Shown here: in pieces, positions 1 to 64,000 of the stretch | Layout: each line of letters starts with the position of its first letter | Position numbering within the stretch: the first letter of the stretch is position 1 | Assembly (NCBI GenBank): GCA_002478275.1 | Contig: DLMY01000031.1 | Span: forward strand, 1 to 64,000 | Reading direction: 5' to 3' | Length of the DNA: 64,000 nt | DNA from: Actinobacteria bacterium UBA7524 | GTDB taxonomy: Bacteria; Actinomycetota; Coriobacteriia; Anaerosomatales; UBA912 | Notes under the pieces: generated by a model | Databases searched by the model: none | Told to the model about the DNA's origin: nothing | Seen by the model: the letters and a program-made list of their open reading frames with translations, nothing else | Program-made: the position numbers and the translations under genes

Positions 1-214
1 CATCCAGGTCGGATCGAGCGCCAAGGTGACCGCGGGTTCCTCGGCGGAGATCTTCGAGGCGAGCGTGACGCACATCGCGTCGGAGGCCGAATTCACGCCC
101 TCGACCGTCGAGACCAAGGAGCAGCGCGCCAAGCTCGTCTACAAGGTGCGGCTCTCGGTGACCGACCGCGGCGGCGTGCTCAGGCCCGGGATGACGGCTG
201 ACGTGACGTTCTAG
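1..214 (+). CDS. HlyD-family efflux adaptor, C-terminal part (5' end outside window)
   Basis: IASEAEFTP..VETKEQRAKLVYKV..LRPGMTADV motif of YbhG-like adaptors; first gene of the ABC cluster. Confidence 0.85.
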   Translation, partial: IQVGSSAKVTAGSSAEIFEASVTHIASEAEFTPSTVETKEQRAKLVYKVRLSVTDRGGVLRPGMTADVTF

Positions 215-1183
215 TGCAGTCAGCGCTCGACATACGCGAGCTTTCGCGCTCCTGGCGCCACGCCCCGCCGGCAGTGGACGGCGTGACGCTGCAGGTGCCC
301 GAGGGCGCCATGTTCGGGTTGGTCGGACCGGACGGCGCGGGCAAGTCCACGCTCGTGCGGATGCTCGCCACGGCGCTGAGGCCCTCGGGCGGCGATTCGC
401 TCGTGTTCGGCGAGTCGGTGCTCGCGAATCCCGCCGCGGTGCGCCCGCGCATCGGCTACATGTCGCAGCGCTTCAGCCTGTATCCGGACCTGAGTGTCGC
501 GGAGAACTTCGCGTTCTTCGCCAAGCTGCGCGGTGTACCGCGCTCCGAGCTCAAGGTCCGCGGCAAGCGGCTGCTCGAATTCGCCGGTCTGCAGGAGTTC
601 ACGACCCGGCGAGCCGAGCACCTCTCCGGCGGCATGAAACAGAAGCTCGGACTCGCCTGTGTGCTCGTGCACGAGCCGTCGATCCTCATCCTGGACGAGC
701 NNNNNNNNNNNNNNNNNNNNNNNNNNNNNNNNNNNNNNNNNNNNNNNNNNNNNNNNNNNNNNNNNNNNNNNNNNNNNNNNNNNNNNNNNNNNNNNNNNNN
801 NNNNNNNNNNNNNNNNNNNNNNNCTCCTGCTCGACGAGCCCACCACCGGCGTCGACCCCGTCTCGCGCCGGGAGTTCTGGAGGATCCTCTCGGGTCTGCA
901 CCGCGAGGGCATCACCGTGCTGATCGTCACGCCGTACATGGACGAGGCGGAGCGCTGCACGCGCATCGCCTTCATGGAGGACGGCCGTATCCTGCTCGAC
1001 GACACCCCGACCGCCCTCAAAGCGCGCGTCCCGCATCCCTACAGCAGCGGTGGCGACGTCGACATGGAGACGACCTTCGCCTACCTCGTCGAACGCGCGC
1101 GGGAACAGAGCGCGACGCCGCCGGAGCCCGAGCCCGACGTCCCCGCCGAGCCCGAGCCCGTGCTAGGCGGTGAGCCGCAGTGA
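214..1183 (+). CDS. ABC transporter ATP-binding protein (spans assembly gap 701-823)
   Basis: Walker A GPDGAGKST, signature LSGGMKQ, Walker B LLDEPT; frame change only across the N-gap. Confidence 0.9.
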
Positions 1184-2322
1184 GGGCGATGCTCACACGC
1201 ATCAACGCGATCGCGGCCAAGGAGCTCGTCCACATCCGCCGCGACCCTCGCCTGCTCGTCGCCGTGCTCGTGATGCCCGTGCTGCAACTCCTGCTGTTCG
1301 CCTACGCGATCAGCTTCGACGTACGCGACGTGCCGACAGTTCTTCTCGACGGCGACCGCACGAGTGAAAGCCGCGCCTACCTGGCCGCCTACGAGCACAG
1401 CGACTTCTTCCACGTCGTGGGCCATGTCGACTCTCCCGCACAGGTGGACCGGGCGTTCGACGAGTCGACCGCGCGCGTCGCGGTCATGGTCCGGCCCGGC
1501 TTCGGACGCGCGCTCACACGCGGCGAGACGCCGTCCGTGGCAGTGCTGCTCGACGGCTCCGAGCCCAACTCCGCCCAGCTCGGCCAGGCCTACGCCGTCG
1601 CGCTCAACCGCCAACTGGACCGCGAGGTGTTCGTCGAGTGGGCTCAGGCCCGCGCGCTCGACCCGTCCGCCTTCGGCGCCGTCGACGTCAGCGTGAGGAC
1701 CTGGTACAACCCCGGCCGCCGCTCCGCCGACTTCCTGATCCCCGGACTCATGGTCGTCATCATCATGATCGTCACCGTCCAGCAGACCGCCGTCACACTC
1801 GTACGCGAGCGCGACCTGGGCACCTTCGAGCAGATCTCGGTCTCTCCCGTCCGCCGGGGAGAACTCGTCCTGGGCAAGACCATCCCCTGGGCAGGTCTGG
1901 CTTTCGCGAACATGGTGGCGACCACGTTCGTGGCGATCACCCTGTTCCGGGTCCCCTTGCGCGGTGACCTGCTCGCCCTGGTCGCCGGCACGCTGTTGTT
2001 CGTCCTGTGCTGCCTGGGCATCGGGCTGCTCATCTCCGCCCGCGCCTCCTCTGTCGAGGTGGCCAACATCACCGGGCTGATCGTCAGCTTCCTGCCCGGC
2101 TTCATGCTCTCGGGCTTCGCGTTCCCCCTGAACAGCATCCCCGTCGTGCTGCAGTGGATCTCGTACCTGTTCCCGGGCCGCTACATGGTCGACATCGCCC
2201 GCTCGGTGTTCCTCAAGGGCGCAGGCTTCGAGGTGCTCTGGCCGCAGATCGCCTCACTGGGCCTGTACGCGCTGGTCATCTTGTCGCTGGCGACCCTCGT
2301 CCACGCGAGGAGGGCCGACTGA
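1180..2322 (+). CDS. ABC-2 type permease (YbhS-like)
   Basis: N-terminal TM, extracytoplasmic domain, RERDLGTFEQ motif, C-terminal TM helices. Confidence 0.9.
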   Translation: MRAMLTRINAIAAKELVHIRRDPRLLVAVLVMPVLQLLLFAYAISFDVRDVPTVLLDGDRTSESRAYLAAYEHSDFFHVVGHVDSPAQVDRAFDESTARVAVMVRPGFGRALTRGETPSVAVLLDGSEPNSAQLGQAYAVALNRQLDREVFVEWAQARALDPSAFGAVDVSVRTWYNPGRRSADFLIPGLMVVIIMIVTVQQTAVTLVRERDLGTFEQISVSPVRRGELVLGKTIPWAGLAFANMVATTFVAITLFRVPLRGDLLALVAGTLLFVLCCLGIGLLISARASSVEVANITGLIVSFLPGFMLSGFAFPLNSIPVVLQWISYLFPGRYMVDIARSVFLKGAGFEVLWPQIASLGLYALVILSLATLVHARRAD

Positions 2323-3443
2323 TGTCCTTCTCTCGCATCCGCCTCCTGGTCTGGAAGGAGTACCTCCAGCTCGCGCGCGACAGGATGCTGCTACCCCTCA
2401 TCTTCATCCAGCCGCTTCTGCAGCTGATCATGTTCGGCTACGTGGTCGGCTCCGACGTCACCAACATCCCGACCGCCATCGTGGACCAGGACCGCACCGT
2501 CAGCTCGCGAGAGCTCTCCTCGGCCATCGAGAACGCCGGTTACTTCACCATCATCGAACGCCCCGCCGAGGAGACCTCGTTGCGCCCCCTCATGGACGGC
2601 AACCGCGTGCAGCTCGCACTCGTGCTGCCGGCCGGTTTCGAGCGCGACCTGGAGCGCGGCGATCGGGCAGCCGTGCAGCTCGTCGTCGACGGGGTCGACA
2701 GCAAGACCGCGTCGGTCGCCTCGGGATACGCGACGCAGGTGATCGGGGAGTGGACGCGCAGCCGGGCCGAGGTCACGGGGCTTGTGCCCGACGGTCCGGG
2801 CATCGACGCGCGTGTGCGTGTGCTGTTCAACCCCACACTTCGCAGCGTCAACGCGATGGTCCCCGGGCTCGTCGCCTTCATCCTCATGCTTTCGAGTACC
2901 GCGCTGATGTCGCAGGCGATCGTTCGAGAGCGAGAACGCGGCACGCTCGAGCAGATGTTCGTCACCCCCATCACCCGCGGTGAGTACCTGGTCGGCAAAC
3001 TCGCACCTTACGTGTTGCTCGCAACGGTGCAGGTGATCGGCGTCATGCTTGTGGGCGTGTACTGGTTCCGTGTGCCGTTCAACGGAAATCTGCTCGTGAT
3101 CGCGGCAGGGCTCGCGCTGTTCGTCTTCACGACCCTGGGCCAGGGGATGATCATCTCCACCCTCGCCCGCACGCGCCACCAGGCCCAGCAGTGGACGATG
3201 TTCCTGCTGATCCCCACGATCGTGCTGTCCGGCTTCATCTTCCCGATCGAGTCGATGCCCGAGCCCATCGTGCCGGTGACATACCTGATCCCGCTGCGCT
3301 ACGTACTGATACTGCTGCGCGCCAACTTCATGAAGGGCTCCGGGTTCGAGGCGCTCTGGCCGCAGTTCGCCGCTATGGCTGTGTTCGCAGTGTCGATCTT
3401 CAGCGCGGCACTGGCCCGCTTCCACAAACGGCTGGCAGACTAG
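2322..3443 (+). CDS. ABC-2 type permease (YbhR-like)
   Basis: Starts MSFSRIR, ATG overlapping upstream TGA; RERERGTLEQ motif, LSGFIFPIESMP. Confidence 0.9.
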   Translation: MSFSRIRLLVWKEYLQLARDRMLLPLIFIQPLLQLIMFGYVVGSDVTNIPTAIVDQDRTVSSRELSSAIENAGYFTIIERPAEETSLRPLMDGNRVQLALVLPAGFERDLERGDRAAVQLVVDGVDSKTASVASGYATQVIGEWTRSRAEVTGLVPDGPGIDARVRVLFNPTLRSVNAMVPGLVAFILMLSSTALMSQAIVRERERGTLEQMFVTPITRGEYLVGKLAPYVLLATVQVIGVMLVGVYWFRVPFNGNLLVIAAGLALFVFTTLGQGMIISTLARTRHQAQQWTMFLLIPTIVLSGFIFPIESMPEPIVPVTYLIPLRYVLILLRANFMKGSGFEALWPQFAAMAVFAVSIFSAALARFHKRLAD

Positions 3444-3458
3444 GCGAGGAGCCAACGG

Positions 3459-4508
3459 ATGCCCCTGTTCAGACGACATCGCACAGACGAGCCGGAGCCG
3501 GAGATGGCGCCCGACGCCTCGGGGACGCCCGCGCCCGCGCCCACCGAGCCGCCACCCGCGCCCGCGGCCGCCGTCCACGTCCGGGGACTGACCAAGCGCT
3601 TCGGACACTTCACCGCCGTCGACAACATCGATCTGGACGTGCGCCGAGGAGAGATATTCGGGTTCCTCGGCCCGAATGGTTCGGGAAAGACCACGACCAT
3701 CCGCATGCTGTGCGGGGTCATCGCCCCGACCGACGGCGAGGCGACCGTGCTGGGATTCGACGCCGTCGGCCAGGCCGAGGACATCCGTCGCAGTATCGGA
3801 TACATGAGCCAGCGCTTCTCGCTGTTCGAGGACCTCACCGTGGAGGAGAATCTGAAGTTCTACGCGGGGGTCTACGGTATAGCCGACGAACGCTACGAAC
3901 AGCGGCGCGCATACATCCTCGAGATGGCCGGCCTTCAGGGTCGCGAAGGGGAACTGACCGCCAACCTCTCCGTCGGCTGGAAGCAGCGCCTCGCGCTCGG
4001 GTGTGCCACGATCCACGAACCGGAGCTGCTGTTCCTCGATGAGCCGACCTCCGGTGTCGACCCGACGGCCCGTAAGAGGTTCTGGGAGCTGCTCTACGAC
4101 CTTGCCGAGTCGGGCATCACGCTGTTCGTGACGACGCACTACATGGACGAGGCGGCCAGATGCTCGCGCGTAGCCTTCATCTACGAAGGCTCCATCGTGA
4201 CGGAGGGCACCCCCGACACACTGCGCACGACACTCGTGAACGACACTATCTTCGAAGTCACGACAGGCGACGTCGATGCGGCGATCGAGGCGCTCACCGC
4301 CTCACCGGCCATCGCCGAGGCCTACCTGAGCGGTGCGGCCCTGCACGTCAACGTGGGCACGCGCATCGACGGCCCGGAGGTGATCGCGAGCACGCTGACC
4401 ACCGCAGGACTCGAGGCGCTCTCCACGCGCGTCGTGACACCGACGCTCGAGGACGTGTTCGTACACCTCGTCAATCGGGAACGAGCCTCATCGGTCCCGG
4501 GCCAGTAG
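3459..4508 (+). CDS. ABC transporter ATP-binding protein
   Basis: GPNGSGKTT, LSVGWKQ, FLDEPT, THYMDEA. Confidence 0.92.
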   Translation: MPLFRRHRTDEPEPEMAPDASGTPAPAPTEPPPAPAAAVHVRGLTKRFGHFTAVDNIDLDVRRGEIFGFLGPNGSGKTTTIRMLCGVIAPTDGEATVLGFDAVGQAEDIRRSIGYMSQRFSLFEDLTVEENLKFYAGVYGIADERYEQRRAYILEMAGLQGREGELTANLSVGWKQRLALGCATIHEPELLFLDEPTSGVDPTARKRFWELLYDLAESGITLFVTTHYMDEAARCSRVAFIYEGSIVTEGTPDTLRTTLVNDTIFEVTTGDVDAAIEALTASPAIAEAYLSGAALHVNVGTRIDGPEVIASTLTTAGLEALSTRVVTPTLEDVFVHLVNRERASSVPGQ

Positions 4509-5876
4509 CCGCTCGACCGACCTGCCTGCGACCAGTCCGCTGGCGCTCGACTGGACGAGCCCGCGACTGACACCGGCGCCATCACCGACCGCGAACAACC
4601 CCTCGACCGACGTCATGAGATCCGCGTCCAGAGCGAGTCGCGACGAGTAGAACTTCACCTCGACCCCGTAGAGCAACGTGGAGGGTGAAGCCACCCCGGG
4701 GGCCAGCTCATCGAGCGTCTCGATGAAGTCCAGGATCCCGGTCAGGTGCCGGTACGGCATCACGGAAGCCAGGTCGCCGGGCGTCGCCGAGGGCAGCGTG
4801 GGCGAAACGATAGACTCGGCCATCCGGTGCGGTGTCGACCGGCGGCCGGCCTTCAGGTCGCCCAACCGCTGTACCAGGATGCCCTCACCCAGCAGGTTCG
4901 CGAGACGCGCGATCGAGCGGCCGTACGTGATCGGCTCCTTGAACGGCTCCGTGAAACACTGACTCACCAGGACGGCGAAGTTCGTGTACCCCGTCTTCTT
5001 CTCCGCGAAGGAGTGCCCGTTGACGGTCACCACATCGCCGTACGACTCGGTTGTCACCTCTCCGTACGGGTTCATGCAGAACGTCCGGACCCTGTCGTCG
5101 AACGCCTTGGAGTAGTACGTGAGCTTCGCCTCGTAGAGATGGTCGGTCAACGGCTCCATGACGGGAGCGGGACACTCCACCCTCACGCCGATGTCGACCG
5201 CGTTGTTGCTCAGCCGGATGCCCAGCTCTGTGGCCTGTCCGGCCAGCCACTCAGCGCCCTCGCGACCGGGCGCGGCTATGACTGCGCGTGCAGAAAGTCT
5301 GCTGCCGTCCGCGAGTTCGACGCCGGCGACACGGCCCTCCTCGGCAAGGATGCGCGCCACGCTCACCCCCGTCCGGACCTCCACACCGGCGTCTTCCAGG
5401 ACCCGTCGCATCGCGCCCAGCACACGAGGGGACCTGTCGGTACCCAGATGACGGATGCGCATGATCGTCAGATGCATGTCGGCGAGTGTGGCCGCCCGCT
5501 GGAGGCGAGAGGCGTCGTCCGGGTCAGGGCCGTACACGTGCTCATCGGCGCCGAACTCCAACCAGACGCGGTCCGTCCGGTCCAGCAGCCCGTCCAGCTC
5601 CTCGGCGCCGACGTACTCCCCGAGCCAGCCTCCGATCTCGCCGGTCAGCGTGAGCTTGCCGTCCGAGAACGCTCCCGCGCCTCCCCAGCCGCTCATGATG
5701 TCGCATGAAGGGCAGAGCGTGCACTGGGTCTCGCGAGCCGGGCACTTGCGCTTCCCAAGGTCGCGCCCCTTCTCGAGCATCAGCAGCTTGAGCCCGCCGA
5801 CACGCGAGAGCTCGAGTGCGGCGAAGATACCCGCCGGCCCCGCTCCGATCACGATCGCGTCGTATCGATCAGCCAC
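4488..5876 (-). CDS. NAD(P)/FAD-dependent oxidoreductase with Cys cluster
   Basis: GAGPAG Rossmann motif, CxxCxxC, GGAGAFSDGKL, FCMNPYG, GDGAG. Confidence 0.85.
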   Translation of the reverse strand: MADRYDAIVIGAGPAGIFAALELSRVGGLKLLMLEKGRDLGKRKCPARETQCTLCPSCDIMSGWGGAGAFSDGKLTLTGEIGGWLGEYVGAEELDGLLDRTDRVWLEFGADEHVYGPDPDDASRLQRAATLADMHLTIMRIRHLGTDRSPRVLGAMRRVLEDAGVEVRTGVSVARILAEEGRVAGVELADGSRLSARAVIAAPGREGAEWLAGQATELGIRLSNNAVDIGVRVECPAPVMEPLTDHLYEAKLTYYSKAFDDRVRTFCMNPYGEVTTESYGDVVTVNGHSFAEKKTGYTNFAVLVSQCFTEPFKEPITYGRSIARLANLLGEGILVQRLGDLKAGRRSTPHRMAESIVSPTLPSATPGDLASVMPYRHLTGILDFIETLDELAPGVASPSTLLYGVEVKFYSSRLALDADLMTSVEGLFAVGDGAGVSRGLVQSSASGLVAGRSVERLLARDR

Positions 5877-6069
5877 TCCCGGTCCGTCCTCCCGCAGCAG
5901 CGATCGGTCCCCGAGTCCCCGCCCGGGTTCGTCCCGGACCTGGGAACTCGATGGACAGCGGACGTTCCCGCCCCTTAGACTTATGTTCCCCGGTCGACAC
6001 TACATATCCGCCGCAGCACCCCCTGGCTGCTGCCGCTATCGAAGGATCCGCGACCTGAGGGAGGGACGA

Positions 6070-6327
6070 ATGGCGAGAGGGCCCGCGCCGCGAACGAAGA
6101 AAGTGGTCGTATACACCTCACCCACATGCCCGTGGTGCAGAGTCGCCAAAGCCTACCTCCTGGAACACGAGATCTCCTTCACCGAGGTCGACATCTACGC
6201 CGATGCTCGCGGACGTCGCGACATGGTACTCATGACGGGGCAGCACGGCGTACCTGTCTTGCGCGTCGGCGAGAAGGCGATGGTCGGTTGGCGTGCCGAG
6301 GAGTTCGACACCCTCTGGCAGCGCTGA
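6070..6327 (+). CDS. Glutaredoxin-like (NrdH/YruB type) protein
   Basis: CPWC active site, GVPV cis-Pro motif; GGAGGG RBS before ATG 6070. Confidence 0.85.
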   Translation: MARGPAPRTKKVVVYTSPTCPWCRVAKAYLLEHEISFTEVDIYADARGRRDMVLMTGQHGVPVLRVGEKAMVGWRAEEFDTLWQR

Positions 6328-6331
6328 GCAG

Positions 6332-7720
6332 CTACGGAAGCTTGTCCGTGAAGTCGATGAACTTCGTGTAGCGCTCGTTGAACACCAGACGCACCTGGCC
6401 GATCGGCCCGTTGCGGTGCTTCGCGACGATGACCTCGGCAACGCCACGCGGCGGCCGGTCTTCATCGTTCTCCTCGGCCGAACGCGGGTCTGTGTTGCGG
6501 TCGATGAACATGACGACATCAGCGTCCTGCTCGATCGCTCCGGACTCTCGCAGGTCGGAAAGCTGCGGCCGTTTGCCTGCGCGCTGCTCGACTGCACGAG
6601 ACAGCTGGGAGAGCGCGAGGATGGGGACGCTGAGCTCCTTGGCGAGGATCTTGAGGCCTCGGCTGATCTCTGCGATCTCTGTCTGTCGGTTCTCGTTGCG
6701 CCGGTGCTGGGGCTGCATGAGCTGAAGGTAGTCGAGGATGATCAAACCGTTCGGCTTGTCACGCAACAGGCGTCTCGCTTTGGCCCGCACTTCGAGGATC
6801 GAGATCGCCGGGGTGTCGTCGACGAAGAAGTCCAGCTCGGCGAGCTGACCCATGGCCCGGTGGATGTTGCCCCAGTCCGGGTCCTTGATGTAGCCGGTGC
6901 GGACGTCTTGCGAGTTGATCCGTGCTTCCGAACACAGGATGCGCTGGATGAGCTGTTCGGCTGACATCTCCAGGCTGAACATCGCGACACTGGCTCCGGC
7001 TTTCGCAGCGTTGACGGCGATGTTGAGCGCCAACGCGGTCTTGCCGACCGAGGGTCGAGCGGCAAGGATGAGCAGATCGCTGCGGTGCATACCGGCCAGA
7101 AGCCTGTCGAGATCCTTGAAGCCGGTGGGAACACCCGTGATGTGCTCTTGATTGTCGAACAGCTCTTCGAGCTGCTTGAACGACAGCGCCAGCAACTCGT
7201 TGATCTCGCGGAAGTTGCCGGAGATCCTCTTATTGGTGACCTCGAAGATGAGGCGCTCGGCTTCCTCTGCGACTTCACGCAGATCATCTGGTGCCTCGTA
7301 CCCCATGTGTACGATCTGCGTCGCCGCGCCGATGAGCGAGCGCAGCATCGCGGTCCGGGCGACGATCTCTGCGTAACGCATGGCGTTGGCGGCGGTGGGG
7401 ACCACTTGTGTGATGTCGAGCAGGTACGGCTTGCCACCGATCTGCTCCAGCTCACCGGTCGCCTCGAGCCTGTCAGCGACGCTCACGTGGTCCACAGGGA
7501 TGTTGCCGGTGTGCAGGTGCTCCATCGCAGCGAAGATCTTCGTGTGCGCTGGCCGGTAGAAGTCCTCGGCCGAGACGATCGTCAGCGCGTTCTCAGCAGC
7601 ATCGCGTGACAGGAACATGGAGCCCAGCAAGGCCTGTTCGGCCTCCAGATTGTGCGGCGGCACGAGTTCGGGAGACGTCACGCCTCGCAACGCGCGTTCC
7701 CTGACGGCACCGTTTGCCAC
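6332..7720 (-). CDS. dnaB: Replicative DNA helicase
   Basis: PPHNLEAEQ, AARPSVGKT, DYLQLM, LSDLRESGAIEQDAD, KHRNGP; GTG start after GGAGGT. Confidence 0.97.
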   Translation of the reverse strand: MANGAVRERALRGVTSPELVPPHNLEAEQALLGSMFLSRDAAENALTIVSAEDFYRPAHTKIFAAMEHLHTGNIPVDHVSVADRLEATGELEQIGGKPYLLDITQVVPTAANAMRYAEIVARTAMLRSLIGAATQIVHMGYEAPDDLREVAEEAERLIFEVTNKRISGNFREINELLALSFKQLEELFDNQEHITGVPTGFKDLDRLLAGMHRSDLLILAARPSVGKTALALNIAVNAAKAGASVAMFSLEMSAEQLIQRILCSEARINSQDVRTGYIKDPDWGNIHRAMGQLAELDFFVDDTPAISILEVRAKARRLLRDKPNGLIILDYLQLMQPQHRRNENRQTEIAEISRGLKILAKELSVPILALSQLSRAVEQRAGKRPQLSDLRESGAIEQDADVVMFIDRNTDPRSAEENDEDRPPRGVAEVIVAKHRNGPIGQVRLVFNERYTKFIDFTDKLP

Positions 7721-7789
7721 ACCGCACCTCCACATCAGTCGGCAGCCGCGGACTGCACCCGCGACCCTGACACTCCATGACCCATCGCG

Positions 7790-7811
7790 ATTCTAGCCCA
7801 GGGGTCTGACA
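7790..7811 (-). promoter_or_regulatory. PafBC/RecA-NDp-type promoter of dnaB
   Basis: Minus strand TGTCAG-N10-TAGAAT. Confidence 0.75.
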
Positions 7812-7832
7812 CGCGACATGTCCTGAAAACCG

Positions 7833-7893
7833 CTGTCCACAGCGTCCGACACACCCAGAGCAGCACAGACCGAGGTTATCCCCAGCGTCCACA
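7833..7893 (+). promoter_or_regulatory. Three degenerate DnaA boxes upstream of dnaB
   Basis: CTGTCCACA 7833-7841, TTATCCCCA 7876-7884, GCGTCCACA 7885-7893. Confidence 0.5.
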
Positions 7894-7949
7894 GATTCTC
7901 GGTCAATCTGCGGAGCCTCCCAGGGTAGACAGATGGGGCGGGGAAACAA

Positions 7950-7980
7950 GAAACGCCACCCGCGCTGCGGATGGCGTTTC
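7950..7980 (-). terminator. Intrinsic terminator after rplI
   Basis: GAAACGCCA..TGGCGTTTC hairpin followed by TTGTTT on minus strand. Confidence 0.7.
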
Positions 7981-8006
7981 GGGTTGCACCGAGTCTTCGG
8001 GCGGAT

Positions 8007-8660
8007 CTACGCCTCGTCGAGGATCTCGACGTCAGAGCCCCATGCGGCCTCTTCCTCATCGGAAGCGGCGTCGTCGAGCTGCTCCTCGTCATCGACCGGC
8101 TCCGAATCAGCAGACGCTTCGTCAACGACAGCCTCGTCCGGTTCAGCAGCCTCTTCGACCTCAGCGTTCTCGACAACAGCAGCCTCAGCTGCCGCGACCT
8201 CGGTCAGGTCGACACCCTCGCCAGCGACGACGACCGTCACGTGCGCCTTGATGTCACGGTAGATCTGAACGGAGACCACATGCTCCCCGACCTCTTTGAT
8301 GTGCCCGTGCGCGTCCATCTTGCGCCTGTCGATGGCCACATCGAGCTGCTCGGCGATGGCTTCCTCGATCATGTGCGCCGTCACCGACCCGAACAGCCGG
8401 CCTTCTTCGCCCACCTTCGCGCGAATGACGACCTTCTTGCCCTCAAGCGCCGCAGCAACGGCCTCGGCCTCGCCGACCCGTCCTTCTTCACGCGTGCGGA
8501 TGTTGTGCATGCGCTGCTCGAGCTGCTTGAGATTGCCAGACGTGGCCTCTATGGCCATCTTGCGAGGAAACAGGTAATTGACCGCGAAGCCGCGTGCGAC
8601 CTCGATCACGTCACCTTCCCCGCCTTTGCCTTTCACTTCCTGTGTAAGGATGACTTTCAT
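8007..8660 (-). CDS. rplI: 50S ribosomal protein L9 with acidic C-terminal extension
   Basis: MKVIL..GFAVNYLFP, GRLFGSVT; position after rpsR. Confidence 0.96.
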   Translation of the reverse strand: MKVILTQEVKGKGGEGDVIEVARGFAVNYLFPRKMAIEATSGNLKQLEQRMHNIRTREEGRVGEAEAVAAALEGKKVVIRAKVGEEGRLFGSVTAHMIEEAIAEQLDVAIDRRKMDAHGHIKEVGEHVVSVQIYRDIKAHVTVVVAGEGVDLTEVAAAEAAVVENAEVEEAAEPDEAVVDEASADSEPVDDEEQLDDAASDEEEAAWGSDVEILDEA

Positions 8661-8707
8661 CGTTACTCCCTTGAATCCGGACCGGAACCGCGTTCCGGCT
8701 CAACGCA

Positions 8708-9664
8708 TCATAGACCTTCGTCACCGGCATGCGGCGACCTGGTCGCCTCCGGCCCTTCTATCCCATCTCGTTCAAGCTTCCGGAAGTTCATCCAGAAGTC
8801 CAGCAGACCAACGAAACTGATTACCCATGTAGGACCGTCGATGAGAAGCGCGACGATCGCCACGAACACGAACCGTCCGGGCTTAGCGCCGGACAGTCGC
8901 AACAGAGACGCGATCACCGCGAAGCCCTGTACGAACAGTGCGGCCTTCGCGGCCAGCAACAGGTTCATGCTGACGGCCGAGGCCAATCCTTCGGTACCGC
9001 CCCAGACCCGCGCGGCTGCAGCGGCTGCGACTCCCGCCACCGGTAGCCACAACACATGCGGACTCAGGTCGACCACGGCCACGGGCACCGGCCGGTGCGT
9101 CTCGGACCCCGTACGACGTGCGACCCACAACAGGACCACAAGCGTCGGAGCCGCAGTCGCCACCGCCATCAACATGAACGTGGACGGAGCGAGGCGCAGC
9201 ATCGTCCCCACTGCGTCCTCGGCGACCAGGGCATTCGCACCGATGGTGTTCATCAGCCCTGCGGCCTCTTCGAATGCCCTCTCGAAGTACTGCCGCAACG
9301 ACAATCCGCTCAGCCATGCTTCGCCGAACTGTCGTGCTGCCAGTGCGACGCCGAGCACGGGCACGAACCATGTCGTGACCGAGAGTGCATGACGCCGCTT
9401 CAGAGCCGGTATGGCCAACATCACCGCAAGCAGTGACGGCGCGACCAACAAGGTTTCCACGGGCCATATCGCCCAGGTGGCGAGTAGCGCCAGGAGCAGA
9501 GCCACGACCATGACGGACCTGGAACCGCGATGGTACAGCCCCGCGAGCGCAGCCGCACTGAGCGGCAACCCTACGAAGGGCACGACCGGCACGATGACCG
9601 CACCTGCTATACAGGCAGCGGCCAGCATCACCGAGTCTCGCATTTCTGCGGTCCGTGTGCTCAT
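8708..9664 (-). CDS. DUF2232/YybS-like membrane protein
   Basis: Polytopic hydrophobic protein, QGFAV and GLLDFWMNFRK motifs; conserved rpsR-rplI position. Confidence 0.8.
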   Translation of the reverse strand: MSTRTAEMRDSVMLAAACIAGAVIVPVVPFVGLPLSAAALAGLYHRGSRSVMVVALLLALLATWAIWPVETLLVAPSLLAVMLAIPALKRRHALSVTTWFVPVLGVALAARQFGEAWLSGLSLRQYFERAFEEAAGLMNTIGANALVAEDAVGTMLRLAPSTFMLMAVATAAPTLVVLLWVARRTGSETHRPVPVAVVDLSPHVLWLPVAGVAAAAAARVWGGTEGLASAVSMNLLLAAKAALFVQGFAVIASLLRLSGAKPGRFVFVAIVALLIDGPTWVISFVGLLDFWMNFRKLERDGIEGPEATRSPHAGDEGL

Positions 9665-9667
9665 GAT

Positions 9668-9931
9668 CTACCTGCGGCCCCGCCCGTCGACACGACCACT
9701 GACGACCGGGACCGTGTAGGGCACGAGCGCCATCTCACGAGAGCGCTTGACCGCCATGGAGAGCCGGTGCTGGTGCTGGGCGCAGTTACCCGTCACGCGG
9801 CGCGGCTTGATCTTCCCGCGGTCCGTCATGAACTTGCGCAGCATCTGAACGTCCTTGTAGTCGATGTAGTCGACCTTGTCCTTGCAGAAGGCGCAGTACT
9901 TGCGCCGAGGCTTGCGTGCGTAATCCGACAT
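9668..9931 (-). CDS. rpsR: 30S ribosomal protein S18 (Zn-binding type)
   Basis: [23 protein letters not shown]. Confidence 0.97.
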
Positions 9932-10018
9932 TCCTCTACCTCCTCTCGCGCCTTGAAAAGACGCCGGGTTATCCGATGACGCACGGCGGGAGGGGTCCGC
10001 CGTACGTTCACTGTGCTC

Positions 10019-10456
10019 TTAGAACGGGATCTCCTCGCCGTCGGCTGGACCGCCGTCGGCTGGACCGCTGTCCTCCGGTGAGGGCGCAGCCGGCTGTCCG
10101 CCGCCGAACCCGGAACCGGAGCCCTCGCGCGACGACAGGAACTCTATGTCGTCCGCCACGACCTCCAGTTTCGAGCGCTTTTCGCCCTGCTGGTTCTCCC
10201 ATGAAGACCAACGCAGCTTGCCCTCGATGGCGACCTTGGAGCCCTTGGACAAGAAGCGGGGCAACGCCTCGGCGCGCGCACCGAAGACGGTGACGTCCAC
10301 GAAGTTGGGGACGTCCTCCCACTCACCTGTCTGCTGGTTCTTGCGCCGGTCGTTCACTGCCACACCCATCTTGAGCACGGCCATGCCCGACGACGTTGAA
10401 CGGAGCTCCGGGTCCCTGGTGAGGTTACCCGTTATGACGACTCGATTGATTCCCAC
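10019..10456 (-). CDS. ssb: Single-stranded DNA-binding protein
   Basis: NRVVITGNLTRDPELR; acidic tail EEIPF. Confidence 0.97.
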   Translation of the reverse strand: MGINRVVITGNLTRDPELRSTSSGMAVLKMGVAVNDRRKNQQTGEWEDVPNFVDVTVFGARAEALPRFLSKGSKVAIEGKLRWSSWENQQGEKRSKLEVVADDIEFLSSREGSGSGFGGGQPAAPSPEDSGPADGGPADGEEIPF

Positions 10457-10549
10457 TGTGATCACCTTCTCGTTCGCGTAAACGTCACGGCCGACCCGGC
10501 TCGTTCGCTACATCCGTGACGGCCGGTCTTCCGGTCGTCTTGGAGTCGA

Positions 10550-10843
10550 CTAGTCCTTGTCTTCACGACGGACCAGCATGTAGCGCACGACGGGATCGGT
10601 GATGTGCAGCACGCGGTCGATCTCGGCGATCGCGCCCGGTGTGGCGTGGAAGTCCACGACGACATAATCGCCTTCGGTGAGATCTTCGATCTCATAGGCG
10701 AGCCGGCGCTTGCCCCAGGAGTCAACCTTGTCGACGACACCACTGTCAGCGGCAATGAGACCCTGGACCTTCTCGAGGGCAGCTTCGCGAGCGTCCTCTT
10801 CGAGAGTGGGGTTGAGCATAAGCATGAGTTCGTAAGCCTTCAC
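10550..10843 (-). CDS. rpsF: 30S ribosomal protein S6
   Basis: YELMLML, WGKRRLAYEI. Confidence 0.97.
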   Translation of the reverse strand: MKAYELMLMLNPTLEEDAREAALEKVQGLIAADSGVVDKVDSWGKRRLAYEIEDLTEGDYVVVDFHATPGAIAEIDRVLHITDPVVRYMLVRREDKD

Positions 10844-10849
10844 TTGTTC

Positions 10850-10910
10850 ACCTCCTCTGGGCTCAAGCGGCCCCGGGACAGGAAGGCAGTAGCCCGGAGC
10901 AGGAAATGAA
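10850..10910 (-). ncRNA. Putative S6:S18 autoregulatory ribosomal leader
   Basis: rpsF 5' UTR: GGGCT..AGCCC stem, GGCCGCTT (CCG) element, stem abutting AGAGGAGG SD; upstream TTGCAG-N17-TACACT promoter. Confidence 0.6.
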
Positions 10911-10924
10911 GCTTCAGGAGTGTA

Positions 10925-11989
10925 TCACCGGCCGACCGCGGCTGCAACATCATCCCCGACCGGTATGACATCTCCCTGAAGCTCTTGCACACGCATCCGC
11001 CACAGCGGCCACAGGCCGAGCAGGGCGACAAGACCGACTGCGGGTACCAGCGAGACGACTCGCCGTTTCACCGTCGATGTCGGCCTGGAAGAAACGTGTG
11101 GCGTATCGCGGGTTTGCAGGCCTCTGGCCTCCACGCCTTCGGTGTGTCGGCTCCGTCGGGCCATCGCGGTCAAAGCCTGCGGTCCCGCCGGGGCGGCCAC
11201 AGCTGGCGCCCCGCCCCACGCACCTGCGGCGCTGGAACCGCTGTTCGCCACCACTCCAGCCGTGGAGCTACCAGCCCTCTCCGCAGATCCTCGCAGAACA
11301 GCATGTCCGACGGGCGAAGCCGCAACACTCTCCGCCCCCTGGGCGCTTGCGGCCGTGACCGCCTGCCCGACCACACTCTCACCGACGGGTGTGCTTGCCG
11401 GGGCTTGCTCCGCGACCGGCATGGTCCCGCCGGATGCGACCGCTGGTGCCTCGGCGCCCATGTGCGCTTCCACGGGTTCCGGCACAGGCGGCTCGACAAC
11501 GGATACCGCAGGCGCCACGAGCAGGGTCATGGGGTCGATGTAGAGTTCCGCGCGACGCACGCTGACGTGCAGGTGAGGTTCGGCGCAACTGGCGTCACCG
11601 CCGGCAGCCACCGCGCCGAGCAGCTGCCCGGCCCCGACATCCCGACCGGCGCTGACGGCCAGCTCTTCGAGTGGCATGTATGTGATCTTGAGGCCGTCCG
11701 GCAACTGCACCGTGACCGCCCCACACGTCGCGCCGGGGCCGGCCGGGACCCGGCCTGCGAAGGTCACTTGCCCCGCGAACGCCGCGAACGCCGTCGCACC
11801 CGGTGACGCGGCCAGGTCGACGCCGCGGTGGACCGAGGTACCTTCGGCGTGTTGATAGGTGCCGCCGTAGGCGAGCAGTACCCGCGCGGGTTCCGCGAAC
11901 GGCCAGCCTTCCGCCAACGCGCACTGCGGCGCCACGAGCAGGGCCCAACATCCTGCCAGGATCGCACACCACCAGGAGACTCTGCCCAT
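10925..11989 (-). CDS. M23 family metallopeptidase with signal peptide and C-terminal TM anchor
   Basis: HRGVD and HLH Zn motifs, YIDP, long Ala/Ser/Pro linker, hydrophobic C-terminal helix. Confidence 0.82.
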   Translation of the reverse strand: MGRVSWWCAILAGCWALLVAPQCALAEGWPFAEPARVLLAYGGTYQHAEGTSVHRGVDLAASPGATAFAAFAGQVTFAGRVPAGPGATCGAVTVQLPDGLKITYMPLEELAVSAGRDVGAGQLLGAVAAGGDASCAEPHLHVSVRRAELYIDPMTLLVAPAVSVVEPPVPEPVEAHMGAEAPAVASGGTMPVAEQAPASTPVGESVVGQAVTAASAQGAESVAASPVGHAVLRGSAERAGSSTAGVVANSGSSAAGAWGGAPAVAAPAGPQALTAMARRSRHTEGVEARGLQTRDTPHVSSRPTSTVKRRVVSLVPAVGLVALLGLWPLWRMRVQELQGDVIPVGDDVAAAVGR

Positions 11990-12048
11990 GACGCACCCCT
12001 CTCGCTTGTTCCACCAGGAGGGGTGCGGTGGAGGTATACTGGTCTATG

Positions 12049-12062
12049 CGAACAGATGTTCG
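12049..12062. promoter_or_regulatory. LexA (SOS) box
   Basis: CGAAC-AGAT-GTTCG, perfect Gram-positive consensus, about 60 bp upstream of the M23 gene start. Confidence 0.75.
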
Positions 12063-12129
12063 GCTTCGATGCCTGGATTCCTGCCGGCGCACGACGAGCG
12101 GCACCAGGAATCCGACAGGCGGCATATGA

Positions 12130-12156
12130 CAAGGACCGCCATCAAGGCGGTCCTTG
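12130..12156 (-). terminator. Hairpin downstream of tRNA-Gly
   Basis: CAAGGACCGCC-ATCAA-GGCGGTCCTTG inverted repeat. Confidence 0.65.
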
Positions 12157-12166
12157 GTCCGTCACA

Positions 12167-12242
12167 TGGAGCGGGCAACGGGTCTCGAACCCGCGACCTA
12201 CAGCTTGGGAAGCTGTCGCTCTACCAACTGAGCTATGCCCGC
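12167..12242 (-). tRNA. tRNA-Gly (CCC)
   Basis: GCGGGCATAGCTCAGTTGGTAGAGC..TTCCCAA..GGTTCGAGACCC..GCCCGCTCCA cloverleaf with encoded CCA. Confidence 0.97.
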
Positions 12243-12355
12243 GTGACTCACAACGCGTGACGCATTGTAGACCGTACGCCGCGCCGGTCGCAAACTCGAC
12301 CAGGGGCGCCGAGCGACCCACGTGACATCCGGCGGCTACAGCGGCGCCCGCCTCC

Positions 12356-13024
12356 CTACGTACCCGTCAGTGCCTTCTTGAGATCGCGTTCCCTGTCCAC
12401 GTTCGTGAACGCGATGACGGTGTCACCCGGCTGGAGTCGCGTGTCTCCATGAACGGTGACGATCTCGTCGTCGCCCCTGATCAGCGCGACCAGGATGCAG
12501 TCGGACGGCAGGTTCAGCGATGCGATGTCCCTGTCGCAGACCACGCACCGGTCGGTGGGAAGTTCGATCTCCACGATGGCCATCCGCCCGCGCCTGAGCG
12601 CGATCAGCGTCCGGATGTCACCCACCGTAGCCTCTTCCTCGATCATCCGGGAGATGATGTTGGTCGAGGAGATCGCTTCGATGCCCAGGGCGTTGAAGAT
12701 ACGCTCGTTCTTGGGGTTGTTCACCCGCGCGATGGCTCTGGGCACACCGAACGCCACCTTCGACAACTGGCAGGCGACCAGGTTGTCGTCGTCGTCTCCG
12801 GTGGATGCTACGAAGACGTCGGCCCGCGAGACCCCTGCGTCCTCCTGGAATTGCGAGTCGCACCCGTCTCCGTGGATGATCAACGCCCGGTCCGGCAGCT
12901 CGGCCGTGAGCTTCTCCACGATCTCTCTGCGTCGCTCGATCAGGGCCACGTCGTGACCGGACTCGAGCATCGTGCGGGCCAGGTACGACGCGACCTTGCC
13001 GCCGCCGTTGATGACGATGAACAT
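12356..13024 (-). CDS. trkA: TrkA/KtrA potassium uptake regulatory subunit
   Basis: GGGKVA Rossmann fold, HGDG, DDDNLVAC, RCK_C domain. Confidence 0.9.
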   Translation of the reverse strand: MFIVINGGGKVASYLARTMLESGHDVALIERRREIVEKLTAELPDRALIIHGDGCDSQFQEDAGVSRADVFVASTGDDDDNLVACQLSKVAFGVPRAIARVNNPKNERIFNALGIEAISSTNIISRMIEEEATVGDIRTLIALRRGRMAIVEIELPTDRCVVCDRDIASLNLPSDCILVALIRGDDEIVTVHGDTRLQPGDTVIAFTNVDRERDLKKALTGT

Positions 13025-13027
13025 CGG

Positions 13028-13669
13028 TCACTCCTCCATGTAGCGCTCGATCTTGGCGAACGCGTCTTCTTTGACCGACCCTAGGATCCTGTCACCCGCA
13101 TGCAGCACGGTGTCCGGGTCCGGGATGAACATCGCGTCACCGCGCGAAACGGCTGCGATCCTGAAACGGTGCTTGATCTCGACCTCGGAGGCCTTCTTGC
13201 CCTCGATCGCCGAACTGCCGAGGAACTGCACGACCTCCACGTCCCCCACACTTGCGATGTGGTGGCCGTGACCCGCCATGATCTTCTCCATCAGGACCTC
13301 TGCCACGAGCGTGGTGCCACACACGTAATCCAGCCCCAGCTGCGTGTACGTGCGCTCGCGGACCGGGTTGTAGAGTCTCGCGACCACGTGACGCACCCCG
13401 AAGATCTTCCTTGCCACCTCGGCGGCCATGAGGTTCGTGTTGTCCAGGTTCGTCACCGCGGCGAACGCATCGCACTCGCGGACACCGGCTTCCTCCAGGA
13501 TGTCCTCGTCGAACCCGAGGCCTTTGAGGGTCACGCCGTTGAACACACTGCCCAGACGCTTGAACGCCTCCGGGTCCTTGTCGATGACCACCACATTGTG
13601 TCCCTCGATGGAAAGCAGGGTGGACAACTGCGAGCCCACTCGGCCACAACCCACCACGATGACGTTCAT
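13028..13669 (-). CDS. trkA: TrkA/KtrA potassium uptake regulatory subunit
   Basis: GCGRVG, DNTNLMAA, RCK_C domain; tandem pair like CeoB/CeoC. Confidence 0.9.
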   Translation of the reverse strand: MNVIVVGCGRVGSQLSTLLSIEGHNVVVIDKDPEAFKRLGSVFNGVTLKGLGFDEDILEEAGVRECDAFAAVTNLDNTNLMAAEVARKIFGVRHVVARLYNPVRERTYTQLGLDYVCGTTLVAEVLMEKIMAGHGHHIASVGDVEVVQFLGSSAIEGKKASEVEIKHRFRIAAVSRGDAMFIPDPDTVLHAGDRILGSVKEDAFAKIERYMEE

Positions 13670-13782
13670 GAAACCGACCCGCTTTCATCCCACCGTCGGC
13701 AACGTGCCCTGAAGGCACCGATTATCGGACGCTACCCCCGTCCGGCGCCACGTGTCAACAACCCGGTCCGATGCCTAAGACG

Positions 13783-13817
13783 CAGAGGCGCCCATCCCTT
13801 ACGGACGGACGCCCCTG
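13783..13817 (-). terminator. Hairpin after the small Zn-ribbon gene
   Basis: 15-bp stem CAGGGGCGTCCGTCC/GGATGGGCGCCTCTG with G-U pairs. Confidence 0.6.
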
Positions 13818-13842
13818 ACAGGATCGCAGACTTCTGTCGTTG

Positions 13843-13989
13843 CTACTTGCCGATCTTGAAGATCTTCGTCCCGCAAACGGGGCAGGTGCCCTGCGTGGCC
13901 GGACGGCCGTTCTTCATGGTGATCTCCTGCGCGTCAACGATCTCGCGCTTCTCCTTGCACTTTACGCAGTAGCCTTCCTTGGCAGCCAT
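13843..13989 (-). CDS. 48-aa Zn-ribbon protein (DUF5679-like)
   Basis: YCVKCK..MKNGRPA..GTCPVCGTK; AAGGAG RBS. Confidence 0.85.
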   Translation of the reverse strand: MAAKEGYCVKCKEKREIVDAQEITMKNGRPATQGTCPVCGTKIFKIGK

Positions 13990-14096
13990 GCACGGCTCCT
14001 TCCACGATAGACCGACACGAACGGGCCCGTTACGGGTCTCGGTTTCCCTCCCGGGTTTGAAACACCTAGAGAAGTTTACACTTCTTGCGCATCTTG

Positions 14097-14777
14097 TCAT
14101 GCACTATCGGACGGACGGGGCGCCCACCTTCGTTCGAGCAGGCGCGCAGCAGCGTACATCAGAGCACCGCCGAGGAGAACCGATACGGCCCACGCGACAC
14201 CTGAGATGATCCAGAACGGCTCCGGGAAAAGCTGGATCAGCAAGTCATCGGCAGGGAATTGCCACGTGCCTTCCTCGAAGAACAGACCGTGGAACGCCGA
14301 GAAGAACCGTCCGAAGTCGAGCAGCGCTGCGAGCAGGGAGACACCGGCGGCGGAAACGAGCATCACCGCACCGGTCTTGAGCCCCGCGACCAGCGGTCCG
14401 CTCTCCCGGCGACCGAGACGGACACCGATCCAGGCCGCCAGAAGTGCGGCGAGCACACCGGTCGCCAGGCGTGCGCCACGGATCACAGCACGAACGTCGT
14501 CGAGATGTGCAACGGCCCGGACCCCGAATCCCTCTCGCGACCCCACGACGGCCGGCAAAGGCTCGCGGTTGCTGCCCGCCACGTACCCGCGAACAAGCTC
14601 AGCAGAGCGCAGCGCGGACTCCGCTGATAGACCCGCCTCTCCCGCGACCTCGAGCCGCTGCACCAGGACGCGCGTGAACGCCGGAGCCAGCAGAAGCAAC
14701 ACCGCCAGTCCCACCACGAGCAAGGCGGACGCCGCGCCTGCGGCTAGCGACTCCGCGCGGCCGAGACCGCTACTCAT
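14097..14777 (-). CDS. DUF1461/TIGR01906 membrane protein (Lit lipoprotein transacylase-like)
   Basis: HLDDVR, FSAFHGLFF, W.F..DDLLIQLFPE motifs. Confidence 0.75.
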   Translation of the reverse strand: MSSGLGRAESLAAGAASALLVVGLAVLLLLAPAFTRVLVQRLEVAGEAGLSAESALRSAELVRGYVAGSNREPLPAVVGSREGFGVRAVAHLDDVRAVIRGARLATGVLAALLAAWIGVRLGRRESGPLVAGLKTGAVMLVSAAGVSLLAALLDFGRFFSAFHGLFFEEGTWQFPADDLLIQLFPEPFWIISGVAWAVSVLLGGALMYAAARLLERRWAPRPSDSA

Positions 14778-15991
14778 CCCTCTAGGCCCACGACATGGAC
14801 GCTGTTGCCGCCACGCGAGAGCGCATCCTGAAGCGCGCCGTCGGCGACGGTCAGCAGCTCGTCGGGGGTGGTCCCGTGATGCGGTCCGAATACGACGCCC
14901 ACACTCACGGTCACGCCTGCGTCACCCACACGAGCCCTTTCGGCCGCCGCTCGCACAGCCTCGGCTGTGGCCGTTGCGAACTCGGGCAGCGGGGAGTCTC
15001 CCGCGCACTCCTCGTGCAGCACCGCGACGAATTCCTCGCCTCCGTACCGCGCGAGCAGGCTGCCCTCGCCAGGCGTACCCTCGGCACAACCCGCAACGAC
15101 TTCACCCATCGCGCCGGCTACCGCCTGCAGCACCCGGTCTCCGCGCTCGAAGCCGAACACCTCATTGAACGCCGCGAGGTCATCGATGTCGATCAGCAGC
15201 ACAGCGACCATGCGCCCGTCACGCTGTGCGCGATGCAGCTCGCTGGCAAGCGCACGATTGAGGTACCCCCGTTCGTACAGACCGGTCTTCTCATCGGTGA
15301 TGGAGCTGGCCGCGAGCGTCTCCTCGCGACGTCGGACCGTCTCGGTCATCATCGTGCCGACGTTGGCCACGCCCGCAAGCACCGTGGTCTGCCATAAGAA
15401 GCGTACGAACACATAGGTGAAGTTCCGGTACAACTCACCGGATACGAACGGCACTTTCACGTGGGTGAGCAAACCGAAGTACTCGCCCCACAAGACCACT
15501 CCCTGCACGAACAGACAGAAGGCGGCGATAGCCCATGCATGGAACCGCCTGGGCAGGATGAACGCCGCTTCCAGGACGAACAGAGGGTACATCGCCCAGA
15601 ACCACGAGTGCGCTCCGCCCGAGTAGTGCACGAGCACAGCCACGACCAGCGCATCGAACATGAGCTGCGCATGGTTGAGGATGGCGATGTTGCCCAGCTT
15701 GCGATACGTAAGATGGTAGAAGGTGTTGTAGCCGACCACGAACACCATCGCCAACGCGGGGACCATGAGGTTCTTGAGTATCTCGAAGAGCGGCATCTCG
15801 AGCGTGTAGGCCCACATCCCGAGCACCGAGTAGACCGCCAGTGCGGCGACGAGCGTCCAGCGTACCCGGATCACGAGACCGACCCGCTCGATGTTGGCGA
15901 GCTGGGCCTCGATGTCGTACCTGTTGAGCTGATCGCGCGACGAGACGACCAGGTGGCGCATGAGCATCTTGGTGATGCGGTTCGCTGTCAC
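14774..15991 (-). CDS. Membrane-bound GGDEF domain protein
   Basis: About six N-terminal TMs, TDEKTGL, DIDD, RYGGEEF. Confidence 0.88.
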   Translation of the reverse strand: MTANRITKMLMRHLVVSSRDQLNRYDIEAQLANIERVGLVIRVRWTLVAALAVYSVLGMWAYTLEMPLFEILKNLMVPALAMVFVVGYNTFYHLTYRKLGNIAILNHAQLMFDALVVAVLVHYSGGAHSWFWAMYPLFVLEAAFILPRRFHAWAIAAFCLFVQGVVLWGEYFGLLTHVKVPFVSGELYRNFTYVFVRFLWQTTVLAGVANVGTMMTETVRRREETLAASSITDEKTGLYERGYLNRALASELHRAQRDGRMVAVLLIDIDDLAAFNEVFGFERGDRVLQAVAGAMGEVVAGCAEGTPGEGSLLARYGGEEFVAVLHEECAGDSPLPEFATATAEAVRAAAERARVGDAGVTVSVGVVFGPHHGTTPDELLTVADGALQDALSRGGNSVHVVGLEG

Positions 15992-16152
15992 GTCCGGCCT
16001 CCACAGGGGGCGTTCTTCATGCGGCGATCATCGAGGGGGTCGTTCGAAGTGTACCTGCGCGCAACTTCAGACCGCAACGCCGAGCGTCCGCGGCATCCCT
16101 CTTGCTGCCTGATGGGTATACTCGGTATCGTCGCCAGCCCACAAGGAGAGCC

Positions 16153-17178
16153 GTGGACATAGCTTCGACTCAGGCACAGATTGCGCGACTTATCGACCTC
16201 CTGTCGACGTGGGGCGGCCCCATCCAGGCTGTCTTGCCCTTCGCGGCCATTGCCCTGTTCGTCGTGGCCGTCGTCCCCTCACTACGGCGCTGGCTGCCCG
16301 TCGCACTGGGCGCGTCGCTGGCCCTCCTCGTGATCGGCGAAGCGTTACTCACCTGGTTCCACTGGCGATTGTGGGAGCTTTGCCAGGTGGTCAACCCGAT
16401 GACCGGCGCGGTCCACGGCTCCGTCGCGGTACCGCTCTGGGTCGAATCGGAGAAGCTCTACGTGTGGGGGCTCGTGGTGGCTGTCCTCGGCATGTCGATC
16501 AGGCGCCACCGTGCGGAGCTTCTGCCCGGCGCGGCCATCACGACCGCGCTGCTGATGTTCGGCGCTGCGCTCTGGGGCAAGCCGTTCACAGAACCGCTGC
16601 CTCAGTTCCTCGGCCAGTACGCGGGGTACCTGCAAGCGATGGGGTCCGGCGTCCCCCAACTCGCCGAGCAGGCGTTCCGAGGGATGGAAGGATCGCGCCA
16701 GTTCTACTACAACACCTGGTACATGTGGGTGCACCCGCCGCTGCTCTTCATCAGCTACGGCGCGTTCGCCCTGTCGTTCATCGCCACGCTGCAGATGCTG
16801 CGCACCCGCTTCTCGGCGTACGAGACCACCGCGTACCGCTGGGCGCGCTTCGGCTACCTGCCGTTGACCGCGGGTATGCTGATCGGCTTCCCGTGGGCGA
16901 TCCTCGCCTGGCAGGGCGAGTCGTGGTGGTGGTCGGGCAAGGTCAACATGTCGATCATGATGTGGCTGCTCTACACCGCCGTTCTCCACGCCCGCCTGTA
17001 TCTGCGGCGGCGCGGCATGTGGCGCTGGGTGGCCGCCCTGGCCGTCCTGTCGTTCGTGGTCCTCGTCCTGACCTACCTGGCCACCTACATCGTGCCGGGC
17101 GCACACAGCTACGCGCTCGCCGCCCCTCCGCCCGCCGCCATGGCATCCCTCACCCCGATCGCGGGAGGTATCGCATGA
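16153..17178 (+). CDS. Cytochrome c biogenesis heme lyase (CcsA/CcmF-N like)
   Basis: HPPLLF, Trp-rich WQGESWWWSGK, WLLYTAVLHAR, GAHSYA; AAGGAG RBS before GTG. Confidence 0.8.
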   Translation: MDIASTQAQIARLIDLLSTWGGPIQAVLPFAAIALFVVAVVPSLRRWLPVALGASLALLVIGEALLTWFHWRLWELCQVVNPMTGAVHGSVAVPLWVESEKLYVWGLVVAVLGMSIRRHRAELLPGAAITTALLMFGAALWGKPFTEPLPQFLGQYAGYLQAMGSGVPQLAEQAFRGMEGSRQFYYNTWYMWVHPPLLFISYGAFALSFIATLQMLRTRFSAYETTAYRWARFGYLPLTAGMLIGFPWAILAWQGESWWWSGKVNMSIMMWLLYTAVLHARLYLRRRGMWRWVAALAVLSFVVLVLTYLATYIVPGAHSYALAAPPPAAMASLTPIAGGIA

Positions 17179-17876
17179 ACGACCCCGTCGACATCACTCC
17201 CGTACCTGCCGAGGAGACCCCTGCCCGCCCCCGCGTAGCCGCTTCTTCCATCGCGAACGCGCGCGGGTGGGACTTCGCGCTGATGATGGCCACCGTAGTG
17301 CTGTTCGGCGGGCTTGGGCTGCAGTCCTTCCTCGGCACTGTGTACGTGTGGTGGGCGGAGAACTCGGTCCCCGGGTGGAATGCCACGGGATACCCCGGCT
17401 ACATCCAGGCGATGAACGCGATCGCGGCGCCGCAGATCATCCTGCTGGTGGTGATCATGGGACTGTGCGTCCCCAAGCGGCTGTTCTCCCGTACCGCCTT
17501 GCTCGCCGTGTCCGGCGGGATGCTCGCGTGCGGGCTGCTGGTGTGGGCCGTCGACGGCTCGTTGGCTGCGGGACTCACCGCGTACCTGTTCCTCGCGGCG
17601 CTCATCCAGGTGGCGGTCGTCGTCATGACGGTCGCCGGCGCGCGCGGTCCGTCCTACCTGACCGAAGGACGCCTGACGAAGACCGGCTCAGGCCTGCTCC
17701 ACCTGGGCTTCATCGTGTTCGCGATCGTAGTGGTCGCGCTGCAGCGGTCCACGCTGATGCTGCCGGTGTTCTGGGCATCGACCGCGCTCATGCTCGTCGG
17801 CACGGTCATGTCGTTCTACGCCGACAGACTGGCGGTCCGCAGAGTGCAGCGCGTCGTGGTGGAACGCGAGTTCTAG
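17175..17876 (+). CDS. Polytopic membrane protein coupled to the heme lyase
   Basis: ATGA overlap, GGAGG RBS, about six TMs, GSGLLHLG. Confidence 0.7.
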   Translation: MNDPVDITPVPAEETPARPRVAASSIANARGWDFALMMATVVLFGGLGLQSFLGTVYVWWAENSVPGWNATGYPGYIQAMNAIAAPQIILLVVIMGLCVPKRLFSRTALLAVSGGMLACGLLVWAVDGSLAAGLTAYLFLAALIQVAVVVMTVAGARGPSYLTEGRLTKTGSGLLHLGFIVFAIVVVALQRSTLMLPVFWASTALMLVGTVMSFYADRLAVRRVQRVVVEREF

Positions 17877-17889
17877 CCCCCGGCCCCGC

Positions 17890-19794
17890 CTACAGCTCGC
17901 GGACGATCTCGGTGACGAACCGCGCCGCCTGTTCGAGGTTCTCGGGCTGCACCTCGCCGGTCGTGTCGGTGTACCAGTGCCAGTTGGGCAGCCGGCCGTT
18001 GATGTCGAAAGCCATGATGCTCATCGCGCGGTACTTGCGCGCGAGTGCCGGGGTCGCGTCGGTCGACAGCCCCCTGTACTCACGCCCCTTCGCGACGATC
18101 TGGTGCTCGCGCGAGACCTGTCGCGCCATGTTGACGAGCCGACGGTCCGAACGGTACCGGCGTGCCATGCCCTCCCTCGTGACCCAGTACAGGGCTCCGG
18201 TGCCCAGGTTGTCCAGGTTGATGATGAACGCGCCCTTGAGCTCCGACGCATACTGGCCGAGGAACGCCCTCATCCCCCAAGTCCCCGCCTCTTCGGCGCC
18301 CGTGGCCACGAACCAGACCTCCTTGTCATCGATCGAGTAATCGATGCGATCGGTCACACGCTTGCGGATCCGTGATGCCTCGTTGGCGGCGAAATCCGGG
18401 TCACCGATCGGGTCATCACCGGCCCAGCCGCCGAGAACCCCGAAGTCATCGTCGTCGTCGTCGAAGTTCTCCCAGTTGCCGATGTCCTTGCCGGCCTTGC
18501 GCGCGTCGAAGCCCTTGTCGACACCCAGCCAGCCGCTCACGTCGGCGTCCGCAGACTCCTTGCGCTTCCTGCCCAGCCCGAACAGGCCGCCCTTGCGCGT
18601 GCGGCTACCGGAACGGTCAGGTGACTCGCCCGCCGGGATCGGGGACTCGCCACGTCCTGATGACGGGGGGACCGACAGGCCCTCTTCGGCGGGAGACTCG
18701 TCCAGGTCGAGCTCTGTCGATGCCGCACCCTCGTCCCAGTCAGGCTCTGGCCTGCGCTCTCGTGTCGACCCCACCGGCTCGAACTCCACCGTGCCGAAGT
18801 CGAGTGATGCCTGACGCGGCCGCTCCGACTCGCGAACAGGAGCGGTCTCGGCCCACTGGAAGTCATCGGGCAGCCCCGCAGGTGCCGTCTCGACCGGAAG
18901 CACGTCCTCGCCTTCTGCCCAGGTATCGACATCGCTTTCGACCGCGGGGAGCTGATCGCGGGGGATGACCTTGACGTTCTGCTCGGAGGGAGGAATGCCC
19001 CGGTCGGTCGCACGGGTGCTTCCCACAGGCGAGAAGGGCTGCGTCGGCATCTGGATGCCGCCTTCGGGCTCAGGCACGATGGCCTCCATGGCCGCAAGCA
19101 TCGCGGCGACTCCCGAAGCGTTGTCGTTGGCCCCGTCGACCGCGCGCATCGCAAGCTCGCGGTGCGTGTTGATGAGCGCCGGGATGAGCAGATATGCCGC
19201 GACCGCGAGGGTCAGGTACCACAGGTACGGGTCAGCCGCGGACGTCAGGGGAAGGTTGTCCAGGAACATCAACACCGGGACCAGGAACGTGCACCACTTC
19301 ATCAGCTCGAACGTCGCGGTGAAGTTCTTGACCATCGCGGGCGCGAACGCGAGCGAGGCTTTAGCGGAATCGTAGTGAGCCACGATGACGACCTTGCGCA
19401 ACCGCTCGCCCCGCCGGGCCTTGGGCACCCTGCGCGCGATGACGTTCTGGCTCGGTCCTTTGGGCATGACCGAGGAAAGCCCGCCCCGGGTGTCGAGATC
19501 GAACCACATCGTCACGGCCACGAAGGCCGCCACGGCGAACGCGATCCAGCGAAGCGGTCCCCACGCGTCGGCCCAGAAGAGCACGCCGGCGGACAGAACG
19601 GTGAGCACGTGATAGATGACGAACGCCCACGAGTACGTCCGCGGACACTCGAACTCCTGTCGCTCGACCTCGAGGCCTCGCGAACGGAAGCAGTCCTCGA
19701 TGTAGTTGGCGGCTTCAGCCTCCGCGTCCGTCGTCGCAGGTCGCGGGCCTATGCGGTCCGCGAGTTCGCGAACGTGCTGGATGGCCTCTGGCAT
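17890..19794 (-). CDS. M28 family membrane peptidase with large acidic insertion
   Basis: AHYDS, GANDNASG, GAEEAG, NLDNLG, WH motifs. Confidence 0.82.
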   Translation of the reverse strand: MPEAIQHVRELADRIGPRPATTDAEAEAANYIEDCFRSRGLEVERQEFECPRTYSWAFVIYHVLTVLSAGVLFWADAWGPLRWIAFAVAAFVAVTMWFDLDTRGGLSSVMPKGPSQNVIARRVPKARRGERLRKVVIVAHYDSAKASLAFAPAMVKNFTATFELMKWCTFLVPVLMFLDNLPLTSAADPYLWYLTLAVAAYLLIPALINTHRELAMRAVDGANDNASGVAAMLAAMEAIVPEPEGGIQMPTQPFSPVGSTRATDRGIPPSEQNVKVIPRDQLPAVESDVDTWAEGEDVLPVETAPAGLPDDFQWAETAPVRESERPRQASLDFGTVEFEPVGSTRERRPEPDWDEGAASTELDLDESPAEEGLSVPPSSGRGESPIPAGESPDRSGSRTRKGGLFGLGRKRKESADADVSGWLGVDKGFDARKAGKDIGNWENFDDDDDDFGVLGGWAGDDPIGDPDFAANEASRIRKRVTDRIDYSIDDKEVWFVATGAEEAGTWGMRAFLGQYASELKGAFIINLDNLGTGALYWVTREGMARRYRSDRRLVNMARQVSREHQIVAKGREYRGLSTDATPALARKYRAMSIMAFDINGRLPNWHWYTDTTGEVQPENLEQAARFVTEIVREL

Positions 19795-19866
19795 GGGGTC
19801 CTCCGGGCGTCTCGCGTGCGACGCGGCTTGTCCGCGCCACTCATCGCCTATGATACTGCACGCCCG

Positions 19867-21309
19867 TCATGGCAACAGCGTCTCATCGATCACCGTGCGC
19901 CTGAGGGAGGACTGCCCCGCGATCCCGTAGACCTCTATCTGATCGATGGCGATCAGACGGCGGGGCAGCTCTCCTGTGAAGTACAGGACCGACGCCGAGT
20001 GCGGGATATGGGGCTCCGCGCGCATCCTGGAGAAGTGGATGCCCCCCGTGGTGCCGGTGTTCAGGTACCACGTATCCCCCCTGCGCTCCAGAACGGGAGT
20101 GTGAGAATGTCCGGCGACGATGAGCGGCGCCAACCCCTCGAACGGCTTCACCATCGCCGTGTTGTGCACGGCGACGATCGTCGGCGTCGATTCCCCCGAG
20201 CGTATGCGGGCTGCAAGATCATCCGCGATCTCCTCGGCGCGTTCGGACATCGCCTGTCTGTCCGGCTCCACTGCCTGACCCTCAGACGCGGGATCGGCGA
20301 CCCCGAAGACGACGAGCCCGTCGACCTCGGTGGCCTCATCACGCAGGACGGTCACGTGTTCGAGAGCGTCGAGAGCGTCGATGATGGCGGGCGAGTCGTG
20401 GTTGCCGGGAACGAAGAGCTGGGGCACGGACGTGGGGACCTGTGAGGCCACGACCATCGCCTCGACCGGCGAACCGTAGTGGTTGATGTCTCCCGTGTCG
20501 ATGACGAGCGAGGCGGAGAATTCGCGTGCGAGCTCCTCGGCCAGTTCGAGGCCGACCGGATCGAGATGCAGGTCGGTGACGTGCAGGATGCGATACGTGC
20601 CCTCGAGGGCGCCTGCAGGTGCGAAGCTCTGAGGCGAATCGTAGTAGCGGGCGAGGTCGACCGCGAGTTTGCTGACCTGTTCGCGCAGGGACTCGACCTT
20701 CTCCGCCCGGCTCTGGACCAGCTCGATCAGCGACGGTGCGTATGCGACGGCGCCACGGAAGCGCGGAGTGCGGAAGGCGTCGAGGTCGAGAGTGGCGGCG
20801 GTCGCCGCGACGAGCAGCGCTGGCACGATGACGGCGACAGCGGTCGAAGCGACCACGGAGCGCCACGAGCGCCGCAACGCCCAACCAGCGAACGCCCCGG
20901 CGAGGCCCGCCGCGATCAGACCCTTCTCGATCGCACGCGAGAAGCCCGACCTGACGTCTTCGACCCATGCGTCGGTCGTAGCCTGGTCCAGGGTCTCCTC
21001 GGCAGCGAACGTCTCGAGTTGCGGGATGTCGATCTCGTCGAGGGATATCCGCAGGAAGAGCGGGAGCCGGTGGGTCGCGGCACGCACACTGCCGAACGGC
21101 GGGACGACGATCGCCGTCACGGGCCGGGTGGACAGGGTGGCCGCAACCGACAGGCGCGCCGGGCCGACGGAGAACGAGTGCCGGGCGAAACCGCCGAACG
21201 CCGCCAGGCCGACTGCGGCTGCGATCAGCAGCACGCCGCTCGCGGTCAGGTACCAGGCTGCGCGACGGCTGCGGGGTCTGGAGAGCGTGTCGGGGGCGTC
21301 ATCGTCCAT
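19867..21309 (-). CDS. Membrane-anchored calcineurin-like metallophosphoesterase
   Basis: TDLH, DTGD, GNHD, GHSH. Confidence 0.85.
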   Translation of the reverse strand: MDDDAPDTLSRPRSRRAAWYLTASGVLLIAAAVGLAAFGGFARHSFSVGPARLSVAATLSTRPVTAIVVPPFGSVRAATHRLPLFLRISLDEIDIPQLETFAAEETLDQATTDAWVEDVRSGFSRAIEKGLIAAGLAGAFAGWALRRSWRSVVASTAVAVIVPALLVAATAATLDLDAFRTPRFRGAVAYAPSLIELVQSRAEKVESLREQVSKLAVDLARYYDSPQSFAPAGALEGTYRILHVTDLHLDPVGLELAEELAREFSASLVIDTGDINHYGSPVEAMVVASQVPTSVPQLFVPGNHDSPAIIDALDALEHVTVLRDEATEVDGLVVFGVADPASEGQAVEPDRQAMSERAEEIADDLAARIRSGESTPTIVAVHNTAMVKPFEGLAPLIVAGHSHTPVLERRGDTWYLNTGTTGGIHFSRMRAEPHIPHSASVLYFTGELPRRLIAIDQIEVYGIAGQSSLRRTVIDETLLP

Positions 21310-21393
21310 AAGGACATCGTACCCCCGCGGCAGCGTACAATCATCCCGTCACCTCACACTGGTACATCACGAACACGCAGGTCAGGAATGGTC

Positions 21394-22674
21394 ATGCCCA
21401 ACGAACGCCCCAGACTCGCATCGATGTTGATGCTCGAATACGCGGTCATCTCCTCGGGAGCCGGCAACGGCGTCGCGACCGTCGCGATCCCCTGGCTCGT
21501 TCTGGAGCGAACCGGTCAACCGACGGCCGCGGGTATCGTCGGCGCTGCGACCGCGTTGCCGTTGCTGGCGTCGAGCTTCTTCTCGGGAGTCCTGGTCGAC
21601 ACGTTCGGTAAGCGCCGGATCTCGGTACTCTCCGACATCTTGTCGATGCTCTCGGTCATCGCCATCCCGCTCGTCGACCTGATGCTGGGCCTGAACCTGC
21701 CGCTGATCGTGGTGCTCGTAGCCCTCGGCGCCGTCTTCGACCCTGCGGGCGCTACCGCGCGTGAAGCGATGATCCCCGAAGCCGCCAGGAGCGCCGGATG
21801 GACACTGGAGCGCATGAACGGTGTCCACGAGGCCTCATGGGGCGTGGCGTATTTCATCGGCCCGGGTATAGGCGGCCTGCTCATCGCGTTCGTCGGGGCG
21901 ACCGGCGCGCTATGGGCGACCGCGGCCGGTTTCGCCGTGTCCGCTCTCCTGATGGCGGTCGTGAGGCTCGACGGCATCGACGTTCCCGAGCATGCGGACC
22001 GGCCCGAGAATCTGCTCGGGGGCGCCATCGAAGGCATGGTCATGACTTGGCGTGATCGGACGTTGCGCTGGATGCTGCTGGTCATCATGGTGCTGGTCGC
22101 GATCTACATGCCGGTCGAGGGCGTGTTCCTGCCCGTGGTGTTCGAAGCGCAGCAAGCGCCGCAGCGGCTCGGGGTCGTGCTCATGGCGATGAGCGGGGCC
22201 GGCGTCGCCGGTTCGCTTCTCTACGGTGCGCACGGACAGCGCTTCTCGCGCCGCAAAGCGTTCGGTTACTCCGTGCTCGCCGCGTGCGTGACGCTCGCCG
22301 GCCTGGCACTGCTGCCCCCGTTTCCGCTGCTCGTGACCGCAGCAGCGCTTACCGGATTCTTCTGGGGGCCGGTCGGGCCGCTCCTCAACATCGCCATGCA
22401 GACACGAGTCGCGCCCTCGAAGCGCGGCCGTGTACTCGGGGTGCTGATGTCGGCACAGTATGCGGCAGGGCCTATCGGCTATCTGGTCGCCGGCCCGCTC
22501 GTGGAGAGCGTAGGGGTCGAGGTTGCGTTCGCGGCGTTCGGCGGTGCGCTGCTCATCGTCGGTATGCTCACCCCGTTCGTCCCGTCACTCGAGGAGCTCG
22601 ACGAGCCCGGCGAGTACGAAGCCGAGGTCACCGGCGTGGAGGCGCGCCCGCCGACAGGCGAGCGCATCGGCTGA
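21394..22674 (+). CDS. MFS transporter (Tap/Rv1258c-like efflux)
   Basis: About 12 TMs, GVLVDTFGKRR motif A, GAVFDPAG, RGRVLG. Confidence 0.85.
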   Translation: MPNERPRLASMLMLEYAVISSGAGNGVATVAIPWLVLERTGQPTAAGIVGAATALPLLASSFFSGVLVDTFGKRRISVLSDILSMLSVIAIPLVDLMLGLNLPLIVVLVALGAVFDPAGATAREAMIPEAARSAGWTLERMNGVHEASWGVAYFIGPGIGGLLIAFVGATGALWATAAGFAVSALLMAVVRLDGIDVPEHADRPENLLGGAIEGMVMTWRDRTLRWMLLVIMVLVAIYMPVEGVFLPVVFEAQQAPQRLGVVLMAMSGAGVAGSLLYGAHGQRFSRRKAFGYSVLAACVTLAGLALLPPFPLLVTAAALTGFFWGPVGPLLNIAMQTRVAPSKRGRVLGVLMSAQYAAGPIGYLVAGPLVESVGVEVAFAAFGGALLIVGMLTPFVPSLEELDEPGEYEAEVTGVEARPPTGERIG

Positions 22675-22727
22675 GCGTCGGCGCTACCTGACGGCCCCTC
22701 CTGCAGCTCAAGAAATCCGGTGAGCCC

Positions 22728-23108
22728 CTAGCGCTCCATCTCGGGCATGCCGCCCGTGTGACACCCGAAGCACTGGTTCATCCGGTATGTCGCGTGACGC
22801 TCGACGACCTCGGGATCGTCACTGTGGCACCTGCATCCGGGTATCTGGATCGCAAGCGGGCTGTTCGGATCGGGTGCGGGAACAGCAGGCGTGCCCTCCT
22901 CACCAGTCAGGGCAGGCGAAGCGACGTCGGCGCCAGCGACCACATCCCGGGCCGGCGACACCTGCCCGCCAGCCGCAGGCACCGCTGCCGGCGTTGGCGC
23001 TGGCGGGCTCTGGGGCACTCCGAACGCGAACGCCAATGCAGTGAGAAGCAGCATCGCGGCCACGACCGACAGGGTCACGATCAGCGCGGTCCGCTTGCGA
23101 GTCGACAT
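22728..23108 (-). CDS. Small membrane-anchored c-type cytochrome (CXCH + CXXCH)
   Basis: N-terminal signal/TM, Pro/Ala linker, CRCH and CFGCH. Confidence 0.65.
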   Translation of the reverse strand: MSTRKRTALIVTLSVVAAMLLLTALAFAFGVPQSPPAPTPAAVPAAGGQVSPARDVVAGADVASPALTGEEGTPAVPAPDPNSPLAIQIPGCRCHSDDPEVVERHATYRMNQCFGCHTGGMPEMER

Positions 23109-23123
23109 CGCGAGGCCCTCCCG

Positions 23124-23510
23124 TCAGCCGTGGATGAGTGCGGGCAGGCACCTGGTGCAGACCCACGTCGAGTCGCCGGCGGTGCGCACAGGCAGCAACG
23201 GGCGGTCGTCCTCCGAAGTGCCGCACTTGTAGCAGTGCTGTGCGATGTAGTTCGTCTTCTTCTCCGCCACGATCACCTCGGCGGCGGCATGGTCGAACGG
23301 CACCGCGTCCCTCATCTCGAGAGTGAGCGCACCGGTCGGGCACACGCCCAGGCAGAAGCCCGCCCCGTCACACAGCTCATCGCGCACGACGCGCGCCTTG
23401 CCGTCCACGAGCACGATGGCTCCTTCGGCACACGGGCTGACGCACAGTCCGCAACCGTTGCACAGCTCCTCGTCGATCCTGACTATCTGACGCGTTATCG
23501 TGGTGCTCAT
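23124..23510 (-). CDS. 2x[4Fe-4S] ferredoxin with C-terminal Cys domain (FrdX-like)
   Basis: CNGCGLCVSPC, CDGAGFCLGVCP, CYKC..CTRC. Confidence 0.88.
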   Translation of the reverse strand: MSTTITRQIVRIDEELCNGCGLCVSPCAEGAIVLVDGKARVVRDELCDGAGFCLGVCPTGALTLEMRDAVPFDHAAAEVIVAEKKTNYIAQHCYKCGTSEDDRPLLPVRTAGDSTWVCTRCLPALIHG

Positions 23511-23560
23511 CCGTCACTCCTTCTCGTGGTGGTGTGTTCGTCCTTGCCGCCGCCCGTGCC

Positions 23561-23980
23561 CTACGCCGAAGACCCGCGCATCTCCCGTCGCGCCTTCATC
23601 CCGGCGACCGCGTGCCGCACCGAATCGAGCGCGTAGCCATGGAAGACCGACCTCGGTCCGCTGTACTCCATGACCTCCCGCATGGCCTCCTTCATCTGCG
23701 GGCGGTAGCAATGCGTGTCGCAGTGGCTACAGAACGGCTTGGGGTCCTTGGGGCAGTAGGCACGCCGGGCCTCTGCGTAGCGCGTCAGCTCCGCGCACTC
23801 CTCGCAACACTCCGGCACCTTGTCCCCATACACGCCGAGGAACGCCGCATCACTCGTAAGCGGGACGCGTGCGGCGTCCTTGTGCTTTCCTCGGCAGTAG
23901 ATGGCGACGAAGTCACCTACGGTGCGAATGTCGTGGGCGACCTGGGGGTCGGCCACCTTCTGTGCGAACGAATCGTTCAC
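23561..23980 (-). CDS. YgbA-like (nitrous oxide-stimulated promoter family) protein
   Basis: IYCRGKH, CEECAEL..YA, CP..KPFCSHCDTHCY, YSGPR. Confidence 0.82.
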   Translation of the reverse strand: MNDSFAQKVADPQVAHDIRTVGDFVAIYCRGKHKDAARVPLTSDAAFLGVYGDKVPECCEECAELTRYAEARRAYCPKDPKPFCSHCDTHCYRPQMKEAMREVMEYSGPRSVFHGYALDSVRHAVAGMKARREMRGSSA

Positions 23981-24080
23981 GGCGCGTGCTCCCTCGTTCT
24001 CCCGCTGTGTTGCGTAACCGACCCAGGCGGCCGCTTACGCCCTGCACCCGGTACGCTACTCGCGTCGGACAGATGTATCC

Positions 24081-24094
24081 TTGACGGTAGTCAA
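24081..24094. promoter_or_regulatory. Crp/Fnr-family operator
   Basis: TTGAC-GGTA-GTCAA palindrome between the divergent ygbA-like gene and the regulator. Confidence 0.7.
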
Positions 24095-24152
24095 ATGCGG
24101 TCCGGCACCTCATAGCGCTGGCAAGGTTGAAGCAGACGGGTGGATAGAGCAC

Positions 24153-24860
24153 ATGACTGAGAAAGCACGGGCGGACATCTACGCGGCCATGCGGGACTGC
24201 CGGCTGTGGCTCGACGCGAGTGACGAGGGAGTGGCGCGTCTCGCCGCCGCTGCGACAGCGCGTGACGTGTCCCGCGGCACTGCACTGGCTGTCGAAGGCG
24301 AGCCGGCGACATCGTTCGGCGTACTGGTCACCGGAACCGCCAGGGTCTACCACCTGGCCGCGGACGGACGGCAGATGACGCTTGAGACGGTGGGGGCCGG
24401 TCAGCCGATCGCGGCCATCGCCGCGCTTGCCGGCGGCCGCTACCCGGCACACATCGAGACGACCACGCCCGCGACGGTGGCCTGGCTACCCCGGGAGGCG
24501 CTCTACGACCTGCTCGACTCCGAACCCGGGGTGGTGCGCACGCTCATCGGTGACCTGGCCAGGCGCCTCGTCAACTTCACTACCGTGGTGCAGTCGCTGA
24601 CCCTCGATGTGCCTGCGCGATTGGCCGGTTATCTGTTCCAGCAGGCACTCGCGACAGGAACACCCGCGGCCTCGGGACTGGTGATCGACCTCGGGATGCC
24701 CAAAGGAGAACTCGCCATCGCGCTGGGGACCGTCCCGGAGACCCTGTCGCGCGCCTTCGCGCGCCTTCGCGAGGAAGGCGTGCTCGAAGTCCACGGGCAG
24801 AGGGTCACGGTGCTGGACGTGCGAGCGTTGGCGGCAACGGCAAGCGGACTGGACAAGTAG
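24153..24860 (+). CDS. Crp/Fnr family transcriptional regulator (HcpR/Dnr-like)
   Basis: cNMP-like beta-barrel, HTH LGTVPETLSR; no FNR Cys cluster. Confidence 0.9.
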   Translation: MTEKARADIYAAMRDCRLWLDASDEGVARLAAAATARDVSRGTALAVEGEPATSFGVLVTGTARVYHLAADGRQMTLETVGAGQPIAAIAALAGGRYPAHIETTTPATVAWLPREALYDLLDSEPGVVRTLIGDLARRLVNFTTVVQSLTLDVPARLAGYLFQQALATGTPAASGLVIDLGMPKGELAIALGTVPETLSRAFARLREEGVLEVHGQRVTVLDVRALAATASGLDK

Positions 24861-24919
24861 GCACTGAGCGGTGCGGCGCCGGATCGCCGCACGAACTCGC
24901 ACACCGGCAGGCGCTCTCG

Positions 24920-25837
24920 CTACTGGGTGATACGCTCCAGGGCGGCATCGGCCTTCGCCGCCTCGTCCCGGGCACGGAAGTACTCGTCAGTCGCATCCCC
25001 GGCGATCTTCTCGTAGGCGTTCGCGATCGCTGCGGCCGGAGTCTCGGGAAGTTCCTTGATCTTCTCGACGAGCTCCTTCTCCTTAGCGTTGAACTGGTCC
25101 GAAAGCTTGTTCGCGTCCGCGGGCCTGCCTGCCAAGTACGCCGCGTCGGCCTGCTTGGACAGGCCGATCAACAGCAGCTTCTCTTCGACATACGCCACGA
25201 ACGCGTCCACGCCGGCCTCCTCGAGGATGCCGTGGGCTTCCTTCAGGAGTCTGCGGGCCTCGGTGAGCTTCGTCTCGGCCTGCGTGTTGAGCTCCTGCGA
25301 CCTGGCGGCCGCCTCCTTGGTGAGCTTGTTGTACTCCGTCACCGCTTGCTCGGAGAGGTCCTCTCCCTCAAGCAACAGCTCCCATCCTTCAAGTGCTGCC
25401 TCGAGGGCCCTGGCGACCCGGGTGTTGGCCTCCAGCAGCGGACGAGCGCTCGCGAGCATCTCGAGGCGGGCACGCGCAGAACGAACCAGCGCGTCGGCCT
25501 CGGCCGTCCGCTCATCAGGCAACGCGGGGCGTGCCTCGCCAAGCATCTCGATCGACCGGCGCAAGTCACGCTCTGCATCCGCGACAGAAGTGGTCAACTC
25601 ACTGGCCTTCGCGCCGAGTTCGGCATCGATCTCGGCACGTACGACCTCGTCGACCTCGATGACGACTTCGTCCGCTCTCTGCATCAGCTCGACCGCCTCG
25701 GCAAGCTGTTCCAGAGCCGCCTCCCGGGCGGTCGTCTCGCGATAACCGTATAGTCCCGCGGCAGCGATGAGGGCGAGCGCCACGAGTATCCCGACCACGA
25801 TCGTGATGACCTTCGCCGGGCTTCGCCTCTCGGTCAC
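24920..25837 (-). CDS. Membrane-anchored alpha-helical hypothetical protein
   Basis: N-terminal TM, Ala/Glu-rich helical body, AAAGGAAG RBS. Confidence 0.7.
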   Translation of the reverse strand: MTERRSPAKVITIVVGILVALALIAAAGLYGYRETTAREAALEQLAEAVELMQRADEVVIEVDEVVRAEIDAELGAKASELTTSVADAERDLRRSIEMLGEARPALPDERTAEADALVRSARARLEMLASARPLLEANTRVARALEAALEGWELLLEGEDLSEQAVTEYNKLTKEAAARSQELNTQAETKLTEARRLLKEAHGILEEAGVDAFVAYVEEKLLLIGLSKQADAAYLAGRPADANKLSDQFNAKEKELVEKIKELPETPAAAIANAYEKIAGDATDEYFRARDEAAKADAALERITQ

Positions 25838-25937
25838 GGTGACCCACTTCCTTTCATCAGCGCGCCCTCCGGCTTGATGAAGGGCGACGGGTCCGTGTCA
25901 GTCACTCTACACTCACGGCCGTGAGCCGTGCAGCCCC

Positions 25938-27014
25938 TCACCTCTCGCCACGCCTGGCCACGGGCAAGCGCATCGTCAGCATCCCGGGCGAAGGTCCCGC
26001 TGCGAGCGAGCCCCCATGCGCGCGGGCGACCGATGCGGCAAGTAGCCTCAGTACGCCCGTGCCCACACCCGCCTCCAGCACAGGATCGGCCTCCTGTCGA
26101 GAAGGCGCGCTTCCGTTCGCCTCGCCCCTGCTCAACCGGATGAACACGTTCGTGTCCTCCTGCTCCAACCGGATAGACACGCCCTCGGGCGCATCACGCG
26201 CTACCAGCACGAACATCGCGGACAACGCCCGTTCCACGCAACGTCTGTCAAGCTCCACCGCACCCACCTCGCGCGCAAAATCGAAGACGACAGGACCGCT
26301 GCCGTGTTCCTGCTCGAACCGCGCGACGACGTCGGTCACAAGCGCCGACAGTTCGACCCGCTCAAGCTCCAGGCGGACGCGACCCGACCGCATCCGGGAC
26401 AGCAAGACCGCGTCGTCCAGCAATTCTGCGACCACCGCCGCATGGTGTTCAACCGCACGGATCGAGCGTGTCCGGCGCGAGGCGTCCTCTAGGATCTCAG
26501 GCCTGGACAGGAGCTGCGCGTACCCTGCCAGGGCGGTCAATGGCTTCTTCAGCTCTGCGGAGACCGACTCAAGCAGATCGTCGAAGGCGTCGGATGCACT
26601 GGCGCCCCCGATGCCCGGGCGCGACAGGCACAACACCGCCGCAGGATGACCTTCGCTGTCGGCAAGCGGCGTCAGCTTGAGCGTGACGTACTTGGAGGAT
26701 CCGTCCTTGTGCAGGGCGATGGTCTCACGCGAGACCGGGTCGCCACCGCCTGCCACCGCCCTCAAGTCGCGAACGGCTCGCACGTGGAGTTCCTCGGGGA
26801 GGTTCGGGAGTCTCGCGCCTATCGCCTCATCCTCGCAAAACCCGTAGAGCACTTCCGACGCGGGGTTCCACCTGACGACCCTGCCATCCAGGTCCAGGAC
26901 CATCGTCGCGTCAGACGTCGCCTGCATCAGGCTCTCGAGCGATGCGATCGCATCAAGCCCGCACGGCAAGACGGCTCTGCGGGACCTGGATGCGCGTTCA
27001 CCCGATCTGCTCAC
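25938..27014 (-). CDS. PAS-domain histidine-kinase-like protein, degenerate
   Basis: PAS (WNPASE..HKDG), H-box reads SAELKKPL, eroded ATPase boxes; AGGGAG RBS before GTG. Confidence 0.75.
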   Translation of the reverse strand: MSRSGERASRSRRAVLPCGLDAIASLESLMQATSDATMVLDLDGRVVRWNPASEVLYGFCEDEAIGARLPNLPEELHVRAVRDLRAVAGGGDPVSRETIALHKDGSSKYVTLKLTPLADSEGHPAAVLCLSRPGIGGASASDAFDDLLESVSAELKKPLTALAGYAQLLSRPEILEDASRRTRSIRAVEHHAAVVAELLDDAVLLSRMRSGRVRLELERVELSALVTDVVARFEQEHGSGPVVFDFAREVGAVELDRRCVERALSAMFVLVARDAPEGVSIRLEQEDTNVFIRLSRGEANGSAPSRQEADPVLEAGVGTGVLRLLAASVARAHGGSLAAGPSPGMLTMRLPVARRGER

Positions 27015-27145
27015 GTGACACTCCCTGAGTAACGGACTGTGCGTACCCCTCTGTATACCACCCTTGAGGAAGCGAGCGAAGAACATCCGCCCAGGAGGTG
27101 GCCCATCTCGCTTCAGGCCTCGTACGTGCTCCTGCGACATGATCC

Positions 27146-27161
27146 TGGCACACACGTTGCT
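27146..27161 (+). promoter_or_regulatory. sigma54-type (-24/-12) promoter
   Basis: TGGCAC-ACACG-TTGCT with GG-N10-GC spacing. Confidence 0.55.
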
Positions 27162-27171
27162 TGCATGGTTC

Positions 27172-27271
27172 CCGAGCGTGGCGACCCGCCTTCTCCTCCC
27201 CCCCTCAGGGGCGGATTCCGCCTGCTCGGCACTGAACGAGGCGCGTCCCCCCACGCGCCTCGTTTCCTTTT
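27172..27271 (+). ncRNA. Candidate small RNA with two C-rich-loop hairpins (6C/cuckoo-like)
   Basis: Hairpin 1 27172-27229 with CTCCTCCCCCCCTC loop; hairpin 2 27235-27264 (12-bp perfect stem, CCCCCC loop) followed by TCCTTTT. Confidence 0.6.
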
Positions 27272-27342
27272 CCGGCCATCTCGGCCACCGAACACGGTTC
27301 TCCTCGGCTAGAATCTGTACGAGACATCCCGGGAGGAACACC

Positions 27343-28332
27343 ATGGCCGACGCGACTGAACGGCTCGTCAATCTGGCCCTGCGCCTCGCCGCCGCGCGCG
27401 GACCGGTCAGCGCCACCCGGATTCGGGACGAGGTCGAGGGCTATCCGGCCGCGGGCGAGCAGGATGACGATGCGTTCAAGCGGATGCTGGAGCGAGACAA
27501 GGATCAGCTGCGCGAGAACGGCTTCGTCATCGAGGCGGATGCCGAAGGCAACTACCGGCTGGACGCGGAGGCGACATTCGCTTCCCGGGTCACGCTCGGC
27601 GCCCTGGAGCGTGCGGTGATGCGCGCCGCCGGGCTCGCGATGCTCTCCGACCCGTCCTTCCCCTTCGCCCCGGAACTGCGCTTCGCGCTCGCGAAGCTCT
27701 CTGCGGGGCCTGAAGGGTTCGATGCCCCGCTGTCCGCTCTTCTGGCCGACGAGGACCCTGTGTCCCAGGGAGCGTCCGTCGCGATCATCACCGGAGCGAT
27801 CGAGGCGCGCAAGACGCTCTCGTTCCGGTACACGAACTCGCTCGGGGAGCACAAGACGCACACCGTCGAGCCGTACGGCGTGTTCGCGCTCGACGGGCGA
27901 TGGTACCTGGTCGCACGCGACCCGAGCCTCGACGAGACGCGGACCTACGCGGTCACCCGCGCCGAGGACCTTGCCGTCAACCCGACACGTCCCAGACACC
28001 CCGATTTCGAACGGCCGGCCGACTTCGACGTGGGCCGCTACATCAACCTGCCGTTCCAATACGGTGCCGAGGAGATCCCTGCCACCATCGTTTTCGCCCG
28101 CGACCAGGCGTGGCGCGCGCCGGCACTCTGTTCGGGCGTCGGGACCCTGACCGAGCGTGACGACGGCACAGCCGAGTGGCACGTGACCGCGCGGGATGGC
28201 AGGCGCCTGCTCAGATGGATGATCGAGAACGGGCCCGGCCTGACCGTGGCAGCACCGTCCACGCTGACAGAGCTGCTGCGGGAGGAGGCGGCCGCCACGA
28301 TGGCGGCGCACGAGGGAGCCTGCGATGCCTAA
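27343..28332 (+). CDS. pafB: WYL-domain transcriptional activator subunit
   Basis: ERLVNL, AFKRMLERDKDQLR HTH, VEPYG..GRWYLVA; GGAGG RBS. Confidence 0.85.
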   Translation: MADATERLVNLALRLAAARGPVSATRIRDEVEGYPAAGEQDDDAFKRMLERDKDQLRENGFVIEADAEGNYRLDAEATFASRVTLGALERAVMRAAGLAMLSDPSFPFAPELRFALAKLSAGPEGFDAPLSALLADEDPVSQGASVAIITGAIEARKTLSFRYTNSLGEHKTHTVEPYGVFALDGRWYLVARDPSLDETRTYAVTRAEDLAVNPTRPRHPDFERPADFDVGRYINLPFQYGAEEIPATIVFARDQAWRAPALCSGVGTLTERDDGTAEWHVTARDGRRLLRWMIENGPGLTVAAPSTLTELLREEAAATMAAHEGACDA

Positions 28333-29275
28333 GGACTCGGCCGCCTTGAGAGCCAGGCGCCTCCTGGCGATCGTACACATGCTCGAACCGGACTCGACCC
28401 TCTCCCTCGCGTCGCTGGCCCGGGCGCTCGACACCACCGAGGAACAGATCGCGTGCGACCTCGAGTTGCTGTCGTGCTGCGCGGTGGACCAGTACGCGCC
28501 CGAGACGTTCGTGCCCGTCTACGTCGAAGACGGCGAGGTGGTCGTCTTCGGCGAACTCCCGGCCCTTGAGCGCGCGATACGGCTCTCGGGCCCCGAGTCG
28601 CGCGCGCTCGCCGCCGCGCTCCAGGCCACCGGCATCGCGCCGGGCGACCCGCTGGTCGCGAAATTGCTGGAGGCCGCAGGAGCGCTCTCCGAGGCCACCG
28701 AGGTCGAACGCGCGATCCGAACCGCGACATCCGCCGCCCCCGCGCATATGAAGGTCCTCTCCCAGGCCCTGCACGAGAACCGGACCGTCACGCTCTCGTA
28801 CCAGAGCGGCGGCTCTCCGATCGCCAGCGAACGCATCGTAGAGCCCGTGTCGTTACTCAACGAGCGGGGCCAGTGGTACCTGGAAGCCTACTGCAGGAAC
28901 GCGGGAGGGCTCAGGACCTTCCGCGTGGACCGCATCCGTGAAGCCACTATCGGCACCGAGGTGTTCTCTCCCAGAGAGCTCTCCCCGACCGGCAGCGCGC
29001 TACCGACCGAAGGTCTGCCCGTGGCCCGGATCGAGTTCGCGCCCGGCGAGCAGGTCAGCGAACGCGATTGGCCGGGGATGAAGGTCGTCGACACGAGCGA
29101 GCGTGGCTTGGTCGTCGACGTACCCTACGCGGGCACACGCTGGATCGCGCGCCGGGTGGCCGCCCGCCTCGGACGGGCGGTCGTACTCTCACCCGCCGAT
29201 ATCCGCGATGCCGTCTGCGCCGTCGCGCGCACCTACACCGAACCGCCGTCCGATCTCCCCGACGGCCTCGGTTGA
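28325..29275 (+). CDS. pafC: WYL-domain transcriptional activator subunit
   Basis: RRLLAI..DLELL HTH, VEP..GQWYLEAYC..RTFRVDRI; overlaps pafB. Confidence 0.85.
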   Translation: MPKDSAALRARRLLAIVHMLEPDSTLSLASLARALDTTEEQIACDLELLSCCAVDQYAPETFVPVYVEDGEVVVFGELPALERAIRLSGPESRALAAALQATGIAPGDPLVAKLLEAAGALSEATEVERAIRTATSAAPAHMKVLSQALHENRTVTLSYQSGGSPIASERIVEPVSLLNERGQWYLEAYCRNAGGLRTFRVDRIREATIGTEVFSPRELSPTGSALPTEGLPVARIEFAPGEQVSERDWPGMKVVDTSERGLVVDVPYAGTRWIARRVAARLGRAVVLSPADIRDAVCAVARTYTEPPSDLPDGLG

Positions 29276-32200
29276 TTCAAGCACTTCGACGTCTGCGACG
29301 GGCAGTGCGCACAGGAAATCCCTCCCGTAGCCTCGCTGCAACAGCCGGACGTCCGTGATCACCAGGCAACCTTCATCCGTGGACGAACGGATGAGCCGGC
29401 CAGCGGCCTGCTTCAGCTCGATGATCGCCTGAGGCAGTGTGTAGCGCTTCCACGCCACTCGTCCCTCTCGTGCTTCACGCTCGGCCGCCAACGGGTCTGT
29501 GGGCCTGCCGAACGGAAGCTTCGCCACGACCACGCACCGCAGCGTGTCTCCCTTCGCATCGAAGCCCTCCCAAAACGACTTGGTCGCGAACAGCGACAGG
29601 CGCTCATCGGCGACGAACTCATCGCGCAACCGTTTGTTCGACACCCCTCGCCNNNNNNNNNNNNNNNNNNNNNNNNNNNNNNNNNNNNNNNNNNNNNNNN
29701 NNNNNNNNNNNNNNNNNNNNNNNNNNNNNNNNNNNNNNNNNNNNNNNNNNNNNNNNNNNNNNNNNNNNNNNNNNNNNNNNNNNNNNNNNNNNNNNNNNNN
29801 NNNNNNNNNNNNNACGACACCCCTCGCCCCTGCACGAGCAGGGGGATGCCCTCGGCATCGAGCCTGGGCTCCAGCTCCCGGTAAAGCGCCTCCATCTCGC
29901 GCCTGTTCGTGAACAGGGTGAGCGTCGAGCCGCCCATCGCCACATGCACGTCGAACAGAAGCGCGCCCAGCGCCGTCATGTACTCAGGAGTACCAGGCAG
30001 CGGCAGGTCACGCGGCACGAACACCGCCATCTGCCTGTCGAAGTCGTAGCTGGACTCCAGCCTCAACGACCTCCATGCCTCCTCGCCGAGGAGATCGAGC
30101 CCTGTCGAGCGCGCGAAGTGAGAGAAGCTCTCCCCGGTCGCCACCGTCGCGCTCGTGAACACCACGGAGCTCGTTCGCGGGTAGAACTCCTCGGCAAGCA
30201 CCTGGCCGATGTCGAGCCGGGCGGCGACGAGTCTCTCCGCGATCACCGTGGGACGTCTGTCGAGCGCGGCGTAGTAGACGTAGTCGCTCGCCTCTCCGTC
30301 GAGCACCGTCACGAGCCCAAGGCGCTGTTCGGCGAGTTGCACGAGGATACCTCCGAGGTCGGCCTTCAGATCATTGAAATCCGGGCCGGCTTCTTCCAGT
30401 TGCGTGACGAGCTGACGTCCGGCAGCGATGACCTCCTCGAGCTTGCGGGCGAGCGAGCCGCCTACACTCGCGACCGTCCCCCACGCGCCCGTCTCCCGAA
30501 GTCCCGGGTCGATTCGCGCCTGGCAGGCGTCGTAGGCCGACTCGCCGATCGTGCGGTGCAGGTCCTTGACGAAGTCGAACAACGAGGCGGTCAGCGTGAG
30601 CGTGGTCGTCACGTGCTCCTCGGCCTGGGCGAGTCCCGCCAGGACGACGCCCTGGACGTCGGGCGAACCGGCAGACCGCAACGCGCGACGGACGCCGTCG
30701 AACAGCCCGCTCTTGCCAGGAGCATGGAGCGCGGCGAGGAGCGAGGCGAGCTCCGCGTGGCTGGCCTGAAGGGTGAGTTGCTTGCGGGCCTCGTCCTCGA
30801 CGGAGTGCGCCTCGTCGACGACCCAGTGGCGTATCGGCGGCAGGATCCCCCCGTCGGCGACGACATCACGGAAGAGCAGAGCGTGGTTCGTCACCACGAC
30901 ATGCGCCGAAGACGCCCGCCTCCGGACCCCGTGCAGGTAACACAGGTGCGGGTAGTAACGGCAGCGCTTGTACGTGCAATCGGCGACCGATGCCGCCGCC
31001 TGACCGCGGATGGCCGGGCGCCAGTGGACGTTGATCGCATCCAGATCGCCCCACGAACTCTGCGCTATCCAGGCGAGCAACGATGCGACCGTGACCAGGG
31101 CCTCCGGCGACTCGTCGTCGAGCGTGGCGACGAGTCTGTCCAGCTTACGAAGACACGGGTAGTGCTCGTACCCCTTCAGTGCCACGTAGCGCAGGTTCTC
31201 ATCGAGGGCCCGGCACAGCGCGGGCAACTCACTGTGGACGAGCTGGTCCATAAGAGAGTTCGTCTTGGTGGCGACACCCACACCGATGCCGTTGAGCTGG
31301 GCGTACCGTGCGATCGGCACGAGATAGGCCAAGGACTTGCCGACCCCGGTCCCCGCCTCCACGGCCAGATGTGTACCGGTAGCGAACGCTTCCAGGACAG
31401 CCTCGGCCATACGAGCCTGCTCGCTGCGGTGCTCGAACCCCGGATACATCCTCCCTGCGAGCCCGTCAGGGCCGAATTCGTCGATCAGCGCCTCCGGGTC
31501 AGGGCACCCGCACTCCTCGAGATCGTGCGCATCCGACATCGACTCGCCCTTGTCGATGGACGCCCTCTCCCTGCGGACCTCCACGAGGTCGAACCCGACC
31601 TCGCGTCCGGATGCGGCCATATGTGCGAAGACCTGCCTCAACGGCCAGTCCGTGCCGGGAGCGAGATTCGAGATGCGGCGCACGAGCGCGGATGGCATGG
31701 CGTCGACCCCGCACAGCAACACGCGCCACACGAACGCGAGCGCATCGGCGTCGTCGCCTGCGCGGTGCGTCGGCGTCACCGCACCGAACGCCGATGCCAG
31801 GTCCGCCAACCGATGGCTTCTCAGACGGGGAAGCGCGATCAGCGACAGCTGTAGCGAATCGAGCCAGGCCCCCGCGAAGCTGTGCCCACCTGCCGCCCGG
31901 GTAAGGAACGAGCGGTCGAATGCGACGTTATGTGCGGCCATGTCGCGACCGGCAGCGAACTCGGCGAACGCACGAGCGGCGGCCTCCGGCCCGGGCGCTC
32001 CGGTAAGCATCGAGTCATCGATACCGGTGAGCTTCCCGATCTCCAACGGAACGGGCCGCCCCGGATCGACCATCGTGTGGAACCGGTCCAGGACTTCGGG
32101 GCCGCGCGCGAGCACGGCCCCGATCTCGATCATCTCGTCACGGTCAGCGTCGAACCCGGTGGTCTCGATGTCGACGAAGACCATCTCTTCCTCGAAGCCG

Positions 32201-32301
32201 AAGACCGCTTCCTGCGCACGCTCTGCCAGCGCCGCATAGGTATCGGCGACGTCTCGATCGGTGCCCGGCACGAGCAACCGGGAAAGCGCCTCCGTCATCA
32301 C
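29189..32301 (-). CDS. dinG: DinG-family helicase with N-terminal DEDDh 3'-5' exonuclease (spans gap 29653-29813)
   Basis: DIETTG/HNVAFD/HRAGDDA exonuclease; EAGTGVGKS, DEAH, SAT, FWEGFD, QAAGRLIR; Fe-S Cys. Confidence 0.9.
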
Positions 32302-32307
32302 CCGCCA

Positions 32308-32329
32308 AGACTAGCACGGCGATACGACA
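32308..32329 (-). promoter_or_regulatory. PafBC-type promoter of dinG (probably leaderless)
   Basis: TGTCGT-N10-TAGTCT ending 6 nt before the GTG start. Confidence 0.65.
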
Positions 32330-32383
32330 CGCCACAGCCCGAACAACTGGCCAGCCACCGGCTCACGCCGGAACCAGGCAGAT

Positions 32384-32917
32384 CTACTGGGCCGCACCCG
32401 ACTGCCGCGCCTTCACGAGCCACGAGCCGTCCTCGCCCTTCGCGAAGACCCACGTGTACGGGAAGGTCATGCCCTGCGCCTCCTGCGTGCCGACGACGGT
32501 ACACTCGTCCCCGTTCTCGACCTGCGGCGCGACTTCGTAGCCCGAGATCTGGTAGCTCGCCAGCGTTGAGGCGAAGCCTTCAGCACTCTGGTAGTACTGC
32601 TGAGTGGCTACCGGCAACATCGGGTAGGCCGATTCGTACTCGCCCTTGCTGCACAGGTCGTAGTACGCGTTCACGTACTGCTCCGGGGTCTGGCCCGCAG
32701 GCACCACCGGGGCTACGGAGGGATCGAATTCCGTCGCGGGTGACTGGCTGGACGCCGGAGGCATCCCCGCCGGAGCCGTCGGCTCGGTCGCGACCGGCTC
32801 GGGCACGGAGTTGCCGCTCCTCTGGACCACCAGCACCGCCACGATCGCCGCGGCGAGCACCGCGATGACGACGAGCAGCAAAACGATCTGTTTCTGTGCC
32901 TGTGTTGAATCGGACAT
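32384..32917 (-). CDS. Membrane-anchored hypothetical protein
   Basis: AAGGAA RBS, single TM, Pro-rich linker, small globular domain. Confidence 0.7.
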   Translation of the reverse strand: MSDSTQAQKQIVLLLVVIAVLAAAIVAVLVVQRSGNSVPEPVATEPTAPAGMPPASSQSPATEFDPSVAPVVPAGQTPEQYVNAYYDLCSKGEYESAYPMLPVATQQYYQSAEGFASTLASYQISGYEVAPQVENGDECTVVGTQEAQGMTFPYTWVFAKGEDGSWLVKARQSGAAQ

Positions 32918-33023
32918 CTTGCGGTTCCTTTCGACGCTTGCCTGAACAGCGCTGACGCGCCCGCTGATAGTAACTCCGGACGGCAACGCACGCAATCGGT
33001 CGCACAAGGGGTAGACTAAGCGA

Positions 33024-33695
33024 ATGGCACGCCAAAACCCGCTGTTCAACATCGCAGGAGTGACCCCGGAGTACACTGTGGCCGCCCACGCCCGCGGAGC
33101 GCTCAAGCTCGGCGCTCTCGCTTGCTCGGTTCTGGGGGTCGCCCCTGCTCACGCGCACATCGCCTTCGGCACCGCCTTCGCGGGCGAGGCACGCACCACG
33201 GGAACGGACCTCGCCATAGTGGCGGGGCTCCTCGGCATGGACGGGTCGGAAGAGCCGTTCGCCGACGCCCTGACCCGTGCCGAGGAGAGAGGTCTGCGCA
33301 TCGACTTCTCGCGAGCGGAAGGGGACGAGGGACCGTCACAAGCGGTCGAACTGACGCTGTTCGCCCCCGACGGCCGGACCGTACGCATCGGCGGATCGCT
33401 GCCCGGCGGCGACCAGGTGCTGATCGGTGCGATCGACGAATTCCGCGTCGAGATAGACGGCGAGCTGCCCGTGCTGCTTGTCGAACACACCGACCGGCCG
33501 GGGCAGATCGCCTCAGTATCCACGATCCTCGCAGACGCCGGAGCGAACATCGCCTCCATGCGCGTGGCGCGCGAAAGCCAGGGAGCGCGGGCACTGATGG
33601 TCATCGAGACCGACGCGCCGCTGAGCGGCGAGGTCGCGGCGAGCCTCGCCGAGCTACCCGATGTGAGCGCGGTCCGTCTTCTCAGTGGCGCCTGA
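33024..33695 (+). CDS. L-serine dehydratase beta-subunit-like protein with ACT domain (divergent)
   Basis: GTDLAIVAGLLG, GGSLPGG, HTDRPG..ANIASMRV ACT domain. Confidence 0.75.
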   Translation: MARQNPLFNIAGVTPEYTVAAHARGALKLGALACSVLGVAPAHAHIAFGTAFAGEARTTGTDLAIVAGLLGMDGSEEPFADALTRAEERGLRIDFSRAEGDEGPSQAVELTLFAPDGRTVRIGGSLPGGDQVLIGAIDEFRVEIDGELPVLLVEHTDRPGQIASVSTILADAGANIASMRVARESQGARALMVIETDAPLSGEVAASLAELPDVSAVRLLSGA

Positions 33696-33836
33696 GCGAG
33701 GAACGGCGCACTTCTCCCTGCACGACAGGCACGCCCCGGCGCACGACGTGAGCTTGAGCGCGTTGCACCTCGGGCACCTCACCTCACTGGAGGGGGAAGG
33801 CATCGCGCATGCCGGGCACAAGGTCAGCGCAGGCAT
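33654..33836 (-). CDS. Small Cys-rich protein downstream of feoB
   Basis: CPAC, CPRC, CAGACLSC..C; starts immediately after the feoB stop. Confidence 0.6.
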   Translation of the reverse strand: MPALTLCPACAMPSPSSEVRCPRCNALKLTSCAGACLSCREKCAVPRSGATEKTDRAHIG

Positions 33837-35687
33837 CTACACCACCCCCAGCATGCGGGCCAACACGCCACCCGCGAAGAACGCGAGGCCGACCGAGCCG
33901 GCGAACAGGCCGCCCATGTAGGCCCAGCCCCGCTCCTTGACGATCACCATGATGCTCGCGACACAGGGCACGAACAGCGTGATCGTCACCATCGCCACCA
34001 GCAGCTGGGCAGCGCCCAAGTCCATCGTGAAGAAGCCGGCGGCACCGAAATCGCGCCGCACGAAGCCCATCACGAACGCGGTTGCCGCCTCCGCGGGCAA
34101 GCCCAGCCACCCGACGGTGAGTGGCACAAGCGCCGACTGGATGCCTGCGAGCGCGCCGGTCACTTCGAGTATCGAGATGGCGGCCGCCCCGAGGACGAAG
34201 AACAGCGTGACCTCCTTCATGAAGTGCCAGACCTTTGTCACGCTCTTGCGCAAGACGTTCACGACACGCGGAACCCTCAGTGCAGGGATGTCGATGAGCA
34301 GGTCCGTCGACACCCCGGGCGTGATCCTGGCGAGTACCGTGCCGACGCCGACGAAGATCGCAAGCAGCGCGGCGAAGTAGCCGGCTGCATACGCGGGTCC
34401 CACGCCGGCCATGAGCGCGGCGATGACGGCGATCTGCGCCGAGCAGGGCACCGCGATGGCCATGAGCGCGGTCGCGATGAAACGCTCACGTCTGCTTCCC
34501 AATATCCGCGTGGTCAACGTACCCATGGTCACGCAGCCCAGGCCGAGTATCAGCGGGATGACCGCGCGGCCGTTGAGACCGATGCCCGACAAGGCCCTGT
34601 CAGCGAGGGCGGCTATCCTCGGCAGGTAACCCGAGTCCTCGAGCACCGCGAGCAACACGTAGAAGCCGGTCACCAGCGGTAGGATCACGCCGATCAGATA
34701 CGTCGGCGTCATGGTAAGCACCCCGAACTCGCCTGCCAGCACCGTGTGCACCGCGCCACCTTGCGCGAAGACGCGGCCGACCAGGCTCTCGACGAGCGGC
34801 ACGAACCTGGCCTCGAACACCTCGGTACCCAGCCAGTCGACCAGCCCGCCGGCAAGCCACTCCCCCAGCACCACATACATGGCGTAGAGCAACGCACCCA
34901 GCATGGGAAGCCCGGTGGCGGGGTGCATCATCGCCCGGGAAAGCCGCGTCGCGAACGACGTCCCCTCGGAGGTCTCGGTCAGCACGTGCCCCACGATATC
35001 GTTGACGCGCTCCCTGCGACGCAGGTAGATGGCGTCGCGCCCGCCGCCCGGCTCGATGCCGTGACGCCCGGCCACGGTCTCGTCGCCCTCGAGCACCAGC
35101 AGGGCCTCGGCGCGGGTTCCCGCGCGTGCCGCCATGAGCACGATGTCCTCGTCCAGCAACCGGTCCGCATACCCAGCATGCGCACTGTCGATCGCGGAGA
35201 CCAGTTCCGGTATTCCCGTGCCCTTGATGGCGACGGTCTCCACCACCGGTACGCCGAGGAGATCTGACAGCAGGTCCCGGTCGATGACGACGCCCTGTGT
35301 GCGCGCTTCGTCGGCCATGTTGAGGGCGACGACCATGCGCTTGCCCATATCGATGAGCTGGAGCGTGAGGAACAGGTCGCGTTCCAGATGTGCGGCCTCG
35401 ACGACGTTGATGACGATGTCCGCGTCCATGATGATGTCACGCGCAACGCGTTCCTCGTCGTTGAAGCTGGACACGCCGTAGACGCCGGGGGTGTCGACCA
35501 GGCACCTTCCCTCGATGGAGCCACGCGTGAGCTCCACCGTGGTACCAGGGTAGTTGGAGACGTCGACATACACGCCGGTCAACGCGTTGAACACGACAGA
35601 CTTGCCGACGTTGGGGTTACCCGCAAGCACGACGGTCTCCGTGTCCGGTCGCACGATGAGAGAGTTGGGAGCATGCGTGTGAGCCAC
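33837..35687 (-). CDS. feoB: Ferrous iron transporter B
   Basis: GNPNVGKS, NYPGTT, DTPG, NMAD, LEDSGY, GLGC, PCSA; exact start uncertain. Confidence 0.95.
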   Translation of the reverse strand: MAHTHAPNSLIVRPDTETVVLAGNPNVGKSVVFNALTGVYVDVSNYPGTTVELTRGSIEGRCLVDTPGVYGVSSFNDEERVARDIIMDADIVINVVEAAHLERDLFLTLQLIDMGKRMVVALNMADEARTQGVVIDRDLLSDLLGVPVVETVAIKGTGIPELVSAIDSAHAGYADRLLDEDIVLMAARAGTRAEALLVLEGDETVAGRHGIEPGGGRDAIYLRRRERVNDIVGHVLTETSEGTSFATRLSRAMMHPATGLPMLGALLYAMYVVLGEWLAGGLVDWLGTEVFEARFVPLVESLVGRVFAQGGAVHTVLAGEFGVLTMTPTYLIGVILPLVTGFYVLLAVLEDSGYLPRIAALADRALSGIGLNGRAVIPLILGLGCVTMGTLTTRILGSRRERFIATALMAIAVPCSAQIAVIAALMAGVGPAYAAGYFAALLAIFVGVGTVLARITPGVSTDLLIDIPALRVPRVVNVLRKSVTKVWHFMKEVTLFFVLGAAAISILEVTGALAGIQSALVPLTVGWLGLPAEAATAFVMGFVRRDFGAAGFFTMDLGAAQLLVAMVTITLFVPCVASIMVIVKERGWAYMGGLFAGSVGLAFFAGGVLARMLGVV

Positions 35688-35689
35688 GA

Positions 35690-36004
35690 TCAGTTCACCC
35701 GCTTCCCGCACTCGTCGCATCGCCTCACCCTGATGCGCGATGCCAGTCCCCGGCCCACCGCGATCTCCTGGCGGCCCTGTCTGACGATCACGGGTCCAGC
35801 AGGGACTTTGGTCACACACGAGAGATTCGAACCGCTGCACATACCGAAGCGCAGAGCATGGACGCGGGCGCGATCATCGTCCACGGACAGGACCTCCACC
35901 CGGTCTCCCGCGCGAACGCGATCGAGTGTGGTGTCCGTGCCATCTTGCCGCCGGCCCCGGCCGTATCCGCGGCCGTGACCTCGGCCTGAGTGTCTACGCA
36001 TCAT
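35690..36004 (-). CDS. feoA: Ferrous iron transport protein A
   Basis: LRFGM..GPVIV..EIAVGRGLA SH3-like fold; GGAGG RBS. Confidence 0.88.
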   Translation of the reverse strand: MMRRHSGRGHGRGYGRGRRQDGTDTTLDRVRAGDRVEVLSVDDDRARVHALRFGMCSGSNLSCVTKVPAGPVIVRQGRQEIAVGRGLASRIRVRRCDECGKRVN

Positions 36005-36032
36005 GGGGGAGTCCTCCTGCAAGCTGGTTGTG

Positions 36033-36046
36033 TTAGTCTCTGCTAA
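36033..36046. promoter_or_regulatory. Putative DtxR/MntR-family operator
   Basis: TTAG-N6-CTAA palindrome just downstream of the feoA -10 (TAGCAT, 36051-36056). Confidence 0.5.
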
Positions 36047-36081
36047 GGCGATGCTAGAGCAGATACTACTCCCCCCCGGAG

Positions 36082-39000
36082 CTAGCCGTCAAGAGCCCGC
36101 GCGTCGATGCGCCGCTTCACCCATTTCTCTATCTCGACCGCGACGAACACGACGCTCGACGCAGCGATCACGAACGCCAGCTCGCCTGCAGACAGCGCTT
36201 GGGTACGAAAGACCGGGTGCAAGAAAGGCACGTACACGGTGGCGAGCTGGAGGACGACTGTGAGAGCCACGGCTCCCAACAAAGGCCGGTTGGAGAGCAG
36301 CCCCTGCCGGAACAGCGACTCCCTGTCCGACCTCACGGCCAGCGCGTGCCCCATCTGACTGAAGCACAACACCGAGAACACCATCGTCTGCCACCGGGGA
36401 TGGTCCATCGCCATCGCGCCTGCCTGTGTCACGAGAGAGGCCGCGCCCATCAGAAGGCCGACCCACACCAGATGTACCGCCAGCCCGTCGGCGAAGATGC
36501 TCTCCTTCGGCGGCCTCGGAGGCCGCTTCATGATCCCCTTCTCGTGAGGCTCGGCCGCCAGCGCCAGTCCTGGCAGACCGTCGGTCACCAGGTTGATCCA
36601 AAGTATATGTATCGGCAGCAGCGGAACCGGCATCCCCAGCAAGGGCGCGAGCAGGATGGTCCATATCTCGCCGGAGTTGCTTGTCATCGTGTACTTGATG
36701 AACTTGCGGATGTTGTCGAAGATCCGCCGCCCTTCGCGGACGGACCCCACGATCGAGGCGAAGTTGTCGTCGAGCAGCACCATGTCGGCAGCCTCTTTCG
36801 CGACATCGGTGCCGGTCACGCCCATGGCGACGCCGATGTCGGCNNNNNNNNNNNNNNNNNNNNNNNNNNNNNNNNNNNNNNNNNNNNNNNNNNNNNNNNN
36901 NNNNNNNNNNNNNNNNNNNNNNNNNNNNNNNNNNNNNNNNNNNNNNNNNNNNNNNNNNNNNNNNNNNNNNNNNNNNNCCTTTGTCCTGCAGGGCTTCGAC
37001 GATCTTGAGTTTCTGCTCGGGCGCCACCCGCGCGTAGACGCGCACGTCTTCGACGCGTCGCTCGAAGCGCTCAAGCGTGAGCTCGTCAAGCTCGACGCCG
37101 GTCATCATCTCCGCGGGGTCCGAGGCGATTCCCAGGCGACTCGCGATGGCCAACGCCGTCGCGGGGTGATCGCCGGTGATCATCACNNNNNNNNNNNNNN
37201 NNNNNNNNNNNNNNNNNNNNNNNNNNNNNNNNNNNNNNNNNNNNNNNNNNNNNNNNNNNNNNNNNNNNNNNNNNNNNNNNNNNNNNNNNNNNNNNNNNNN
37301 NNNNNNNNNNNNNNNNNNNNNNNNNNNNNNNNNNNNNNNNNNNNNNNNNNNNNNNNNNNNTCCGCCGCCTCGGGCCGCGGCGGATCGACCAGCCCCGTCA
37401 TGCCGATCAGCGTCATGTCGCGCTCGATATGCTCGGCGTCCTCCTCGGCGGGCAGCTCGTCGAAGTGCTTGATGCCGAACGCGAGCACACGCAAGCCTTG
37501 TGCGGACCACTCATCCACCTGTGCCGCCAGGGCCTTGCGATCGATCGCCGAGGACTCCCCGCCGCGCTCCATCACCGCTACCGAGCGCGCCATGACCTCC
37601 TCGGCGGCGCCTTTCGTGAACGAGATGTAGCCTCCGTCCGGGAGTGCATGCACGGTGGTCATGAGCTTGCGCTCGGAATCGAACGGGAGCTCGAATGCGC
37701 GTGGGTGGCTGGCTTCGAGCTCATCCCCGAGGTACCCTGCGTCCGCGGCTGCCACGTACAGCGCTACCTCGGTCGGATCGCCCACCAGTTCATGCTCGCC
37801 TTCCGGGTCGCCGGTCACATCGTTCGAGAGCGCCATCGCCATGCCGAGGAGATCGGCCGCTCCAGCAGCCGGCGCTTCACCGCGTGGCTCGACCCCGTCG
37901 GACCCGCCTGCGCTCACGACCTCCACGATCATGCGGTTGAGCGTGAGTGTGCCGGTCTTGTCGGTGCAGANNNNNNNNNNNNNNNNNNNNNNNNNNNNNN
38001 NNNNNNNNNNNNNNNNNNNNNNNNNNNNNNNNNNNNNNNNNNNNNNNNNNNNNNNNNNNNNNNNNNNNNNNNNNNNNNNNNNNNNNNNNNNNNNNNNNNN
38101 NNNNNNNNNNGTGAGCGTGCCGGTCTTGTCGGTGCAGATGAACGTCACCGAGCCGAGGGTCTCCACTGCTGGCAGCCTTCTTACCAGCGTGTGCGTCTTG
38201 ACGAGCCTGCGAGCGCCGATCGCCAGTGTGACCGTCGCCACGGCAGGCAGCGCCTCGGGCACGGCGGCCACCGCCAGACTCACCGCGGTCAGGAACATCA
38301 CGAACGGGTCTTCGCCGCGCAACACGCCGACCGCGAACACCACACCACAAAGCCCGATAGCGGCGTACCCCAGCCCTCTGCCGAACTGCGCAAGCCGCTT
38401 CTGCAACGGGGTCTTCGTATCCCCCGTATCATCGAGCAGCCCGGCGATGCGACCGAGTTCTGTCCCAAGCCCGGTCGCGACAACGACTCCGACGCCTCTG
38501 CCGTGCACGACCTGGGTCCCCCGGTACGCCATGTTCAGCCGGTCACCGAGAGGCGCCCCGCTCGCGATCTCCACACGCGCGTCTTTCTCGACCGGCACGG
38601 ACTCCCCGGTCAGCGCCGCCTCGGCGACGCGCAGACGCGCGGTCTCGACGAGTCGCAGGTCCGAAGGTATCACCCGGCCCGCCTCCAGGAGCACGATATC
38701 TCCAGGCACGAGCGCTGCGGCATCGATCTCGCAGGTCTTACCGTCGCGTCTAACCGTCGCAGTCTCGGCGGCCATCCTGCGCAGTGCCTCCATCGCGCGT
38801 TGCGCACGAAACTCCTGCACCACACCGATCACCGCGTTGAGCACGATGATGACCGCGATCGCGATGGTGTCGACGACCTCGCCAAGCGCCGCCGAGATGG
38901 CGGCGGCTCCCAGCAGCAGCAGGATCAGGAAGTCCTTGAACTGGTCGAACAGCATCATCGCGATGCTGCGCTGCTTTGCCACGGGGAGCTCATTCGGACC

Positions 39001-39156
39001 GAAGCGTTCAAGACGCGAGGCCGCTTCTGCGCCCGTCAGCCCCTCCGCCGCCGTGGAGCCCAGTGACCCCAGCACGCTATCACCTGACAGCGTGTGCGCC
39101 AAACCCGCGTCGAGCAGCATCGTCTCGGCCCCGCCGCTCGCGTGATGATCGCCCAC
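36082..39156 (-). CDS. P-type II cation (Ca2+-like) ATPase (three assembly gaps)
   Basis: [45 protein letters not shown]. Confidence 0.92.
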
Positions 39157-39378
39157 TTCGCCTCCCGCGTCCTTTGCGTCGATGAACTCTGCTGTCGCGA
39201 CTCTCGTCGCAGATGGTAGCGCGAAAACCACGTCTGCGCGACGCAGGGCGTCCGCAGATCCGACCGTGCAGCCCGTTGCCACTCGTCGAGCAATGTAGCC
39301 CGTTGGTCTGTGCATTCGTTTGCCTATCGGCCTTTCCATGCCGATAATCGGACTCAGCCCTTCTCGAAAGGATCATGC

Positions 39379-41499
39379 GTGGATGGCAGGACGACGACAG
39401 CATGGCGCTGGCTGAGTGATCTGTTGCCCGCGACCCTCCAATCGCGCCTGGCACTGACCGTCCTGCTCGCCATCATCGCGGTCATGTCGGTCGCAGCAGG
39501 TTCCTACCAGCTTGCAACCATGGCCGCCCTGCCCGGACACGCCGAGGAAGAAGCCACCGAAGCGCTTTCCCTCGTCGCTCATGAGCTCCAGTCCCAGATG
39601 AGGATTCTGGAAGCCGCCGTCGTTCTGCCGAAGACTTCGCCGAGACTGCGAGAGCTTGCCGCGGCTTCGCAGCCACCTGATGAGGCGACGGCCGGCCAGC
39701 TTCAGGAACTCGTGGGGCGCTCGCGAGTCTCTGCCCTGGTGCTGATCGATCGAGAAGGTACCCTGCTCTACGGTATCGGCGACGACACGGCGGTCGAGGA
39801 CCTTGCCCACTTCGCGTCTCTGCCAGTACCCCTGGAAGTGAGCCGCAGCGGGTTCGCGTCAGTCGGGGGTCGGCCATCGCTCGTGGTCATGCGTCCCGTC
39901 TCGGGTTCCGAGCCGCTGCCCGGAACAGGAACCGTCCTTCTGGCCAGCCCGATCGACCTGTCTGGCACACGGATGTCCGCGCGCCTGGACTCCGACCCCT
40001 CCACGCCCACGGGACGCCCCGGAACGGTTCCCGTCTTCGACCCATACTTCGGCGTCAGCCATGTGGAAGCCAAGGGCTCCTCATTCGAGGCGCGTACGGA
40101 CCTCGCCGCTATCGACGGACGCTATGTCTCGACCCTCATCATCGAGGCTCCGTACTCCGAGGGTCCACTGGCTGCAAGCCCGGCCGTCACACTACTCGCG
40201 ACACTCGTGATCGCGGTTCTCGTCAGCACGCTCGTAGGGCTCCTGCTCTCACGAGCGATCGGCTCTGCGATCTCGACGTTCACCACGCATATGCGACGGG
40301 AAGCAGAGGCTGCGCTCGAGGGCAGGGCTTTCTCCCGCGTGCCGGAGACACGGTGGTTGCCGCTGGAATTCCGCGCCCTGGCGACGTCGTTCAACACGAT
40401 GCTCGACCGCTTCGAGACTCACGAGGAAAGACTCGCCAACGCGATGCAGGAAGCACTCGACGCGAAGACAGCGCTCGACACCGCGTTCACCGAGTCGCCC
40501 GAAGGCAAGATCCTGCTTTCCGACTGCGTCATCGAACTCCTCAACCCGGCGGCGGCGATGCATCTTCTCACCAGTCCTCCGGTCGCCGTCGGCCTGTCTT
40601 TCGAAGAGGCGGTGGCGCACCTCACGTTCATGGACGAACGCGAGCGTCCGGTCACGGTCGGGGAGATTCTCGCGCGAGCCGCGGGTAAGGGGATCCTGAC
40701 CGGCGTGACCGCTCCGGACCGCACGATTCGCTGGCTCTTGGTCCATTCGAATTCCAGCGACTGCACCGCGGGCACCGCACTCATCAGCACCCGAGACATG
40801 ACAGAGGAGCGACGCATCAATTCGCTGCGCACCGAGATAGTGTCGCTGGTCTCGCACGACCTGCGAAACCCGCTGACCGTCATCAACGGATACCTCGGCA
40901 TACTCTCCGGGGATCCCGGTCCCGATGTGGCTGCCCGGGCGATCGAAGCCGCTCAGCGATCGGTCTCGCGCATGCAGGACCTCCTTGAAGACCTGCTGTC
41001 CGTCGCTCGTGCCGAGGAGGTCTTCGCCCCTGCCGAGATGGTACCGGTGGACATGTCGGCGCTATCGGATGATGTGTGCGCCTCGATGAAGCACCTGTCG
41101 AATCACGACCTGACCAGCGACTGGAATGGCCTTTCAACCGTACTCGGCGAGGAACGCCGCTTGCGCCAGGCTCTTGTCAACCTCATCAACAACGCGCTGA
41201 AGCACACGCCTCCGGACACGCTCGTGACGATCAGCGGCGGCGGTGACGGTTCCTCTGTGACGATCGAGATCGAGGATGAGGGTCCGGGTGTTCCCGACAT
41301 CGACCGTGAGGTCATCTTCGAGAGATACACCCGTTTGCCCTCGGGTGAGGCCAGGCGTGGCGGAATCGGGCTCGGACTCTACATCGTACGAACGATCATC
41401 GAGAGCCACGGTGGGAGTGTCTGCGTGAAGGAGGGCGAACGGGCCGGGGGAGCGTGTTTCGTCGTAACCCTTCCGTCAGCCACCGAGAGGCAGGACTGA
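39379..41499 (+). CDS. Membrane sensor histidine kinase (extracellular sensor, HAMP, PAS-like)
   Basis: SHDLRNPL, NLINNA, DEGPG, GIGLGL; no response regulator nearby. Confidence 0.9.
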   Translation: MDGRTTTAWRWLSDLLPATLQSRLALTVLLAIIAVMSVAAGSYQLATMAALPGHAEEEATEALSLVAHELQSQMRILEAAVVLPKTSPRLRELAAASQPPDEATAGQLQELVGRSRVSALVLIDREGTLLYGIGDDTAVEDLAHFASLPVPLEVSRSGFASVGGRPSLVVMRPVSGSEPLPGTGTVLLASPIDLSGTRMSARLDSDPSTPTGRPGTVPVFDPYFGVSHVEAKGSSFEARTDLAAIDGRYVSTLIIEAPYSEGPLAASPAVTLLATLVIAVLVSTLVGLLLSRAIGSAISTFTTHMRREAEAALEGRAFSRVPETRWLPLEFRALATSFNTMLDRFETHEERLANAMQEALDAKTALDTAFTESPEGKILLSDCVIELLNPAAAMHLLTSPPVAVGLSFEEAVAHLTFMDERERPVTVGEILARAAGKGILTGVTAPDRTIRWLLVHSNSSDCTAGTALISTRDMTEERRINSLRTEIVSLVSHDLRNPLTVINGYLGILSGDPGPDVAARAIEAAQRSVSRMQDLLEDLLSVARAEEVFAPAEMVPVDMSALSDDVCASMKHLSNHDLTSDWNGLSTVLGEERRLRQALVNLINNALKHTPPDTLVTISGGGDGSSVTIEIEDEGPGVPDIDREVIFERYTRLPSGEARRGGIGLGLYIVRTIIESHGGSVCVKEGERAGGACFVVTLPSATERQD

Positions 41500-42447
41500 C
41501 CGGTCCTCCAGGGCCAGGTCCACCAACATGCAGCACAGTCTCGGGAAGTCGATGCCTGCTGCCTGAGCCGCATCAGGAAGTAGGCTCGTCTTGGTCATCC
41601 CAGGGATGGTGTTCGTCTCGAGCAGGTAGACATCCCCCTCGGCCGTGACGATCGTGTCCGCGCGGGACATGCCCCTGCACCCGAGCAGCCGGTGCGCTGC
41701 CAGGGCGAGGCGCACGCACTCCTCGCGCACTTCCTCGTTCACGCGTGCGGGTATGATGTGGCGACTCATCCCGGGAACGTATTTGGACTCGTAATCGTAG
41801 AACTCATGTTCCGGGACTACTTCCAGCGTGGGAAGTGCGAAGGGCTCATCGTTGCCGAGAACGCCGACCGTTACCTCGGTCCCGGCAACGAAGCTCTCAA
41901 CGAGAACAAGTGCGTCAAAACTGAAGGCCTCTTCGATGGCATCGGGTAGTTCGGACGGGTCATGGGCGATGGTGACACCGATCGCCGAACCTTCGTTAGC
42001 AGGCTTGACGACGGTCTTCGACCCGAGTTCCCTGGTGATCTCATCCACATCGTAGACTTCCCCGCGACGCAAAGCGCGGAACGGCGGCGTGGCGATGCCT
42101 GTCTGCGCGAACACGTGCTTGGACATGACCTTGTCGAGAGCCACGGCGCTGGACAATACCCCGGACCCTACGTACGGCAAGTCGAGTAGCTCGAGCAAAC
42201 CCTGGACGGTGCCGTCTTCGCCGAACCGACCGTGCAGACAGATGAACACCACATCGGGTTTGGCCTCGATGATCCGGTTGATGAAATCCGGAAGACCGGA
42301 GTCCACCTCGATCACTTCGTGTCCGCATTCCGCCAGGGCAGCAGCGACCTGGGCGCCCGTGTTCAGCGAAACCTCGCGCTCTGCGGATCGTCCACCCTTG
42401 AGTACCAGCACCCGTCGCCGGGTTGCGACTTCCTCTCGTTCGCCCAT
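41476..42447 (-). CDS. ddl: D-alanine--D-alanine ligase
   Basis: GGRSAEREVSL, LHGRFGEDG, GSAIG, YDYESKY, ETNTIPG. Confidence 0.96.
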   Translation of the reverse strand: MGEREEVATRRRVLVLKGGRSAEREVSLNTGAQVAAALAECGHEVIEVDSGLPDFINRIIEAKPDVVFICLHGRFGEDGTVQGLLELLDLPYVGSGVLSSAVALDKVMSKHVFAQTGIATPPFRALRRGEVYDVDEITRELGSKTVVKPANEGSAIGVTIAHDPSELPDAIEEAFSFDALVLVESFVAGTEVTVGVLGNDEPFALPTLEVVPEHEFYDYESKYVPGMSRHIIPARVNEEVREECVRLALAAHRLLGCRGMSRADTIVTAEGDVYLLETNTIPGMTKTSLLPDAAQAAGIDFPRLCCMLVDLALEDRSVLPLGG

Positions 42448-42487
42448 ATCGACCTCCCGGTCACCAGCCGCCCCTGCCCCCTGATCA

Positions 42488-43102
42488 CTACAGACGGCCG
42501 AGTCTCCATGCATCGATCGCGTTCAAAGTGACCCACCACACGACCACCCCGATAAGAGTGACTGCAGCGGATCGTATGAACGAGGTGGTGAGCAGTCCTC
42601 CCCGGGCGTGAGCCGCAACACGAGTACGTACGACGGCCCAGACCGTGAGAGCCATCACCAGACCCATGACGGTCAGGATCAGACCCGCGATGACGATCCA
42701 AACGTACTCCGGCCGCTCGACCGAGGCCGGGTCCCTGCTCATCGTCAGAAGCCAGGCGGTGACACCTGACAGCGTGAACCACAAGAATATGTGCAGGAGG
42801 TATGGCCACCAGGGGACGGGGCGGAGTCTCGCCGGAGGCGCTGCCTCATCTGCGGGCTCATCTGCGGGCTCATCTGCGGGCTCATCTGCGGGCTCATCTG
42901 CGGGCTCATCGCTGATAGGCTCCTCGGAGGTGGGCGCGTCGGTCACGGATGCATCAGCTGCAGGCTCAGAGGTTTCCTCGGCATCGATGTCGCCGTCCGT
43001 CTCTGGCTCTTCGGTCGGGACCTCATCGGGCTCCGCCAGGGGCTCGACGGAGACCTCTGTGGGCGTTTCCTCATGTCCGGGTTCGTACGGTTCCATATGC
43101 AT
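42488..43102 (-). CDS. Hypothetical membrane protein with acidic disordered N-terminus
   Basis: E/D/P-rich N-terminus, three C-terminal TMs. Confidence 0.7.
   Translation of the reverse strand: MHMEPYEPGHEETPTEVSVEPLAEPDEVPTEEPETDGDIDAEETSEPAADASVTDAPTSEEPISDEPADEPADEPADEPADEPADEAAPPARLRPVPWWPYLLHIFLWFTLSGVTAWLLTMSRDPASVERPEYVWIVIAGLILTVMGLVMALTVWAVVRTRVAAHARGGLLTTSFIRSAAVTLIGVVVWWVTLNAIDAWRLGRL
42845..42910. repeat. 12-bp tandem repeat x5.5 (encodes DEPA)
   Basis: CTCATCTGCGGG repeated perfectly. Confidence 0.95.
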
Positions 43103-43175
43103 CTTCCTGGTCGGGTGCTGCTGGCAGTCTACGCGAGGTGGTGCGACGGGCTCAACCATCGGTCGACCGTGTGGA

Positions 43176-44654
43176 TCACGTAGGAGGGTTGTTCCCTCCC
43201 CGCAACCAGGACACCGAGGCGCCGAACAATGCGATGCCGGCCGCTATGACCAGGGCGGGCCTCATCGCCCCGATGAACTGAACGCCTTGCGCCGGCGTGA
43301 GCGTCCCTCCGACGGGCAACCGCTCGCCTGCCATCTGGTAGGACATGACCGCAGCCGTGAGCGCGATGCCGAGCGTCATGCCGAGGCTACGCGCCTCTCC
43401 GACGAGCGCAGACCCCACGCCGACCCTGTTCAGCGGCGTCGCCTTCAGGATCGCGGAGGTGTTCGGGGCCTGGAACACGCTCAACCCCGCACCGACAACG
43501 AAGAGAAGTGCCGTGATGAGCGCTGGCGAGGTCGTCAATGACGCCGCTGTCAGACCGAAGATCGCTGCGGCCAGCAGCATCAGGCCGGTGGTGGTGAGTC
43601 CTCGGCTACCCCATCGGTCCGACGCCCGACCCGCCAGCGGCGAGAAGACCGCCATGGCCAAAGGAGTTGCCGTCAGCATCGCTCCAACGCTCTGCGACGG
43701 GATACCTCGCACGGACAACAAGTAGAAAGGCATGCTGAACGTGATCGCAAACAACGCCATGTAGCTGCTCATCGCCGCGATGACCCCGGCCCTGAGCTCC
43801 ACTATCCGAAACAGCGACAGGTCGAGCATCGGGTAGGGGTGACGCCGCTCTATCCTCACGAACAACCAGGATCCCGCAAGCGAGAGGGCGATTGGACCAA
43901 CGACTCCACGCGCGAACAACTCACCACTTCTCACCCCGCCGAGTCCCACCAGTAGAGCCGTGAGTGATATCGCCGCCACCAAAGCTCCAGCGAGGTCGAA
44001 GGGCTCGGATACAGGGCAGTCCTCGGGAAGCATCCACCAGCCGCCCGCAGCGATGAGCAGTGCGAATGGGACGTTGACCAGGAACACCGACGGCCAGCCG
44101 AATGCGGCCAGCAGAACGCCGCCGAGGGCCGGGCCGACTGTCAACCCTGCGGAAACGGACAGGGAGATCCAACCCAATGCCCAGCCACGGCGGTTCGCGG
44201 GAAACGCGTGCATCACAAGGGCGGGGCCTGCTGCGAACATCATCGACGCCCCAACCGCCTGCACGACCCGGCCGACAACGAGCACCGCAAGCGACCCGGC
44301 CAACGCACACGCCAGAGAGGCGAGCCCGAACACCACGAAACCCGCGACGTAGACACGCCTCAAACCCCAGATGTCCCCAAGCCTTCCCATGACGAGAACC
44401 AGTGCCGCCGTGGCCAGCAAGTATGAAGTGGCGACCCATCCGATCCCGGTCAGGCCAACATCGAATCGCTCAGCCATCGAGGGTAAGGCGATGTTGACGA
44501 TGCTGGAGCTCAAAGGAGCAAGAAACGTCCCTGCCACGAGTGTCACGAGTACGACTCTAGGGTCAGGAGGTTCCTTGCACGACTCTTCGGGGCGCGAGGA
44601 CAAGGCGTGTATCCTACCATCTCTGCGATGTGGGGCTTTCGTGCATTTTCCCAT
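43176..44654 (-). CDS. DHA2-family (14-TM) MFS efflux transporter; start uncertain
   Basis: SIVNIALP, GRLGDIWG, GPALGG, WPSVFLVNVP. Confidence 0.88.
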   Translation of the reverse strand: MGKCTKAPHRRDGRIHALSSRPEESCKEPPDPRVVLVTLVAGTFLAPLSSSIVNIALPSMAERFDVGLTGIGWVATSYLLATAALVLVMGRLGDIWGLRRVYVAGFVVFGLASLACALAGSLAVLVVGRVVQAVGASMMFAAGPALVMHAFPANRRGWALGWISLSVSAGLTVGPALGGVLLAAFGWPSVFLVNVPFALLIAAGGWWMLPEDCPVSEPFDLAGALVAAISLTALLVGLGGVRSGELFARGVVGPIALSLAGSWLFVRIERRHPYPMLDLSLFRIVELRAGVIAAMSSYMALFAITFSMPFYLLSVRGIPSQSVGAMLTATPLAMAVFSPLAGRASDRWGSRGLTTTGLMLLAAAIFGLTAASLTTSPALITALLFVVGAGLSVFQAPNTSAILKATPLNRVGVGSALVGEARSLGMTLGIALTAAVMSYQMAGERLPVGGTLTPAQGVQFIGAMRPALVIAAGIALFGASVSWLRGGNNPPT

Positions 44655-44737
44655 ATCAGGGTCGGCCTGGGGCCGACACACGCGTAAGATTGTCGAGTAT
44701 GCTCGAAGTGGACGACGAGAAGCTCAAGAGGTGAACC

Positions 44738-46069
44738 ATGACGGACGCGGAAAACTCCCGCATCTCGCTGGAGAACAGCGACGGCGCAGTCGCGGCACCG
44801 CAGACCGAGAGCGCAGCTCCGCCCGAGGCTCCGGTAGATGCACCGCTCCCGCCGGAGCCTGCCGCTCCTGCAGGTATGCGCGCCGGAGCCGTGGTCACGC
44901 TCGCCCTTACCGCTTCCCTTGTCGCCGGAACCATCGCCGGCTTCGGAGCCGGGCTTGCCGGGGCCTGGTTCGTCACACACACCGGCGGCGGCTCGTCCGG
45001 TCCGGCCACGGTGCGCGTCATCCCTGCCGAGACCGACGAGCCGGCGGTCGCCGCAGCCCTTGCCGCGGTCCCGAGCGTCGTCAACGTCGAGGTCACTGGC
45101 GGCACGCCCGACGAGGACGAATCCCTGCCGCAAGGTCATCCGGGAGTCCCCAGGAGCGGTAACGGCTCCGGTGTCGCGTTCCGACATGCAGACGATGGAG
45201 GGACGTTCATACTGACGAACAACCATGTAGTGGAAGACGCTGAACTCATCGTAGTGACGAACTCCGAGGGAGAACGGTCTCGCGGTACCGTGATCGGTGC
45301 CGACCCGGAGAGCGACATCGCCGTGGTGAGAGTCGATCCCGAACTGCCCCTGATCGAACTCGGCAAGTCCGCAGAACTCCAGGTCGGACAGCTCGTTGTC
45401 GCGATCGGCTCTCCATTCGGCCTGAGCCAGTCGGTCAGTTCAGGTGTGGTCTCGGCTATCGGGCGTTCCTTGACCCAGTCGCTGAGCGAGCGTCCCGGCG
45501 TCTACCCTCTGGTCGATGTCATCCAGACCGATGCCGCAATCAACCCGGGCAACTCGGGAGGGGCACTCGTGGACCGCGACGGACGCCTGGTCGGCATAAA
45601 CACCGCGATATTCACAGAAACCGGCGTCAACGACGGCATCGGTTTCGCCATCCCGATAGACAACGCCCTGCGGGTCGCCGACTCGCTCATCGAGAGCGGG
45701 GACGTCGAGCATCCGTTCCTGGGTATCGTCGGGCGTGGCGTGGACGCCGCCTTCGCCGAGACCGAGGACCTGCCCGTAACCGAAGGCGCGTACGTGATCG
45801 AAGTCGCCGCGGGGACCGAAGCCGAAGCTTCGGGAATCCGTACCGGTGACCTCATCGTCGGACTCGATGATGCGGCCATCAGGTCGATGGACGACCTCAT
45901 TCTCCAGGTCCGGCGCCATCTGGTCGGTGACTCTGTCACGTTGTCACTCTACCGCGACGGCGAACTCATCGAAGTCGAGATGAAGGTCGGCGCCAAACCC
46001 AAGGACTTCGAGTTGCCTTCCGAGGCGACCACGGTCCCGCCGCTTCCCGAAGGTCATCCCGGGGAGTGA
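44738..46069 (+). CDS. htrA: HtrA/DegP serine protease with PDZ domain
   Basis: TNNHVV, DIAV, QTDAAINPGNSGG, PDZ. Confidence 0.95.
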   Translation: MTDAENSRISLENSDGAVAAPQTESAAPPEAPVDAPLPPEPAAPAGMRAGAVVTLALTASLVAGTIAGFGAGLAGAWFVTHTGGGSSGPATVRVIPAETDEPAVAAALAAVPSVVNVEVTGGTPDEDESLPQGHPGVPRSGNGSGVAFRHADDGGTFILTNNHVVEDAELIVVTNSEGERSRGTVIGADPESDIAVVRVDPELPLIELGKSAELQVGQLVVAIGSPFGLSQSVSSGVVSAIGRSLTQSLSERPGVYPLVDVIQTDAAINPGNSGGALVDRDGRLVGINTAIFTETGVNDGIGFAIPIDNALRVADSLIESGDVEHPFLGIVGRGVDAAFAETEDLPVTEGAYVIEVAAGTEAEASGIRTGDLIVGLDDAAIRSMDDLILQVRRHLVGDSVTLSLYRDGELIEVEMKVGAKPKDFELPSEATTVPPLPEGHPGE

Positions 46070-46072
46070 GGC

Positions 46073-47428
46073 TCAGGCTCGGCCACCTCGTCTCCTCAAA
46101 ACGAACACGGTCCCGGCGGCTACGGCCAGAACGCCAAGCACGAGCCACGTGGTGGCGCCACCGAAGGAACCGCCTTCTTCATCGCCTGCTTCAGCTACCG
46201 CGGCTGCGGCTCTGGCCTCCTCGGTGGCAAAGACCGCTTTCGTGACCTGGGCCATGGTCGTTGTAGGAATATCCACTCCGGCTTTCTCGGCCATCTCCTC
46301 GGAACAGGAGCGATAGTACAGCGTTGCGGCGACCTCGACCTGATCGGACTCAGGCATCTGAAACTCGAAGGTGTCCGTGACGGACTCTCGGGGCGGAATC
46401 CTGTCGTCATGCTCTATCGCGACGGCATCCCAAAGCTCCACGGGCGAGTTGCCCTCCGCGTCGCGGAGAATCGTCTGGAACATGTGTTCCCCGAGGACTT
46501 CAGTCTGCCCGTCGGCCGTCGTCGCCGTGACTTCAAGCCACATCTCACGAACCTCGGTCAACCCTGTCGGCAGATAATGGCCGGCGCCCGAGTTGGTGAT
46601 GGTGACCTCGACATTCGCCGAGGAACCACGTTCCTGTATCTCCGCCACGTCGACTTCGACGGTGGCAGCGGCCTTCAGTCTCTCCTCGGCCAGGACCGCG
46701 TCCCCGAGTCCGACGTTGCCGCCCGCGAACGTCATCAGATAGATGTGCTCGCGCTGAGGACCTCCGCCAGCAGCCGTACCCGGATTGGGCTTGACGACCC
46801 CCGGGCCGGGAGTCATGTGACAGTCCTGGCAGACGATGCCCTCCTCGGCGTACGGGCCTTCCTTCCACTCGGTGTAGGTGGCCTCAAGATGCAAGCTCGG
46901 GTCACCGGGATGGTCGACGTTATGACACGCGCCACAGAACTCGGCGGTCTCGTGGAACTGTGAATAGGCGGTCGCGTGTACGGGGGACACCGCGTCGTCG
47001 AACTGAGCTCGCTTGGTGCCGTCGAGCTCCACTACCTGCGAGGTGTTACCGATCGGCGTCAACGTTCCCGTGACCTGGTGACAGAAGTCGCACGTCACTC
47101 CCTCACGACTCTGCGGTGAAGCGTTCTCCAGGTCGGCGATCTCGCCGCTCATCACGGCTACCTGCCCGTGACACGTGTCGCAGAAGATGCCGAGGGTCCC
47201 GTCGGTCGCCTTGTTCGCCTCATCCCGCTTGTAGATGTAGAGCGGGTCCGAAAGAGCCTTGGCGTGCATGGACTCACTCCACTGATCGACGAGCGCGGAG
47301 TGGCACCCGCACCCTGTGCTGGGCTGGAATCGATCCGCCGAGGCCTCAGGTAGTCCGACAGCGACTCCTGCGGTACCGGCAAATGCGATCACAGCCGTGA
47401 CCAGAACCATCATCGGCGACTTGCGCAT
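46073..47428 (-). CDS. Multiheme c-type cytochrome with C-terminal membrane anchor
   Basis: Signal peptide; CGCH plus CDTCH, CDFCH, CGACH, CQDCH; GHYLPTG; TM followed by RRR. Confidence 0.9.
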   Translation of the reverse strand: MRKSPMMVLVTAVIAFAGTAGVAVGLPEASADRFQPSTGCGCHSALVDQWSESMHAKALSDPLYIYKRDEANKATDGTLGIFCDTCHGQVAVMSGEIADLENASPQSREGVTCDFCHQVTGTLTPIGNTSQVVELDGTKRAQFDDAVSPVHATAYSQFHETAEFCGACHNVDHPGDPSLHLEATYTEWKEGPYAEEGIVCQDCHMTPGPGVVKPNPGTAAGGGPQREHIYLMTFAGGNVGLGDAVLAEERLKAAATVEVDVAEIQERGSSANVEVTITNSGAGHYLPTGLTEVREMWLEVTATTADGQTEVLGEHMFQTILRDAEGNSPVELWDAVAIEHDDRIPPRESVTDTFEFQMPESDQVEVAATLYYRSCSEEMAEKAGVDIPTTTMAQVTKAVFATEEARAAAAVAEAGDEEGGSFGGATTWLVLGVLAVAAGTVFVLRRRGGRA

Positions 47429-47603
47429 GGCTATCTCCGTCCCCCGCTGCAAATACATCGGTCATAATGTGCCTTATCGCATAGTAGCATCGCGACGTCG
47501 ATGCTAAGCAGATACCCCTTTGCGGGCTCCATCAATGGGAATACTCGTCAGAGGACGTCTGTCCCGATTCGGCGGGATCCGGGCGAAGAAAGGAGTGCGA
47601 CTG

Positions 47604-48113
47604 ATGGTCGAGACGTATCGCTGCAAGAGCTGCGGGTACTTCCACGTGGGACCTGCGCCTGAAACGTGCCCCGTATGCGGGGCCCCGAAGACGATGTTCG
47701 TGGAGTACGACGGCCCGGGCGACCTTGCAGGAACGAAGACGCTGGAGAACCTCCAGGCAGCATATGCGGGTGAGTCGCAGGCCAACCGCATGTATACGCT
47801 CTTCAAGCGGATCGCCGAACTCGAAGGTGCGCCGCCGCGAGTGATAGAGGCTTTCGACCGGGCCGCTCGCGAGGAAACCGCGCATGCGCTCGGACACCTC
47901 GCCTACATGAGAGGGTACGGCGACACCGCGCAGAATCTCCGGCAAGCTGCGGCAGGCGAAGATCACGAATGCGAGGACATGTACCCGGGCTTTGCCGAGA
48001 CCGCAGAAGCTGAAGGGTTTCCGGAGATCGCCTACTACCTCCGCTCGGTCGGACGGTTCGAACGACAGCACCGCGACGAGTACCGCAAGTCCCTTGAGGA
48101 GCTCGATTCGTAG
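47604..48113 (+). CDS. Reverse rubrerythrin (N-terminal rubredoxin domain)
   Basis: CKSC..CPVC, AGESQA, EETAH, MYPGFA, ERQH. Confidence 0.9.
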   Translation: MVETYRCKSCGYFHVGPAPETCPVCGAPKTMFVEYDGPGDLAGTKTLENLQAAYAGESQANRMYTLFKRIAELEGAPPRVIEAFDRAAREETAHALGHLAYMRGYGDTAQNLRQAAAGEDHECEDMYPGFAETAEAEGFPEIAYYLRSVGRFERQHRDEYRKSLEELDS

Positions 48114-49154
48114 GTGCGAGGTCTTCCGGACAGCGTCGGCATCAAGGGTCTCGGGGGGCCCGAACTCGAGGGCCTCATGTCCGACCTGGGACAGCCCGGG
48201 TATCGCGTGAGTCAGCTGCGCGGTTGGCTCTACGGTCACGGCGTGGACTCATACGATGAGATGACGAATATGCCTACGACACTCCGTGAACGCCTGGAAC
48301 TGGTCGCCCCCCTCTACACACCAACACTCGTCACGTCCCAGACATCCGCTGTCGACGGAACCCGGAAATACCTGTGGCGTCTGGCCGACGGGAGTTCCGT
48401 GGAAAGTGTCGGTCTGCCCTCGGGCGATCGTCTGACCGTATGCTTCTCGACCCAAGCCGGATGCGCCATGGGCTGCTCGTTCTGCGCAACCGGCCACGGA
48501 GGTCTTGTGCGTGACCTCGGGCCGGGTGAGATGGTCGACCAGGTCCGGCTGACCGCACAGGATTTCGGTCGCCGGGCCACGAACGCTGTAGCCATGGGGC
48601 AAGGAGAGCCCTTCGCGAATTACGAGCACACCCTGGCTGCGCTTCGCTTCATGAACGACAAGGACGGCTTGAATATCGGGGCACGACACCTCACGGTGTC
48701 CACGTGCGGCCTCGTCGAGGGGATTCGTCGCTTTGCCGAGGAACCCGAGCAATTCACGCTCGCCATATCGCTGCACTCGGCGATTCAGGCGACGCGCGAC
48801 CGCATCATGCCCGGCGTGCGGGGACAACGGCTGGAGTCCCTGCACACCGCCATAGCCGACTATGGACAGGCCACCGGGCGTAGACCGAGTATCGAGTTCG
48901 CGCTGATCGAAGGCGTGAACGACTCAGACGACGAGCTCCGCGCTCTCGTGGAATTCTGCCGAGGGCTGCATGTGCACGTGAACCTCATCCCGGTGAACCC
49001 GGTCGAGGTCGCCAGGGTCTCGAGAAGCGATGTTGGCCGCCTGGTTGAATTCAAACGGGCGCTGGTCTCCACCGGCACCGAGGTCACGGTGCGTCAGGAA
49101 CGGGGCGTGGATATCGATGCCGCCTGCGGACAGCTGAGACAACGCCACGAGTGA
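48114..49154 (+). CDS. rlmN: 23S rRNA A2503 C2-methyltransferase
   Basis: CAMGCSFC radical SAM motif, MGQGEP, ISLH, DIDAACGQL. Confidence 0.95.
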   Translation: MRGLPDSVGIKGLGGPELEGLMSDLGQPGYRVSQLRGWLYGHGVDSYDEMTNMPTTLRERLELVAPLYTPTLVTSQTSAVDGTRKYLWRLADGSSVESVGLPSGDRLTVCFSTQAGCAMGCSFCATGHGGLVRDLGPGEMVDQVRLTAQDFGRRATNAVAMGQGEPFANYEHTLAALRFMNDKDGLNIGARHLTVSTCGLVEGIRRFAEEPEQFTLAISLHSAIQATRDRIMPGVRGQRLESLHTAIADYGQATGRRPSIEFALIEGVNDSDDELRALVEFCRGLHVHVNLIPVNPVEVARVSRSDVGRLVEFKRALVSTGTEVTVRQERGVDIDAACGQLRQRHE

Positions 49155-49178
49155 CCGGGGTGAACGTGCGGCTCGGCG

Positions 49179-52100
49179 TCAGGGTCTCCCGGTCGGGTGA
49201 CGCGGACAGACCACTCCCGCCGCAGAGCAGTTGTCGCACACTCCGCGCTTCCATACTGCGAGCGGCTCCCTCGACCCGTCCAGCATCCGCACCCAGATGT
49301 CGACAAGCCCGCCTTCAAGCGATGTGGCGTCTTCAGCGACGTATGTGAAGGTCACGGACTCGGGCTGCCCGTTGGCCGCACGCACCTGCGGTCTGATGAA
49401 GTCCAGCTCGACCTTCTCCGCCCCCGCCCGAAACGCGGCGACCGCATAGCACTCCGCCTGCAAGCGATAGCGCTCGATAGCATCGTCGACAGCACTGGTG
49501 CCGCTCTTGTAGTCGACGATCAACACTCCCGATCCCTCCCGAACGTACGCGTCCATCGCACCGACGAGAGTGAACCGAGCCCGGCGGACGCCGACATCGA
49601 CGGCGAAGGGATACTCGAACCTCGCGTCACCTACTGCGACCCTGGCCGCAAGGTCGGAGTCGATGTAGTTGTGCGCCGCAGTCACAAGGTCTGCGACACC
49701 CTCGCGTTCGAGCTCGAACATCCGCGCTATCGACGCCATCCTCTTCTCGTCAGGAAGAACGCCCGTCTCGCCATGTACGCGCAGCACCGCATGGAGAGCG
49801 GCTCCGAATGACTGCGCCGCTGGCCCGCGTGGGCGCAGAGACCCTATGCGCAAGACACGCTCGGCCCAATAGCGTCTCGGGCATGTCTCGAATGCCGCTA
49901 TGTCACTGTAGGAGAGGCGTGGCGGCGTTCCGCTGCCTTCGCCTGTGGATCGTGACACGGCGCTCGGCACAAGCCTGCCGGCCTCGCGCGACCGCCCTGT
50001 ATCATCGACGTCTTTCCGGTCGCGTACCGCAGGGCGGTTCTCTGACCGGAACCCAGCCTCGACCACTCGGCTTCGCACCACCACCCGGCTTTCGTCGCCG
50101 AACACCATGTCGGATTCACGTCCGTCGTTCTCATCGAACAGGCGCGGTATCGCCCCGCGCATCCATGCCAGTGGATTCTGACCATCGGTCGTTCCCGACC
50201 CCGTGCCACTCAGATACAGGAATTCCTGAGCCCTGGTGCACGCGACGTAGAACAGCCGCTTCTCTTCTTCGGCTTCCTCTAGTGCCCGGGCCGACCGCGT
50301 TCGGTAGATGGCCATCGAACCCAGTCGCTTTCGCTCTCTGTCCGAGAACCCTCGCCCCGCCGGAGGAGCCAGGGCGACGGCAACACGCCCCTCGTCTGCG
50401 ACCAGCATGGCCATCGCTGTGTCGCTCCTGCCCCGATCCCCGAGGCCAGCTACGGCAACGACCGGGAACTCCAGTCCTTTGACCGAATGGATACTCATGA
50501 TCCTGACAGCCGGGATCTTCTCATCCGAAAGCGCCGCCGGAGTCTCATGCTCCCCCAGCCGGTCCTTGGCGTCGACATGCCGGACGAAAGCGGCGAATCC
50601 CGCCCCTCCCTGGTCCTCGAATGCATCTGCCATGCGCAGGAACTTGAGGATGTTGGCCATCGCAGCGCGGCCATCGTTCTCCTCGGCAAGTAAGACCGGA
50701 ACTGCTCCCGTGCGCTCGAGCGTCCGCATGAGGACCTCCGAGAGTCTGGCGCGCCCGACATACCCCTGTGCATGCGTGATCGCATCCACCAATCTGGTGG
50801 CCTCCTCGGCCTGCGAAGGTTCGAGGAACACCCGTGCGTCGCTCAACGCATCCCACAGTGAGCTCGCGAGCTTCTCTCGAACCCGCAGACCGACGCGAAA
50901 CAGCGAGCTGTCAGACAGCCCGCTGGCCGGAGACAGCGCCAGAGCAAGCAGCCCATCATCGTCGCGCGGATTGACCATGACGCGGACCAGTGCCCTCATC
51001 ATGTCCGTTTCCGGTAGCCCGAAGAACCTCCGCCCGCCGATGATGGCCACGTCGAACCCCTGTTTCCGCAGCGCATCGGCGTAAACCCCCGCGTGCGTAT
51101 AACGGCGAACCAGCACGACCATGTCGGACGGGTTGATTCCCCGCGCATCCCTCAGCTGTGCGAAACGCTCCGACAGCAGCGCAGCCTCGGTAGCTCGCGC
51201 CTCACGCCCTTCACCCCTCCCTGCCCGAACGAGGGTCAGATGTACGCGGGGTTCTCCCTCCGGCAGAAACGGTGGTTGCGGCTCGCCCCTTCCGTGAGCC
51301 AGTGGAACGAACNNNNNNNNNNNNNNNNNNNNNNNNNNNNNNNNNNNNNNNNNNNNNNNNNNNNNNNNNNNNNNNNNNNNNNNNNNNNNNNNNNNNNNNN
51401 NNNNNNNNNNNNNNNNNNNNNNNNNNNNNNNNNNNNNNNGGAACGAACGAGTCACCGAACAGCTCGGGGCGACCGAACAACTCATTGGAGAAACCCAGCA
51501 CATCCGGGTGGGACCGATAGTTTCGGAACAGCTCTATCCTGGCCGCGCCCCTGTCGGTCATCCTCTCGTTGTGGGCTCGGTAGACTCCTACGTCTGCTCC
51601 ACGGAAACCATATATCGCCTGTCGTTCGTCCCCGACCGTACAGAGGTCCTCTCCGGCAAGAGCGGAGACGATCGCCAGCTGAACAGCGTCTGTATCCTGG
51701 AATTCATCGACCATGGTCAGCGCGAAGCTGGCGGCGCATGCGCTGAGGATCTCCGGATCCGCCTCGATAAGACCGAGCAGACGAAGCTGCAGGTCGTCGA
51801 AGTCGACCACCCCGGCTGCTCCCTTCCTGTGATCGTACTCGCACAGATACGTTCTGAGCAGTTGTACGAACGCAGAGGCCTCTCGAACCGTGGCCGCCTC
51901 GAGGGCTGAAGCGGCAAGCCGGTCCCGTTCAGTCGACAGGGACCGAGTGGCGGCCTCAGCCGCTGCCGCGAGTCTCCCTCCTATCGTGTCAGACAGCAGT
52001 ATCTCCGCCGTAGAGCTGGCGAGCAGCTCGGCACTATCCGCGGTGGCCGAGAGATCCCTCAGCGCATGCAACGTCTCGTTCGCGGCAGCCAGGTTTCCCA

Positions 52101-52749
52101 ATGTGGACTTCGCGTCTCCGCAATCCTGTAGCTCGCTGATGCCTTGAGCGTACACTCGCATGGCATCTTGGAGGATCGCTCCGGGCTCTCGCGTGGAAAC
52201 CGGTCTGATACCGGCAACGTCCATCCCGGCCGACCTGATAGCGCTTTCGATGCCCCTGCATGTCTTGTAGAGCTGTCCGTAGTCCCACGAAGAGAAGAGC
52301 CTCTCTCCCTCCTCGGTACGGACAACCACCCGGGCCGCCGCCTCGAAACTCCGCTCGCGCATCAAGCCCGTCTGCACCGTGTCGGCTACCGAAAGGTTCG
52401 GGTCCAGCCCTGCCTCGAACCAGTGCCTGCGCAATAGACGGCTGCACAATCCGTGTATGGTAGAGATCCATGCTCCGTCGATCCTGCGTGCTTCTTCTGC
52501 ACGTCCCCTTGCCCTCAACAACGTGCGAACGCGCTCAGCCAGCTCTCCTGCAGCGGCATCGGTGAACGTGATCGCTGCGACCTGGTCCGGTGACAGCGGT
52601 TCCCATCCGCTGGCTTCACAGCCAGCCACCGCGTTCACAAACCGCTCGGCCAGGGTGCGCGTCTTTCCCGATCCCGCACCCGCACCGATGAGCACGGGGC
52701 CTCGCAGGGTTTCAGCAGCGCGCTTCTGCTCCGGATTGAGGCCACTCAC
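49179..52749 (-). CDS. addA: UvrD-type helicase-nuclease subunit A (spans gap 51313-51439)
   Basis: AGAGSGKT, VDEFQD, GDERQAIYGFRGA, NYRS, HSVKGLEF, YVACTRA, DYKS nuclease. Confidence 0.88.
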
Positions 52750-55550
52750 ACGATCACCGCCTCGGGACAGGATCCACTCAGTACACAGTATCTGCACCCT
52801 TCCACGCTTCCCCGCCGCTCTATCCGTCCGGCTCGGATGCCGTCCACTGCGTGACGGGCCATCTCGCCGGCACTGGCGATCAGCTCCCGGATCCCATCGG
52901 CAGACATGGCGTCCGCACTGCAGCCTCGACGCCCCGACTCGAGTTCGCCTTCAAGCCAGAAGCCCCTGACCTTCAAAGACTTCATCGACCGATACAGGCC
53001 GCCCGCCACCGGCACGCCGAGGAGATCAGACGCCACCGACGCGTACATTGGCAGCTGCAGGAGCGAGTGGGAGAGTAACCCTTCGCCCCCTTTGAGGTCT
53101 GTGGACGATTTGTAGTCCGTGACGAGGATTCCTGCGGGGCCCGTGTCCAGACGGTCAATGCTCCCTGCAACGGGAATCCCGGCGAACTCCACCGGCCGTC
53201 CAGCGACCGTCCCGAAGCGCCATTCGTGCTCGACAGGCACGTACTCTGGCAGGAACGACACGTCATCATTGACGATGTTCTGTGCCCAACGCGTGGCGAC
53301 CGCGCAAGCGAGCTCCTCCTCCATGCCCAGGGCGTCGATATCCGCTTCTTCGGCCACCTCTGCCGCAAGGCGTTCGATGAGTGCCCTCGCCGAACCCATT
53401 GACTCCTCGGTCACTCGCAAGCTTCCCTGCTCTTCATGCCATCTGCGGTAGAAGCGGGCCAGTATCGCGTGGGCACGCCTTCCCCTTTCGCGGACATCAA
53501 GCAGACGATCGATCTCTTGTGGACTGACCGCATACCCGACGAACCACAGATAGGGACATTTCAAGTAGACCTCGAGTTCTGAGACGGAGAACTCCCGCTC
53601 GGCCTCGAGCAAAGATGCGGTCGCCTCATCCAGTACCCCTCGTTCGGGTCGGAAGGGAGGTTCGGAGACGACCTGCGGATGTGGCCCTGTCCGCTCGTAC
53701 GAAGACACTACCCGTTCCATGTCCCACATTCCGAGACGAACCCGGCGAAGCCCTGGGATCGCACCACCTCCGGGCTCGTGCTCTTTTACCCCGGAGTATG
53801 CGTCGACGACCTCGTCCCAGAACACCGACGGCCTCACGGGTGCTCCTGAGGAATCGCTGCTCTGTCGAAGAAGCACGAGACGCCTTCGCGGCCGGGTCGC
53901 TACCGAGTAGAAGAGCAGCCTCTCTGTCAGCCTTGAGTCTACGCTCTCGCCAGCGCCAAGCTCTCGTAAGAGCCGCTCGCTGGCAGGCTCTATGCCTTCC
54001 GAGGAGAACTCTGCCGCAGAGAGACCCCCGACTATCACAATGTCGAAGCGTCTGGACTGCAGTCTGTGCGCTTCCGTGATCTGTACAGCGCCTGACTCGT
54101 TCCCCCCACCAGGAGCGACCCTGGTGGATCGCAAAGCTGCCACAAGCGCCGACTGCGAGATTCCCCCTCCCGCATCCAGCAGCTGATCGACGACCTCGAT
54201 CAGGGTGCAGTGAGCTGCCGCGTCAACGCGGCCCTCGTGGGACTCAAGCCCTGTACGGGACTCCACCTGCGCCAGGAGTCTGTTCGCGATCTCTACGACG
54301 CTCACGCCGGTGTTCTCGGCATCAGGGCCTTCCCGACATATCTGCCGGGCCAACGACAACACATGTCTGGTGGTCTCATCGGCCGCATCCAGGACCGATC
54401 CGAGCAACGCGTCACCATCCAAGCGACGCCTCCGCCACAGCACGTCCAAGGAACCCAGGTCGGGACCGGACAAACGGCAGTATGGCGATGCCGCATATCC
54501 CATAAGAGGCTCTCTCGTACCGGTTGCAGTCCCGACGGCCTCGAGCAGAGAGAGAAACGCCCTCCCGAACCCAGTGGCCTCGAACCTGTACGACACGTCG
54601 ATGTCAGCGAGGAGATTCCGCGAGGCGAGTGCTGCCGACAGCGCTGCAGCCCTCGCCTCCCCTCGCCTGAAGACCACTGCGACACGCTCCGGGTCGATGC
54701 CTTCAGACACGGCCTCCAACGCCAGATCGGCCGCCAGGGCGATCTCTGCCTCTGGGCCACCGGCTTCTGCGAGCACAAGACTCTCCGCACTCGGGATCGG
54801 CTCGCCTGGCCGGAAGAGACGGTCTTCAAGTATCTCCAGTTCGCTCCTCCTGGCCGGACAAGCCACTCTGTGATGGACCTTCGCTATCGTGCCGAGACGG
54901 CCGACCAGCGGATCGAGTGCCTCGCTGGCCGGGAACCCCTCCTCCCATGGCAGCGCTACGCTCACTTCATTCCTCACCGCCAGGGCAGTGACCAGGAGCT
55001 CCTGCGCGGCGGTCAGTCCGGTGAACCTGTTGAGCACCAGCGGACCCTCAAGCGTGGTGATCGTCTCGGACAAGACTCGTGCCGCCTCGCCACGCTCGAC
55101 AAGGCCCAGACCCGTGCACGCGGTCTTATACTCCTTGATCAGCTCATGTATCTCGTGTGCCAGGCGGCCGGCCGGACTGAGGCTCTCCCTTACGGCTACG
55201 GAGATGGCAATATCTGCCAGCATCTCGGCGAGTCCCGGCCTTCCCACCAACAGCTCGGGTCGGGCGCGTTCTAGGATCTTGCGGATCAAAGACAGGCGGG
55301 GGTTTCCGCCGATAAGCCGGCGTCCATCCCCGTGCACAAGCCACAGATCATCCATCCACAGCTCGAAGGTGCCGACCCACACTCCCACGAGACCCCGTTC
55401 GGCGAACTCGGCGATAGCCCTGTGAGAATCAGGCGCTGTGGGCAAGAGCAGGGTCGGGACAAGCCCTGCTCGACAGGCATCCTCGATCGTCTCTCCGATG
55501 AACCGGGACTTGCCTGCATGTGCTCGTCCGGTTATGAGTGTCAGCGCCAT
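52746..55550 (-). CDS. addB: AddB-like subunit with PD-(D/E)XK nuclease
   Basis: GRAHAGKS, CPY, GSIDRLD..DYKS, LQLPMY, CRYC..C. Confidence 0.85.
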   Translation of the reverse strand: MALTLITGRAHAGKSRFIGETIEDACRAGLVPTLLLPTAPDSHRAIAEFAERGLVGVWVGTFELWMDDLWLVHGDGRRLIGGNPRLSLIRKILERARPELLVGRPGLAEMLADIAISVAVRESLSPAGRLAHEIHELIKEYKTACTGLGLVERGEAARVLSETITTLEGPLVLNRFTGLTAAQELLVTALAVRNEVSVALPWEEGFPASEALDPLVGRLGTIAKVHHRVACPARRSELEILEDRLFRPGEPIPSAESLVLAEAGGPEAEIALAADLALEAVSEGIDPERVAVVFRRGEARAAALSAALASRNLLADIDVSYRFEATGFGRAFLSLLEAVGTATGTREPLMGYAASPYCRLSGPDLGSLDVLWRRRRLDGDALLGSVLDAADETTRHVLSLARQICREGPDAENTGVSVVEIANRLLAQVESRTGLESHEGRVDAAAHCTLIEVVDQLLDAGGGISQSALVAALRSTRVAPGGGNESGAVQITEAHRLQSRRFDIVIVGGLSAAEFSSEGIEPASERLLRELGAGESVDSRLTERLLFYSVATRPRRRLVLLRQSSDSSGAPVRPSVFWDEVVDAYSGVKEHEPGGGAIPGLRRVRLGMWDMERVVSSYERTGPHPQVVSEPPFRPERGVLDEATASLLEAEREFSVSELEVYLKCPYLWFVGYAVSPQEIDRLLDVRERGRRAHAILARFYRRWHEEQGSLRVTEESMGSARALIERLAAEVAEEADIDALGMEEELACAVATRWAQNIVNDDVSFLPEYVPVEHEWRFGTVAGRPVEFAGIPVAGSIDRLDTGPAGILVTDYKSSTDLKGGEGLLSHSLLQLPMYASVASDLLGVPVAGGLYRSMKSLKVRGFWLEGELESGRRGCSADAMSADGIRELIASAGEMARHAVDGIRAGRIERRGSVEGCRYCVLSGSCPEAVIV

Positions 55551-55572
55551 GGATCACACCTCTTCCATTGGC

Positions 55573-55594
55573 AGCCTGACACAGCGGTCTGACA
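55573..55594 (-). promoter_or_regulatory. PafBC-type promoter of addBA
   Basis: TGTCAG-N10-CAGGCT about 22 bp before the addB ATG. Confidence 0.6.
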
Positions 55595-55600
55595 TGACCC

Positions 55601-55900
55601 CTAGGTGGAGGCCTGCGCGCGAGTGTAGCGCTGGACCTCATCTCTGATCTCGCGGACCTTCCGCCAGGCCAACTCCTCATCGCGTCCGAGGTAGTGCTCC
55701 ACCCTCCCGCCGATCAGCTCCGCTGCATGTTCCGCTCGCGCTGCGACTGCCCGGGCGGTCTCGGCAGCCCTCAGTGCCTCATCGGCAAGCCTCCGGCGCG
55801 TCTTGGCTCCGCTCGAAGGAGCGAACAGGAGCCCCAGGACCACGCCGGCTACGAGCCCGGTCACGGCGCCGATGATGAAATACTCCGCACGCTGCCGCAC
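55601..55900 (-). CDS. YtxH-domain protein
   Basis: FIIGA..GLLFAPSSGAKTRRRL. Confidence 0.85.
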   Translation of the reverse strand: MRQRAEYFIIGAVTGLVAGVVLGLLFAPSSGAKTRRRLADEALRAAETARAVAARAEHAAELIGGRVEHYLGRDEELAWRKVREIRDEVQRYTRAQAST

Positions 55901-56775
55901 TACTCTCCACCTCCGGAGTCTTCAAGGGCGTTACCCTCGGTCAACTGACGGAAGATCCTCTCGAGGTCTTCCTCGCCGTGGAACTCGATCTCAATCTTGC
56001 CCTTCGTAGCGGTCTGTTTGACACGGACACTCGTGCCCAACACAAGGCGCAGTTTCCGAGCCACCACTTTGAATGACTTCGGAGTGGCCGGCCGAGGAGC
56101 CCTCTCCCCTTGCCCGGCCGCGTAGAGGCGCGCCAGGTTCTCCGCTTCGCGTACCGACAGACCCTCAGAGGCAAGCTTGGAAGCCAACTTCACGCGAAGC
56201 GCGTCATCCGGCAACGAGAGCACCGCTCGAGCATGGCCAGCCGACAGGCGGCCTTCGTAGACGAGGTCCTGAACCTCTTCGGGCAGGTCAAGCAGACGCA
56301 AAGCGTTGGTGACCGCGGACCGGGACTTGCTCACCTTGTCCGCGAGTTCTGCCTGCGTCATCTGGTGTTCGGTCAGCAACCTTCGATATCCCCTGGCTTC
56401 TTCGATCGCGTTGAGGTCCTCACGCTGAAGATTCTCGATGAGAGCCAGCTCGAGCGACTCCATCTCACTCACTCCCAATATGCGAACGGGTACTCGCTCC
56501 ATACCCACCGCACAAGCGGCACGCCAACGCCGCTCACCTGCGATTATCTGGTAACCCTCACCATGAGGTCTGACGATCACGGGCTGCAGCAGTCCGACCT
56601 TCTTGATCGAGTCGGCCAATTCCGCGATCCCGTCCTCATCCATGTCCGTCCGCGGCTGTTTGGGATTAGGCTCTATCATCCCAACGGGAAGCTCATGTTC
56701 CTGACCCTGCTCTTCTTGACCTGCATTCGGGATCAGAGCTGACAGGCCTCGACCGAGTCCGCGCTTGTTAGACAC
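55900..56775 (-). CDS. parB: Chromosome partitioning protein ParB
   Basis: GLGRGL, IIAGERRWRA, ENLQREDL, HTH. Confidence 0.96.
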   Translation of the reverse strand: MSNKRGLGRGLSALIPNAGQEEQGQEHELPVGMIEPNPKQPRTDMDEDGIAELADSIKKVGLLQPVIVRPHGEGYQIIAGERRWRAACAVGMERVPVRILGVSEMESLELALIENLQREDLNAIEEARGYRRLLTEHQMTQAELADKVSKSRSAVTNALRLLDLPEEVQDLVYEGRLSAGHARAVLSLPDDALRVKLASKLASEGLSVREAENLARLYAAGQGERAPRPATPKSFKVVARKLRLVLGTSVRVKQTATKGKIEIEFHGEEDLERIFRQLTEGNALEDSGGGE

Positions 56776-57568
56776 GAGACACCACTTCCTTAGCTAGGCT
56801 CCTGTATGCTGCGGCCCCCTTGCCCAAGGGGTCGTAGAGAGTGATCGGTTGTCCGAAGCTGGGAGACTCAGAAAGCCGCACCGTGCGAGGTATCAGCGTC
56901 TCGAACACCCTGTCCTCGAAGAAGTCCCTTACTTCCTCGACCACCTGCTGAGAAAGACGGGTTCTTGAATCGTACATCGTCATCGCCACTCCGAAGACTT
57001 CAAGATTCGCGTTGAGGTGTGACCGAACCAGCCGGACGCTGTCAAGCAATTTGGAAAGACCTTCCAATGCATAGTACTCGCATTGGATGGGGATGATCAG
57101 GCCCCCTGCGGCCGTGAGCGCATTGATGGTCAACAGTCCAAGTGAGGGCGGGCAGTCGATGATCACAAACTCGAAATCGCCCAGCACCGGCGCAAGGACA
57201 TTCTTGAGACGATTCTCGCGGCTAAGCGCTGATACCAGCTCGATCTCGGCACCTGCAAGCTGAATGGTTGCGGGTACTACGAACACATGTTCGATTTCGA
57301 CGGGCTCGATCAGCGCCTCCAGTGGCACATCGCTCAGGAGCGCATCGTACACGCACTCACTTCGCTGCGACCTGTTAAGTCCATATCCTGACGTAGCGTT
57401 TCCTTGCGGATCGAGATCCAGCAGCAGAGTCTTGTGCCCGAGCTCGCCCAAGCATGCCGAGAGATTGACAGCGGTGGTGCTCTTGCCGACGCCGCCCTTC
57501 TGGTTCACCACTGCGAACACCCTGGCCTGGCCGGGTGAATGAACGTTTTCGAAGGTCTCGACCACCAC
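56768..57568 (-). CDS. parA: Chromosome partitioning ATPase ParA/Soj
   Basis: NQKGGVGKST, DLDPQGN, DCPPSLG. Confidence 0.96.
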   Translation of the reverse strand: MVVETFENVHSPGQARVFAVVNQKGGVGKSTTAVNLSACLGELGHKTLLLDLDPQGNATSGYGLNRSQRSECVYDALLSDVPLEALIEPVEIEHVFVVPATIQLAGAEIELVSALSRENRLKNVLAPVLGDFEFVIIDCPPSLGLLTINALTAAGGLIIPIQCEYYALEGLSKLLDSVRLVRSHLNANLEVFGVAMTMYDSRTRLSQQVVEEVRDFFEDRVFETLIPRTVRLSESPSFGQPITLYDPLGKGAAAYRSLAKEVVSRV

Positions 57569-57602
57569 GCCCCTCCTCAGGTCAGTGCCCAGAATCGCCC
57601 CG

Positions 57603-57630
57603 ATTATAGGGCATCGAGCCGCAATCGCAA
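57603..57630 (-). promoter_or_regulatory. sigmaA promoter of parAB
   Basis: TTGCGA-N16-TATAAT. Confidence 0.6.
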
Positions 57631-57659
57631 AGGATCACTCTCTGCGAACTTCACCGGAC

Positions 57660-58424
57660 TCATCGAGTCCCAAGGGGTCTCTTCTTGGCCATGCCGGTCC
57701 TCCTTGGAAGGTTGACCGGCGTGTCACCGACCTTCCGGTACACGATCACACTGCGTCGTTCCGGTCCGCCGGGCAGCGCGTAGTCGAGACGCGCCTCTCG
57801 ACTCATAGCACACAAGGCTGCCGCCCGATCCCCCGAGCTAAGCTCCAGCTGCTCGACCTGTGCCTTCATGCAGTAGAGCAACCCATCCCGTTGAAGGAGT
57901 GGGGACGAGAGCTCGACGAGGGTAGGCAATGATGCGACCGCGCGTGCAAGTACCCCGCTCATGAGGTACTCTCCGGACCGCGCCGCGTCTTCGGCGCGTG
58001 CATTGACGACACTGACCGAGTCACTCAGACCCAATTCCCGGACCGCGCTCGACAAGAAGTCGGTCTTCTTCCTGGTCGAATCCATCAGCACGCAGTCGAC
58101 CGCGGCTGCGACAGAAACGGGGATTCCCGGGAATCCGGCCCCTGTACCGAGGTCCAGCAGCTTGCCATCAGGTCGTTCGAACTCACTAATGGCAGGGACG
58201 ACGCAGAGTGAGTCGACCACGTGAAGACGCAGGGCTTCGGCTCGCTCAGTGACGGCCGTGAGGTTCACCGACTCATTGTGGGACAGAACCAGATCCAGGT
58301 GTCTCAGTAACAACGCGGAATCGTCACCCGACAAGGGTACGCCACAGGACGCGCAAAGAGCCTGCAGCCGCTCGACGCTGTAGCTGTTGGTCTGGATTCT
58401 TTGTGGTTTCACGTGAAACATCAT
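57660..58424 (-). CDS. rsmG: 16S rRNA m7G527 methyltransferase; start uncertain
   Basis: NLTA, HVVDS, DLGTGAGFPG, ARAV. Confidence 0.93.
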   Translation of the reverse strand: MMFHVKPQRIQTNSYSVERLQALCASCGVPLSGDDSALLLRHLDLVLSHNESVNLTAVTERAEALRLHVVDSLCVVPAISEFERPDGKLLDLGTGAGFPGIPVSVAAAVDCVLMDSTRKKTDFLSSAVRELGLSDSVSVVNARAEDAARSGEYLMSGVLARAVASLPTLVELSSPLLQRDGLLYCMKAQVEQLELSSGDRAAALCAMSREARLDYALPGGPERRSVIVYRKVGDTPVNLPRRTGMAKKRPLGTR

Positions 58425-58583
58425 ACCCGTACACTGGCTGCCACAACAGCCCCAGCCCACCCGTCAAGACAACAGATCACGCGCATCGCCCCGGATCGCG
58501 CGTGCTGCATCAGGTTCGCGTGTTTCACGTGAAACACATGGGGCGTGAGGGGCTCGTGCGATTTCAGGGTTTCACGTGAAACG
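58405..58583. promoter_or_regulatory. Three parS centromere-like sites
   Basis: GTTTCACGTGAAAC at 58406-58419, 58522-58535 and 58569-58582. Confidence 0.93.
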
Positions 58584-58664
58584 CCGCGCTAGACCGCGGA
58601 GGAATGTCACGAACCCCTGGCCCACGGAATCTTGGCAGACTGCCGGATTGAGCGCTTGAATCAC

Positions 58665-58695
58665 AGAAAAGGAAGGGCCCCTTGTGGGGCCCTTC
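58665..58695 (-). terminator. Intrinsic terminator after jag
   Basis: GAAGGGCCCC-ACAA-GGGGCCCTTC followed by CTTTTCT. Confidence 0.8.
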
Positions 58696-58718
58696 AAAGT
58701 CGACTGCGAGAATTCCGG

Positions 58719-59474
58719 CTACTTCGGAAGAACCACGACCTGCCTGAACGGCTCCTGACCTTCGCTCGCGGTCGTGACTCTCGTGTCAGTCCTGAGTATC
58801 ATGTGTACGACCTTGCGTTCGTACGCGCTCATGGGACGAAGCTTGACCGGCTGTGCGTGTCTCGCTGCGCGGTCAGCCGCCCGTCCAGCGATTTCCTCAA
58901 GTTTGGTCCTCCGGCGATTCCGATAGCCCTCGATATCGACAAGCACGGGGTAGCGAAATCCAAGACGTCGATTCGTGATCGCCCCGGTCAGCGTCTGAAT
59001 CGCGTCCAGGGTCTTGCCGTGACGGCCGATAAGAACGCCCAGGTCCTCACCCACAACATCCAGGATGATCTCCCCGTCGTCTCCCTCGTACTCCTCGATT
59101 GAAGCTTCTATGCCAAAACCAGCAAGTACGCTCTGCACGGCGTTCAGCGCCTCGTCGGCGACGCGATCCAGATCCTCGTCACTAAGCTGCCCGACCACGT
59201 CCGCATAACCCGAGTCCATCGGTGCCGAGTATGGCTCGTCAGTGTCAAGAATCTCTGATACCACCTGTTTGGCCTCGGCTAGCTCGGCGACAAACTCCGC
59301 CTTCAGCCAGACTCTCACCTTCACCGGACGCTCGCTGCCAATCCCAAGGAAGCGTTTCTGGCCCTCCTCGAGAACCTCGTAGTCGACAGCGTCCTGCTGC
59401 ACGCCAAGTTCCTCCAAGGCGGCGTCAAGGGCCTCCGGAACCGATGCGCCCTCGGTGACAGTCTCTTGCTTCAT
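58719..59474 (-). CDS. jag: Jag/EloR (KhpB) RNA-binding protein
   Basis: Jag_N, KH LIGRHGKTL, R3H ERKVVH. Confidence 0.93.
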   Translation of the reverse strand: MKQETVTEGASVPEALDAALEELGVQQDAVDYEVLEEGQKRFLGIGSERPVKVRVWLKAEFVAELAEAKQVVSEILDTDEPYSAPMDSGYADVVGQLSDEDLDRVADEALNAVQSVLAGFGIEASIEEYEGDDGEIILDVVGEDLGVLIGRHGKTLDAIQTLTGAITNRRLGFRYPVLVDIEGYRNRRRTKLEEIAGRAADRAARHAQPVKLRPMSAYERKVVHMILRTDTRVTTASEGQEPFRQVVVLPK

Positions 59475-59475
59475 G

Positions 59476-60189
59476 TCAGGCTCCTTCGCTCTTTGCATAG
59501 TATTTCAGCGTCACCTGCTGCTGAACGATACCGATCACGCTGGAGGTAACCCAGTAAAGAAGAACGCCGGCAGGGCTTATCCAGCCGAAGTACAACATCA
59601 TCACCGCAAGTATCGCGCCCGTCTGCTTCTGCTGCTTCTCGCCGGGCATCAAGTACTGAGGCAACCACACGCTCAAGCCGAATAGAACCACCAAGGCCAG
59701 ATAGGGAATCGCTGACAAAGCGCCACTCGCGTCATACACGGCCTGAGGCGTGAGAGTGATATCGCTGAGTACGATCCAGAACCGCTTGGCCGCTTCCTCG
59801 GCCGCGGGGCCCAATGATTCAATATGCCGGAGAAGATTGCCCGGCCGCTCGGGCGTGCCTCCAAGAACCTGGAACAGTGCCAAGAACACAGGCATCTGAA
59901 GAAGGATCGGGAGGCAGCCTCCGAAGGGATTCACCTTGTGCTCCTGATAGAACTTCAGAGTCTCCTCCTGCAACTTCTCCTTGTCATCTTTGTACTTCTT
60001 CTGAAGCTCCTTGATCTTCGGCTGGATCCTTTGCAGTTCGTACATCGAGCGAGTCTGCTTGATAGTCAGGGGAGCAAGAGCGAGCCTCAATGCCACCGTC
60101 AGAAGTACAATGGCCCAACCGTAATCCCCCGTGACAGAGAACAGGTACTGTAGACCGCCGAAGATCAGATCCTTGAATGCCTGCCACAC
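59476..60189 (-). CDS. yidC: Membrane protein insertase
   Basis: WAIVLLT, NPFGGCLPILLQMP, LYW. Confidence 0.95.
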   Translation of the reverse strand: MWQAFKDLIFGGLQYLFSVTGDYGWAIVLLTVALRLALAPLTIKQTRSMYELQRIQPKIKELQKKYKDDKEKLQEETLKFYQEHKVNPFGGCLPILLQMPVFLALFQVLGGTPERPGNLLRHIESLGPAAEEAAKRFWIVLSDITLTPQAVYDASGALSAIPYLALVVLFGLSVWLPQYLMPGEKQQKQTGAILAVMMLYFGWISPAGVLLYWVTSSVIGIVQQQVTLKYYAKSEGA

Positions 60190-60250
60190 GTCTTATGTAA
60201 CCTCCTAGGTCACGTCAGCCCAATTTCCAGAATCAGGAAACATAGCCGCT

Positions 60251-60472
60251 TTATGGAACGGGGTCCGGGCCTCCTGGATTCCAGGGATGGCACCTGGCTA
60301 GCCTCTTCATCGCAAGCCAACCCCCTCTGATCACACCATAACGCTCAACTGATGTTATCGCATACGAGGAACAGGTGGGGGAGAAGCGGCAAACTGCTGG
60401 GAACAGCGGGGATACCAGTATCTGGTAACCTCGAATGATGGCGGAGACGGCTCTTCTGGGAATGCCTCTCAC
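60251..60472 (-). CDS. yidD: Membrane protein insertion efficiency factor
   Basis: [21 protein letters not shown]. Confidence 0.95.
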
Positions 60473-60804
60473 TTTGGAACCTCAAGGTCCCTGAGCAGTC
60501 GCCCGATCTCTCGCTGCGCCTCTCCCAGCTCTGACCTGAGAAGCGCCTTCCGCGCGACTATGAGCACGTCATATCCAGGCCATGGTCCGCCGAGAGCCCG
60601 AACCATCTCTCGGAGCAGGCGCCGAATCCTATTCCGTAAGACAGCGTTTCCGAGAAGGCGACCGGCGATGACCGCGACGCGCCCCTGGTTCTTTCCTGGC
60701 TCAGAAGTAGGATTGACGAAGACGACCGCGTGGCTATTAGCCCGCCGGTCTCCCGTACGGAACAGAGTGTCGATGTCGCGAGCGGATCGTATTGTCCTGA
60801 ACAC
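60469..60804 (-). CDS. rnpA: RNase P protein component
   Basis: [15 protein letters not shown]. Confidence 0.93.
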
Positions 60805-60845
60805 CGGATCCTCCAGGTGCAGGACGCCGGACGGTGCCTAAGCTC

Positions 60846-60980
60846 CTAAGCGCTCAGTACCCTACGTCCCTTGCGGCGACGTGCTGCCAGGATCGCTCGG
60901 CCCGCCTTCGACGACATGCGGTGACGGAAGCCGTGCTTCTTGGCACGCTTCCGAGTGTTAGGCTGGTAAGTACGCTTCAC
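60846..60980 (-). CDS. rpmH: 50S ribosomal protein L34
   Basis: KRTYQPN..HGFR.RM..RRRKGR. Confidence 0.97.
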
Positions 60981-61026
60981 AGTGTTTCCTCCATTCGGCC
61001 CGGCTGGCCGGGCGCAAAGCCCGACG

Positions 61027-61055
61027 ATTGTATCCACCTCCCACCCGCATGTCAA
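61027..61055 (-). promoter_or_regulatory. sigmaA promoter of rpmH
   Basis: TTGACA-N17-TACAAT. Confidence 0.8.
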
Positions 61056-61195
61056 CGGTAGCCCGGGGGGACAGGGCTCGCGAAACCTCGACTGCGGGGC
61101 CAAGGGTGCCCGATCGTCCCCCTCTGTCCGCCCTGACTTCGGGCTGTCCGTCTACAACCTCTCTGCCAAATGGCTCTCGCAAATACTCCAGAATC

Positions 61196-61729
61196 TGTGG
61201 ACAATGTGGAAAACCCAGGACTTACGCTTGTTGAACCTGTGGATAACCCGGGTCCCGTCGTTGTTGCCCCCACAGCCCTCTGCTACAATCCCCACCACTT
61301 GACACTATGAAGTACTCGATTGTGTGGACGTTGAAAACCGCTGTTCGATATGGGTATTTGTGCTTGATGCTTCGCATGACGCCTTCGAGGTCCGTCGCGT
61401 TTCCACACCCTGAACCCACTTTGGCGACTGATGGACGATCCTTTCCACAGGACCCCATCTTCTCATAGCCAGAAAAAGGTGGGGAATGCACCTGGAAACG
61501 GCGACGGACCGGTCTTACTGGGTGGTTTTCAGGCCTGTATGGGAGGTTGAAGGTGAGTTTTCCACACATGTGGAAAGCTTTGTGGATAAAGATGAAAAGG
61601 CCACGTCCTGCGCGTTCAGCCACGGTCGACCCTTTTGAGATGATGCAGGTAGATACGGCTCTTTACAGGTACTTAAGGAATCGTCGGTACAGCGGTCTGT
61701 GTTGATAAGCATGTGGACGTTGTGGATGC
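61196..61729. other. DnaA-box cluster (oriC upstream part / dnaA control region)
   Basis: TGTGGACAA 61196, TGTGGAAAA 61205, TGTGGATAA 61238 and 61581, TTTTCCACA 61558, TGTGGAAAG 61569, TGTTGATAA 61700, and weaker boxes at 61323, 61399, 61441, 61712, 61721. Confidence 0.88.
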
Positions 61730-61747
61730 TCGTGAAAGGCCCAGGGG

Positions 61748-62608
61748 TTGAGCTTGTTTCCAGCACATACGAACCAGGGTGTGGTTTCGCCTCACCTTTC
61801 CATAGCGGACCCGCCTGCAGAACCTACACCTGCGGACGGAATCACCGTGCGCCTCGCGGTCTATGACTCTGGCGTTGCCGCCCCGCGGATTCAGGACGTC
61901 CGAACCTCGACTCCCGATGAGATGATTGAAAGCTTGAGCTCGCTGGTGTACGACGTGGCCCGCTCTCAGGGAGGCGATCTTCCTTATACCGTTGTGCGCG
62001 AGATCGTGGAGAACCTGATCCACGCGGACTTCAACGAGACCGTGGTGTCCGTGCTCGACAATGGGAGCATCGTGCGTTTCGCCGACCAAGGCCCCGGAAT
62101 CCCTCACAAGGACCGGGCTCTGATGCCGGGCTTCACAACAGCGAGCCACGCCATGAAGCAGCTCATCCGGGGAGTTGGCTCGGGGCTTCCCTTGGTCAAG
62201 GAGTACCTTGAGCACCAGGGTGGGAGTCTGTCGATCGAAGACAACCTGTGCTCAGGAACCGTTGTCACTGTCACTTCCCGGCAAACGGTTCCGCAGGGTT
62301 CACCCGATCGTGTCGTGCCCGGGACCCACGGCGTCGGGGTTGAAGGCGAGCTCTCACTGTCCGATCGTCTCTTGGAGGTTCCTGCACTTCCTCGAATGTC
62401 TACCAGACACAAGAAGGTTCTCTCACTTCTCTTAGAACTCGGCGAGGTCGGACCCACCCTCGTCTCGAAAGAGTTGTCCGTCGGTCTTTCGACCGCATAT
62501 CGGGACCTGTCGTTTCTTGAGACCCACGGACTGATTGAGTCAGACGCTGCCGGCAAGCGCGTGCTCACAGATCTTGGATCGACCTGCCTTGACAGTCTGT
62601 TCGCGTAG
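61748..62608 (+). CDS. GHKL (HATPase_c) ATPase fused to a C-terminal winged HTH; start uncertain
   Basis: [49 protein letters not shown]. Confidence 0.8.
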
Positions 62609-62618
62609 GAATGGGAGC

Positions 62619-64000
62619 ATGGTGAAAACTGGAGCAACAACCGCGGCGGAAGATCTCGGTCGTGTTTGGTCAGACGTCCTGGAGGTCGTCAAGTCTGAAC
62701 TGAACACCCCTACGTTCAAGACCTGGTTCGAACACACGACGCCTCAGGATATCGACGGCGATCGTCTTGTTGTCGCGGTTCAGAACGACTTCGCCCGCGA
62801 CTGGCTTGAATCAAGGTATTCGGGACTACTTAAGAGCGCTCTCGAACAGGTCACTGGGGTCCCGTTGGGTCTCGAGTTCACGGTTCCGGAGAACTACGTC
62901 GATCTCAAGCCCCCAAGTGATGAGACAGACACTCAACCGGTCCCTCCTGAGCCTCACGAATTTGAAGCGGCCCACTCAACCCACTCACCTAGGCTCTCCT
63001 TCGATCCTAAGTACTCCTTTGAGGCATTCGTCATCGGGGCGTCTAACCGTTTCGCTCATGCGGCAGCCCTCGCGGTGGCAGAAGCCCCGGGCCGCGCCTA
63101 TAACCCTCTGTTCGTATATGGCGGGGTAGGTCTGGGTAAGACCCACCTCCTGCATGCAATCGGGCGCTACGTCCAGATGAGCTTCCCTCACATGAAGGTG
63201 AAGTACGTTACCTCTGAGCAGTTCACCAATGACTTCATCAAGTCGATCAGCGACAAGAGGCGCATCGACGGTTTCCGGCATCAATACAGGACCAACGATG
63301 TTCTGCTGATCGACGACATCCAGTTCCTCAAGGGTAAGGAAGGGACCCAGGAGGAGTTCTTCCACACGTTCAACACCCTTCAGCAGGCGGGCAAGCAAGT
63401 GGTCCTGTCATCCGATCGGCCTCCGAAGGATATCGCCACACTGGAAGAGCGACTCCGGAGCCGCTTCGAGATGGGCCTTATCACCGATATCCAGCCCCCT
63501 GACCTTGAGACCAGGATCGCAATCTTGAAGAGGAAGGTGGAGGTTGAGAATCTTGATGTCCCGTATGAGGTTCTCTCATATGTAGCAGACAGGGTCTCCT
63601 CGAACATTCGAGAGCTTGAAGGGGCCCTCATTAGGGTCGTCGCGTACAGTTCTTTGACTCGACATCCCGTCAGTATCGATATAGCCCGGAGTGTATTGAA
63701 AGACATCTTCCCTGAGCGTTCTATCAGACCTATATCGGTCTCCACTATCCAAAGAGAGGTCTGTAAGTTCTACTCGATAAGCCATCCCGAACTCGTCGGA
63801 GGTAAGCGCTCCCAGAACATCGTCTATCCTCGGCAAGTGGCGATGTATCTTTCTCGGGAGTTGACCGATCTCTCGCTTCCTCGAATAGGTAGTGAATTCG
63901 GGGGACGGGATCACACGACTGTGATGCACGCAACCGCGAAGATCACGAAACTCATGAATGAAGAGAGAGAGGTTTACAACCAGATCCAGAACCTAACCAA
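62619..64000 (+). CDS. dnaA: Chromosomal replication initiator (3' end outside window)
   Basis: [52 protein letters not shown]. Confidence 0.98.

What the first reader, a model, noticed from the sequence alone, without database searches (positions are those of the whole stretch)
27146..27271. Candidate sigma54-driven small RNA with two C-rich loops (6C/cuckoo-like) upstream of pafBC
Seen: the ~330-bp gap between the PAS pseudo-kinase and pafB holds TGGCAC-N5-TTGCT. Its predicted +1 (~27172) falls on the first base of a long hairpin (CCGAGC..GCTCGG, inner CCGCC/GGCGG) whose loop is CTCCTCCCCCCCTC. A second perfect 12-bp hairpin with a CCCCCC loop and a T-rich tail follows. pafB has its own -10 (TAGAAT 27309-27314) after the terminator, so this looks like a self-contained ~100-nt transcript. 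Known: actinobacterial 6C RNA has two C-rich loops, alphaproteobacterial cuckoo RNAs display CCUCCUCCC anti-SD loops, and sigma54 is generally absent from classical Actinomycetia. Inference: a trans-acting anti-Shine-Dalgarno sRNA under sigma54/enhancer control, possibly tied to the divergent PAS protein.
Basis: partly seen in the sequence, partly recalled or inferred. Interest (0 to 1): 0.82.

Follow-up and report, generated by a model that had tools for sequence, protein, structure and literature searches.

The report
Conserved C-loop small RNA before pafBC
A roughly 100-base gene for a likely regulatory RNA with two cytosine-rich loops sits in front of the DNA-damage regulator genes pafBC, is kept almost unchanged in a distant relative, and carries a promoter motif of a type reported to be missing from this bacterial phylum.

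Summary
The two-hairpin fold is stronger than shuffles (z -4.4). The sigma54 motif is the only perfect match in the window, against 0.05 expected.

New evidence comes from one distant relative. An over-extended PafB gene call (P0041, PafB 53% identical) translates its own pafB-upstream DNA. There 50 of 53 determinable bases of the two hairpins match the window. All 7 determinable sigma54 consensus bases match too, while the 15-nt spacer between them differs at 5 or more positions. The match jumps reading frame, so the conservation is not protein-level.

No Rfam family reaches its threshold: 6C scores 18.5 bits against 47, and CcsR1 16.8 against 65.3.

My best reading is an independent ~100-nt trans-acting RNA that pairs with ribosome-binding sites. 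It works like 6C and cuckoo RNAs but is not a demonstrable member of either.

The sigma54 part stays open. The motif evidence is strong, but the phylum is reported to lack RpoN, and I could not search this genome for rpoN. Covariation could not be tested, because no DNA from relatives was obtained. No tie to the PAS protein was found.

The parts
27146..27161 (+). Sigma54-type -24/-12 promoter motif (TGGCAC-N5-TTGCT); predicted +1 near 27172
   Evidence: Sequence. Only perfect match in the window, 0.05 expected. In the relative P0041, 7 of 7 determinable consensus positions are identical and the distance to hairpin 1 is unchanged.
27172..27229 (+). Hairpin 1: three stacked helices (7, 4 and 7 pairs) with a 15-nt apical loop
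   Evidence: RNAfold (-27.9 kcal/mol alone, z -2.1). Three G-U pairs exist only on the + strand. The P0041 changes either keep a pair as G-U or fall in unpaired positions.
27193..27207 (+). Loop 1: C/U-rich, holds CUCCUCCC followed by more C (a run of 7 C); resembles an anti-Shine-Dalgarno sequence
   Evidence: The 5' arm plus loop (27177-27203) is identical at 15 of 15 determinable positions in P0041, which has one base fewer at the 3' end of the C run.
27234..27265 (+). Hairpin 2: 12 perfect pairs plus one G-U pair, loop CCCCCC (27247-27252); likely terminator stem and second seed loop
   Evidence: -23.1 kcal/mol, z -5.9, 0 of 200 shuffles. 25 of 26 determinable positions over 27234-27278 are identical in P0041.
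27265..27273 (+). Interrupted T-rich tail after hairpin 2 (probable 3' end about 27270)
   Evidence: Not called by the consensus terminator scan. Its shape resembles the hairpin plus interrupted T tail that follows rplI at 7941-7993 on the minus strand.
27309..27314 (+). TAGAAT, a -10-like hexamer for pafB downstream of the terminator
   Evidence: GGCTAGAATC occurs exactly twice in the window, here and upstream of dnaB. The sigma70 scan found no two-hexamer promoter in 26000-28500.
27343..28332 (+). pafB-like gene (WYL + WCX domains), ribosome-binding site GGGAGGAA at 27331-27338
   Evidence: Pfam. 584 homologues, best 60-61% identity, some named proteasome accessory factor B.
28325..29275 (+). 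pafC-like gene (HTH_PafC + WYL + WCX)
   Evidence: Pfam.
25938..27014 (-). Divergent PAS + HisKA protein without a recognisable ATPase domain
   Evidence: Pfam. No HATPase_c match even at E up to 10.

Best explanation
The element is a single-copy gene for an independently transcribed small RNA of about 100 nt (about 27172 to about 27270, + strand).

Proposed mechanism:
- Transcription starts about 12 nt after a -24/-12 motif that is most simply read as a sigma54 promoter.
- The RNA folds into a long hairpin presenting a 15-nt C/U-rich loop, and then a 13-pair hairpin presenting CCCCCC.
- The second hairpin, with its interrupted U tail, also ends the transcript.
- The two C-rich loops pair with G-rich ribosome-binding sites of mRNAs in trans and block translation. 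This is the mode shown experimentally for mycobacterial 6C RNA.
- pafBC has its own start signals downstream of the terminator.

Shown here: the sequence features, the fold statistics, the conservation next to pafB in one distant relative, and the lack of any Rfam membership.

Inferred: that it is transcribed, where its ends lie, its trans action, its targets, and the use of sigma54. I put the sRNA itself at about 0.7 and the sigma54 dependence at about 0.45.
For: (1) Fold. The + strand folds to -52.2 kcal/mol, z -4.4. Hairpin 2 alone has z -5.9.

(2) Conservation. P0041 is a 426-aa over-extended PafB call whose PafB part is 53% identical. Its first 90 residues translate its own upstream DNA.
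- They match window 27147-27278 with tblastn E 1.2e-13 within the window.
- The window's frame-0 translation finds P0041 with E 2.8e-5 against 5.8 billion proteins.
- Over 27177-27278, 50 of 53 determinable bases are identical.
- The match runs frame 0, then frame 1, then frame 0 relative to the window. The conserved blocks are therefore separated by indels of 1 and 2 nt. That excludes selection on a peptide.

(3) Strand and structure.
- The fold uses three G-U pairs that would be A-C mismatches on the other strand.
- P0041 change A27175 to G keeps its pair as G-U.
- C27212 to T keeps its pair if its hidden partner 27188 is G or A.
- T27217 to A lies in an internal loop.
- T27246 to G opens only the loop-closing pair.

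(4) Position. The element lies between divergent genes, so no upstream gene needs a terminator there. Hairpin 2 plus its tail looks like the terminator after rplI in the same window.

(5) Promoter.
- It is a perfect 12-position sigma54 consensus, 0.05 expected per window, with +1 at the base of hairpin 1.
- In P0041, 7 of 7 determinable consensus positions are identical and the spacing to the hairpin is the same.
- The 15 nt between motif and hairpin differ at 5 or more positions.
- The sigma70 scan finds no site.

(6) Mode of action.
- Loop 1 duplexes with the ribosome-binding regions of a glutaredoxin gene (start 6070, -25.4 kcal/mol) and of parA (start 57568, -24.7 kcal/mol).
- Both fall in the best 0.1% of 25,508 tiles. 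The other 21 of 23 tested regions are ordinary.
- 6C RNA binds G-rich ribosome-binding sites through its C-rich loops without a chaperone (PMC6486639, passages read).
Against: - No transcript data exist.
- Conservation rests on one relative, seen only through a translation. Third codon positions are hidden, and no two-sided compensatory change could be observed.
- Hairpin 1 alone is only modestly better than shuffles (z -2.1, 4 of 200).
- The consensus terminator scan did not call hairpin 2.
- No Rfam family reaches gathering.
- Target predictions cover only 23 start regions that I picked from ORF lists in a 64-kb window. G-rich ribosome-binding sites pair with any C-rich loop.

Against sigma54 specifically:
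- None of the 63 ORF translations scanned matches a Sigma54 or Sigma54_activat family. These were 59 of the 90 ORFs of 200 aa or more, plus 4 shorter ones. The 31 left out are overlapping alternative-frame ORFs.
- Near-consensus motifs are not enriched (16 against 21.96 expected).
- PMC12316311 reports rpoN in 4 of 173 Actinomycetota, none judged functional. PMC3162934 says Actinobacteria lack the system (passages read).
- CACGTT at 27153-27158 (TAYGTN in P0041) could serve as a weak sigma70-type -10.
Confidence: 0.45

Rival explanations
1. It is the same trans-acting C-rich-loop small RNA, but a sigma70-family holoenzyme transcribes it. For example, CACGTT at 27153-27158 would be the -10 and the start would lie near 27165. 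On this reading the resemblance to the sigma54 consensus is coincidental, or reflects some other bound factor.
For: - Actinomycetota are reported to lack functional RpoN (PMC12316311 and PMC3162934, passages read).
- No rpoN or activator is among the 63 ORF translations scanned.
- In P0041 the hexamer reads TAYGTN, a better match to the actinobacterial TANNNT -10, a consensus I recall rather than checked.
- 6C RNA of C. glutamicum is SigA/SigB-dependent (PMC5014011).
Against: - A perfect 12-position sigma54 consensus is expected 0.05 times per window. Here it also sits at the exact distance from the hairpin.
- A sigma70 -10 does not explain why GG and AC at 27147-27151 are conserved.
- The promoter scan finds no sigma70-like site.
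Confidence: 0.25
2. It is a cis-acting leader or attenuator of pafBC. Transcription from the upstream motif either stops at hairpin 2 or reads through into pafBC, so the element sets pafBC expression rather than acting in trans.
For: - It is on the same strand as pafB and directly upstream of it in both loci seen, the window and P0041.
- In a modelled read-through RNA both hairpins persist, and the pafB ribosome-binding site pairs with a local UUCUCCUC at 27298-27306. Read-through mRNA would therefore be poorly translated.
Against: - pafB has its own -10-like TAGAAT after the terminator.
- No alternative antiterminator pairing appears in the folds.
- The distance from hairpin 2 to the pafB start differs by 48 nt between the two loci, and that stretch is not conserved.
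- Loop 1 pairs only moderately with the pafB ribosome-binding site (-14.3 kcal/mol, 6% of tiles are as good).
Confidence: 0.15
3. It is a highly diverged orthologue of actinobacterial 6C RNA. That means the same family, moved to a new genomic context and with an enlarged first hairpin.
For: - It has two adjacent stem-loops with 7 and 6 consecutive C in the loops. That fits the published description of 6C: at least 6 C in each of 2 loops of an ~80-nt structure (PMC5014011).
- 6C is among only five sub-threshold Rfam matches. Hairpin 2 aligns to the second 6C hairpin, and both loops hold UCCCCCC.
- The neighbouring genes have actinobacterial homologues.
Against: - It scores 18.5 bits against the gathering score of 47, E 5.6 even in a 551-nt search, and hairpin 1 does not align.
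- The RNA is about 100 nt, not about 80.
- The flanking genes are a PAS-HisKA gene and pafB, not the partition or pilus-type neighbours that I recall for 6C (not verified here).
- C-rich loops have arisen independently in several phyla, for example the cuckoo RNAs (PMC4615179).
Confidence: 0.1
4. It is not an RNA gene. It would be a conserved DNA-level control region for the divergent promoters, or a chance pair of GC-rich hairpins.
For: - It lies in a divergent promoter region.
- The minus strand also folds well (z -3.3).
- High-GC DNA folds easily.
- Only one relative was compared.
Against: - About 100 nt of near-identity (50 of 53 determinable bases) is far longer than protein-binding sites.
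- G-U pairs and G-U-preserving changes favour a + strand RNA.
- Both loops are C runs.
- A T-rich tail follows hairpin 2 only on the + strand.
Confidence: 0.05

Closest known systems
6C RNA (Rfam RF01066; B11 in mycobacteria)
   Same: - Two adjacent GC-rich stem-loops, each showing 6 or more consecutive C in its loop.
- Loop 2 holds UCCCCCC, as does the 6C consensus.
- The host is a high-GC actinobacterial lineage.
- The expected mode of action is the same: C-rich loops binding G-rich ribosome-binding sites without a chaperone (PMC6486639).
- There is a thematic link to DNA damage. 6C rises after mitomycin C and LexA binds its promoter in C. glutamicum (PMC5014011). Here the neighbour is pafBC.
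   Different: - The covariance-model score is 18.5 bits against the gathering score of 47.
- The first hairpin is about 59 nt with two internal loops and a 15-nt C/U loop.
- The promoter motif is sigma54-type, not SigA/SigB.
- The genomic context is different.
Cuckoo / CcsR RNAs of Alphaproteobacteria (RF02791 and relatives), and the Betaproteobacteria toxic sRNA (RF02278)
   Same: Adjacent hairpins carry anti-Shine-Dalgarno-like loops. Loop 1 holds UCUCCUCCC, which matches CCUCCUCCC at 8 of 9 positions.
   Different: - Only one of the two loops approaches the motif.
- Scores are 16.8 against 65.3 bits for CcsR1 and 18.3 against 50 for RF02278.
- It is single copy in the window, whereas cuckoo RNAs are often multi-copy (PMC4615179).
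- The phylum is different.
Sigma54-dependent small RNAs of Proteobacteria (Qrr, GlmY, CrcZ; named from my own knowledge, not checked here)
   Same: A -24/-12 promoter lies directly in front of a short structured RNA that ends in a terminator.
   Different: No sequence or structural likeness. The activator and sigma54 itself have not been shown for this organism. This would be the first such case in Actinomycetota.

Membership tests
6C RNA (RF01066) | Score at or above the Rfam gathering threshold (47 bits) | tested here: not met
   18.5 bits, E 5.6, in a 551-nt search. There was no hit at gathering in the whole window.
6C RNA (RF01066) | Two stem-loops with at least 6 conserved C in each loop, about 80 nt (definition quoted in PMC5014011) | tested here: met
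   Loop 1 has a run of 7 C and loop 2 a run of 6 C. The length is about 100 nt because hairpin 1 is larger.
6C RNA (RF01066) | Usual genomic neighbourhood (partition or pilus-type genes; recalled, not verified in any paper read) | tested here: not met
   The flanks are a PAS-HisKA gene and pafB. parA lies 30 kb away.
Cuckoo / CcsR RNAs | 2-4 adjacent hairpins, each loop carrying CCUCCUCCC (PMC4615179) | tested here: not met
   There are two hairpins. Loop 1 matches 8 of 9 positions, and loop 2 is CCCCCC only.
Cuckoo / CcsR RNAs | CcsR1 covariance model at or above 65.3 bits | tested here: not met
   16.8 bits.
Sigma54-dependent gene | -24 GG / -12 GC promoter with consensus flanks at the right distance from the start | tested here: met
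   Perfect TGGCAC-N5-TTGCW at 27146-27161. The determinable positions are conserved in P0041. The start site itself is not mapped.
Sigma54-dependent gene | rpoN present in the genome | not testable with these tools
   Only 64 kb of a contig of 149,919 bp is visible. None of the 63 ORF translations scanned is Sigma54. The literature reports absence from the phylum.
Sigma54-dependent gene | Enhancer-binding AAA+ activator and an upstream binding site | tested here: inconclusive
   No Sigma54_activat match in the window. An 8-bp inverted repeat (27069-27076 / 27107-27114) is centred about 80 bp upstream, but nothing ties it to an activator.
Intrinsic terminator | GC-rich stem followed directly by a U tract | tested here: inconclusive
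   The stem is strong (-23.1 kcal/mol). The tail is interrupted, and the scan did not call it. The rplI terminator in the same window has the same interrupted tail.
Trans-acting anti-Shine-Dalgarno sRNA (functional class) | Unpaired C-rich seed complementary to ribosome-binding sites of specific mRNAs | tested here: inconclusive
   2 of 23 tested start regions (glutaredoxin and parA) fall in the best 0.1% of 25,508 tiles.

The most novel reading that the evidence does not exclude
An uncultured deep-branching actinobacterial lineage, related to Coriobacteriia or Anaerosomatales, has kept or acquired sigma54. It uses sigma54, through an unknown enhancer-binding activator, to drive a new family of 6C-like anti-Shine-Dalgarno small RNAs that stays linked to the DNA-damage regulator genes pafBC. 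This RNA would couple a sigma54 signal to translation of genes such as parA and a glutaredoxin. It would be the first sigma54 regulon member described in Actinomycetota.
Probability: 0.3. Interest if true: 0.8.

Novelty: new variant of a known kind. Interest (0 to 1): 0.62.

Why it matters
C-rich-loop RNAs that mimic the anti-Shine-Dalgarno sequence are a recurring design, seen in 6C in Actinomycetia and in cuckoo RNAs in Alphaproteobacteria. A new family of this kind in an uncultured Coriobacteriia-like lineage would extend the design to a part of the phylum where no small RNA has been studied. Its near-identity in a relative whose neighbouring PafB is only 53% identical shows it is under strong selection.

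Its fixed place in front of pafBC, the master activator of the mycobacterial DNA-damage response, suggests a post-transcriptional arm of that response.

The promoter is the larger point. Two comparative studies state that Actinomycetota lack sigma54. A perfect, conserved and correctly placed -24/-12 promoter argues that at least one lineage uses it. One genome search for rpoN would test this directly.

Tried and rejected
- **Orthologous DNA.** It returned one unrelated Bacteroidales WYL locus (31% identity). Hence there was no DNA from relatives and no covariation test. A query built from an alignment of the 50-60% identical homologues would have been the better choice.
- **Fishing for translated copies of the element.**
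  - The window's frame-0 ORF against proteins of 49-158 aa: 1 candidate, none scored.
  - The same ORF against proteins of 159-2000 aa: only P0041.
  - HMMER against 1.84 billion representatives: 2 hits, both unrelated repeat proteins.
- **A second copy.** A covariance model of the element found no second copy in the window or in L001. The best other hit is the rplI terminator, E 0.4.
- **Plasmids.** blastn against plasmids gave 4 short chance matches.
- **Small protein.** Rejected, because the similarity to P0041 changes reading frame twice.
- **PafBC autoregulation.** I looked for the RecA-NDp-type motif, as I recall it, before pafB. It is absent there but present before dnaB.
- **Minus-strand RNA.** Less likely. 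It folds with z -3.3, but it has no T tail, and the G-U pairs become A-C mismatches.
- **Literature.**
  - Searches for sigma54 in Coriobacteriia, Eggerthella or Actinomycetota MAGs gave nothing relevant.
  - A search for PafBC with sRNA returned only a discussion that RNA might be a PafBC ligand.
  - The Anaerosomatales description and the OPB41 paper do not contain the word sigma.
  - The class-by-class rpoN table of PMC12316311 is an old .xls supplement, and I did not see it.

Full report
**What is there**

The 328-bp gap lies between a minus-strand PAS + HisKA gene (start GTG at 27014) and a plus-strand pafB-like gene (ATG at 27343).
- TGGCAC-N5-TTGCT at 27146-27161.
- A long hairpin at 27172-27229, whose 15-nt loop (27193-27207) holds CTCCTCCCCCCCTC.
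- A second hairpin of 12 perfect pairs plus one G-U pair (27234-27265), with loop CCCCCC and a T-rich tail.
- TAGAAT at 27309-27314.

Pfam confirms the neighbours:
- PAS and HisKA on the left. No ATPase domain is found there even at E up to 10.
- WYL + WCX (pafB-like) and HTH_PafC + WYL + WCX (pafC-like) on the right.

The window lies near the replication origin, with dnaA, parAB, gidB, jag, yidC and rpsR-ssb-rplI-dnaB. PafB homologues reach at most 60-61% identity. The few that carry a name come from Anaerosomatales, Coriobacteriia or unclassified Actinomycetota MAGs.

**Is it more than chance?**

- The 111-nt stretch folds to -52.2 kcal/mol, z -4.4, and 1 of 200 shuffles folds as well.
- Hairpin 2 alone has z -5.9. 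Hairpin 1 alone has only z -2.1.
- The minus strand also folds (z -3.3). However, the plus-strand fold uses three G-U pairs, and only the plus strand has a T tail.
- The window has 8 runs of 6 or more C on the plus strand and 3 on the minus strand. Two of the eight are the two loops.
- The perfect sigma54 consensus occurs once, against 0.05 expected.
- Looser matches are not enriched: 1 against 1.41 expected at up to one mismatch, and 16 against 21.96 at up to two.
- The consensus scans call neither a sigma70 promoter nor hairpin 2 as a terminator.
- The hairpin that follows rplI (7941-7993, minus strand) has the same shape and the same interrupted T tail.

**Known families**

At gathering thresholds Rfam finds only a tRNA in the window. 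A permissive search of 26900-27450 gives three weak matches, all driven by C-rich loops on hairpins:

| Family | Score (bits) | Gathering (bits) |
|---|---|---|
| 6C | 18.5 | 47 |
| CcsR1 | 16.8 | 65.3 |
| Betaproteobacteria toxic sRNA | 18.3 | 50 |

The element meets the verbal definition of 6C: two stem-loops, each with at least 6 C in the loop (PMC5014011, passages). It does not meet the covariance model.

It fails the cuckoo definition, in which every loop carries CCUCCUCCC (PMC4615179, passages). Loop 1 matches 8 of 9 positions and loop 2 does not match.

**Conservation**

My only genome-contig scan used PafB as a single protein. It returned one unrelated locus, so I obtained no DNA from relatives.

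One PafB homologue, P0041, gave a way round this. It is 426 aa and its PafB part is 53% identical. It is an over-extended gene call, so its first 90 residues are a translation of its own pafB-upstream DNA.
- That extension matches window 27147-27278, with tblastn E 1.2e-13 within the window.
- Conversely, the window's frame-0 translation finds only P0041 among proteins of 159-2000 aa, with E 2.8e-5 against 5.8 billion sequences.
- The match runs in window frame 0, then frame 1, then frame 0. The two loci therefore differ by indels of 1 and 2 nt between conserved blocks. Selection on a peptide is excluded.

I then counted only the bases that the amino acids determine:

| Segment | Coordinates | Identical / determinable |
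|---|---|---|
| 5' arm plus loop 1 | 27177-27203 | 15 / 15 |
| 3' arm of hairpin 1 | 27205-27228 | 10 / 12 |
| Hairpin 2 plus tail | 27234-27278 | 25 / 26 |

The three differences behave as follows:
- C27212 to T keeps its pair if its hidden partner 27188 is G or A.
- T27217 to A lies in an internal loop.
- T27246 to G opens the pair that closes loop 2.

A fourth change, A27175 to G, turns an A-U pair into G-U.

No two-sided compensatory change can be seen, because third codon positions are hidden. This is strong evidence of constraint and of linkage to pafB. It comes from one relative only.

**The promoter**

In P0041 the seven determinable positions of the twelve consensus positions (GG, AC, T, GC) are all identical. 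The other five are compatible, and the distance to hairpin 1 is unchanged. The 15 nt between motif and hairpin differ at 5 or more positions.

Taken together, these features are hard to put down to chance:
- a perfect consensus;
- placement so that +1 is the first base of the hairpin;
- conservation bounded by a variable spacer.

Evidence against sigma54:
- None of the 63 ORF translations scanned matches a Sigma54 or Sigma54_activat family. These were 59 of the 90 ORFs of 200 aa or more, plus 4 shorter ones. The 31 omitted are overlapping alternative-frame ORFs.
- PMC12316311 finds rpoN in 4 of 173 Actinomycetota and judges none functional. PMC3162934 states that the phylum lacks the system (passages).
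- Four further literature searches found nothing on sigma54 in Coriobacteriia-like lineages.

A weak sigma70-type -10 remains an alternative (CACGTT at 27153-27158, TAYGTN in P0041). I could not search the rest of the genome for rpoN, so this part stays open at about even odds.

**Mechanism**

The most likely reading is an independent ~100-nt RNA whose two C-rich loops pair with G-rich ribosome-binding sites. This was shown for mycobacterial 6C on panD and dnaB (PMC6486639, passages).

In a duplex scan, loop 1 pairs with two start regions at energies in the best 0.1% of 25,508 tiles:
- a glutaredoxin gene (start 6070), -25.4 kcal/mol;
- parA (start 57568), -24.7 kcal/mol.

The other 21 of 23 start regions are ordinary, including pafB (-14.3) and dnaB (-13.3). 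These are leads from a 64-kb sample, and I picked the start sites myself.

A cis role is the main functional rival. In a modelled read-through RNA both hairpins persist, and the pafB ribosome-binding site pairs with a local UUCUCCUC. Against a cis role:
- pafB has its own -10-like element after the terminator;
- the stretch between hairpin 2 and pafB is neither conserved nor constant in length.

**Verdict**

- The small-RNA reading is supported and strengthened.
- Membership of 6C or the cuckoo family is not supported.
- The link to the PAS protein has no support.
- The sigma54 claim is plausible but unproven, and it is the most interesting part.

I found no paper describing an RNA upstream of pafBC. 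One paper only speculates that RNA, 6C among the candidates, could be a PafBC ligand (PMC6789036, passages).

Noticed in passing
window 7790-7811 (minus strand), upstream of dnaB (6332-7735): TGTCAG-N10-TAGAAT matches the mycobacterial PafBC-dependent promoter motif as I recall it (TGTCRG-N10-TANNNT; not verified in any paper read). There are 2 matches in the window against 0.24 expected. The other match, at 34598-34619, lies inside feoB and is probably chance. dnaB may belong to the PafBC regulon here.
   Followed up: partly
window 27306-27315 and 7789-7798: The -10 regions of pafB and dnaB share the exact 10-mer GGCTAGAATC, which occurs only twice in the window. With up to one mismatch there are 4 matches against 2.45 expected.
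   Followed up: partly
window 6051-6080 (+) and 57561-57590 (-): The ribosome-binding regions of an 85-aa glutaredoxin (start 6070; Pfam) and of parA (start 57568) both begin GACCUGAGG and continue G-rich. They are the best predicted partners of loop 1.
   Followed up: partly
window 27298-27306: A local UUCUCCUC just upstream of the pafB -10 pairs with the pafB ribosome-binding site in a modelled read-through transcript. Only transcripts starting after TAGAAT would leave the site free.
   Followed up: no
window 27069-27076 / 27107-27114 and 27085-27101: A perfect 8-bp inverted repeat, 30 nt apart, is centred about 80 bp upstream of the predicted start. Between its arms lies a G-rich stretch, AGGAGGTGG, that is 82% complementary over 17 nt to the 3' part of loop 1 and its stem. 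Its function is unknown.
   Followed up: no
window 27064-27342 (+) and 27015-27416 (-): The pafB frame stays open 93 codons upstream of its real start. The PAS-HisKA frame stays open 134 codons upstream of its start. Four of the six frames are open across the element. Gene callers can therefore over-extend these genes, as happened for P0041.
   Followed up: yes
window 7941-7993 (minus strand): A strong hairpin (-30.3 kcal/mol, z -4.2) with an interrupted T tail lies 14 nt after the rplI stop. It is a model of what terminators look like in this genome.
   Followed up: yes
window 36001-38000: G+C drops to 0.54, against about 0.65 elsewhere. The region holds a P-type cation ATPase gene (37183-39339, minus strand). 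It may have been acquired by transfer.
   Followed up: no
window 49179-55550 (minus strand): Three adjacent ORFs carry UvrD-helicase, UvrD_C and PD-(D/E)XK nuclease domains, as in an AddAB/AdnAB-type helicase-nuclease. The helicase part appears split between 51211-52797 and 49179-51503. I did not check whether this is a frameshift.
   Followed up: no
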